Source: a virus
Taxonomy: Duplodnaviria > Caudoviricetes
IMG/VR virus record: IMGVR_UViG_3300038520_000727
Coordinates: 1 to 38,998 of that record
Length of the DNA stretch: 38,998 nucleotides
Strand: one strand, 5' to 3'
Part shown: piece after piece, positions 1 to 38,998 of the stretch
Position numbering within the stretch: position 1 is the first letter of the stretch
How the letters are laid out: the number at the start of each line of letters is the position of its first letter
Position numbers and translations under genes: made by a program
Notes under the pieces: model-generated
Told to the model about the DNA's origin: nothing
What the model saw: the letters and a program-made list of their open reading frames with translations, nothing else
Databases searched by the model: none

Positions 1-2
1 AA

Positions 3-335
3 CTAAAGCCAAACAGTGGTTCACTGTGGACTGCAAAGTCTAAAAAGAGCGCTAAGAGCCCTGACATCACAGGCAAGTTAAAAGTAGTTATGTCTGACTT
101 AGATGTTGAGACTGATTACGATGAAAGGGGCAATAGAATTGAAATCGCTATAATGAAGCTGTCTGCTTGGAGAAAAACAACGAAGGAGGGAGATAAGTAT
201 CTTTCTCTTAGTTTAAACACTTATAAATCCGAAGAGGAAAAAGCTAGAGCAGAGGAGAAGGCTAAGTTAAATAACAGTCACCAATCTTCAAATGAAATCA
301 AGTCTGAGAAGATAGACCCTGATATACCCTTCTAG
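3..335 (+). CDS. 5'-truncated SSB-like / DUF736-like single-stranded DNA-binding protein
   Basis: The frame is open from position 3 (LKPNSGSLWTAKSKKSAKSPDITGKL...), so the start lies upstream of the window. It contains 'LSAW...YLSLS' and ends in the acidic SSB-type tail DPDIPF. Confidence 0.6.
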   Translation, partial: LKPNSGSLWTAKSKKSAKSPDITGKLKVVMSDLDVETDYDERGNRIEIAIMKLSAWRKTTKEGDKYLSLSLNTYKSEEEKARAEEKAKLNNSHQSSNEIKSEKIDPDIPF

Positions 336-343
336 GAGAGACT

Positions 344-760
344 ATGGTAGATGCTTTACATTTTGAATCAATAAAGATGGCTCTTAAACAGGATGCTACC
401 GGCTTTGTTTTAACTTTGCGAGTACACCCTGATGAGTTGCCAGAAGAATTGTTTAGAGATTTTTGTGGAGCACGATACATGGTTGCCATGGCTAGAATTA
501 ACGATGATGAGACCCCTGTTTCCTATAGGAATAGAACTAAGGAAGCAGGGATTCTTTGTAAGAATAAATCGTTCTGGGAATATTTATCTAGTGAGATAGG
601 TGAAGAAGTTTCTTCTGAGCCATCTGCTGTAAAAGTTTTGTATTCAATTTGTGCAATCAATAGTCGTGTTGAACTAAATAATAACCCAAAAGCAAAGAAA
701 GCTTTTGACAATATGATGGAGGAATATAATGGTTGGTCAAGAGAAAAATTCGGAGTCTAG
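344..760 (+). CDS. hypothetical phage protein
   Basis: 138-aa ORF with AGGAG RBS upstream; no family recognised. Confidence 0.75.
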   Translation: MVDALHFESIKMALKQDATGFVLTLRVHPDELPEELFRDFCGARYMVAMARINDDETPVSYRNRTKEAGILCKNKSFWEYLSSEIGEEVSSEPSAVKVLYSICAINSRVELNNNPKAKKAFDNMMEEYNGWSREKFGV

Positions 761-1022
761 TGGTAAGCACGTTCCTTTAATGATTTATATGCCACAGACA
801 ATGATTGATGAAGTAAAAGGGTTTGCTACACATAACAATATATCTGTATCGGAAGCTATGCGTTTAGGCTTTAAGGCAATAATGAAAGGAGATAATCCTT
901 ATCTCAATGGGTACAAGGCAGGCATAGATGACTGTATGGCCCTAGTTGATAAATTTATAATTGAGATGCAATCTAAGCAAAGTGGATTTGAACAAGATAT
1001 AAGGAAACTTGTAAATGATTGA
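729..1022 (+). CDS. putative ribbon-helix-helix DNA-binding protein
   Basis: The pattern 'PLMIYMPQTMIDEVKGFATHNNISVSEAMRLGF' fits a CopG/Arc-type strand-helix-helix. Confidence 0.5.
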   Translation: MVGQEKNSESSGKHVPLMIYMPQTMIDEVKGFATHNNISVSEAMRLGFKAIMKGDNPYLNGYKAGIDDCMALVDKFIIEMQSKQSGFEQDIRKLVND

Positions 1023-1335
1023 GGACGATGCTGTAAACCCAAAACATTATAAATCAGAAATCGTTGAAACTATTTACGCATTAAAATCTGCCTCCAGCCG
1101 GGAGGAGTTTCAAGGCCACCTACGTTTAAACGCTCTTAAGTATTTAATGCGTTACGGTAGAAAAGTAGTTGATGGTAATGCTTATGCGAGTAAGTTAAAC
1201 GATTTACGAAAAGCTATGTGGTACCTTAAATTTTTGGAAAACGAAGTTAAAAAGGAAGAAATGTATGGGCATAGGGGGACGAAAATCAGAACTGAAAATA
1301 AAAGTACATCAATACATGAAACAGGAAATGAATAA
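1015..1335 (+). CDS. DUF3310 (SaV / T7 gp1.7-like) family protein
   Basis: Motifs DAVNPKHY, 'GHLRLNALKYLMRYGRK' and 'DLRKAMWYL'. Confidence 0.85.
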   Translation: MIEDDAVNPKHYKSEIVETIYALKSASSREEFQGHLRLNALKYLMRYGRKVVDGNAYASKLNDLRKAMWYLKFLENEVKKEEMYGHRGTKIRTENKSTSIHETGNE

Positions 1336-1579
1336 TAATGGGTTTTCTCCTAATGAACTTGCTGAAGCACTCGACACCTCTGCTAATTTGATTAGAGAGT
1401 CACTTCTTAGATTAGAAAGAGATAGATCAGTGTACAGGCTACCTATTCCCGACAAAAAAAGGCAGTATGTTTACTTTGTAAAAGAGCAAACTCCTCCTGC
1501 ATTAGGAGGATGGAAAAACCTTGATAACATTGACGTATCTTTATTCGCTAGAGACAGATTGAAAAAAGGAGACAAATGA
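1265..1579 (+). CDS. putative winged helix-turn-helix protein
   Basis: 'FSPNELAEALDTSANLIRESLLRLERDRSVYR' followed by a beta-wing (RQYVYFV). Start codon uncertain. Confidence 0.55.
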   Translation: MGIGGRKSELKIKVHQYMKQEMNNNGFSPNELAEALDTSANLIRESLLRLERDRSVYRLPIPDKKRQYVYFVKEQTPPALGGWKNLDNIDVSLFARDRLKKGDK

Positions 1580-1821
1580 AATTAATAATCAGTTTTTTAC
1601 TAGGAGTTTGGTTTTCTTGGGGCTGGATAGAAAAGTATAACGGCGAGACGTTTGATTTATGGACTGAAGCTTACACAGTTGGTAAAGACGACGGTTATAG
1701 GTTGGGTCGTTCAGAAGCTTCAATACACTATGACCATACATTTCAAGAAAAAGAAGCGATGTGTTTATTTCTTTACGCAGACAAAGGGACAGTTTTTGGA
1801 ACAAAAAGGGTAGAAAATTGA
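1576..1821 (+). CDS. small protein with N-terminal hydrophobic/signal segment
   Basis: N-terminus MKLIISFLLGVWFSWGW; AGGAG RBS; ATGA overlap with the upstream gene. Confidence 0.65.
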   Translation: MKLIISFLLGVWFSWGWIEKYNGETFDLWTEAYTVGKDDGYRLGRSEASIHYDHTFQEKEAMCLFLYADKGTVFGTKRVEN

Positions 1822-2369
1822 TGGACAACAAAGCTCTGTGTCTGCCTAATAAAAAGTATAAAATTATATACGCTGACCCGCCTTGGACTTATAGAGATAA
1901 AGCTTCTTCTGGTAAAAGAGGTTCTTATTACAAGTATGAACTACAAGACCATAATTGGATTTGCAATCTATCTGTCAGAGACATTGCTGACGACAACTGT
2001 GTTTTATTCCTGTGGGTGACTATGCCCCAATTACCGAAAGTTTTTGAAGTTATATACGCATGGAATTTTAAATACAAAACATGTGCTTTTACTTGGGTAA
2101 AGAAAAATAAAATCAAAAACAGTTGGTTTATGGGTATGGGTAATTGGACAAGATCTAACTCTGAATTATGTTTATTAGCGACAAAGGGTAAGCCAAAAAG
2201 AATCGACGCAAGTGTTTTAAGTGTGGTTGAAACTCCAATAGAAAAGCATAGTAAAAAGCCTGATGTGATAAAAGACCATATTGTTAAACTATGTGGCGAT
2301 CTACCTAGAATCGAGTTGTTTGCTAGACAAAAGACAAAAGGATGGGATTCATGGGGAAATGAGGTTTGA
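1821..2369 (+). CDS. MT-A70 family N6-adenine DNA methyltransferase
   Basis: IIYADPPW catalytic motif, plus 'LFLWVT', 'MGMGNWTRSNSELCL', 'HSKKP' and 'RIELFAR...GWDSWGNE'. Start placed at the TGATG overlap (1821) rather than 1761. Confidence 0.9.
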   Translation: MDNKALCLPNKKYKIIYADPPWTYRDKASSGKRGSYYKYELQDHNWICNLSVRDIADDNCVLFLWVTMPQLPKVFEVIYAWNFKYKTCAFTWVKKNKIKNSWFMGMGNWTRSNSELCLLATKGKPKRIDASVLSVVETPIEKHSKKPDVIKDHIVKLCGDLPRIELFARQKTKGWDSWGNEV

Positions 2370-2398
2370 ATTAATCCAAACAATACGAGGAAATAATT

Positions 2399-2545
2399 AT
2401 GTTAACAATAGAACTTTTAAAAGAGAAAGGATTTAAGGTCACTGAAATTAAAAAACAATTGACGGAATATCAAAAATGCAAACTACCACTCATTCAAGAA
2501 AAAGGAAAGATTTATTTGTGCCAACGCAAAAGGGAGAAAGTATGA
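2399..2545 (+). CDS. 48-aa hypothetical protein (not in ORF track)
   Basis: MLTIELLKEKGFKVTEIKKQLTEYQKCKLPLIQEKGKIYLCQRKREKV; GAGG RBS; its stop overlaps the ATG at 2542 (ATGA). Confidence 0.6.
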   Translation: MLTIELLKEKGFKVTEIKKQLTEYQKCKLPLIQEKGKIYLCQRKREKV

Positions 2546-3357
2546 CAGAGTTTACAATCCATGATTCTAAAAAACCAAGTTTAAACATCGGAGATGTTTC
2601 AAAACCTGACTGTGTTTTGATCGCTACTCCCATGTACGGAGGAATGTGTACAGGCCATTTTACTTTAGGAATTATAAATACAATTAATCGATTTAGACAG
2701 TTAGGTATAGAGTGTCATCTTGCTACTTTAATGAACGAATCTTTAATAACCAGAGCCAGAAATGAGTTAGCAAGAATGTTTTTAGATGATGAAAAATTTA
2801 CACATTTAATGTTTATTGATGCTGATATTTATTTTGAGTATGATGCGGTAGAAAAATTATTTAATCACGACGAAGATATTATATGTGCCTTATATCCTAA
2901 AAAAGAAATAAACTGGGAAAGGGTAAGAAAAGCTGTTGAGAGGAATAGAAAAGACTTAAACTATTACGCTTCAAATTTTGCATTTAACTTGCCTTTGGGA
3001 ACTGATGATATTAAGTTAAATAATAAAGGTTTATTGGAAGTTCGCCATGCAGGCACAGGGTTTATGATGATTAAGAGAAAAGTTTTTGAAAAACTATCTA
3101 GTCACGTTCCTGAATACCGATCTTCTACTTTACAAGATCCGTCTGGTAAATATATTAAACCTATAGCAAAACAGTTTTTTGACACTAGCATAGACAGCAC
3201 AGGGGCTTTGTTATCAGAAGATTATCATTTCTGCGAACTTTGGTCCAATCATGGAGGTAAAGTTTTTGTTGATCTTAATATACATTTAAAGCATATTGGC
3301 ACTCATATATTTGAAGCAGACACTTCGGAAATGTTTAAAAATGGCAAAAACATATAG
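2542..3357 (+). CDS. GT-A fold glycosyltransferase-like protein
   Basis: 'LIATPMYGG', 'ESLITRARN', the DxD motif in 'THLMFIDADI', 'GTGFMMIKR' and 'LSEDYHFC'. Start at 2542 behind GGAG. Confidence 0.8.
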   Translation: MTEFTIHDSKKPSLNIGDVSKPDCVLIATPMYGGMCTGHFTLGIINTINRFRQLGIECHLATLMNESLITRARNELARMFLDDEKFTHLMFIDADIYFEYDAVEKLFNHDEDIICALYPKKEINWERVRKAVERNRKDLNYYASNFAFNLPLGTDDIKLNNKGLLEVRHAGTGFMMIKRKVFEKLSSHVPEYRSSTLQDPSGKYIKPIAKQFFDTSIDSTGALLSEDYHFCELWSNHGGKVFVDLNIHLKHIGTHIFEADTSEMFKNGKNI

Positions 3358-3925
3358 AAGAGTTGTTCTTGATGATGATCACTGGGACAGGGCTTCAAAA
3401 AGAGTGGAGGAGTCAAAAATTTTTAGAAACTCTCATAGAAAAATAGAGGCAAATCAAGTTGGTTATTTGGGAGAAATAGTCTTTGAAGATTTCTTAAAAA
3501 AACACGATATAAGTTTTATAGATGATAGAAGTAAGACAACACATGATTATGTTATAAACGGTTTATTAACTTTGGATTTAAAAACGAAAGACAGAACAGT
3601 AAGGCCTTTACAGCATTTTGATAATTCTGTTCCTTTGTATAATCACAGTCATCAGAGACCTGATTACTATTATTTTATTTCACTGCTTAGGGATAGAAGC
3701 GATAACTCAAAAAATATTAACAGATTTACTCACGCATTTATTATGGGCGGTGTGGACATAAAAACAATTGACACAAACGGAAAACATTGGAAAAAAGACG
3801 ACATAGATCCATCAAATGGCACTAAATTTTGGACTGATTGTTTAAACATTGATATGGGAAACCTAATTGAAAACCAATATATGTTGAGTATTTTTAAAAA
3901 GGAAAAAACAGATGAAATTCTCTAA
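3341..3925 (+). CDS. putative PD-(D/E)xK restriction-endonuclease-fold protein
   Basis: Helix 'GYLGEIVF', then 'HDYVING...LDLKTK', giving E...D...DxK spacing. Confidence 0.55.
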   Translation: MAKTYRRVVLDDDHWDRASKRVEESKIFRNSHRKIEANQVGYLGEIVFEDFLKKHDISFIDDRSKTTHDYVINGLLTLDLKTKDRTVRPLQHFDNSVPLYNHSHQRPDYYYFISLLRDRSDNSKNINRFTHAFIMGGVDIKTIDTNGKHWKKDDIDPSNGTKFWTDCLNIDMGNLIENQYMLSIFKKEKTDEIL

Positions 3926-4148
3926 ACAATATGCAAAACAATTATCTAAGATGGATGACGACTTAAAAGAAGTTGCTATTGCCATGTATGAAACTCATAA
4001 AGGATTTCCATTTTATATAGTTGCTCAAAAAATAGATATGAATTCTGTTGAATTTTATGACAGGTTGGTGTTGGTTAAAAAATTATTAGGTATACCGGCA
4101 GGGCCAAAAAGACAAAGTTTTGAGCCCGGCGGACCTATTTGGAAATGA
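3912..4148 (+). CDS. hypothetical protein
   Basis: 78-aa ORF overlapping both neighbouring genes. Confidence 0.65.
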   Translation: MKFSKQYAKQLSKMDDDLKEVAIAMYETHKGFPFYIVAQKIDMNSVEFYDRLVLVKKLLGIPAGPKRQSFEPGGPIWK

Positions 4149-5119
4149 TTAAATTTGATTTGCGTATTGGAAGCTGTTTAAAAGTCTTACAAGAGTTGCC
4201 TGACAACTATTTTCACACTTGCGTCACTTCTCCTCCATATTGGGGGTTGAGAGATTATGGCACAGGTAAATGGGTTGGGGGAGACGTAAATTGTCCTCAC
4301 AAAAGAACTACTAAAATTGGTAAGACTGTAAAAACAATCACAGGTCATCAGGGTATGCACGACCAAGGTTCAGTGGTTGGAGACGCTATTTATAAATCTG
4401 TTTGTCCAAAATGCGGTGCAGTCAGAAGCGATGAACAACTGGGTCTTGAGGAAACTCCTGAATTATATATTAATAAACTAGTAAGTGTCTTCGCTAAAGT
4501 ACATCGAGTCTTGAGAAACGATGGAACTATTTGGGTAAACCTTGGCGATACCTACGGCAAGGAAAAAGGTTTAATCGGTATACCTTGGAAGTTTGCGTTT
4601 GCTATGCAGGAGTTTGGTTGGTATTTAAGACAAGATATAATCTGGCACAAACCGAACCCAATGCCTGAGTCTGTCAAAGATAGATGCACAAAATCACATG
4701 AGTATATATTTTTATTATCTAAAAAACCTCATTATTACTTTGATAGTGAAGCTATTTCTGAAGAAGCTAATTATAAAGGTGTAGATAGGGGTGGGTCTAC
4801 AAATCGATATGAACAAAATAATTTTGGGGCAGATAATCGACAATACGATAAAAGAAACAAGCGTTCTGTATGGTCTGTTTGTCCTAGTGCTTATAAGGAG
4901 GCACATTTTGCAGTGTTTCCAGAAGAACTTATAACCCCTTGTATTTTATCTGGCTCTCCTGAATACGGAAATGTTTTAGACCCTTTTGGTGGTTCAGGAA
5001 CTGTTGGTTTAGCGTGTAAACGGCACAAAAGAAACGTCACCTTGATCGAACTTAATCCAAAATATGAAAAGTTTATTAGATCAAGATACAAAGAACCAGT
5101 ACAGGATTTATTGGTGTGA
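4145..5119 (+). CDS. N4-cytosine/N6-adenine DNA methyltransferase (beta class)
   Basis: VTSPPYW catalytic motif near the N-terminus and VLDPFGGSGT SAM-binding motif near the C-terminus; also 'IIWHKPNPMPESVKDR' and 'HFAVFP'. Start at the ATGA overlap (4145). Confidence 0.92.
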   Translation: MIKFDLRIGSCLKVLQELPDNYFHTCVTSPPYWGLRDYGTGKWVGGDVNCPHKRTTKIGKTVKTITGHQGMHDQGSVVGDAIYKSVCPKCGAVRSDEQLGLEETPELYINKLVSVFAKVHRVLRNDGTIWVNLGDTYGKEKGLIGIPWKFAFAMQEFGWYLRQDIIWHKPNPMPESVKDRCTKSHEYIFLLSKKPHYYFDSEAISEEANYKGVDRGGSTNRYEQNNFGADNRQYDKRNKRSVWSVCPSAYKEAHFAVFPEELITPCILSGSPEYGNVLDPFGGSGTVGLACKRHKRNVTLIELNPKYEKFIRSRYKEPVQDLLV

Positions 5120-5409
5120 GTAGATTAAAAGATAAAAAATGGTTTAATCAATTACAAGATATAGGTTGTATAGTTTGTTATAACGAAGGTAAACCAAGAG
5201 TTCCGGCGGACATCCATCATATACTGAAAAACAGTAGGAGGGTGGACCATTTGCATACCATTCCTTTATGCTTCCATCACCATAGGGAAGGGTCTAATAA
5301 TGGTAGATGGGTGTCTCGCCATCCTTGGAAAAAAGAGTTTGAAAAAAGATACGGGGATGAGTGGGAATTGTTTAAACAGGTTAAACAGATTATCGCAGAT
5401 ATGACCTGA
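5116..5409 (+). CDS. Ref / DUF968-like HNH-type zinc nuclease
   Basis: GCIVC ... ADIHH ... TIPLCFHHHR. Confidence 0.75.
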   Translation: MSRLKDKKWFNQLQDIGCIVCYNEGKPRVPADIHHILKNSRRVDHLHTIPLCFHHHREGSNNGRWVSRHPWKKEFEKRYGDEWELFKQVKQIIADMT

Positions 5410-8400
5410 ACTGATTTATATTAGATAATAAATTCATTTCGGCAGTGCGTATAGCATTTAGAGTTTGTTTCTTTAACTCCGGAGCCATGCTTGGGCTCTC
5501 TAATATAAAGTTTCTTTCCATTCTCAAAGACTTCAAATCTTTGTCTAGCTGTCTTATGTATGGTGCTAAATCTATTAGAGGTTGTTTCTCATTCAAGTAT
5601 TCAAGTAACTCGTTAGTCTTTCCTGTTCTTTCTAAATGATTGATTGTAGCAACTGCCTTGTCTAATTCTTCTCTTAATTTAAAGAAATCTGTTTTTGGTT
5701 TTGTTCCTTCGGGACTAGCAAAAAATCTTTTTAAGACTGGCATTTGTTCAGGATTAAAAGTTGGTTTGATTGGGTCTCCTTGCCCTCTGAATATAGAATC
5801 CAACAACATCACAGCGTAACTGCCTAAAGTACCTGTATATCCTCTAACTAGATAATCTATTTGAATCGGTGATATTCCTGTGTTTTCACCTATACTTCTT
5901 GCAAATAAAGATGTACCGTTGTTTGCCTGATATCTTTCTTCTATACCTTCCTGTCCTAGTCCTACGATTCTTTCGCCTGTAAAGAATGAATGGTTTGAGG
6001 TAACTTCAATCAATGGTTTTGCAACCTGCGGTATAGGTAGGAAGTTGAATGTTGAAACTAAATTCCTTGTCATAGATTCTGCTAGGTCATCAGCCTTCTG
6101 ATGCCCCATGAAGTATGCAGATAATCTCTCAGGGATTGTTTTAAATAATATTCCTAATTCAAATGGAACTGGCAGTTTAGCTGAACCTACAATCCAGTTT
6201 AAATCTCTTTGCTCATCCTCCGCTGTCTGGTATTCTTCTTCGTCTTTTGCTAAGTAGTAGTATAAAACAGATGAAGCAATCATAAATAGTGCTCTATTTA
6301 AAAATGCTTTGTGTCTGGCCGCTTGGTTTTTGGTAGCCATCTTACCCATACCAACCCTGTAAAGAACGTCTAAACCTTGTATACGCGCGTTTAAGAATGG
6401 TATGGAGGCCGCTAGTATTCTAATAATTGGACTAGAACCTTTTCTGTTAAAGTTCATTATCTCTATTGCCTGATACACAGCGTCTGCTCTTGAACCGCCA
6501 TTCTTTAAAACTTGTTCAGCTACAGCCGCCCTTGTGGATATATCAGATAATGTTGTACCTTTTTCTAGCTGTCTCCACAGTGTTAACGGTGCTTGTCCTG
6601 CTTTATCAAGCCCTGTTAATGTACCTGCCCTTTCTCTCATTTGTCTTCTGACTTCTTCGGCTGTGTCTAGTACGTTTGCCTTGAACTCGTAACCTGTACC
6701 GACTCCTGCACTCATAAGAAGCTGTGCCTCTGGAGACATATTTGCGGCAGTTTGTGTCAATTGTTTGAGAGAACTAATTATAGGTGTGTATCCTTTTGCT
6801 CCACTGGTGAACCATGCAGAAAAAGAATCCCTGAATAAGTTTGCCATCATAAATCCGGGGTCTCTTGTTACCATCTCTCTCAACACTGTAGCTGGTTTAG
6901 ACAGGATTTGTATTCCCGGTATATGCGGAGTTGTAAACGATTGCATAGACGACAGAAGCAGAGGGTCGGCAACTCTGTAATATACATCCTTACCATCTTC
7001 TCTGATTCTGATTACATCGTTATCCCCTGCAAACTTCTTGTTAACCTTCATAGCATAAGGGACATTCATGGCAGGGTCGTTCAATCTGACTGCATAACTT
7101 ATAGTTTTTCTAGCCGCCTCGTTTTTCAATCCTGCTTCTATTGCGGCTCTTGTATTTTGTACAACATTTAAAAAGAAATCATCAAGCTTTTGCTCTCCAC
7201 CTTTTATCTTAGGCGTTAGTCTTTGTCCTGCAAGACCGGACAATAATCTTGGACCAGATGTTTCTTCACCTTCCATTTGTCTATAGAAAGGAATATAGAA
7301 AGAATCTCTCATCCATGACTCACCCATCTCTTTGGATAGGACTCCAGTATCAATGAGGTATTTAACTAACGAGCGATTAAACGTCTGATAATCTTTTCGT
7401 ACTTGTTCAAACTCTGGGAATGTCTTGGCTAGTTCATCAGCTTTCTTAATGTCTTCCGGCGTAAATAGTTTCTCGGTGTATTGAGGCTTGGGGTCTTTTG
7501 GTAGATTAGCTAAAAGAGTTTTCTTTCTTTTTGCTTCTTCAAATGTTAATGGGCCTGTACCAAACTGAGATTCTATTCTTGCTCTTTCAATTTCTATTTC
7601 TTTTCGTACCTTAGCTACCCTTGCTTTTTCTTTAGCGACTAACTCTTGTGAACGCTTGGCAGACATATAGTATTGGAAAGCTTTAAACACATATCCGTCT
7701 GGGTCATCTCTAGCCATCAAGGGCTCTAGCACTTCCATCAAACCTTTATGTATTTTCTTTCCATCTTTGTCTACGGATTCTACGAGAGTGATTCCTCCAT
7801 CCAGTACTGGCACCCCACGTTTAAACGCTTCTGAAGATACCGCAGCACCGAAATCAGAGAATACAGCAGAGGCCAAAGCGTTAACTTCACCTCTTAAAAC
7901 ATCGAATCCTTCTGGTAAGTTTTTTGCCGCAATGTTCATTAACCTTTCTATACCTTCGTACTGGTTAATAAACGCTTGTCTAAACCTTCCAAATATAGAA
8001 TCAATCCCTTCTGGACTTGTAACGCTAACAACAGTTTTTGCTAACTCTTGTTCTTTTACAGTGGAGATTGTTTTGTTGATTCTTTCGACTGTATCTTTAC
8101 CTAATCTTTCTTCTACTTCTGCTTCAAACTGATACTTAAACTGTGACTTCTCTCCTAGTAAAGGCTTCTTAGCAAGTATTAAACCACCTACCTGTATTAC
8201 TTCGTCTGCCGCAATTACAGGTTTTTGATTGTGTCTGGTGTAAAAATATGAATGTCTTCTGGGGTTATATCCTACCTGAACCCATTGTTTTTCGTCTTTT
8301 GGAGTTCCATCTTCGTTAAAATGTTCTTCCATTATTGAGTTAGCTTCAGATACATTTTGTTCCGTAGTTTGTGGCACAAAATTTCCGTTATAGGTAGCAA

Positions 8401-11400
8401 AAGGTATTTTTGTCATTTCCCCTGAGCCAATCTTAAACGCTAAATCTTCTTGTTGTTCTGTAAGAATAAATTGAACTTTGCCGTCCTTACCACCTTTTAG
8501 TTTGGTAGTTGGCATATATCCGATAACAGGACCAGCTTTTGCTGTTTCAGTTGGTTCGTGTGCTGTAATAGCAAACTTTCCTGTGTCCATAAAAAATGGA
8601 ACATCCTGTCTTATAGATACTAATTTGTTTGTTTCTATGACCTGTCTTTTTCCTTCAATAGGGTTAAATCCTGAAACTCTTTCTTGTAAATTAAGACGGT
8701 CGTAGTTTCTTAATCTTGTAGAATAATCGTCTGATAGTCTGCTATATAAATCAGCAACTTCATTTTGTAATTCTTTATTTGCTCCTATTTGTTTTAGTTT
8801 TTTGTTTAAATTATCAATTGCTCTATTAGAAGCTGTCTCAAACTCTATTGCTAAATCCTCATCTAATCTATAAAAGTCTTCTTTTGCAAATGCAATAGCT
8901 GTTTTAACAATACTGTCATCTATATTTCTTTTTGGTTTAAATTCGTTATTAAAAGATTGTAATTCTTCACGGTAAATACTTTTTGCCTGTCTTACATCAC
9001 TAGGAGTAATTCTAGCAGAGCCTTGCCTGTCGTAATCAAAGGTAATTCTACTTGGTCGTTCTTCGCTAACTATATTTTCACGAACAGATTCTGAAGACAT
9101 AACTTTTGCTCTTTGGCTATCTCTTCTAAGTTTCTGAACCATTTCTGTTTCACTTGTTGGCTCTGGAACCTCTGTATAAGGAGTTATTCTTGTCTTTTCA
9201 TTTTGGTAAATAATTTGCTCTAGCTTTTTAATAGCTTCTTTGTTTGCTGTCCTACCAACTGCGTCTAAACCTGATGCCGCACGAGCTATAATCGCATCCT
9301 GTAACTCTGGTACCTTCTCAATTGCTTCTCTTTCTTCTCTAGTCATAGGAGCACTTCTACTAAACTGATACCTTATGTCGGCATTATTCTTTGAGTATGT
9401 GCCCATGTTAGCAGAGGCAGATTTTAATTGAGTTGGTCTATATACAGCTAGATTTTTTCTGCCTGCTTCCTTTACATAGTAAGCATCAAATCCAGCATCT
9501 TTTATGCGTTTTTGTATGGAGGGATTTTCTATGGCTCTCCAGCTACCTCTTGAAACAGAATCTGTTTCAAAAACACCTATATCTGTTTCTATTCTAGAAA
9601 GTTCCCCTAGTGCATTAACATGGTCTGGATTCTCATAGTCAAATGGATTCTTTGCACTAACATACAAAGGCATAACATTCATGTTTGATGGCAGAAACTC
9701 TGCTAATGTGGAATAAAACAGTTGCTCTGCTTCTGCTTCTTCAGTTATATCTCTTATATACTCCCCTAAATTAGCCATATGAGCTTTCATTGGTTTGATA
9801 TCAGCCGGTAACCTATTTAAGAGTCTAAAATATTCTCCTATTAATCTAGATGCTTTTAACTTATTTCGTGTTTCATACTCCCCTAAATTGGCGTTGTATC
9901 TTTCCACAAATGTATTTATTGCATTTTCTATGTCTGCTTGATTTATAAATTTCTCAGCATTCTCTACCATGTAGTTTTGAGAAAATTTAGCAAAGTCCTC
10001 TGCAAACTCTGGGTCGTCAGTTACAAATACGCTTTTTGCTTGCTTAGGTTTAAACGTAGAAAAATTAGCACTCGTGCCATGGTACATTACCTTGGGCGAG
10101 CCGTCCGGGTTTACAATTTTAGAGTCGCCGAACCATTGTTTAAACGGCTCTGTTTCTACCGGGGCGAACTGAAATCTTACTCCTATTTCTGTGGGTCGTT
10201 TGAGCTTTGCTTGTTTTGATTCAACTGCTGACCTTGCAATTTCGGTAAACTCTGAGAAAACATCATCAAGTCGCTCTCGAATATCTTGTCTTGAGGGCCT
10301 GCTTTCTCGAAGCCTGCTGATAATAGTATTTCTATCTCTTTGTCCTGTATGGTCATAACTCCCTCCTCTTTTAAAATCAGGGTCATCTACATTATATGTA
10401 GATTTAAATCCAAAAAACTTTGGTCTACCAAAAACTTGGTCTTGGATAGAATTGTAAAAGTCAATCATCTTTCTAGCGAATAATATGTCGCTTCCAGCCA
10501 TTTGACCTTGTATGTCTCCAAAGTTTATCACTGTTAACTGGTTAGGTCTAGTTGCAGTAAATCCTATATCTGAACCTGTAGCCTGTTTTAATTTTTCTGC
10601 AAGTTGATTTGCTGAGTATCCCGGAGCATCATCTACATTTTCTTTTAAATCAAATACAAATCCAAGAGCATCTCTGTCTTTTATGTTAATGACAGGACGT
10701 AAGAATGGAACTGCGTCTTGTTTAAACACATATGCCATTGCGCGGGAAAAATCCGCAGCGTCTCTAGTTGCTTGGTCTTTATCTTTGTCGTTCTTGATTC
10801 TAATAATAAAATTAGGATTGATTGCTCCTTCATAAGAACCTTGTCCTATATCAATTCTCAAGTCACTCTCTATACCTAATATATCTTTAATTCTTTCTAC
10901 TGTAGGAAGTAAACTTTTATTTAATTTCCTTTTCTCTTCCGCAGTAAGATTGTAGAGTTGCTCATATAAAGGTCTGTTAAATAAAGTTCCAAATTTATTT
11001 ACTTTAAGTTTTGTTGATGGGAATATTTCTCCTGTTATAGCTTCTGTTCTGGCTAATATTTCATCAGAAGGTTCTTTAAATCTTTCATTAACGATTAAGG
11101 TTTTGTTAGTCAAAGCAGAACCATAATCAACTATGGCCTGATTCATTGCTATACGAAGTTTTTCTTTTCTGCTTTTATTTTTGTGTTGTCCTTTTTCTAT
11201 AAAGCGTTTAAATATGGTATATGTTTTTTGTCTGACCCATGTTGCCGCCTGTATTTGCCTTGGAGTCAAGCCCGTCTGTTCTGCCTGTAAATCAACTAAC
11301 CCTTCTGCTAAATCAAAATCGGCAGATGAAGGGACATCTTTACCAAACAACATTCTAGCCATATGGAGGTCTATGGTAGAGTCTTTTCCTCTTATTTTTT

Positions 11401-14400
11401 CTATTGCTTCTATAAAGTTTCTATAAAATGTGTTTGTTTTACGCCCTGCAAACGGTAACCCATATTCTAATAAGTCTTGTATTTTTGAATTAGCTTCTTC
11501 AAACCCAGATTTAATTGGCTCTCCTTTAGCCCACTGATTCCAAGCTGTTACAGCTTTTTTTGTATTCGCTTTCACCTCTGTGTTAGGAGAGGTCATAGCC
11601 ACAATTTGAAGAAACTTATCAGTTAAGTTCATATCATTGTCAAAAGCTTTTAGTATTTCTTGCGCTGAGTTTTCATACCAATCCTTCCCTTTTATGCCTT
11701 GGTTTAAAAACTTTTGCAATTTAGCTGAAGCTTTTTGAACTTGCTGTAAAGTGAACTTGGAATCGTCTTTCGATATTCTCTTGTTTACTCTCTCTACAAG
11801 CTCGTTTAAACGCTCTACAATTTGCTCATCCGTTAATACCTTTGGATTCTTATCTTTTTCTAGCTGGAAGAATGCTTGTTCTGATGCTGACTCTGGGTCT
11901 CTTACTGACTCTGCAAATTCACCTCTAACAATACCGCTGAATATCTGGTCTGAAGATGTAAATCCAATACCATTGAAAGCATTTTTTATAGCTTCAAAGA
12001 AAGACTTTAATCTTTCTACAATACTTCTAATACCGCCGAATGGTTTTTGTCCGCCTTTATCTCCTTCAAATAAAACTCTGTCATACTCGGCAAACGCTTC
12101 TGCTATAGCTTCTTCTCTTATAGCATCTGTGTTATCACCATAGGCTTTTTTATATCGCTCTATCTGACCTTTGGATAAGTATTTGTCTATCCAAACTTCA
12201 TCAGCTTTTTTTGTTAAAGCTTTCCATTGGCTATCTGTAAATGCTCCTAGCTCTTTTAAAGCATGAATAGCTTCGTGCTTCATAGTTTGCATAGGATTAG
12301 GGGCAGTCAAAGCAACGTGGATGACTCTTTGTACTTCTTTTATTTCATACATTCCTCTCACTGTCGGGTCGAAATCCTTATCATCAAGGATATTCATTAT
12401 GTTAATGCCGACTTTTTTTAAACCTATCTTGTTTAAAACTTTTTCTAGTCTTTTTCTTAACTCAGCTTTTTGTTTTTCATTGAGATTAATTGTTGTCTTA
12501 ACATCTTCCTTGGTTTGTAAATCAAGACCGGTTCTTCTGTTAATCTCTTCTCTGGACGCTCTTTCTAGTTCGCCTTCTTTGTTAAGGTTATCTAGGTCTA
12601 TGTTTTTTTGTAACTCAAGATTTTCTTGGTTTCTCAGGGCGTACTGTTCCGCCTGCTCTTTTGTCTCAAATGGTCCTTCTAGCTGACCATCAGGTCTGCG
12701 TACACCAAATCCCTGCCTTACATTTCTTCTTTTCTTGGCAGTCGAGGTTATCTTTGTACTGCGTTTTAACTTTTCTAAATCTTTAGATTTATCATCAATC
12801 TCTTTTCTAAGTCTAGCTATCTCATCTTTGACCTTCAGTTGTTGTTCACTTGCATCTGGTCTGACTTCGTCCTCTGTAAGAACGTCCTGATTGAGGAGTG
12901 AAGCTTTCTTGGACTCAATCGTTTTCTCTTTATCTTCAATTTCTTTTGCAATTCGTTTTGCTTTTCTAGCCCTTGTATCATTAACTTGTGCCTCGTATTT
13001 CTGTGCTTCTTCAAAAGTCTTAAACTTCTTACCGCCTTTAAGTTTCTTACCTTCTACAGTTACTTCAAAATCCGTCGGTGCTTCTTCTCCAATCTTTGCT
13101 CCCTCTACCCTTTGTCCCTCTGGGAAATCTACTGGCTCAATAGTTGAGCCATCGGGTAGGTCGCTAGGAACGTCACTGGAAAAGTTAAATGATGTTTTTA
13201 ATACTTCCCTTACTTGTGCTTTAGGGTCGTTTTTAGCCGCTTTTTCTGCTTGCCGTCTTGTATCAAACTGTGTTGTTTGAGTGCCTTTTTTAAGAGTTCT
13301 TACAACCTCAAATGCAGGTTTAGTTCTTTCCTGCAATTCTCCTCTTTCTCTGGCTGTTCTTAATATTGACTCAGCATCTGCATCTTTTTCTAATTTTGTA
13401 AAATCCTTAATCTCTTTTATTGCTTCTTCTTTACTGATGCTGTTTTTGTTATTCAGTCTTAGTGTATTTTTAAGGCCGTTTAAACCTTGTTCATACTGTT
13501 TTTCAGAGAATCTGGTAGCGTTTGTACTAAATACAGCTCCCGGATTATTGCCGATATTTTGTAAAGCCTCAAATATAGCAATACGTTTTACATTTGTTAG
13601 TCCTCTACCTTCTATAGGCTCCCCTCTAGCAAACACATCAGAACCTATTGTTCTTCTAACCAGACTGTTAAATACATCTCCTCCAGCGGTTACACCCATT
13701 TCATCTGCCAGATTTTCTATCTGTTCAAATGAGATCTTTCTATCTAAATCTATGTTTTTTTCTCGGAGTTTTGCCGCTATTATCTTATCTAGATCAGTGT
13801 CATATTGCTCTGGTTCTAATGACTCGTAAATATCTTCCATAGAGTAGGAATCTATAACCGGTCTACCTAACTCTCTTCTTCTTTTATTTATTTGGTTTTT
13901 TGTTTGAGTATCCAAACCATCTGCACTTACATTTCCTAAGAAGTTTTGAACAGGATTTGCCTCTTCTACATCTTGCACAAATACAGGGTCACTATACACA
14001 TCCTCTGGCTTAGGTTGATATCCCAGAGCCAGTGGTTCCTCTTCCTTTACAATTTCTTCTTCGGCTTTTTCTGCTTTTTCTGCAACCTCTGCTTTATCTC
14101 TGGCTAATTGCTGACGAACTTTATTAGCATCTGTTCTAGCTGTAGCTTTCTGAAACACCCTACCAGCACCACCAAGTGGGCCTCCAACAAGAGCGGCACC
14201 ATATAAAGCTTCTGCATATTCAGACATTGCTTCGTCGTCAAGAAGGTTTAAACCTGCTTGATTACGTTCTAACGCTTGTTGGAATACTTCTGTTGCACCT
14301 TCTATGCCAGCACCTTGAACTAAACCTTTTAATGCTTGCGGAGTAACTCTGCTTTTAGCTATTCCCTCTAGTCTTTTTAGTTCCTTTTCTGTGTTTTTAG

Positions 14401-15088
14401 CTTGAAATAATTTTTTAGCATCGCCTCCAAGCATTTCGCCAAATATTTTTCTACCAAATTTTGGCATCAATAAAGCAAACTCTGAAGCAGTACCTAAAGT
14501 TGCTGATTGTAAAGCATCGCTTTCATTTATATCTAAGGGCTGTCCTTTTTCTAATTTTTCAGCCGCCTGTCTTTCAATGTTACTTCCAAATAACTGTAAG
14601 AATATTGGAGTTGCGGCCCCAACAGTTCCTAAAATAAGAGAGCCCGCAGGGCCGCCGTAGCTACCGGCTAAGGCTCCTGTCCTCGCTCCTACTATAGAAG
14701 CTCCTATTATTGGGGCTTGTTCTTTTAACGCAGGTACTATTTGAGAACCTACTTCTCCGATAGCAGGAAATAATCCTCGTCTTTCGTATATGTCTTTTAC
14801 TTTTGAAAAATCTGCCCCGCCTGTAAACCTAGCTCCTATGTCTTGTTGTTCTAGCAATGCTCTTCTAGCTATTTCACGATTAGCAGATTCTGGGCTGGTT
14901 AAAGCTTCAATACCGGTTCCCACGGTTGCCTTAAAAGCTTCTAGCCCTTTAGTGAAAGGAGCTTCTTCTGGAGCTGGAAATTCTTGGGGAAACTGAGTTC
15001 TAAGAAGTTTTAACGCTTCGTCTTCTTTGATTCTATCGGGAACGCCTTTTGCAATAACCCCTGATGGTAATCTTATGTCGTATGGCAT
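5390..15088 (-). CDS. giant polyvalent internal-virion/ejection protein (HExxH metallopeptidase, HhH-glycosylase-like, ADP-ribosyltransferase-like and LPD38-like domains)
   Basis: 3232 aa at the end of the virion operon. Contains KHEAIH...EEAIAEAF; WY..SP..N..K..F..TIDLH..QAATW; FKQWFGDSK..YHGT..NPFD..PTQLKS; and C-terminal PVPFELG..PER..N.SFFTG..IV. Confidence 0.85.
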   Translation of the reverse strand: MPYDIRLPSGVIAKGVPDRIKEDEALKLLRTQFPQEFPAPEEAPFTKGLEAFKATVGTGIEALTSPESANREIARRALLEQQDIGARFTGGADFSKVKDIYERRGLFPAIGEVGSQIVPALKEQAPIIGASIVGARTGALAGSYGGPAGSLILGTVGAATPIFLQLFGSNIERQAAEKLEKGQPLDINESDALQSATLGTASEFALLMPKFGRKIFGEMLGGDAKKLFQAKNTEKELKRLEGIAKSRVTPQALKGLVQGAGIEGATEVFQQALERNQAGLNLLDDEAMSEYAEALYGAALVGGPLGGAGRVFQKATARTDANKVRQQLARDKAEVAEKAEKAEEEIVKEEEPLALGYQPKPEDVYSDPVFVQDVEEANPVQNFLGNVSADGLDTQTKNQINKRRRELGRPVIDSYSMEDIYESLEPEQYDTDLDKIIAAKLREKNIDLDRKISFEQIENLADEMGVTAGGDVFNSLVRRTIGSDVFARGEPIEGRGLTNVKRIAIFEALQNIGNNPGAVFSTNATRFSEKQYEQGLNGLKNTLRLNNKNSISKEEAIKEIKDFTKLEKDADAESILRTARERGELQERTKPAFEVVRTLKKGTQTTQFDTRRQAEKAAKNDPKAQVREVLKTSFNFSSDVPSDLPDGSTIEPVDFPEGQRVEGAKIGEEAPTDFEVTVEGKKLKGGKKFKTFEEAQKYEAQVNDTRARKAKRIAKEIEDKEKTIESKKASLLNQDVLTEDEVRPDASEQQLKVKDEIARLRKEIDDKSKDLEKLKRSTKITSTAKKRRNVRQGFGVRRPDGQLEGPFETKEQAEQYALRNQENLELQKNIDLDNLNKEGELERASREEINRRTGLDLQTKEDVKTTINLNEKQKAELRKRLEKVLNKIGLKKVGINIMNILDDKDFDPTVRGMYEIKEVQRVIHVALTAPNPMQTMKHEAIHALKELGAFTDSQWKALTKKADEVWIDKYLSKGQIERYKKAYGDNTDAIREEAIAEAFAEYDRVLFEGDKGGQKPFGGIRSIVERLKSFFEAIKNAFNGIGFTSSDQIFSGIVRGEFAESVRDPESASEQAFFQLEKDKNPKVLTDEQIVERLNELVERVNKRISKDDSKFTLQQVQKASAKLQKFLNQGIKGKDWYENSAQEILKAFDNDMNLTDKFLQIVAMTSPNTEVKANTKKAVTAWNQWAKGEPIKSGFEEANSKIQDLLEYGLPFAGRKTNTFYRNFIEAIEKIRGKDSTIDLHMARMLFGKDVPSSADFDLAEGLVDLQAEQTGLTPRQIQAATWVRQKTYTIFKRFIEKGQHKNKSRKEKLRIAMNQAIVDYGSALTNKTLIVNERFKEPSDEILARTEAITGEIFPSTKLKVNKFGTLFNRPLYEQLYNLTAEEKRKLNKSLLPTVERIKDILGIESDLRIDIGQGSYEGAINPNFIIRIKNDKDKDQATRDAADFSRAMAYVFKQDAVPFLRPVINIKDRDALGFVFDLKENVDDAPGYSANQLAEKLKQATGSDIGFTATRPNQLTVINFGDIQGQMAGSDILFARKMIDFYNSIQDQVFGRPKFFGFKSTYNVDDPDFKRGGSYDHTGQRDRNTIISRLRESRPSRQDIRERLDDVFSEFTEIARSAVESKQAKLKRPTEIGVRFQFAPVETEPFKQWFGDSKIVNPDGSPKVMYHGTSANFSTFKPKQAKSVFVTDDPEFAEDFAKFSQNYMVENAEKFINQADIENAINTFVERYNANLGEYETRNKLKASRLIGEYFRLLNRLPADIKPMKAHMANLGEYIRDITEEAEAEQLFYSTLAEFLPSNMNVMPLYVSAKNPFDYENPDHVNALGELSRIETDIGVFETDSVSRGSWRAIENPSIQKRIKDAGFDAYYVKEAGRKNLAVYRPTQLKSASANMGTYSKNNADIRYQFSRSAPMTREEREAIEKVPELQDAIIARAASGLDAVGRTANKEAIKKLEQIIYQNEKTRITPYTEVPEPTSETEMVQKLRRDSQRAKVMSSESVRENIVSEERPSRITFDYDRQGSARITPSDVRQAKSIYREELQSFNNEFKPKRNIDDSIVKTAIAFAKEDFYRLDEDLAIEFETASNRAIDNLNKKLKQIGANKELQNEVADLYSRLSDDYSTRLRNYDRLNLQERVSGFNPIEGKRQVIETNKLVSIRQDVPFFMDTGKFAITAHEPTETAKAGPVIGYMPTTKLKGGKDGKVQFILTEQQEDLAFKIGSGEMTKIPFATYNGNFVPQTTEQNVSEANSIMEEHFNEDGTPKDEKQWVQVGYNPRRHSYFYTRHNQKPVIAADEVIQVGGLILAKKPLLGEKSQFKYQFEAEVEERLGKDTVERINKTISTVKEQELAKTVVSVTSPEGIDSIFGRFRQAFINQYEGIERLMNIAAKNLPEGFDVLRGEVNALASAVFSDFGAAVSSEAFKRGVPVLDGGITLVESVDKDGKKIHKGLMEVLEPLMARDDPDGYVFKAFQYYMSAKRSQELVAKEKARVAKVRKEIEIERARIESQFGTGPLTFEEAKRKKTLLANLPKDPKPQYTEKLFTPEDIKKADELAKTFPEFEQVRKDYQTFNRSLVKYLIDTGVLSKEMGESWMRDSFYIPFYRQMEGEETSGPRLLSGLAGQRLTPKIKGGEQKLDDFFLNVVQNTRAAIEAGLKNEAARKTISYAVRLNDPAMNVPYAMKVNKKFAGDNDVIRIREDGKDVYYRVADPLLLSSMQSFTTPHIPGIQILSKPATVLREMVTRDPGFMMANLFRDSFSAWFTSGAKGYTPIISSLKQLTQTAANMSPEAQLLMSAGVGTGYEFKANVLDTAEEVRRQMRERAGTLTGLDKAGQAPLTLWRQLEKGTTLSDISTRAAVAEQVLKNGGSRADAVYQAIEIMNFNRKGSSPIIRILAASIPFLNARIQGLDVLYRVGMGKMATKNQAARHKAFLNRALFMIASSVLYYYLAKDEEEYQTAEDEQRDLNWIVGSAKLPVPFELGILFKTIPERLSAYFMGHQKADDLAESMTRNLVSTFNFLPIPQVAKPLIEVTSNHSFFTGERIVGLGQEGIEERYQANNGTSLFARSIGENTGISPIQIDYLVRGYTGTLGSYAVMLLDSIFRGQGDPIKPTFNPEQMPVLKRFFASPEGTKPKTDFFKLREELDKAVATINHLERTGKTNELLEYLNEKQPLIDLAPYIRQLDKDLKSLRMERNFILESPSMAPELKKQTLNAIRTAEMNLLSNINQFRSYLR

Positions 15089-15089
15089 A

Positions 15090-16907
15090 TTATCGTGGTG
15101 GAGCTAATAGACTTTCAAATGCACCAGAAACATCTATCTCTTTTGGAGGTTGTCCTAAACTAGCTCCAAACTTTCCCTGATTTAAGAGGAATTGTTCTTG
15201 TGTAAGTTGTTCTCTAATTCTCCTTTCTTCTGCTATATACCTTGGGTCACTTGGAGGTAAATTCATTCCCATGGGATTCCTATCACTTGGAGGAGCGGCA
15301 TAACCTGCCATGTGTTTTCTTACATCATTTTCTATTCTTGTTATTTGGCCTGCGGTCAACTCTCCAGTTCTACTTGCTTGTGGGTTTCTGTAGTAGTATG
15401 CTTTTGCAAAATCAAGGCCTATGCCGGATTCAGCCTGTGCAATACTGAGAGCTGTGTTTATGTTTTCAGCAAACAAAGCTTTTTCAGTTCCAAGTTTTTG
15501 TAAACCCATTGTCTGGAATGTTTCTCCTCTTTGTAAGCTTCTTAATCCCGCTTCTTCAGCCCCTCTGGCATAATTATTTTCAGACTCAGCAAATGCTATC
15601 CTCGATTGTAATAAATCTTTTTTAGCATCTACAATGTCTTTTCTTCCTTCTTTGTAAGCCTTTTGGAATCCCTCTAATCCTTTTCCTAACCATTGTAAAT
15701 TTTGACCACCGGGAGACTGTAATATAGCGGCTCCTGCTTGTATCAAAGCATCATTTAGATTATCAAATTTTAATTTTTCAATTCTTTTTTCTTCTTTTTG
15801 AATTTCATCTTTTAAAAATCTTAAAGGATTTTTTATTTCTTTTTTATATTTATTTACACCTTCTTGGTACAACTCATCCGGAGCTTTACCTTTGGAAAGA
15901 AATTCTGATATATCTTTGTTGATTCTATTTATATTATCTAAGTCAGTTTTAAAACTGCTTTTTAAATTTTCTAATTTTAGTTTGGAAGCCTGCCCTATTT
16001 TGGTCATCTTAGGGTTATTTTCATCCGGCGCATTTCCTACTCCTACTTCTTTTTTTTCCGCATTTTTTTGTAAATTAAAAGTTGGGAATCCTTTTTGTTC
16101 TGGAGTTAGACCTTGTCTTATTAGAGCATCTTGTATAATTTTTTGATTTCTTGGGTCACTTGCAACTCTTTCTCTCATTGTTTTTATTTCTGGGTTATCT
16201 AAGTAATCTTTACTCAAACGACCTTCGGGTCCGGAAGGAATTATGTTACCAGAGCTATCTCTAATGATGTTTCTCCCAACTCTTATACCTCCTTCTTCCT
16301 CTCCTTGTATTCTCTTTAATCTTTCTGCCAGACTTTCTTGCGCCTCTTCTATTTCTTTAGGGTCAGTAGAGAAGTATTCAGTGATTGTATCTTTAGCCGC
16401 TCCCGGTGCCTCTAAAAGACTTCTTCCGCTTACTCCAAGAAAATCCATAATCTTCTCTCCTGTCGGTCCTATAAATTCTTGAAACCCAGACTTAACAGGA
16501 GGTTGGAACTCTTCTAATTCTTCTTGTGTGTCTTCAATTGTTACAGAACCGCCATTATCAAAAGCAACCAACCCTCCATCAGCCATTTGCTGTGGTTGCG
16601 GTTGTGGTCTTGGAGGCATAGGCATTCTTTGTGGTTGTCTAGGCATTTGTTGAGGGGGGCCAGCCATTGCCACATCTTGTGCGGCAAGACTTTGCGCAGC
16701 TTGTGGAATAGCGTTTAAACCCATTACATCCTCTGCCACTGTTGTACCGGGCTCTTGCTTCGCAACATTGTCACGCATTCTTTTTCTTCTTGTTAACTCA
16801 GAAACTACAAGATAAGCCGGATATGCTCCGGTAGGATTTGTAACTTCGTTCTGTAAGAATGAGTCAGGTACGTCTTTAAGTTGCTCTGATAATTGTATTA
16901 AGTTCAT
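15090..16907 (-). CDS. putative internal virion (ejection) protein
   Basis: 605 aa, largely helical; P/Q-rich linker followed by MADGG/FDNGG; amphipathic 'ALIQAGAAIL...LGKGLEGF' segment; lies just upstream of the giant gene. Confidence 0.6.
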   Translation of the reverse strand: MNLIQLSEQLKDVPDSFLQNEVTNPTGAYPAYLVVSELTRRKRMRDNVAKQEPGTTVAEDVMGLNAIPQAAQSLAAQDVAMAGPPQQMPRQPQRMPMPPRPQPQPQQMADGGLVAFDNGGSVTIEDTQEELEEFQPPVKSGFQEFIGPTGEKIMDFLGVSGRSLLEAPGAAKDTITEYFSTDPKEIEEAQESLAERLKRIQGEEEGGIRVGRNIIRDSSGNIIPSGPEGRLSKDYLDNPEIKTMRERVASDPRNQKIIQDALIRQGLTPEQKGFPTFNLQKNAEKKEVGVGNAPDENNPKMTKIGQASKLKLENLKSSFKTDLDNINRINKDISEFLSKGKAPDELYQEGVNKYKKEIKNPLRFLKDEIQKEEKRIEKLKFDNLNDALIQAGAAILQSPGGQNLQWLGKGLEGFQKAYKEGRKDIVDAKKDLLQSRIAFAESENNYARGAEEAGLRSLQRGETFQTMGLQKLGTEKALFAENINTALSIAQAESGIGLDFAKAYYYRNPQASRTGELTAGQITRIENDVRKHMAGYAAPPSDRNPMGMNLPPSDPRYIAEERRIREQLTQEQFLLNQGKFGASLGQPPKEIDVSGAFESLLAPPR

Positions 16908-17977
16908 TAACCTTGCCCCGATAATCCTCTATAAAGTCCGTAAGCTGGTAACCCAGTTCCGACAATTTGCTGTAAAGCTGTTTGAGGAGCCTGATATAAA
17001 GCTTCTCCTCCTTGGAGAGTTCCTGTTCCTCTGAGAATGTCTGACATAAACTGCTCTCTTTTATACGGATCTTTTTGTTTTTGTTGAAACTGTTGTTGTT
17101 CGTAATCAAGCCTTCTTTGCTCTTCGATTTGTTTTTCTCTAGCAATTTGTGCTTGCATTTTAAGTTGAGCTAATTCAGCGGCGGCCTCGGACTTAGCTAT
17201 ATCTCCTGCTGAAACGCCAGCCATCCTTAATTGTTCCAGTCCCTTAAGACCAAGACCTGCCCCAAATTGTCTAGAAAGCTCTGTTGCTTTTTGAGCTTCT
17301 AAAAACCTTAATTGATTTGCCAAGTTTGCCTCTTGCATTTGTTTGGCTCTTAGCTCCTCTACAGACATTTGAGCTTTTCTATCTCTTTCAAACTGTTGTT
17401 GGGCTTGTTCAAATGCTTTTTGTCTTCCAGTAGCTTCTATGTCTCCTAATTGCTGGCCTAAATTTTTTTCTCTTTGTGCTTGAAGAAGAGCTTGTCTTGC
17501 TCCGCCATATGTACCTCTTCTTGCCGAACCTAGATTTGCTCCTAATTGAGTTTGTTGAGCGTCTTCTATTGCTTTTCTTTTTTGAACATCAAGAACTCTT
17601 TGTAAGTAAGGAGTTTCATAAGCCATGGACTCACCTACGCTAAATTGCCTAGCTGGCCCTACATAAGGACTTCTAACTCTTTCCATTCTGAACTGGTAAG
17701 GATCGTATTGAGAGGCTTGTATAGCCCTGTTACCAGCCTCCTGTACCATTTGTTGAGCTCCTCTAAATCCTCCCGGAAGCTGTAAATTAGCCGCTCTTTG
17801 GCGAACTTCCATTTGTTCTACTGTAGGGTCAGCAAATACCTGACCTTGATATTGAGGAGTTGGAGTTTCAACTAAAGCCTCTGTTCTACCAAGCATCCTC
17901 TCTACATACGGTTTTGCGTATTCAGGTATTGATACTTGACTTACTTGACTCGGCTGTTTACCGCCGCCTTTACCCAT
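16907..17977 (-). CDS. putative DNA-pilot/ejection protein
   Basis: N-terminus MGKGGG, Q/A-rich coiled coil, 'GTYGGARQ' and a glycine-rich hydrophobic C-terminus. Confidence 0.6.
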   Translation of the reverse strand: MGKGGGKQPSQVSQVSIPEYAKPYVERMLGRTEALVETPTPQYQGQVFADPTVEQMEVRQRAANLQLPGGFRGAQQMVQEAGNRAIQASQYDPYQFRMERVRSPYVGPARQFSVGESMAYETPYLQRVLDVQKRKAIEDAQQTQLGANLGSARRGTYGGARQALLQAQREKNLGQQLGDIEATGRQKAFEQAQQQFERDRKAQMSVEELRAKQMQEANLANQLRFLEAQKATELSRQFGAGLGLKGLEQLRMAGVSAGDIAKSEAAAELAQLKMQAQIAREKQIEEQRRLDYEQQQFQQKQKDPYKREQFMSDILRGTGTLQGGEALYQAPQTALQQIVGTGLPAYGLYRGLSGQG

Positions 17978-17986
17978 AATAAATCC

Positions 17987-18403
17987 TTATTCTAATGGTA
18001 ATTCAAACGTATCCCATAGAAATTCATGCCCGTGACTCTTTAGAGCCTTAGCCCAACCTTTACGTCCAGTAGCTTCTAAGCCGTCACATTTCATGTCGAT
18101 TGCAAAATTCTTTAGCATAACAATCATCTCATCTTTCCATGTATCTAACTCTTTGCCTCCACAAAAAGCCATACATAAAAACTTTTTCTTAGGATAAACT
18201 AAAATATGTGTAACAACGGCACCTTTTATTTCGTTTTCGTCAAATGCGATCCAAAGGTGATGATCGTATTTGTATAACGCAAGATATAAATCTTCTATTT
18301 CATATCTTCCGTTTGTATACTCAAGGGCTTTTTTAAGATATCCCTCAACATCTTTCCAACAACTATTTATATACTCTGTCGGAACATGTGAAACTTGTAT
18401 CAT
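17987..18403 (-). CDS. GNAT-fold acyltransferase-like virion morphogenesis protein
   Basis: 'LWIAF...GAVVT...YP...LCMAFCGG...FA...CDGLEATGRKGWAKAL'. Its position among ejection genes matches T7 gp13-like genes. Confidence 0.6.
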   Translation of the reverse strand: MIQVSHVPTEYINSCWKDVEGYLKKALEYTNGRYEIEDLYLALYKYDHHLWIAFDENEIKGAVVTHILVYPKKKFLCMAFCGGKELDTWKDEMIVMLKNFAIDMKCDGLEATGRKGWAKALKSHGHEFLWDTFELPLE

Positions 18404-19353
18404 GCAGGCATTAATGCGGCAGGATTAACCTCCGGTGCTTGCATCTTTCTACCTGTCCTTTCTGTTCTAACTCTATCCATCATTCCGTGTAATCTTTTAG
18501 CTCCAGCATCGGACGAACCGTTGCCTAAACCTGATACAACATCAGCGGGTACTACAAACTCCCCATCTGACAATCTTGCTTCCATTGTACCATCAATATT
18601 AGCTCTTATCGAGTCACTCATACCATCTCCTTGACCTGATAAAAACCTTCCGCCTTGTTGCATTCTAACCTGACTTTCTAGACCGGGTATTACTCCACCT
18701 GATCTTGCCGGATAAGGTTCTAAAGCAGTAAACGCTGTAGTCTCAGGGTCATAAGAATATGGTCTAATCATAGATGGACTTCCCATGTCGTAATCCATTT
18801 CTGTTTCCAGAGCTGGAGTTAATGCTGTAAGACCAGACATTGTTAAACTTCCAGCACCTCCAGCGGCTTGTAGTGCCGCAGGGTCTCTTCCTATAGCTCC
18901 TAATCCTTCTCCCACAGAAGCTAATCTTTCAGCAGATGTACCTAAATTGCCATACTGTGTAGCCGCTTGTTTAGTAAGGTCTGCTCCTTGTAAAGCAGAG
19001 CCTTGCATGGTAGTCGTAATAGGTTTTGCCTGTATTCCTGTTCCAATATTAGGTATAGGAGCTCCTCCTGCCGCTTGTCCGGCGGCTTGATATGAATCAG
19101 CCATTGTTGCTGGCGCACCTGTAGTCACTGGCTTTAGTCCAGCTTGAGCGGCAGATGAGGCCTGTCCTGCTTGACCTAAACTCTGTGATAAATTAGCGCC
19201 TCCAAAAGCTCCAAGTCCGGCTGTCAAGCCTTTACCTATATCTTTTGTGGCTATTGCTGTTCCAACCCCTGTAGCAAGACCAGCCTGAAGGGCTGTTAAT
19301 CCTAATCCTGTCTGTAGTCCTGCTCCTAATAATGCTGGTAAAAAAGGTAACAT
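18400..19353 (-). CDS. putative internal virion protein with G/A-rich membrane-like N-terminus
   Basis: Hydrophobic G/A-rich N-half. The C-terminal 'QGG..GQGDGMSDSIRA..ARLSDGEFVVPAD' motif resembles one seen in tape-measure/ejection proteins. Confidence 0.6.
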   Translation of the reverse strand: MLPFLPALLGAGLQTGLGLTALQAGLATGVGTAIATKDIGKGLTAGLGAFGGANLSQSLGQAGQASSAAQAGLKPVTTGAPATMADSYQAAGQAAGGAPIPNIGTGIQAKPITTTMQGSALQGADLTKQAATQYGNLGTSAERLASVGEGLGAIGRDPAALQAAGGAGSLTMSGLTALTPALETEMDYDMGSPSMIRPYSYDPETTAFTALEPYPARSGGVIPGLESQVRMQQGGRFLSGQGDGMSDSIRANIDGTMEARLSDGEFVVPADVVSGLGNGSSDAGAKRLHGMMDRVRTERTGRKMQAPEVNPAALMPA

Positions 19354-19362
19354 TTTAAATCC

Positions 19363-19662
19363 TTATGTTATCGTTACTGAAACTGACCCAAGACTAAAAC
19401 TACCAGAGACACCTCTTGGATATGAGTCTTCCGGTAATAGTATCTTAACATCTCTGCCTTGTCTAAATAAACTAAAATTAGGAAGACCTGTTGGGTTTTC
19501 CGGTAAATCATTCAAGGCCAAGCCCTCTAAATCCAGAGGATTTTTTGAATCTAATTGTCTAAAATATATCTGTAGAATTTTAATAAGTTGTTCAAAATAT
19601 CTACTGTCATACTCTGCTTCGGGTAATGGTAACGGAGGGGACCGAAATGACCTCATTGCCAT
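19363..19662 (-). CDS. hypothetical virion-associated protein
   Basis: 99 aa; TAATG coupling to the nozzle gene; 'PPLPLP..EYD..YF..L'. Confidence 0.65.
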   Translation of the reverse strand: MAMRSFRSPPLPLPEAEYDSRYFEQLIKILQIYFRQLDSKNPLDLEGLALNDLPENPTGLPNFSLFRQGRDVKILLPEDSYPRGVSGSFSLGSVSVTIT

Positions 19663-21542
19663 TATCTTCTCCCGTCTGGCTTACCATCTAATCTTGGAGA
19701 GCCAAGTTTCCAGCTTGTACCCAAAGTATCTGATGTTATCTTAAATCCTATCTGCCTTGCCCTAGCTCTTAAAAATATTTGGTTAGTGTAGACACCTACA
19801 GAGGTTTCAATAACATTCTTATCATCTTCTATCCGGTACGAACTACCAGTAAAGTCTCTAGGTTTTATTGTCATTTTAACACTAGGTTCTGCCGCATTGG
19901 AACCCGTAAAGTCCAAATCCGGTAAAATTCTTTTTACTAGAGTAAATCTATCTCCATCTGATATATCGAAATCAGAACTTGTAATAAATGATGTCATAGC
20001 TGAACCATCTGCATCCATTCCTCTTTCATGGTCAAACAGAGTGTTTTCTCCTATTGCTTGCGGAAATTGCCTTAAGTTAGCGTCTATCCACGCAGAACGA
20101 TCTAATTTTCCATAAAACCATAATTTATCTTTGTAATTGTAAGTTACATACGAGTCGTTTATCTGGCTATCAGCCGAAGGGTAAAACCACCATATTTCAT
20201 TGTGAGACTCTACAGTTCCTGCGTACACATATGGCAAAGCGTCAAAATTAATATCATTAAATACATGGTCTCTTAAACTGCATGGTAATGTATCTACACG
20301 GCCATTATAAAAATAAAACTTATCTGTTCCCATCCAGAATAAAACATTACTAGCTACTGCTACACAACGAGGGCCAGCTATGGATATGTTTGTCTCTAAC
20401 TCTTGTAAACTAAATACTTCGCTGGTTCCTAAAAACTGTAAGGAATGAACAGACATATCCGTAAATACTAATGTCTCTTGTCTGGTTCTAAACGCTGTTA
20501 CAATTCTAGATCCGCTACTAACTCTTAAAAATCCTGCACTGTTTGTTATTTCTGGTTTAAAGTTTTGCGGTTCATCTTGGTTTGCAAATCTAATAAGTAA
20601 TGGGTCAAATGTTCCCGTATCCTCTGATGATGTTGCTCCTGAAAAAGGAGTGGCCCCAAATGCTAATAGATGTCTATCTGTTTGAGACACCATAATCTGC
20701 CCTACCTCGGCAGGGACATTTTTTGCTCCAGCTAACGATGTTAACCTTACTGCTCTAGTAGAAAGGGATGTCCCCGGATCTGCTAGTGCTCCTCTTTCCC
20801 AATAAAATATAGCTCCTTTACCACCAGTGTTTACATTCATAACTAAGTCATTGTCAAAGTTATCAAAGAACCAAACAGTCAATGGTAATAATATTGGTTG
20901 TAATGCACCAGAACCCCAACCTAATCTACCCCATGTACCAACTCCCCATCCATACCCATAAGTAACAGTACCGTTCCCGACTGGTATTTCGTATGTGCCT
21001 ATAGCACTAGGGCCACCATTTCCTGTATCAGAAGCATTAGCAGTAACATCAGCAGATATACTGTAGTTGTCAGCGTCTATCTCTGTAACTTCATAGTTCT
21101 GATTTAATACATCAGCAGTTATATTGCCTCCTAAAGAAGAAGCTCCAGAAAAAGTCACAAAATCACCAGTATTCGTTCCATGTGCTGTTGCTTCTACAGC
21201 TATAACAGCGGATGTGTTCGTGGCAGAAAAAGCATGAATAGACAAGGTTGCATCAGCAGAACGTAGAGGAGTTATATCATTTAAGTTAGTTCCAACCTCT
21301 ATATATGCCTTAGAGTTTGTGCCTATAGCTAAAAAATTATCGTTAAAAGAAGTCACCCAACCAAATAAAGCCCTACAAGTTCCTAATATAGAAGACGGTG
21401 AGTAAGTAATCCAACCGTTTAATTTTTCAGGATACCCGTTTAAAAATCGAACTTTGTCACACTCAAACCAACCACCTTCGTTAGAGTAATTGGTTACATC
21501 TCTATTTATACCGGGTTTAAACTGTAGTTTTTGTAGAGCCAT
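19662..21542 (-). CDS. tail nozzle / packaged-DNA stabilisation protein (P22 gp10 / T7 gp12-like)
   Basis: 626 aa, beta-rich: 'KPGINR..T.Y..EGGW..CDKVRF', 'IRFANQ', 'EIWWFYPS', 'RARARQ'. Position in the tail module. Confidence 0.65.
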   Translation of the reverse strand: MALQKLQFKPGINRDVTNYSNEGGWFECDKVRFLNGYPEKLNGWITYSPSSILGTCRALFGWVTSFNDNFLAIGTNSKAYIEVGTNLNDITPLRSADATLSIHAFSATNTSAVIAVEATAHGTNTGDFVTFSGASSLGGNITADVLNQNYEVTEIDADNYSISADVTANASDTGNGGPSAIGTYEIPVGNGTVTYGYGWGVGTWGRLGWGSGALQPILLPLTVWFFDNFDNDLVMNVNTGGKGAIFYWERGALADPGTSLSTRAVRLTSLAGAKNVPAEVGQIMVSQTDRHLLAFGATPFSGATSSEDTGTFDPLLIRFANQDEPQNFKPEITNSAGFLRVSSGSRIVTAFRTRQETLVFTDMSVHSLQFLGTSEVFSLQELETNISIAGPRCVAVASNVLFWMGTDKFYFYNGRVDTLPCSLRDHVFNDINFDALPYVYAGTVESHNEIWWFYPSADSQINDSYVTYNYKDKLWFYGKLDRSAWIDANLRQFPQAIGENTLFDHERGMDADGSAMTSFITSSDFDISDGDRFTLVKRILPDLDFTGSNAAEPSVKMTIKPRDFTGSSYRIEDDKNVIETSVGVYTNQIFLRARARQIGFKITSDTLGTSWKLGSPRLDGKPDGRR

Positions 21543-21543
21543 A

Positions 21544-21927
21544 TTAATAAGACCAGATTGTTGGCCTTGGTCTTTCTGGTGAATTTTTTAATGTATCTAA
21601 ATGAATAAATCTTCCTGAACCTTTTTGCTGGATACCTATACCCGTAAAACCTTTCGTCAAAGCAAGAGACAACAAATCAAAAGCATCTTCTCTTGATACA
21701 GCTATATCTGCGGCTTGACCAGTTGTGTGAGCTCCCGGAGTTTTTTTCTTTCTTTCTATAGGGTGACTTGTATGTCTGTAACCTGATGTAATTTTCATAG
21801 GCTTGCCAAAAGCTAATCTCAAATCGTTGAGTTTTTCTATAAACTCTGGGTTCATATCACATTGACCTGTATGGCTACATTTAAATTCATATTGTGAAAA
21901 ATAAGTGCTTGTGTTCCAATCCATCAT
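21544..21927 (-). CDS. peptidase M15A family endolysin
   Basis: YFSQYEFKC, ITSGYR, 'GAHTTGQAADI' and 'FIHLD' (Zn ligands H, D, H). Confidence 0.88.
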   Translation of the reverse strand: MMDWNTSTYFSQYEFKCSHTGQCDMNPEFIEKLNDLRLAFGKPMKITSGYRHTSHPIERKKKTPGAHTTGQAADIAVSREDAFDLLSLALTKGFTGIGIQQKGSGRFIHLDTLKNSPERPRPTIWSY

Positions 21928-22049
21928 TTTTTACCTTTTGTTTTTTTTAAAGTTTTTTTAACTCTATCTGCTTGAGCTTGATGAGTCCTAGATGCTTTTT
22001 CTAGTTCTCTTATTAGTCTTCTTTTTTGTGCTTCAGTAAAATCTGCCAT
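21924..22049 (-). CDS. 41-aa basic hypothetical protein (not in ORF track)
   Basis: MADFTEAQKRRLIRELEKASRTHQAQADRVKKTLKKTKGKK; fills the gap and has an ATGA overlap with the endolysin. Confidence 0.6.
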   Translation of the reverse strand: MADFTEAQKRRLIRELEKASRTHQAQADRVKKTLKKTKGKK

Positions 22050-22053
22050 GTTT

Positions 22054-22509
22054 TTATCCTTTTATATTAGGCTCTTTTTTCATTAATCCTCTAATTTCTT
22101 CTGTTTTATCTTTACTACCTACCGAACTCCCAAAATAGTATGAGCATACTAGACCTACTAAAGTTGTTAAATTACCTAGTAAAAAAATTAAAATATCTTT
22201 GTTTGCAGGCGTTACCTCAAGAAATAATATGACAGCAAACAGAGCAAATGCTAGTCCTACAATACCAAGGGCGAGTAAACTGGTGATAATTTTATTCAAC
22301 CAAGGGCTATGTTCACTGGTAGAGATAGCCATTTCACGTTTTCTAGCGCTATCTTTATCAGCAAATTCAGCTTCCATGCGTTTAAGACTTCCGTCCATGT
22401 CCATCTTTTTTAACTCTTTTAAAGCTTTTTGTTTAGCTTGCGGATCGGGAATGAGCTTGTCTACAAGCTTTTCTCCTATTGGTAATAACCCTGATATTAA
22501 ATTAAGCAC
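22054..22509 (-). CDS. putative holin
   Basis: Amphipathic N-terminus 'LVDKLIPDP', 'DKDSARKRE', two transmembrane segments and 'YYFGSS'; next to the endolysin. Confidence 0.7.
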   Translation of the reverse strand: MLNLISGLLPIGEKLVDKLIPDPQAKQKALKELKKMDMDGSLKRMEAEFADKDSARKREMAISTSEHSPWLNKIITSLLALGIVGLAFALFAVILFLEVTPANKDILIFLLGNLTTLVGLVCSYYFGSSVGSKDKTEEIRGLMKKEPNIKG

Positions 22510-22708
22510 TCGTCTTTTCCTTTTCTACTTTATAAAATAACTTTTCTATTTTACAGCCTTTATCTGTTTTTGGTTCAAACCAATTGAACCCTCTTTTTGT
22601 ATTAGCACACCAATAGGTGCATAAACTTCTTTCAACCCACTGTAACCTACAATAGTATTGATCTACATGTGGAACTAAGGTAGCTACCCAAAAGGCTACG
22701 CTAATCAT
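22502..22708 (-). CDS. small Cys-rich hypothetical protein
   Basis: 68 aa, hydrophobic N-terminus, four Cys. Confidence 0.55.
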   Translation of the reverse strand: MISVAFWVATLVPHVDQYYCRLQWVERSLCTYWCANTKRGFNWFEPKTDKGCKIEKLFYKVEKEKTSA

Positions 22709-22864
22709 TTACTTACACACTTTATAGTTTTTTGCTTTATTATTTGCCTCACTCATAACTTTAATTATTTCTTTCCTTGTGACTATTATATTAGGGTCAG
22801 GAACTTGTTTAAACTTTATATACTCGCCATGATGCGACCAGCTTGTCCTTGTATATTTCTTCAC
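22709..22864 (-). CDS. 51-aa hypothetical protein (not in ORF track)
   Basis: GTG start overlaps the upstream TGA (GTGA); MKKYTRTSWSHHGEYIKFKQVPDPNII...YKVCK; its stop abuts the next ATG. Confidence 0.5.
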   Translation of the reverse strand: MKKYTRTSWSHHGEYIKFKQVPDPNIIVTRKEIIKVMSEANNKAKNYKVCK

Positions 22865-23379
22865 TTACTTGCCTCTATAATTGCTGTCCATAAAAAATGT
22901 GATAGCCATAATAAAATTAATACAAGGGTTCCAATCGCCACACCCATCTTTGTGTTATATAAGAAAGCTTTCCGCCTTCGCATCTGATTATATATTTGGG
23001 CTTTGCGTTTGGCTTTAATGTCACGGCGTATCTTAATAAAGGCTCTGTAGCCATAAGGCCCATCCATGCCAAGATGGTGAAGTTTTCCCCATGTAAACTC
23101 ATGCTTGATTGCGTCTTCCATCTCTTTAATTTTCTTTTTTGCAATAAGTTCATCAAATGCTTCTGCCGTTTCGCTTTTGTCCCATGTTAACTTTTGCCAC
23201 AATGTAGGACGTTTAAACTTTCTTTCTTGCCCCATCCATTCTTGTAAATCAGATACATGACCACTCCAAGTAGATAGTTGTTTAAAAATATCTTCTAGGT
23301 CTCTTCCTACCTGAATAGCTTTTTTGACACCATTGAAAGCTAAATTTGCGGCGCTCAATGCAGTGATTGGATCTATCAT
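22861..23379 (-). CDS. membrane-anchored hypothetical protein
   Basis: N-terminus MIDPITALSAA, coiled coil and a C-terminal transmembrane helix. Confidence 0.7.
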   Translation of the reverse strand: MIDPITALSAANLAFNGVKKAIQVGRDLEDIFKQLSTWSGHVSDLQEWMGQERKFKRPTLWQKLTWDKSETAEAFDELIAKKKIKEMEDAIKHEFTWGKLHHLGMDGPYGYRAFIKIRRDIKAKRKAQIYNQMRRRKAFLYNTKMGVAIGTLVLILLWLSHFLWTAIIEASK

Positions 23380-23407
23380 CTATCATTCACTCTATTCCCC
23401 ACCTTAT

Positions 23408-23863
23408 TTATACCCCACTAGCAGAACTTCCATCCAAACTAACACTAGGCCAATCACTCCACGTTCTTGGATCTGCGCTACCTATAGTAGCAGGAACATT
23501 TCTTAACTCAGTTCTATAAACAGCGTAAGCAGATTTATTCGCTGTGCTATCGGAAATTTGTGTCCAGTCCGTACTATTTAATAACTCATTACGTTTTTTA
23601 CGAATTTGGGCTAGACTACTAACTTTGTTTGCAGTTATCTCATCTGCACTTAAATTGACTACTTCTACTGTAGTTACGAAATCACCATCAACGAAAGGAG
23701 TTGTTCCTTGTAGTTTTTGCGTAAGATTATTATGTGGTAAAAACTTATTGACCTTTTTAAAACCTCTTCTAGCAAGTGTTTCATCACTAGGCACGTTTTT
23801 AAACCAATGTCTATAATGATCGATTTTTACAATCGTGTTTCCTTTAATTTCTGCTATATACAT
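23408..23863 (-). CDS. tail fibre assembly chaperone-like protein
   Basis: C-terminal 'IRKKRNELLNSTDWTQISD...YRTELRNVP...WP'; directly follows the tail fibre gene. Confidence 0.75.
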   Translation of the reverse strand: MYIAEIKGNTIVKIDHYRHWFKNVPSDETLARRGFKKVNKFLPHNNLTQKLQGTTPFVDGDFVTTVEVVNLSADEITANKVSSLAQIRKKRNELLNSTDWTQISDSTANKSAYAVYRTELRNVPATIGSADPRTWSDWPSVSLDGSSASGV

Positions 23864-23870
23864 TTTATCT

Positions 23871-23892
23871 CCTATCTGTTACCTATCTGTTA
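23871..23892. repeat. 11-bp perfect tandem duplication
   Basis: CCTATCTGTTA occurs twice in tandem, spanning the tail fibre stop codon and the next gene's RBS. Confidence 0.85.
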
Positions 23893-25967
23893 GCAAATGC
23901 TTTTGTTGGCGGAGTAAACCCACTATCTGAATCATACCTTGCAATGCCCTTGGTTATTCTTATTTCGTCGAGGAACCCATGTAATTTTCTTGAGTTACCT
24001 CCTGTTCTACCAAGGTTTGCAAAATAAAAATCATTTTCTGGGAAATTTTGAGTAAATCCTGTGTCACTACCTAACATTGTACCGTCAATAAATAATCTTA
24101 ATTTATTACTACTGTCTCTAGTCATTGCAACGTGATAAAAAACTCCGTTTGATAAGGTTTGTGATTGTTGAATATCTGGAGTAGGTTCTGTGCCAACTTG
24201 CCATTGAGCATTGTATCTTTGTATAACCATGTTGTCGTCGGTTGCGGCGACTGAACGAACCAATGATGCTCTACCATTATTAGTATCATCACCTGAAGAA
24301 TTAACATGGTCAATGAAACGAACAAAAAGTTCTACTGTAAATGGTCCAGTTCCTAATCCTAACCCCATACCACTGTCATACGCCAAAGCATCACCACTTG
24401 GAAACTTTACACTTGCTGTACCAAATTTTTTAACGGATGTGTCTAACTGTGCGTCGCCTACAGTTTCAATATTGTTTACCATTGTTTGATCAATTATCGA
24501 TGCGTTAGTAAAATTTAAAAGTAACACCGTTCCTGTTTCAGCAGTAACAGGGGTTGTTGGTACTGTTACAGATGTAACACCTGTTCCTTTTCTTACACGA
24601 GCATCTGCTATATACCCAGTAAGTGCATTAGCACTTCCACCAGTATGCTGATTTCCAACAGCTACTTTTCCTGAAGCGATTAAAGTTGTTGTGTTACTTA
24701 CAGACCCCACTTCAACTCCATCTTGAAAAAATTTAATAGTACCACTTACTCTTGATACAACTAAATGACACCAAGCATTTTTAGGAACATCTGTTGAAGT
24801 TGCAAAATTTATCGAGGCAGTATAATAAATAGCAAGTTTATTTCCCCCTGTTATATAGACATAAGGAACTTCAGTATCTCCTGTACTATTTCTTCCAAAC
24901 AATGTTTGTTGTACATCGCCCACTGTTCGATAAACCCAACATGAAAATTCAAAGTCTCCTGTACCATAAGTAAACTCAGACCCAGTTTCTGTTGCGAAGA
25001 CAACATCACCATCACCATCAAAGTAACCACTGCCACCATGAACCACTTTTGAATAACTTGCTGTTGGTGCGAATGGACTAAAAGGAACTACTTTAGGCCC
25101 AGTTGTATTAGCACCTTGTGTCTGTGGGACTGCTGTAAAACCATTATTACTGTTGTCAATGAAACGATTTGATTGACAACATAATAACTTTACGTTACCG
25201 CCTGTCGTACCTTGTGATGTTAATGTTAATGCTTCACTAGGAATAGTGAAACAAGTAGTTCCTGTAGCAGTTTCCGATGTGTCGTAAGTAGAAGGCATTG
25301 AACCAGAAACAAAACGAACATTGCTTATTACTCCGTCAGTATGATGGGCATTGTTGTTTTGTGAACCAATATGAATATCGTTTAATACCTGATTGTCCGT
25401 AATACTCGTTTTATATGCTTTTAAAACACCGTCGATAAAACCTCTTACGTTATTACTACTATCTCTTGTGATGCAAAAATGATGCCATTGGTTAGCGCTA
25501 ATACCGGAAGCAACCAAAAATGTGGGTGTGCCAGAACCTTCCATATTAAGACCGAATTCATCCGAACTGTTTACATATATTTGTATTCTGTCAACTGTAT
25601 CACTACTGAACATAATGTTCGTTTGCCCTAGAACGGTTTTATAAAAAAACAACTCAACACAAAACGAACCAGTATTTGTAAAATTTAACCCTGTAAATTC
25701 TAAATCATCACCTACGACATTTTCAGTTTGCTGAAATCTAACACTATACTGTCCGTCACCTAAATACGGATTAAACGTACCTTGTGTTGCATTAGCACCT
25801 CTAGTTATAGTGTGATTTTCAGAGGAACTATCTAAAAATGTGTTGTTCGTTCCACCATTGGTTCCATCGGCATGCAGTAATAAAACAGTTTGATTAAAAT
25901 TAGGGTCTGTTTCTTCTGTGTCTACCGCTCCAGAAATACCTAACAAATTTTGGTGTGGTGCTGTCAT
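23883..25967 (-). CDS. tail fibre / receptor-binding protein with three LamG (concanavalin A-like) domains
   Basis: Three repeats of F(C/E/T)x(E/S)x(F/W)...(W/F)xH(F/L/V)xx(T/S)R...FxDG...GxIxxxR. Confidence 0.8.
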   Translation of the reverse strand: MTAPHQNLLGISGAVDTEETDPNFNQTVLLLHADGTNGGTNNTFLDSSSENHTITRGANATQGTFNPYLGDGQYSVRFQQTENVVGDDLEFTGLNFTNTGSFCVELFFYKTVLGQTNIMFSSDTVDRIQIYVNSSDEFGLNMEGSGTPTFLVASGISANQWHHFCITRDSSNNVRGFIDGVLKAYKTSITDNQVLNDIHIGSQNNNAHHTDGVISNVRFVSGSMPSTYDTSETATGTTCFTIPSEALTLTSQGTTGGNVKLLCCQSNRFIDNSNNGFTAVPQTQGANTTGPKVVPFSPFAPTASYSKVVHGGSGYFDGDGDVVFATETGSEFTYGTGDFEFSCWVYRTVGDVQQTLFGRNSTGDTEVPYVYITGGNKLAIYYTASINFATSTDVPKNAWCHLVVSRVSGTIKFFQDGVEVGSVSNTTTLIASGKVAVGNQHTGGSANALTGYIADARVRKGTGVTSVTVPTTPVTAETGTVLLLNFTNASIIDQTMVNNIETVGDAQLDTSVKKFGTASVKFPSGDALAYDSGMGLGLGTGPFTVELFVRFIDHVNSSGDDTNNGRASLVRSVAATDDNMVIQRYNAQWQVGTEPTPDIQQSQTLSNGVFYHVAMTRDSSNKLRLFIDGTMLGSDTGFTQNFPENDFYFANLGRTGGNSRKLHGFLDEIRITKGIARYDSDSGFTPPTKAFANR

Positions 25968-25968
25968 A

Positions 25969-26811
25969 TTACGTTGCTCCCCCCGTAATAATACAACCGT
26001 CTGGACTTACAAAATAAATATTTGCAATATTGTTTATACCGAGTGTTGCTGTGCCAGTAGCCGAAGCCCCACCACCAACGTGCATAGTTATTTGTGAAGT
26101 TATAGAACCAGTCGTAGAGGTTGTGTTCATAATACTGATAATATCTCCGACTGCGAACGTAGCTGAAGGAATCAATGCGCCAATACCCGCAGAATTTAAC
26201 CGTACCATTTGCCCTGTGTCATTTGTGGTTAAAGTATAAGTTGCATTAGAACTTTGTGATATTTGTAAATTTCTCAAATCACCATTAGCATCAGATACTG
26301 TAGATGAACCCGTTATAGCTTGTGCTACATTTAATACAGATGCCGCCGAAACTCCTCCTTCAAAATGCGTTGATCTTGCAACCGTTAACTGTGTTATCTC
26401 TGCGGTGTTTAAACTTGTAATTGCATCCACTACGCCAGACCCTGTGCTATAAACTATAGCTGATCTACCATTAGGTACAGTTACTTGCGATCCTGAAGAG
26501 TTTTTTATTCCTACATCAGTGGCTAAAGTATTATTAATTATGTAGTTTTTTTCTATATCAGGAACGGTTAAGGTTATACCTGCCGATCCTGTACCTGTTA
26601 AATTAAGACGTAAATGCCTAGCTACTTGAGTAGTATTAACATCACTTAAAGTTAATGTAACACTGTCTTGTGAAAAAGCCACATCTGCCGATTCGCAAAT
26701 AGCTTCTTCTATCGCAGTTCCTAAATTTGTGTTTGTAATATCGCCCCAAGAACCAGAGTTTTCTCCGGTATTCATAAGCTGTATTTTTAAATTTGAATAT
26801 GATGAAGCCAT
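25969..26811 (-). CDS. proximal tail fibre protein
   Basis: N-terminus 'MASSYSNLKIQLMNTGENSGSWGDITNTNL'; S/T/G-rich beta composition; adjacent to the LamG fibre. Confidence 0.6.
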   Translation of the reverse strand: MASSYSNLKIQLMNTGENSGSWGDITNTNLGTAIEEAICESADVAFSQDSVTLTLSDVNTTQVARHLRLNLTGTGSAGITLTVPDIEKNYIINNTLATDVGIKNSSGSQVTVPNGRSAIVYSTGSGVVDAITSLNTAEITQLTVARSTHFEGGVSAASVLNVAQAITGSSTVSDANGDLRNLQISQSSNATYTLTTNDTGQMVRLNSAGIGALIPSATFAVGDIISIMNTTSTTGSITSQITMHVGGGASATGTATLGINNIANIYFVSPDGCIITGGAT

Positions 26812-26820
26812 TTTTTTCTC

Positions 26821-27288
26821 CTATGCCGCCTCTTTTATTGTCTGCCAATTAGGGGTTTGGTTCGTATTTATTTCACCCCAAACTAATTCATTGCCTAAAT
26901 TTGCTGTCGTTGAAACTCCAGTGATACTTACATTAGCGTCTCCGGATAAATCTACGTTATCTAGTATCCCATTTGCACTAATTCCAGTTACATTTATTCT
27001 ATTAACTAATCTTTGACTGATAACACCAGTAGTGGCGGTTAAACCAAAACCAGTAACACTTATATTGTTATTGGTTCTTACTTCTTCTTCGCCTAAGAAC
27101 TTTAATGCGCTAACTCCAGATAAACCACTAACATTTGCAGCCGCATTGGTAAATATAGAACCAACGGCTCCAACCATACTTATATCGGGTTCAGTTATTG
27201 ATGCGTTCCAACCACCGTCACCCCAAGCCGCTCTACTCCATCCGGTTTGAACGGCTTGTCTGGTTACGTTAACATTTACATCAGCCAT
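26821..27288 (-). CDS. virion structural protein
   Basis: 'GWSRAAWGDGGW' and repeated 'V(S/T)GxS' beta motifs. Confidence 0.6.
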   Translation of the reverse strand: MADVNVNVTRQAVQTGWSRAAWGDGGWNASITEPDISMVGAVGSIFTNAAANVSGLSGVSALKFLGEEEVRTNNNISVTGFGLTATTGVISQRLVNRINVTGISANGILDNVDLSGDANVSITGVSTTANLGNELVWGEINTNQTPNWQTIKEAA

Positions 27289-27289
27289 T

Positions 27290-27757
27290 TTAGGCTATCC
27301 TAATAATTGCATCTGCGCTTGTGTTGCTTGGAAATATTATAGTAAAGTCTCCGGCAGTAGAAGTTTTGGTTCCTCCGAAATCCAATACGCATACAGCCGC
27401 ATTCGTTAAAGTAGAACCTGAGTTATCGTTTGTAGAAGGGGTGTTATTGTATATTAAACAACCAGCCGCATTTACAGTTACTGTGCTAAATGTCAAATCA
27501 CTGAAATCTAAAAATCCAGTAGAATCTCCTGTAGTTACTCCTAAGTTTGTTAGTGCTGAACCGCCCGCAGAATATCCTGTTCCAACAGATTCGCTATCAG
27601 TAACATACGCTGTAGTTCCGGCGCTTAATGCCGCTCCGGCCGAATACAACGCTAATTTAAAAGTGTCTGATGTAGCAGATGCGTCAGGTCTGAAATCATG
27701 TACTCCCAACAATACTTGGGCTTTAAAAGATGTACACATTGCTTGTGTAATAGCCAT
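27290..27757 (-). CDS. virion structural protein (tail-associated)
   Basis: 'MAITQAMCTSFK..L.G.HDF...FKLALY...GYSAGG..L...VLDFGG.KTST.GDFTI.FP', a conserved phage structural pattern. Confidence 0.7.
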   Translation of the reverse strand: MAITQAMCTSFKAQVLLGVHDFRPDASATSDTFKLALYSAGAALSAGTTAYVTDSESVGTGYSAGGSALTNLGVTTGDSTGFLDFSDLTFSTVTVNAAGCLIYNNTPSTNDNSGSTLTNAAVCVLDFGGTKTSTAGDFTIIFPSNTSADAIIRIA

Positions 27758-27760
27758 TTT

Positions 27761-28051
27761 TTACTCCTCTAATAATTTAATTAATTCAGGGTAACCCATT
27801 TCCTTAAACCTATGAGCTAAGGTTGTATTGTGGCTCCTGACCATTTCTTTCATATATCGAACTAAAACTTTTCTTATATCTTTTTTAAAAGCTTCGGCTT
27901 GCGCTCTCACCGCTGGGTGTGAATCACTACCAACGGCTATTATTTTATCTAATGCTCTTTCCGCAATTTCCTCTGCATTAAAACCTCTACCAGAGGTAGT
28001 CATAACTTTTACTCCACCACCTAATAATACTGATGTACTATTCCCAATCAT
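27761..28051 (-). CDS. hypothetical phage protein
   Basis: 96 aa, translationally coupled within the operon. Confidence 0.7.
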   Translation of the reverse strand: MIGNSTSVLLGGGVKVMTTSGRGFNAEEIAERALDKIIAVGSDSHPAVRAQAEAFKKDIRKVLVRYMKEMVRSHNTTLAHRFKEMGYPELIKLLEE

Positions 28052-28725
28052 CTTACCGGATACCTCGCTTGTTCGTTTCTATACATATCTTGCCTGTTCT
28101 TTCCTTCGCTTAATTGTTTAAGACCAGACAAGGCCTCCCCATACTTCTCTTTGTACGCATTAAATACATCCGACTCACCTTTCATAAAAACTTGAGCCTC
28201 TAATAAAGATCCGTACAAGAGAACTGAGTCATAATTATCTCCTAACCACGAAGTATTTGCCGTAACAATAGACTGTGGATAAAAGAAATAATGTAATTCT
28301 GTCGTATAACTTTGATCTGGAGTTGGTCCTAAAATATAGGAGTCCTGATCAAACAAAGCATAATGAGTTGGTTTGCCAGTAGCTGTTGGGTCTGGAAAAG
28401 ATTCTCTAATAAAATTCACATCTTTATTTAAAAGATAGGAATAAACACCTGTGGAATCTATTACAGCTAAAGAAAAATTAGCCAACCAATCAGATGGAAC
28501 TGTTAAATATTGATTTCCAGAGGTCATATTTCCTGTAACATTTTTTCTTAAATCAAGAATTTGTACAGAATTAAATATTTTTTGTTCAGCTTGTTGAATA
28601 AATGTATCAATTTGTTCTTTACTGGTAAATGTAGCTGTTGCTCCACTTGTGTCAGAAAAAGAGGTATCAGGGAAATCGTTTTCACAATATCCTTTTATAG
28701 TTTCAAAAAGCTGTGTGTAATTCAT
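28048..28725 (-). CDS. head-tail adaptor / tail tubular protein A-like
   Basis: 'MNYTQL..I..Y.E...FIQQAE..I', 'TGKP.HY...GPTPD..Y..ELHY' and 'LLYGSL.EA..FMK'. Confidence 0.65.
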   Translation of the reverse strand: MNYTQLFETIKGYCENDFPDTSFSDTSGATATFTSKEQIDTFIQQAEQKIFNSVQILDLRKNVTGNMTSGNQYLTVPSDWLANFSLAVIDSTGVYSYLLNKDVNFIRESFPDPTATGKPTHYALFDQDSYILGPTPDQSYTTELHYFFYPQSIVTANTSWLGDNYDSVLLYGSLLEAQVFMKGESDVFNAYKEKYGEALSGLKQLSEGKNRQDMYRNEQARYPVR

Positions 28726-28940
28726 TTACCTTTAGACCCGTTAGAAACAGCTTTTTTTAAACTTGGTAAAAATCTATAACTCAAGGAATGAGATACATCA
28801 ATAGCTCCGGAAGAGTAGTTTAAACCTTTTGTAGCGGCTCCTGTCCCTCTAGTTTTTAATGTTTGTGTTTTTCTAACATCGTTAGGGTAACCACTAGATT
28901 GAGGCACCGGAACACTTTTTGGTTGCTTTATAATCTTCAT
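28722..28940 (-). CDS. small basic protein
   Basis: 72 aa with 'KTRGTGAATKG' motif; AGGAG RBS. Confidence 0.65.
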   Translation of the reverse strand: MKIIKQPKSVPVPQSSGYPNDVRKTQTLKTRGTGAATKGLNYSSGAIDVSHSLSYRFLPSLKKAVSNGSKGK

Positions 28941-28948
28941 AAATTCTC

Positions 28949-29308
28949 CTATTCTGTGGTAACTGTTACGTTACCTACATTTGCATCTGCAATTAAACTA
29001 TTAGGATAACCAAGACCAAAAGGGTCTCTTAATCCAACTGGATTAAAACCATACTGAGTATTTCTAGCTTTTGATGTAGGATTGGCGTTTAAATCTGGCC
29101 TTGGGTTCCTTAAAGCTTGTGGGTCGTCAATAGGCTTCATTCCAACTTGCAGTTGAGGCTGATCTTGCTCAAAACATTCAGGACAAACTAAAATGTTTAC
29201 CTTTTTTGTCTTGATTGTTAACTGCTTTAACTGCTTTAATTTAAATCGAAATCCGCACCTATCACATTCTGCAATAGCGTGTTTGCCAGAAGCATAAGCC
29301 CTACCCAT
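28949..29308 (-). CDS. zinc-finger protein
   Basis: CDRC...CPEC and 'DPQALRNPRPD'. Confidence 0.7.
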   Translation of the reverse strand: MGRAYASGKHAIAECDRCGFRFKLKQLKQLTIKTKKVNILVCPECFEQDQPQLQVGMKPIDDPQALRNPRPDLNANPTSKARNTQYGFNPVGLRDPFGLGYPNSLIADANVGNVTVTTE

Positions 29309-30021
29309 TACCTTGCAGAGAACGAACTAGTAGGTACGACCCTAATAGACGCTTTTTCTCTGTCCTCTTCTGAGGCAAGATTCCATTGCTCCTCATAATC
29401 CTGCTTTAAAGGACCAATTCTTCCTTCTGCTCCCGGTATTTTAACAGATAAATAGTATGCTAATCCAGCAATTAAACAATTATAAAATCTAAATGGTATC
29501 GCTTGTGTGTTTACTCCGTTACCTGCGTCATCAATTCTTTTTAATCTCCAGTAAACAAAAGTATAAGTTTCAGATGTATCTGGCGCTGGATAAAGATTAA
29601 TTTGAGGAGGAACTGAACCAGATGATGTTGTTGCTCCTGACCTTCTATCTATATAAACCTGTATAGGTCTGCCTGTAGAATTTTTATTAGGTATGGTGGC
29701 GTAAGTTGAAACACTTATCCTTGTTATGCTTAAATCTTGTTGGGTAGAGCCTGTTCCTGTTCTGATAACATGCTCCAATAAATCTATGGTATCTGCCGGT
29801 AAATCATAAGTTATAGTCCCCGGAGTTAGTGCCACCGAACCTTCTTCTATCGTCCATAAATTTACACCACGATTAGACCACTCGATTGTTAATAAGTTAA
29901 GTGACCTCCTAGCGGTTCTAAAATGGTAACCAGTTCTAGCTTCTACCCCACATCTTTCAAAGGCTTCTTCTATGATTTCATTAACATTTGGTGTAAAACT
30001 TGTTGTTCCTGTTGTAGTCAT
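29308..30021 (-). CDS. second head-tail adaptor-like virion protein
   Basis: 'IEEAFERCG...ARRSLNL...W.NRG.NLW', 'TGRP..VY...YPAPD..Y' and 'AGLAYYLS.K'. Confidence 0.6.
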   Translation of the reverse strand: MTTTGTTSFTPNVNEIIEEAFERCGVEARTGYHFRTARRSLNLLTIEWSNRGVNLWTIEEGSVALTPGTITYDLPADTIDLLEHVIRTGTGSTQQDLSITRISVSTYATIPNKNSTGRPIQVYIDRRSGATTSSGSVPPQINLYPAPDTSETYTFVYWRLKRIDDAGNGVNTQAIPFRFYNCLIAGLAYYLSVKIPGAEGRIGPLKQDYEEQWNLASEEDREKASIRVVPTSSFSAR

Positions 30022-30311
30022 TTTTGTTTAACGCTATTTATATATTTTCTGTACACACCAGCGGCATCTCTTTTACCCATGACTCTGGCTCTTTGTTCCA
30101 TTGCTATAGCGGCTTGTATTTTATGAGCCTTGGATCTACCGCTATTTCTAATCTTACTTATACTTTTTACTGCATCTTCCTTTGTCGCAAACTTTAATCC
30201 TTTTATTGTGCCCTTTGGGTTTTCATCCGTATATAAATCAGAATGTTTCTTAGACCTTGCGGGTTGTCCTTTTTTTCTTGGTATTCTTGGCTTTGAGGAT
30301 GGTTTTAACAT
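30018..30311 (-). CDS. small basic hypothetical protein
   Basis: 'HSDLYTDENPKGTIKGLKFAT...AMEQRARV'. Start uncertain because it overlaps the upstream gene. Confidence 0.65.
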   Translation of the reverse strand: MLKPSSKPRIPRKKGQPARSKKHSDLYTDENPKGTIKGLKFATKEDAVKSISKIRNSGRSKAHKIQAAIAMEQRARVMGKRDAAGVYRKYINSVKQK

Positions 30312-30543
30312 TTGTTGGCTTACCTCCCGGATTCCCAGCCGCTCTTTTTCTCTGAACCGCTGATTTTATTTGTGAAGCTGTCATTGTTTTTGCTTTTGCT
30401 CTTGGGACGCATTTTGGATAACCACGTTTGCTGGTCTTCGCTGATTTGCGTCCACAGGCTTGGTATTTTCCTTTTTTTTTAGGTGCACCTATATCAACCC
30501 AGTCACCTTTTTTGCCTTTACCAAACCATTCCTTAAGAGACAT
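30250..30543 (-). CDS. small basic hypothetical protein
   Basis: 'SLKEWF...DWVDIG...CGR...YPKCVP'. Confidence 0.7.
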   Translation of the reverse strand: MSLKEWFGKGKKGDWVDIGAPKKKGKYQACGRKSAKTSKRGYPKCVPRAKAKTMTASQIKSAVQRKRAAGNPGGKPTNVKTILKAKNTKKKRTTRKV

Positions 30544-30716
30544 TATCTATATCCTCCACCTCGTGCCTTATATGTTTTGACTAACCATCCATTTGCATAC
30601 GCAGAAGGATAGACATCAAATTTACGTTTTGCTTCAGCCTTTACACGAGCATATAAAGCAGGGTTTGTAGGAGTAGAACCTGATTTCTTTTTAGTCGTTT
30701 TCTTTTTTGTAGCCAT
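30543..30716 (-). CDS. 57-aa basic protein (not in ORF track)
   Basis: MATKKKTTKKKSGSTPTNPALYARVKAEAKRKFDVYPSAYANGWLVKTYKARGGGYR; GGAG RBS; TAATG coupling to the next gene. Confidence 0.75.
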   Translation of the reverse strand: MATKKKTTKKKSGSTPTNPALYARVKAEAKRKFDVYPSAYANGWLVKTYKARGGGYR

Positions 30717-30927
30717 TTCTCTCCCTTTCTACTCTTAACTCTTCTCTTAGCTTTTTAATTTCTTCATCTCTTTCATTTAGTTTAGTCATAAAACTTTTGA
30801 CTAACTCTCCGCTGACTTCATAATGCTTAATTAAGTCATCTTGCCTCTTACTGGCATCTTCTTTCATCGCATTAAAAAGTCTTTCCGAATACTCTATTTG
30901 CTGTCTTATGTAGCCTGCTACCTCCAT
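30691..30927 (-). CDS. coiled-coil hypothetical protein
   Basis: 78 aa with AAGGAG RBS. Confidence 0.65.
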   Translation of the reverse strand: MEVAGYIRQQIEYSERLFNAMKEDASKRQDDLIKHYEVSGELVKSFMTKLNERDEEIKKLREELRVERERNGYKKEND

Positions 30928-30938
30928 TTAACTCTCCT

Positions 30939-31616
30939 TTACATTTTACCACCCATCCTCGCTGGTGCGGGTCTCATTTCCATTGTACCACTTGGCCTAC
31001 CTCCCTTGCCACCTCCAATTGGTGAGGGTTGTTGTTGTGAATATGGACTAAAAGGTTGGGTGTTTTTAAAAAATTGCTCACCTGATGAAAATAACTGAGG
31101 TTTATCTTTAGAGAAATATTTTTTTCTATCTTCCTCGGTAGGAGTTACCATAACAGGAGCTTTGTAGCTATTCATTCGGTTTCTTTGATATTCGTTCATA
31201 TAGTTCTGAGAATAAGGATTAAAATTGTAATCTGAATATCTAGGCCTATTGGCTATGTTTTGTCTAGCTATCGCTTCTCTAAAATTATAAGGATTTAAAA
31301 ACGTATTTCTGTAATAATCTAATCCAGATATTCTAGGCCTTGTAAATGGTAAAGCTTCCCTCATGTAAATACCTAACTGAGGGGCTTCAGCGGGCGCTTC
31401 TGGAGGTTGGGAGGGTGGAGTCCCGCCAACGCCCGCTTCCGCCGTTTTTTCTGGTGGAGTATATCCGGGAACAGAGGTCATCTCCCTCTGTAAAGATTGA
31501 CTTTCTATTTCATCTAACTCAGAGCCAAAACGATTGGCATGATAAGATATTTCTTCTTGCGAAGCTGGTCTTCCATATACGTCAATATAAAGTTGGTTGA
31601 TTGCTTCCGCACTCAT
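30939..31616 (-). CDS. hypothetical protein (N-terminal helical motif, P/Q/N/Y-rich remainder)
   Basis: 'INQLYIDVYGRPASQEEISY' resembles a DUF4214-like repeat; ends in ARMGGKM. Confidence 0.6.
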   Translation of the reverse strand: MSAEAINQLYIDVYGRPASQEEISYHANRFGSELDEIESQSLQREMTSVPGYTPPEKTAEAGVGGTPPSQPPEAPAEAPQLGIYMREALPFTRPRISGLDYYRNTFLNPYNFREAIARQNIANRPRYSDYNFNPYSQNYMNEYQRNRMNSYKAPVMVTPTEEDRKKYFSKDKPQLFSSGEQFFKNTQPFSPYSQQQPSPIGGGKGGRPSGTMEMRPAPARMGGKM

Positions 31617-31618
31617 GT

Positions 31619-32017
31619 TTAAACCATTCTGCCCTTTGTTTTGCCTTTTCTAGCTACGCCGTCAGCTCTAGCAGATACTCTTCCTCCGCTGGCATAACCT
31701 TTTTTCATCATACCCCCACTGGCGTATCCCTTTTTAGCCATACCTCCAGCCTTCATCATTTTTTTCTTCGCTGGCTTTCCTGTGGGTTTGGTTTTTCCTC
31801 GTTCTCCTATTACAGGGCCTCCTGCTTTCATCTTACCTTTGCCATCAGCCGCATAGAAAGGAACCATCTTGCCGTCCTTTTCTACCATTTGTAATTTGCC
31901 GCCTGACTTGTAGCCTTTTTTAGCCATTCCACCTGCCATCATTTTCTTCATAACAGAACCGCCAGCTTTCATCATTTTTTTCATCATGCCGCCTCCGGCA
32001 TAGCCTTTCTTCATCAT
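31619..32017 (-). CDS. K/M/G-rich basic protein with eight [MY]xxGG repeats
   Basis: YAGGG, MKAGG x3, MMAGG, YKSGG and YASGG x2; C-terminus ADGVARKGKTKGRMV. Confidence 0.8.
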   Translation of the reverse strand: MMKKGYAGGGMMKKMMKAGGSVMKKMMAGGMAKKGYKSGGKLQMVEKDGKMVPFYAADGKGKMKAGGPVIGERGKTKPTGKPAKKKMMKAGGMAKKGYASGGMMKKGYASGGRVSARADGVARKGKTKGRMV

Positions 32018-32688
32018 TTTTCGTTCTCCGAATATAAGTTGTTAAATGTAACTTCTGGGTCCATATAGCTGTCATCTTGCTCTGCACAATGAATCCATTG
32101 ACTTGGGCGAAAATCTGGTGCGCCTTCACCTGTTTGCCAGTAGGCAGGGCTGGTAACTCTTACCCTGTTATTTGGTAACGCTACAATGTTACCCTTCCAT
32201 TGTCCATCCGTCAGCACCATAACGTGAGACTGCTTGTGCTGGGCCGGATCGTCAGCGACTTCACTTTCGGTGTAGTCCACTGTGAACAAGTATCTGGAAG
32301 TATAAAATTCTCCGTCAATTTTGCATAACCAAGGAGATGGTTTACAGCGGTTAAACGATACAATTGAGTGATTGTGCGAGGGGCAATCCCAAGGTTGTGC
32401 CAAGTGAGTTGGCATTCTGTCAGGCCATTCTTCGAGTTCAATGTCTCCGACGAGGCCGGTGATGGGCATTCTGGCCCACATTGCTCCTCCGTGGATGTTT
32501 TCTTGGCTTCCATCATCCGCCTCACAGCCCGTAAAGACAATTTGAAAGCTGAGGCATCGGTCTGGCATTGTTGTGACCGCAATGGCAAGTCCATGTATAT
32601 ATTCTCCATGATAATCCTGATGTCCGTTTGTAAATTCTTTTCTAACCCAACATTTAAAAAATGGTATGTTACTAATTAAATGAGCCAC
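32014..32688 (-). CDS. conserved phage protein of unknown function
   Basis: 224-aa globular W/C/H-rich protein; AAGGAG RBS; GC visibly above its flanks. Confidence 0.8.
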   Translation of the reverse strand: MAHLISNIPFFKCWVRKEFTNGHQDYHGEYIHGLAIAVTTMPDRCLSFQIVFTGCEADDGSQENIHGGAMWARMPITGLVGDIELEEWPDRMPTHLAQPWDCPSHNHSIVSFNRCKPSPWLCKIDGEFYTSRYLFTVDYTESEVADDPAQHKQSHVMVLTDGQWKGNIVALPNNRVRVTSPAYWQTGEGAPDFRPSQWIHCAEQDDSYMDPEVTFNNLYSENEK

Positions 32689-32700
32689 CCTAAATCTCCT

Positions 32701-33375
32701 TTATCTCATTTTACACTTAGTCTTGCCTTTAATTGCTATTCCGTCTGCTTTTTTCTTTCCATTACCTACTGCTCCGCCTTGAGAAAATCTAAGCTTTCCT
32801 CTTTTCATAGCATCCTTAAAAGCATCTTTAAAGTCTAAATCTTTTAGCATTTGACCAGTTGTTCTGAAGTCCTTAGTTCCTCCTTTTCCTTTGGTGTCTC
32901 TAATATTTTTACCTGTTTCACCAATTCTACCTGACCTCGGAGTAAGGATTTTTCCTACTTCTTTAGTTCCACCTGTGCCCTTGGTGCCTCTTACATTTTT
33001 TGTGCTACCCATTTTTGGTAGAGGTCTTACAACTGTTTTTAAATCTCTTGCTTTCTTTTCAGGCTTTTTTTCTACAGGTTTTAAAGCTGATTTAGCTATA
33101 TTTTTAGAACTACCCAATACAGGTTTTCTAGGTCTGCCAGAACCTTTTAAGGCTTTAGGGTCTATGTTTTTTGCACTACCCATGACTGGTTTTCTTTTAG
33201 CTTCTTCTGCTTTTGTCTTTGTAGAATATTTTTTACCCCGCCATGTAAAAGTTTTTCGACCTTCATCTTTAAATTGTTTAAACGCTTTTGCAAACGATAA
33301 GTCATCCGTATCGGTTGCTTTCCTTGTGCTTTTATCTTTGAATCCTGAAAAAGCCGCATAGCTACTAGATCTCAT
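32701..33375 (-). CDS. highly basic repeat-containing protein
   Basis: 'SFAKAF...KTFTWRGKKYST', four GSxKN-type repeats, FSQGG and C-terminus ADGIAIKGKTKCKMR. Confidence 0.75.
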   Translation of the reverse strand: MRSSSYAAFSGFKDKSTRKATDTDDLSFAKAFKQFKDEGRKTFTWRGKKYSTKTKAEEAKRKPVMGSAKNIDPKALKGSGRPRKPVLGSSKNIAKSALKPVEKKPEKKARDLKTVVRPLPKMGSTKNVRGTKGTGGTKEVGKILTPRSGRIGETGKNIRDTKGKGGTKDFRTTGQMLKDLDFKDAFKDAMKRGKLRFSQGGAVGNGKKKADGIAIKGKTKCKMR

Positions 33376-33376
33376 T

Positions 33377-33673
33377 TTATTTTCCCCAAAATATTTGTTG
33401 AATCATAATAATAAAAGCAGTTACAGCACTACCTGCTCCTGCCGCCCACATTAAAGTTTTCCATCCTCCTTTGGCTTCTGATAACACTTTATGGATATCA
33501 GCTAAAGATTTTTTGATTTCTTCTATGTCTGATTTCATTTCATCCATGTCATCTTGTATATGTTTGATTTCATTTGCCTGAACAGCAACTTTGCTTTCAA
33601 TCTCCACAGGTTTTCTTCCTCTACGTTTTCTTGGTTTTTTGTTGAAAATTTGATTTATTTCTTCTTTTTCCAT
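33377..33673 (-). CDS. coiled-coil protein with C-terminal transmembrane helix
   Basis: Heptad region followed by 'GGWKTLMWAAGAGSAVTAFIIMI'. Start placed at the TAATG overlap. Confidence 0.65.
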   Translation of the reverse strand: MEKEEINQIFNKKPRKRRGRKPVEIESKVAVQANEIKHIQDDMDEMKSDIEEIKKSLADIHKVLSEAKGGWKTLMWAAGAGSAVTAFIIMIQQIFWGK

Positions 33674-33963
33674 TACCATTTCACCTTATCTGCCCAGTAA
33701 GCCGCCGAGGACTTTCCTTTGGCTATGTTTTTACCGTGCCTTGCTTTGAAACTTTTACGCTTGGATTTCATTCTTGCTGACTCTCCTGCTTTGGGTTTTC
33801 CTGCCGTTCCTGATACAGTTCCGACTTTCTTTCCTTGTTGACCGAAACGAATAATCTTCTCTTTCCCATTAAAACACGATTTTACAATGTGTGATTTTTT
33901 AGGATGAGAAGGAGTTCTCCTCGGTTTATTGCACGGCATTGCTTTTTTATTAACTTTAGCCAT
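33673..33963 (-). CDS. small basic conserved phage protein
   Basis: 'NKPRRTPSHPKKSH.V...IIRFGQQG...RKSFKARH...SAAYWA.KVKW'. Confidence 0.75.
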   Translation of the reverse strand: MAKVNKKAMPCNKPRRTPSHPKKSHIVKSCFNGKEKIIRFGQQGKKVGTVSGTAGKPKAGESARMKSKRKSFKARHGKNIAKGKSSAAYWADKVKW

Positions 33964-33966
33964 TTG

Positions 33967-34392
33967 TCAACTCAAAATACAATGAAGAGTGTCAACTTCT
34001 ACTCTAGCCCTAGAGGCCGCAGTAGTGTCTCTTCTAAAGAATTGTAAAGTAAATCCACTGTCACTAAGTATTTCTCCATTAAAGTCTATTAGTATTGGGT
34101 TTTCTGTATCTTCTATTCTAGGCTCAGTAGCATTATTATCTCCTCCAAACCTAATTGAATACAAAAGTTCTCCGTCATTAGCAATAGCGGTGCTTGTTGA
34201 AATATATTTTCTAATTTCAAAATCTATATTTAAAACTCTAGAGGGTTGTATTTCAAAATAAAATCCACTCATTCTGACTCTTTGATTGGTTCTCAATTCG
34301 TAATAGATTCCTGCGTGTCCTTCGGACGGAGGAATGGTAATTGTCTCTGATGAATTATCAGTGACTAGAGTGGGTTTTACAATTGAGGTCAT
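33967..34392 (-). CDS. putative virion/decoration protein
   Basis: 141 aa, beta-rich; 'RVRMSG...NPILIDFNGEILSDSGF' parallels the upstream gene. Confidence 0.55.
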   Translation of the reverse strand: MTSIVKPTLVTDNSSETITIPPSEGHAGIYYELRTNQRVRMSGFYFEIQPSRVLNIDFEIRKYISTSTAIANDGELLYSIRFGGDNNATEPRIEDTENPILIDFNGEILSDSGFTLQFFRRDTTAASRARVEVDTLHCILS

Positions 34393-34393
34393 A

Positions 34394-34711
34394 TTAACCC
34401 TCGTAAGTAATATTTATTGTCCCTGCTACAAATGCGGAGTCAGCACTAAGAGCTTTAAATGCTATTCCATTATCAAACAATATGCCGTTTCCCGGTATAG
34501 GCATAACAAAAGGGTTTTGTCTATATGCCTCTCTGTTTATTGTAAAAACTACATCAGTTCCGTCTCCGCTACCGTTTACTAAAGCTATAGTTCCGGTGCC
34601 TCCTCCTAGTGAAATAGACCTTAATCTAGCTCTTTCACCTAGAGGGACTAATTGAGTTTTAGCCGCACTTGCAACGCTGTCGCTATTAAAAGCTGATTTA
34701 ACATCGCCCAT
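34394..34711 (-). CDS. putative capsid decoration protein
   Basis: 'DVKS...RARLRSI...PIPGNGILFDNGI...ITYEG'. Confidence 0.6.
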   Translation of the reverse strand: MGDVKSAFNSDSVASAAKTQLVPLGERARLRSISLGGGTGTIALVNGSGDGTDVVFTINREAYRQNPFVMPIPGNGILFDNGIAFKALSADSAFVAGTINITYEG

Positions 34712-34721
34712 GACCTACTCC

Positions 34722-35192
34722 TTATGAGTCAGTTACATCTAGATTTACATCTTGTAAATACTTAACAGTCACATCAGCAATACCTTCTGTTCCAGTTGCT
34801 GTAGCTATGGGATTGAATGTAGCGATTACTGTACGGTCAACAGTTCCTATATTAATGGAAGCAGTAGCCATACCTGTGCTGTATGTTAAAGCAGATGCTT
34901 TAGCGTTTGTTCCGTTTAACAAAGCTGTTGTAGCTCCTGAAAACCCTACTGAGACCGTAGCCGCTGAAGGAGAGTTGGAAGGCTCTACAATATTTAACAT
35001 TACTTCTGTGATTTTTGAATTTGCTGGGATAACGCCAACTGTAGTTGTAGCAGTTGTACCGGTTATATCAATTACGGCTGACTGAGCCATTAACACAAAA
35101 CCAACATTATTGACATCGGTTCCAACGGTTGTTCCTGTAGTTTCTTTGATGCTTCCAGATTTAACTGGACCTGAAAATGTCGTACTTGCCAT
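34722..35192 (-). CDS. putative capsid decoration/minor capsid protein
   Basis: 'MASTTFSGPVKSG...IPANSKI...V.Y.Q'; T/A/G-rich; lies downstream of the capsid gene. Confidence 0.65.
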   Translation of the reverse strand: MASTTFSGPVKSGSIKETTGTTVGTDVNNVGFVLMAQSAVIDITGTTATTTVGVIPANSKITEVMLNIVEPSNSPSAATVSVGFSGATTALLNGTNAKASALTYSTGMATASINIGTVDRTVIATFNPIATATGTEGIADVTVKYLQDVNLDVTDS

Positions 35193-35205
35193 TTTTTTTC
35201 TCCGT

Positions 35206-35274
35206 GTATTAGCACATCGTCACACCATCTCTAATACGTCAGCTAGGTCTGTTGGTGCAACTAATTAACCCTAG
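35206..35274 (-). ncRNA. putative structured RNA with interlocked pseudoknots (candidate Mu-gpT-DE-type motif)
   Basis: Three complementary pairs in crossing order on the - strand: CTAGG/CCTAG, GTTGCACCA/TGGTGTGAC and GTATTAG/CTAATAC. Intergenic, downstream of the capsid gene. Confidence 0.6.
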
Positions 35275-35427
35275 TTATTTTTTAATTGCTTCTTGAATCC
35301 AATTAAAAGGAGCTTGTGATTGCTCGACCATTGCTTTTGCAACACTACAGTTAGTATCAATAACTTGATTTGTGTTTTGTATAAACTGGTCTTTACAAGC
35401 AGTTAAAAATTTAAAATATAAATCCAT
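35275..35427 (-). CDS. 50-aa hypothetical protein (not in ORF track)
   Basis: MDLYFKFLTACKDQFIQNTNQVIDTNCSVAKAMVEQSQAPFNWIQEAIKK, with an AGGAG RBS just upstream. Confidence 0.6.
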   Translation of the reverse strand: MDLYFKFLTACKDQFIQNTNQVIDTNCSVAKAMVEQSQAPFNWIQEAIKK

Positions 35428-35437
35428 GTCTTCTCCT

Positions 35438-35465
35438 AAAAAACGAAGGGGGCAAAGCCCCCCTC
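35438..35465 (-). terminator. intrinsic terminator after the major capsid gene
   Basis: GAGGGGGGC-TTT-GCCCCCTTC stem-loop followed by GTTTTTT, a few nt after the capsid stop codon. Confidence 0.85.
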
Positions 35466-35472
35466 ATCAAGT

Positions 35473-36381
35473 TTAAGCTCCGGGTGAACCAAACATTCCC
35501 AATGGATCAGAGAACCCAAAAGAATATCTTTCACGAGCCTTATAACGAACATTGCCTGTGTCAAAATCTCCCTCCATGGAAGTAGCCATAGGCGTACGAA
35601 CGAAATGCTTAAGTCCATTTGGAACATCCGTTGTTAGGAAGTAAGCGTCTCCGTCAGTTAAATAGTGGTTAACTGCATAACCTTCTGGAATAGCTCCTGT
35701 CGTTCTAAGAGCGTTGATATCGTTGTCAGCAGTTCCAACTCTCAAGTCTGTTTGTAACAAACGAGTAGCCACGAACATTAGATCTGGTGGGATAATCAAC
35801 TTACGAGGTTTAGCCGCTATCAACAGTCCTCTTTCATCTGTCCACTTAGATATTTGAATAACATGAGCCTCTAAAGAGGTTTCATTCAAATCAGTGGCAG
35901 TTGCTGGTCTGTTTGAGTTTGAACCACCTGATACCAATGGGTGAGCTGTAGAAAATAATGCTACACCATCACCTCCCGGAAATGCGCTGTCAAATCCTTG
36001 GTTAAGGACATTAGCCGCTTTAACTTGCTTGGTATATGCCATAGCACGAGCCAAAGCCTTGGTGTAACGAGCTGAGAGAGAATCATAGAGGTTGTCCTCC
36101 ATAGCTTCTTCTGTAATCGAAAAACCGAGAGCAACTGTCTCATGGTTATAGCGTGAAGTGTATGCTTCCTGAGCATTGTCAAATGCGATGGCTTCGCCTT
36201 CGTTTTTAACAGGTGCCGCAGAAAACCCGGATAGTTTCGTCTCCTCCTCGAAAGAACGCTCGGAAGTTTCTGTTTCAAAAATTTCTTTGTGCTCTTCGCC
36301 GTATTTTGCGTACTCAAGCCCATATAGAGCGTTAAGTCCCGGAAGGAGTTCTTTAAGTAATTGTGCTCTTGAAATAGCCAT
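35473..36381 (-). CDS. major capsid protein (Mu gpT-like, HK97 fold)
   Basis: 302 aa: 'MAISRAQLLKELLPGLNALYGLEY', 'ALGFSITEEA.EDNLY', 'GDGVALFSTAHP', 'GDFDTGNVRYKARERYSFG'. Follows the scaffold gene and precedes a terminator. Confidence 0.9.
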   Translation of the reverse strand: MAISRAQLLKELLPGLNALYGLEYAKYGEEHKEIFETETSERSFEEETKLSGFSAAPVKNEGEAIAFDNAQEAYTSRYNHETVALGFSITEEAMEDNLYDSLSARYTKALARAMAYTKQVKAANVLNQGFDSAFPGGDGVALFSTAHPLVSGGSNSNRPATATDLNETSLEAHVIQISKWTDERGLLIAAKPRKLIIPPDLMFVATRLLQTDLRVGTADNDINALRTTGAIPEGYAVNHYLTDGDAYFLTTDVPNGLKHFVRTPMATSMEGDFDTGNVRYKARERYSFGFSDPLGMFGSPGA

Positions 36382-36393
36382 TTAAAAATCTCC

Positions 36394-37227
36394 TTATACC
36401 GCTGTTGCGTCTTGATATGAATGAATCTCAAAATTCAACTTAACCAATACTTCAGGATACTCTCTGAATAGAATTGTTGAATCTGCCGGAATTGCTGTAA
36501 CACTTCCCGGAACAGCGATAGCTGAATTTATTGTTACTGAGGTGGCTCCTGCCGCCGCCGCAACTGACACAAAAGAAGCAGTTTGAATAATCTGCCCTGC
36601 TGAGTCTAAATATGCTACATCGGTTCCGTGAGGAATAGCATTTGGTAGTGCGCTACAAGTAATTGTTGTAGAGGAAGAGCTTCCTGTTACGGATGTAGTC
36701 TTCTTTGTCTCGTCAACAACTCCCATAATTCTTACTGGAAATGCCGCTGTTGTTAATGTATTTCCAATATGAACAGCGTTTGCACTGTTTCCAGTTGTTG
36801 TACTACCTGTGTTGTTGAGCATTCTTTGATTCTGCCCTACCAACGCATGGTTCCCTGAAGCCACGGTTGTTCCAGTAGAACAAACCACAGCTTTGTACAC
36901 AACATCGGGGTCATCAGAAACATAAGCCATCATGTCGCCAGCTTTTGTTCCAGATGGATAATATTGTGAAAATTGTTTTTGTTTTGTCGTTGGGTCTGTG
37001 TAAGTGCAACCCAAAAATATACCGACCATACCTGAATCGTCAGCGTCGTTTGTTACCGCCTGATGTTCAACATTACCACGAACCAATTTAACAAAATCAC
37101 CGTAAAAGATATCTGTTCTGTAGTCATATTGAATTGGTAACATACGGGTAGAACCCGCAAACGGAACGCCTCCGATGAGGTTAATCGGCTTTAGCCCGTA
37201 AGGGGCATCAACTGTAGGATAAGCCAT
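36394..37227 (-). CDS. capsid-associated structural protein
   Basis: 'DAPYGLKP...IFYGD.V...GIFLGC.YTDP...DDPD..Y'; lies immediately upstream of the capsid gene. Confidence 0.65.
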   Translation of the reverse strand: MAYPTVDAPYGLKPINLIGGVPFAGSTRMLPIQYDYRTDIFYGDFVKLVRGNVEHQAVTNDADDSGMVGIFLGCTYTDPTTKQKQFSQYYPSGTKAGDMMAYVSDDPDVVYKAVVCSTGTTVASGNHALVGQNQRMLNNTGSTTTGNSANAVHIGNTLTTAAFPVRIMGVVDETKKTTSVTGSSSSTTITCSALPNAIPHGTDVAYLDSAGQIIQTASFVSVAAAAGATSVTINSAIAVPGSVTAIPADSTILFREYPEVLVKLNFEIHSYQDATAV

Positions 37228-37243
37228 TCTTTTTCTCCGTTAT

Positions 37244-37684
37244 TTATCCTCTACTGCCTTTGGTAGTGGTTGATTTCTTCTCACTAAACATTGGCATACG
37301 AGGGTCATTTTGTCTATATAGATTAGCGTCCACGGCGGCCTGCTGGTCTGATGTTTTCTTAGCTATGTATTCTTTTTTAGCTTGTAGCAGAGCTTTAGGT
37401 GCTTTGTGAAGCATTAATCCACCAATTTCAACTTCATTTCCAGTGTTTCCCCATGAAGGGATTTCTGGATGATCTTCTTTTTTGCAAGGTATATATCCTT
37501 GTGACCTTTTCTTCATGACGTTTCTTACATCATCTTGCCCCATAACAGAGGTTCTTACATATAAGAATTCGTCATCACCGTTAGGTGTTGGGTTAGGCAG
37601 TACGTCATCACTGAAATCTTTTATATTGTATTTTGTTTGGCTCATTTCACGAGTTTCTGATTCACGATTATTCCTATTAGCCAT
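37244..37684 (-). CDS. conserved head-module hypothetical protein
   Basis: 'LP.P.P...YVRTS..G..D..NV...GY...IGGLML.K.P'; lies between the scaffold and capsid genes. Confidence 0.7.
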   Translation of the reverse strand: MANRNNRESETREMSQTKYNIKDFSDDVLPNPTPNGDDEFLYVRTSVMGQDDVRNVMKKRSQGYIPCKKEDHPEIPSWGNTGNEVEIGGLMLHKAPKALLQAKKEYIAKKTSDQQAAVDANLYRQNDPRMPMFSEKKSTTTKGSRG

Positions 37685-38540
37685 TAGCTTGCTCCTTCAT
37701 AATTTGTTCTGCGTATTTTTCAATAGGTACTCCAAGACGTTTGGCAATGGATACCTGAGTTTTAGTTAATCTAACTTTATTAGAACCAGACGTTCTTGAT
37801 GCTGGAGCAACTACGTTGGCGGGTTTTTTCCCGAATTTGTTTGGAAATTCCTCACGCATACGGGCATCTATCTGGCTGTAGTATTCTTCTGAACCAGAAG
37901 GAACCCCACGCTTGACTAATTCATCGTGAATTCCGAAGGCGGCACCTCTCATAACTGCGTCGGTTTCAAACCAACGATTTTCAGTAACCCACTGACGGGT
38001 GCGTTCGTCAGGTACTACTTGTTGTTGTACACTATTTTGAGGTTCTTGTAAAGGTTTTTGGTGAACAGGTTCATAAGTTTCTACCTCTCTTTGTTCTACT
38101 GTAAACCTAGCTAACTTCTTCTGAGCTTCCACCATTTTGTCCGGCTCTCCCGCTTCGTAAGCATCTTTGTATTCTTTTTCCGCTTGTGCAAGTTCAGCCC
38201 CGACTCTATTTTTGTGACTCTCAAGAAGGACGGTTTCTCCTTTAGACAATTTATCTTGCAAGGCTTTGTTTTGTTCTGCAACTTTTTGTGCATAATTCAT
38301 AGCCTCCTGTTGTTCTCTCATAAAACGCTCTTTATCTCTTCTTTCATCGTGATAAGCACGTTTTAATTGATTAATCCTTTTTTGAACATTTCCACTGTAT
38401 GTAGAAATTTCATCTTCTGGTATATCTACATCTCCTAAATGTTTTTTCCCTTTATCCTCATCTGGAGTATCATCTACTATCTCTACCTCATTTTCGGATA
38501 CTTCTTCTTCTATTTCGTAGTTTTTTTCTTGCTCTGACAT
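37677..38540 (-). CDS. capsid scaffolding protein
   Basis: Acidic N-terminus, long coiled coil, 'W..EN.WF' and C-terminal 'VRLT..QV.IAKRLGVP.E.YA'. Start at 38540 behind AAAGGAG. Confidence 0.7.
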   Translation of the reverse strand: MSEQEKNYEIEEEVSENEVEIVDDTPDEDKGKKHLGDVDIPEDEISTYSGNVQKRINQLKRAYHDERRDKERFMREQQEAMNYAQKVAEQNKALQDKLSKGETVLLESHKNRVGAELAQAEKEYKDAYEAGEPDKMVEAQKKLARFTVEQREVETYEPVHQKPLQEPQNSVQQQVVPDERTRQWVTENRWFETDAVMRGAAFGIHDELVKRGVPSGSEEYYSQIDARMREEFPNKFGKKPANVVAPASRTSGSNKVRLTKTQVSIAKRLGVPIEKYAEQIMKEQANG

Positions 38541-38550
38541 TTTTTCTCCT

Positions 38551-38907
38551 TTAAGCACGAGTTATTCCTCGTGGGTCAGCGACAACACCTTCTACAGCAT
38601 CATCGTTAATTAATCTAAATTCCTGCTCACCCTCTTCTGTCTGTACCAAAAATCTAGTTCCGGTGTAGGCTCTCATTATTATGAAATCGCCTTCCTTGCA
38701 CCATGGTCCAGTCAAAAACTTTTCTTCATCCTTATAGGCTAGATCTCCAATTTTTGTAACTAACCCGATTATAGAAGCTGTCTCTTCTGCTTTTTTATGC
38801 GAGTCAGCTCGTATAATCTTTGTGTTCTCAAATTTATCGTCTAGCTTTGGTATAGCTATAAGAATTTTGTAGCCTCTTGGTTCAGGCATTTTTAAATTGT
38901 CACTCAT
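38551..38907 (-). CDS. groES: GroES/Cpn10-like co-chaperonin
   Basis: 'P.GYKILI', mobile-loop region 'KIIRAD', 'GLVTKIG', 'WCKEGDFII..YTGT' and 'FRLINDD.V.GVV'. Confidence 0.8.
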   Translation of the reverse strand: MSDNLKMPEPRGYKILIAIPKLDDKFENTKIIRADSHKKAEETASIIGLVTKIGDLAYKDEEKFLTGPWCKEGDFIIMRAYTGTRFLVQTEEGEQEFRLINDDAVEGVVADPRGITRA

Positions 38908-38998
38908 CCGGTAAATCCTCCAGTAGTCTAATTACACGTTGTAATCCTTTAATCTCACCCACTCCTAAAAGATAGATTTCTCTATCAACAGCTTTGTG
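38900..38998 (-). CDS. 3' end of a hypothetical protein (truncated by the window edge)
   Basis: Open frame HKAVDREIYLLGVGEIKGLQRVIRLLEDLPDE*, overlapping the groES start. Confidence 0.6.
   Translation of the reverse strand, partial: HKAVDREIYLLGVGEIKGLQRVIRLLEDLPDE

Follow-up and report, generated by a model that had tools for sequence, protein, structure and literature searches.

Autoproteolytic release of individual domains was predicted by Iyer, Burroughs, Anand, de Souza and Aravind in 2017 for MPTase-hub polyvalent proteins, which the authors compared to the polyproteins of RNA viruses (PMC5512222). The same study names N4 vRNAP, ArdC and TraC1 as packaged or transferred uncut; its main text contains no occurrence of 'linker', 'boundar' or 'recognition site', and no cleavage site or junction motif was found in its accessible part. 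Similarly, a literature search of titles and abstract starts, with most subscription papers outside its coverage, returned no junction motif described in these proteins. A giant LPD38 protein of 2,811 aa, gp47 of phage phi24B, is present in virions by proteomics and was proposed to be an ejection protein; its authors assign the peptidase to peptidoglycan, and the accessible part of the preprint reports no gp47 processing (10.64898/2026.04.10.717836). In E. coli phage PTXU04, knock-down of gp25 (MK373772.1, PTXU04_00025) impairs infection, and no mention of gp25 processing was found in the accessible part of that report (10.1101/2023.09.18.558157).

Here, we analyze a stretch of 38,998 nucleotides from a virus of the Caudoviricetes (the window), which encodes a protein of the MPTase-hub kind: it is giant, lies among virion genes and combines LPD38 and ART-PolyVal with an HExxH peptidase, as in the published examples (PMC5512222). 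Going beyond the accessible part of that work, we specify a site, describe how it varies between lineages and model the bound peptide. PTXU04 gp25 shares the C-terminal part (24.7% identity over 92%) and carries an HExxH domain, with a single RKSL tag between this domain and the C-terminus, but has no cargo behind the peptidase. The likeness to phi24B gp47 was judged from the published description.

Genomic context and predicted peptidase

The protein (3,232 aa; 5390..15088, minus strand, as for all features below) is encoded by the final gene of a virion gene block, preceded on that strand by capsid, SU10-type adaptor and virion structural genes. It scores above the curated cut-offs for LPD38, ART-PolyVal and DUF7178, and with its embedded zincin-like MPTase and its location among virion morphogenesis genes it is a phage-type polyvalent protein, that is, one chain of unrelated LPD and effector-type domains. 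This bears out a preliminary description of the sequence, which had likened the protein to polyvalent proteins that combine zincin-like peptidases with varied effector domains. The Pfam scan covered 20 of the window's 76 listed ORFs, and the viral record is about 63% complete. The N-terminal region (aa 1-865; 12494..15088) is weakly conserved and weakly matches a virion structural PHROG (phrog_6958, E 5e-6), and the conserved C-terminal part (aa 2322-3232; 5390..8125) contains LPD38 at aa 2950-3119 (Pfam PF18857, E 8e-37).

A zincin-like peptidase domain is predicted at aa 866-1058 (11915..12493) from invariant residues, model topology and weak fold matches. It comprises the HEAIH zinc-binding motif (aa 938-942; 12263..12277) and, within the sequence EEAIAEAF beginning at aa 992, an EEAIAE helix (aa 992-997; 12098..12115) that likely supplies the third zinc ligand, as judged by conservation and modeling. 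H938, E939, H942, E992 and E993 are invariant in all 67 aligned rows. An HExxH motif followed by a helix that contributes Glu as third ligand is the gluzincin-type signature, which makes the domain a predicted peptidase; we take EEAIA[DE] to resemble the third-ligand helix of thermolysin. An AlphaFold2 model built from the 67 rows showed the expected topology, in which three strands precede the HExxH helix (pLDDT 71.5), which is why a first, all-helical model from 27 rows without a zincin match was judged wrong and discarded. The second model weakly matched Pro-Pro endopeptidase and lethal-factor-type zincin folds (Z 5.7, rmsd 4.3, 131 aligned; Z 5.4, rmsd 3.6, 123 aligned), enzymes that, unlike the self-processing proposed here, act on other proteins and whose specificity the domain need not share. 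Most leading Foldseek rows were likewise zincin-fold proteins, again with weak E-values of 0.02-0.5. No Pfam family reached its cut-off for this domain, a PDB sequence search gave it no name, and an Atlas search returned unnamed clusters with a minority LPD23 label. The family is large, with 1,720 cluster representatives matching the peptidase profile at E<=1e-10. The domain is absent from 14 of 90 proteins, which appear to be N-truncated fragments, and no naturally dead peptidase was found among full-length domains.

Junction motifs and module borders

The preliminary description had pointed to HEAIH and to four recurrences of an [FY]-Q-[FL] motif behind it, and all five peptides lie where it placed them, on the minus strand within the one 3,232-aa ORF. 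Motif 1 (FFQL, aa 1073-1076; 11861..11872), the least typical of the four, sits behind a short linker after the peptidase. Motif 2 (RFQF, aa 1638-1641; 10166..10177) is backed by sequence and by the alignment borders of relatives, and motif 3 (RYQF, aa 1906-1909; 9362..9373) by sequence and by the modeling described below. Motif 4 (KYQF, aa 2318-2321; 8126..8137) directly precedes the conserved C-terminal part, to which it had indeed been proposed to mark the return. By count alone, the four sites are not clearly above chance: the protein contains exactly four [FY]Q[FL] matches with 1.6 expected, and at least four occurred in 8% of 10,000 shuffles (p=0.08). The narrower [RK][FY]QF, a pattern picked post hoc, occurs three times versus 0.09 expected.

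Position is informative, as alignments of relatives start or stop at sites 2, 3 and 4, identifying the motifs as module borders. In two sister proteins (P0007 and P0012), alignment covers aa 1-1641, stopping exactly at the end of site 2, and resumes at aa 2318, where site 4 starts. Alignments of the ART-PolyVal module run its full length, from site 2 to site 3. The proposed division into three self-contained modules holds for their borders, but module 1 is bipartite and module 3 contains an insert not bordered by motifs.

A family-wide tag

At the position of site 4, relatives carry K/R-Y/F-S-L, and comparison with these relatives settles, as far as sequence can, that the window's four sites are a lineage variant of a family-wide [KR]-[YFL]-S-L tag found after the HExxH peptidase, between cargo modules and before the conserved C-terminus. 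The tag stands directly before the C-terminal part in 62 of 63 relatives, regardless of the upstream module (of 76 non-redundant proteins, 13 were dropped because this start could not be mapped). Leaving out its training sites, a tag profile detected 100 further cargo sites at score 10, compared to 2.9 in shuffled cargo, with four sites in N-terminal and none in C-terminal parts. The window's four sites stay below the threshold of 8 on this Ser-Leu profile, at 0-6.6, so their family membership rests on position. The tag is limited to sequence behind the built-in peptidase, with the first copy never less than 9 aa behind it and within 70 aa in 54 of 63 proteins, and chains carry up to seven copies, one per joint, for one peptidase. 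It flanks about twenty mutually unrelated module families and is kept in cargo-free relatives (L092 and L112). A tag scoring at least 8 was absent in three cultured HExxH relatives (Vibrio 1.232.O, vB_ValP_FGH and CF418P1). In four relatives that lack HExxH, the C-terminal core is not preceded by a tag; they form a weak control, since recognizable cargo is absent from them too.

Module breakpoints of homologues, suggested earlier as a check, cluster at the motif: with tags masked, 3,517 of 5,832 interior BLAST ends, which are non-independent observations, lay within 25 aa of a tag, compared to 778 expected (60% versus 13%), and such clustering exceeded expectation in 58 out of 58 proteins. When 116 proteins were split at the tag, 402 segments resulted, with 25 module families shared between proteins and 98 architectures. 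Modules are exchanged as units bounded by motifs.

Rare tag variants (QF, QI, AL, SK, KL and ESAR, the last identified visually in phage MinM2, at five joints) recur within single proteins, with 27 concordant non-Ser pairs versus 1.6 by permutation (maximum 8 in 5,000; 133 proteins; a test that is not tree-aware). Variants also follow clades, with QF in the window's clade and QI/QF in a second one. Module 3 of the window ends in KSQFKYQ and its relative in protein L047 in KSQFKYS.

Predicted recognition by the built-in peptidase

Modeling the peptidase with zinc and a 32-aa junction-3 peptide, as had been suggested, placed the motif in the active site with a score of 0.61, compared to 0.00 for the best of three controls, all of them unrelated proteins rather than scrambled versions of the motif or other segments of the same protein. 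Among solved complexes, 116 of 157 attain this mark; among mismatched pairs, 2 of 215 do, and both counts apply only roughly here. Runs agreed in at least 84% of contacts, with a partner pLDDT of at least 52. The confident interface comprised only ADIRYQFSR, facing H938, E939, H942, E992, E993, Y979 and the edge strand 908-917; contacts straddled the zinc ligands in a substrate-like manner, and E997 touched the motif Gln. As peptide-bound zincins such as PPEP-1 have been solved, the pass may reflect likeness to these. In the model of the peptidase itself, no docking of motif 1 in cis was seen, and the linker and motif had a pLDDT below 50. The complex model suggests that the junction-3 motif lies in the active site and is cut between the aromatic residue and Gln.

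In our reading, the [FY]-Q-[FL] sites are joint marks and probably the recognition sites of the protein's own peptidase, whose predicted cut would free three modules after packaging. The cleavage sites suggested in the preliminary description gain support from peptide conservation, border position, within-protein variants and the complex model, with the cut itself still a prediction. The zinc peptidase would cut between the aromatic residue and Gln at each motif, or, across the family, between the second and third residues of [KR]-[YF]-[SQ]-[LF], separating the three cargo modules from the conserved chassis after packaging and most likely on injection. The expected pieces would be aa 1-1074, 1075-1639, 1640-1907, 1908-2319 and 2320-3232. 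Active-site binding of the motif is predicted; the cut, register, packaging and timing are what we infer beyond it. RNA-virus polyproteins combine one embedded protease with one repeated site code. If self-processing is the right reading, the present protein would share this arrangement without homology, using a zinc peptidase and exchangeable cargo in a DNA-phage protein presumably carried in the virion.

Alternatively, the motif might bind the peptidase uncut, as a docking or self-inhibiting strand for folding, packaging or exit pacing, with the peptidase acting on a host target. Modeled binding, which is all that the complex offers, fits substrate and inhibitor alike, the phi24B preprint assigns the metallopeptidase domain to peptidoglycan in its accessible part (10.64898/2026.04.10.717836), and some MPTase-bearing proteins are described as traveling uncut (PMC5512222, accessible part). 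However, up to seven tags per chain, one at each joint, serve a single peptidase, and the modeled contacts straddle the zinc ligands as those of a substrate would, leaving a docking role unlikely. We consider it quite improbable that the motif is a cutting or handling signal for another reader, such as a prohead protease, a host protease or the ejection channel. Constraint on the peptide and its linker context (19% hydrophobic residues upstream of the tag versus 29% in cargo) would fit any reader, and the scan took in part of the window's ORFs in an incomplete record, but the tag is confined behind the built-in peptidase, in whose active site the model places it.

The preliminary description had also considered a recombination joint for cassettes; such a joint could be a sequence-specific DNA site, with the peptide as a by-product of the exchange. 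Breakpoints do cluster at tags, a divergent tract in relative L003 ends at codon 2318, tag Ser is encoded by AGC in 64% of sites versus 22% background, CAG is used at all four window sites, and sites 3 and 4 have 10 nt in common. In contrast, all six Ser and all six Leu codons occur at tags (of 252 Ser codons, 51 belong to the TCN set and the remainder to AGY), and this use of every synonymous codon indicates a constraint on the peptide, not on DNA. Tag codon identity is 40% within genes, barely above the 37% between genes, and exact identity of at least 12 nt between two sites of one gene occurs in just 12 of 515 pairs. A module loss in relative L105 compared to L083 retained both motifs, with the crossover at a 3-nt match outside them, and close relatives differ inside modules. 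The AACTGA reported at three sites is indeed shared, because it is the reverse complement of codons for [FY]-Q-F; the codon usage and its 14 occurrences on the window's plus strand, six of them in the gene, rule it out as a special DNA site. No crossover site conserved in DNA, as in integrons or shufflons, was seen, and no dedicated recombinase gene was found among the 20 Pfam-scanned ORFs. As a sole role, a DNA joint is largely refuted and highly improbable. A relic copied with modules or a small structural cap, without any reader, deserves very little credence, even though every copy of the ART module closes with a conserved tail including the tag, given the range of unrelated families bordered by the tag and its persistence in cargo-free relatives and as the one tag of PTXU04. 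Under the self-processing reading, modules would come and go by ordinary recombination near the joints, while selection would maintain a usable site on each side and retune the sites of acquired modules to the lineage variant.

Implications and cargo modules

More broadly, it is conceivable, although we hold this tentatively, that thousands of podophage ejection proteins process themselves through a portable four-residue code, by which tagged domains ride into the host and are freed by a built-in zincin, and that this code and the peptidase's S1' pocket evolve jointly, Ser pairing with Asp997 and Gln, Arg or Lys pairing with Glu997. Bulky motif residues occur at none of 292 anchor sites with D997 and at 19 of 87 with E997. 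A wider scan weakens this link (with Gln found at 7 of 388 D sites and 12 of 81 E sites), a tree-aware test offered only two independent pairs (p=1), and the near-sister peptidases of L072 and P0239 accompany YQF and YKL, so the motif position is not strict. If true, the tag would allow reading the borders of candidate anti-host modules straight from sequence and would serve as a plug-in means of protein delivery into bacteria. It turns the 2017 prediction of self-processing into exact bonds, fragment sizes and mutants, for which PTXU04, with its single tag, represents a laboratory model in E. coli. The tag-defined modules (25 shared families from 116 proteins, most unnamed) constitute a list of candidate early-infection effectors.

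In the window, the modules had been proposed to be separate anti-host enzymes, which a family match backs for the ART-like module but for none of the others. Cargo module 1 (aa 1077-1637; 10178..11860), part of a cluster of 34 segments, consists of DUF7178 (aa 1130-1285) and a second unnamed domain; an Atlas search returned DUF7178 only, which, from its IDxHM pattern, we presume to resemble a helix-hairpin-helix glycosylase. Neither half of module 1 nor module 3 had a PDB sequence match. Cargo module 3 (aa 1910-2317; 8138..9361) is an unnamed mobile domain with an optional insert of about 148 aa (about 8630-9073) that is absent in close relatives and whose ends carry no motif. Cargo module 2 (aa 1642-1905; 9374..10165) is, by its Pfam match (PF18760; E 8e-19, 69.2 bits versus a cut-off of 31.2), an ART-PolyVal member and predicted to be ADP-ribosyltransferase-like, with hypervariable inner patches.

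Junction motifs in the giant protein and its relatives

The viral record (38,998 bases, ~63% complete) holds a minus-strand block that opens with a major capsid gene, continues with SU10-type adaptors, a tail chaperone and virion structural genes, and closes with an open reading frame (ORF) of 3232 aa (5390-15088, minus strand). The encoded product, which has Pfam matches to LPD38 (aa 2950-3119), ART-PolyVal and DUF7178, is a phage-type polyvalent protein as defined in the main text of Iyer et al. 2017 (PMC5512222). Its HEAIH peptidase signature (aa 938-942) and four [FY]Q[FL] motifs lie where the preliminary description placed them, with FFQL at 11861-11872, RFQF at 10166-10177, RYQF at 9362-9373 and KYQF at 8126-8137. 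As 1.6 such motifs are expected in this protein (p = 0.08), the pattern is unproven from one sequence alone. AACTGA, singled out as DNA shared by three sites, is the reverse complement of the [FY]-Q-F codons, has 14 copies on the plus strand and is nothing special. Gln is encoded by CAG at all four sites (gene-wide, CAA 107 and CAG 51), as would be seen if joints had been copied from one another or an ancestral AGC codon had slipped locally.

We gathered 131 related loci and 330 proteins; 92 ORFs combined the peptidase with the conserved C-terminal part; 76 were non-redundant, and the C-terminal start could be mapped in 63, the other 13 being dropped. A [KR]-[YFL]-S-L-like tag lay within 30 residues ahead of this start in 62 of the 63, regardless of the preceding module; the sole miss reads LFSLR, and the window reads KYQF at this anchor. 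A profile trained on the anchor only (score cut 10) found 100 more sites in cargo versus 2.9 in shuffled cargo; N-terminal parts held four and C-terminal parts none. After refinement, with the profile's own training sites included, cargo held 3.69 sites per 1000 residues and other parts 0.11-0.22. In 54 of 63 proteins, 9-55 linker residues separate the peptidase from a tag. On the Ser-Leu profile, all four window sites stay under the threshold (scores 0-6.6), so we assign them to the tag by position.

Among 386 anchor-defined tags from 133 proteins, the third residue was Ser in 342, Ala in 18, Gln in 15, Asn in 5, Arg in 4, and Lys and Leu in one each. Non-Ser residues were concordant within proteins (27 pairs versus 1.6 by permutation, a statistic that ignores kinship). 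Stages are visible in the window's clade: SF occupies four joints and QF one in protein P0243, Q two and SF one in P0007, and QF three in P0242. Module 3 ends in KSQFKYQ in the window versus KSQFKYS in locus L047. QI or QF tags occur in a second clade, and AL, SK or KL in others. In phage MinM2, whose peptidase is distant, ESAR recurs at five apparent module joints, judged by eye; the giant protein of this phage (L133:4737-13148) has two HExxH domains. Against a strict match of peptidase and tag, the sister peptidases of L072 and P0239 accompany different tags (YQF and YKL), and no tag was found in three cultured relatives with HExxH. Four LPD38 relatives (1229-1679 aa) without HExxH have no tag ahead of the core and likewise no recognisable cargo, and among the relatives no full-length protein with an inactivated site turned up. 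Several copies from Bryobacterales assemblies (L125, L127, L129) have the peptidase-coding stretch spread over two ORFs near 10270, by frameshift or sequencing error, and P0104 (4460 aa) has four peptidase copies of this kind among many helix-turn-helix repeats.

Tags as module borders

Comparison of homologues bore out the proposed coincidence of motifs and module breakpoints. With tags masked, 3,517 of 5,832 interior BLAST ends fell within 25 residues of a tag, where chance predicts 778. Of the 147 interior tags, 135 acted as breakpoints versus 35% of random positions, the ends in both counts not being independent. Cutting 116 proteins at their tags yielded 402 segments, 25 shared families and 98 architectures. 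The sister proteins P0007 and P0012 align to the window through RFQF and resume at KYQF, where they read RYSF; a short spacer replaces modules 2 and 3. P0013 has an additional piece ahead of its first Q-type motif, and L092 and L112 have a single tag without cargo. However, closest relatives vary within modules too, which counts against a simple picture of tags as borders. A helical-looking insert of ~148 aa in module 3 (8630-9073, minus strand) has no tag at either end and is missing from L001, L002, P0004 and P0006; P0243 instead has a related stretch at the module start.

A predicted peptidase-tag complex

H938, E939, H942, E992 and E993 were invariant in 67 aligned rows. A second AlphaFold2 model of the peptidase has three strands ahead of the HExxH helix; an earlier, all-helical model from 27 rows was discarded on that account. 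Most leading Foldseek rows were zincin-fold proteins (E 0.02-0.5), and a VIA comparison gave Z 5.7 for lethal factor and Z 5.4 for PPEP-2, weak matches of a predicted structure that seem to agree in direction.

Modelling the peptidase (aa 866-1059) with zinc and a 32-residue peptide of the third junction (aa 1892-1923) placed the latter in the predicted active site, in line with the proposed peptidase-motif pairing. The score was 0.61 versus 0.00 for the best control, a mark that 116 of 157 solved complexes attain, as do 2 of 215 mismatched pairs; these counts apply only roughly here. Contact agreement between runs was at least 84% and partner pLDDT at least 52. Since unrelated proteins served as controls, and structures of peptide-bound zincins have already been solved, the pass may reflect likeness. 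Only ADIRYQFSR was confidently placed, facing the zinc ligands, Y979 and strand 908-917, with modelled contacts of R1906 to H942, Y1907 to E993 and Y979, and Q1908 to T935, H938, E939 and E997. In zincins, the S1' pocket usually lies beside the first His and the position three residues ahead of that His; together with the modelled Q1908 contacts, this geometry would make Gln P1' and set the cut at Y|Q. The pieces so created would start with Ser or Gln rather than with Leu or Phe, which the bacterial N-end rule marks for destruction.

Residue 997 is Asp in most Ser-type peptidases and Glu in the window. None of the 292 anchor tags with Asp997 has a bulky residue, against 19 of 87 with Glu997; in a wider scan, however, 7 of the 388 sites with Asp997 carry Gln, and the tree contains only two independent pairs. 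From these sequences, a link between residue 997 and bulky tag residues is a possible lead.

Processing and its alternatives

The junction motif is a real feature of the giant protein and turns self-processing, predicted for polyvalent proteins in Iyer et al. 2017 (PMC5512222), whose relevant passages give no cleavage site, into a directly testable claim. In the titles and abstract openings listed by our literature searches, we found no description of such a tag. Probably, the chain enters the head and later leaves it by means of its conserved ends, and the embedded peptidase cuts every tag, releasing the cargo. Since the cargo sits between two conserved ends, we infer that cleavage would follow packaging; as cited in the main text of the same paper, P1 DdrB is cleaved before packaging and N4 vRNAP is packaged whole. 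In preprints, PTXU04 gp25, which has one tag versus four motifs in the window protein, is reported as required for efficient infection (bioRxiv 10.1101/2023.09.18.558157), and phi24B gp47 as a virion protein (bioRxiv 10.64898/2026.04.10.717836).

That the peptidase binds the tag without cleaving it appears unlikely, and recognition by another protein somewhat more so. The preliminary description had offered a cleavage site, a recombination joint or both. A joint acting in DNA only is highly improbable: tags use all six Ser and all six Leu codons (TCN in 51 of 252 Ser), codon identity is 40% within and 37% between genes versus 30% expected from codon usage, and just 12 of 515 within-gene pairs share at least 12 nucleotides. 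In L105, moreover, an ART module was lost via a crossover that lay outside both tags, at a 3-nt match, and the two tags were kept. Free codon choice, rare long shared runs and this crossover therefore place the constraint on the peptide, with recombination occurring close to joints yet at no fixed DNA site. The AGC surplus at tag Ser is consistent with a shared ancestral joint. In the giant ORFs of L105 (aa 1162-1180) and L076 (aa 1003-1045), deleted ART modules have left 12 and ~35 residues, respectively, between two tags. That the tag is a mere relic is as improbable as a DNA-only joint.

Cargo and neighbouring genes

Of the anti-host enzymes initially proposed, module 2 fits as an ART-PolyVal; module 1 (DUF7178 plus an unnamed second domain) and the unnamed module 3 would join it by inference, as only module 2 carries an enzyme-type family match. 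DUF7178 (11234-11701, minus strand) has conserved WY, SxN, K-x-x-x-FY, TIDxHM and RQxQAAxW, a pattern that we presume resembles helix-hairpin-helix DNA glycosylases, a candidate likeness. Hypervariable patches in the ART module (9500-9900) and in a peptidase loop that precedes the edge strand (12330-12420), both minus strand and in relatives otherwise 97-100% identical, are possible target-recognition surfaces. Downstream, adjoining and convergent with the giant gene, the plus strand (1761-5119) holds genes for MT-A70 and N6/N4 methyltransferases, together with a weak match of glycosyltransferase type. Upstream, three adjoining unnamed ORFs (15090-19353, minus strand; 605, 356 and 317 aa), rich in Gln, Ala and Gly, likely encode further internal virion proteins.
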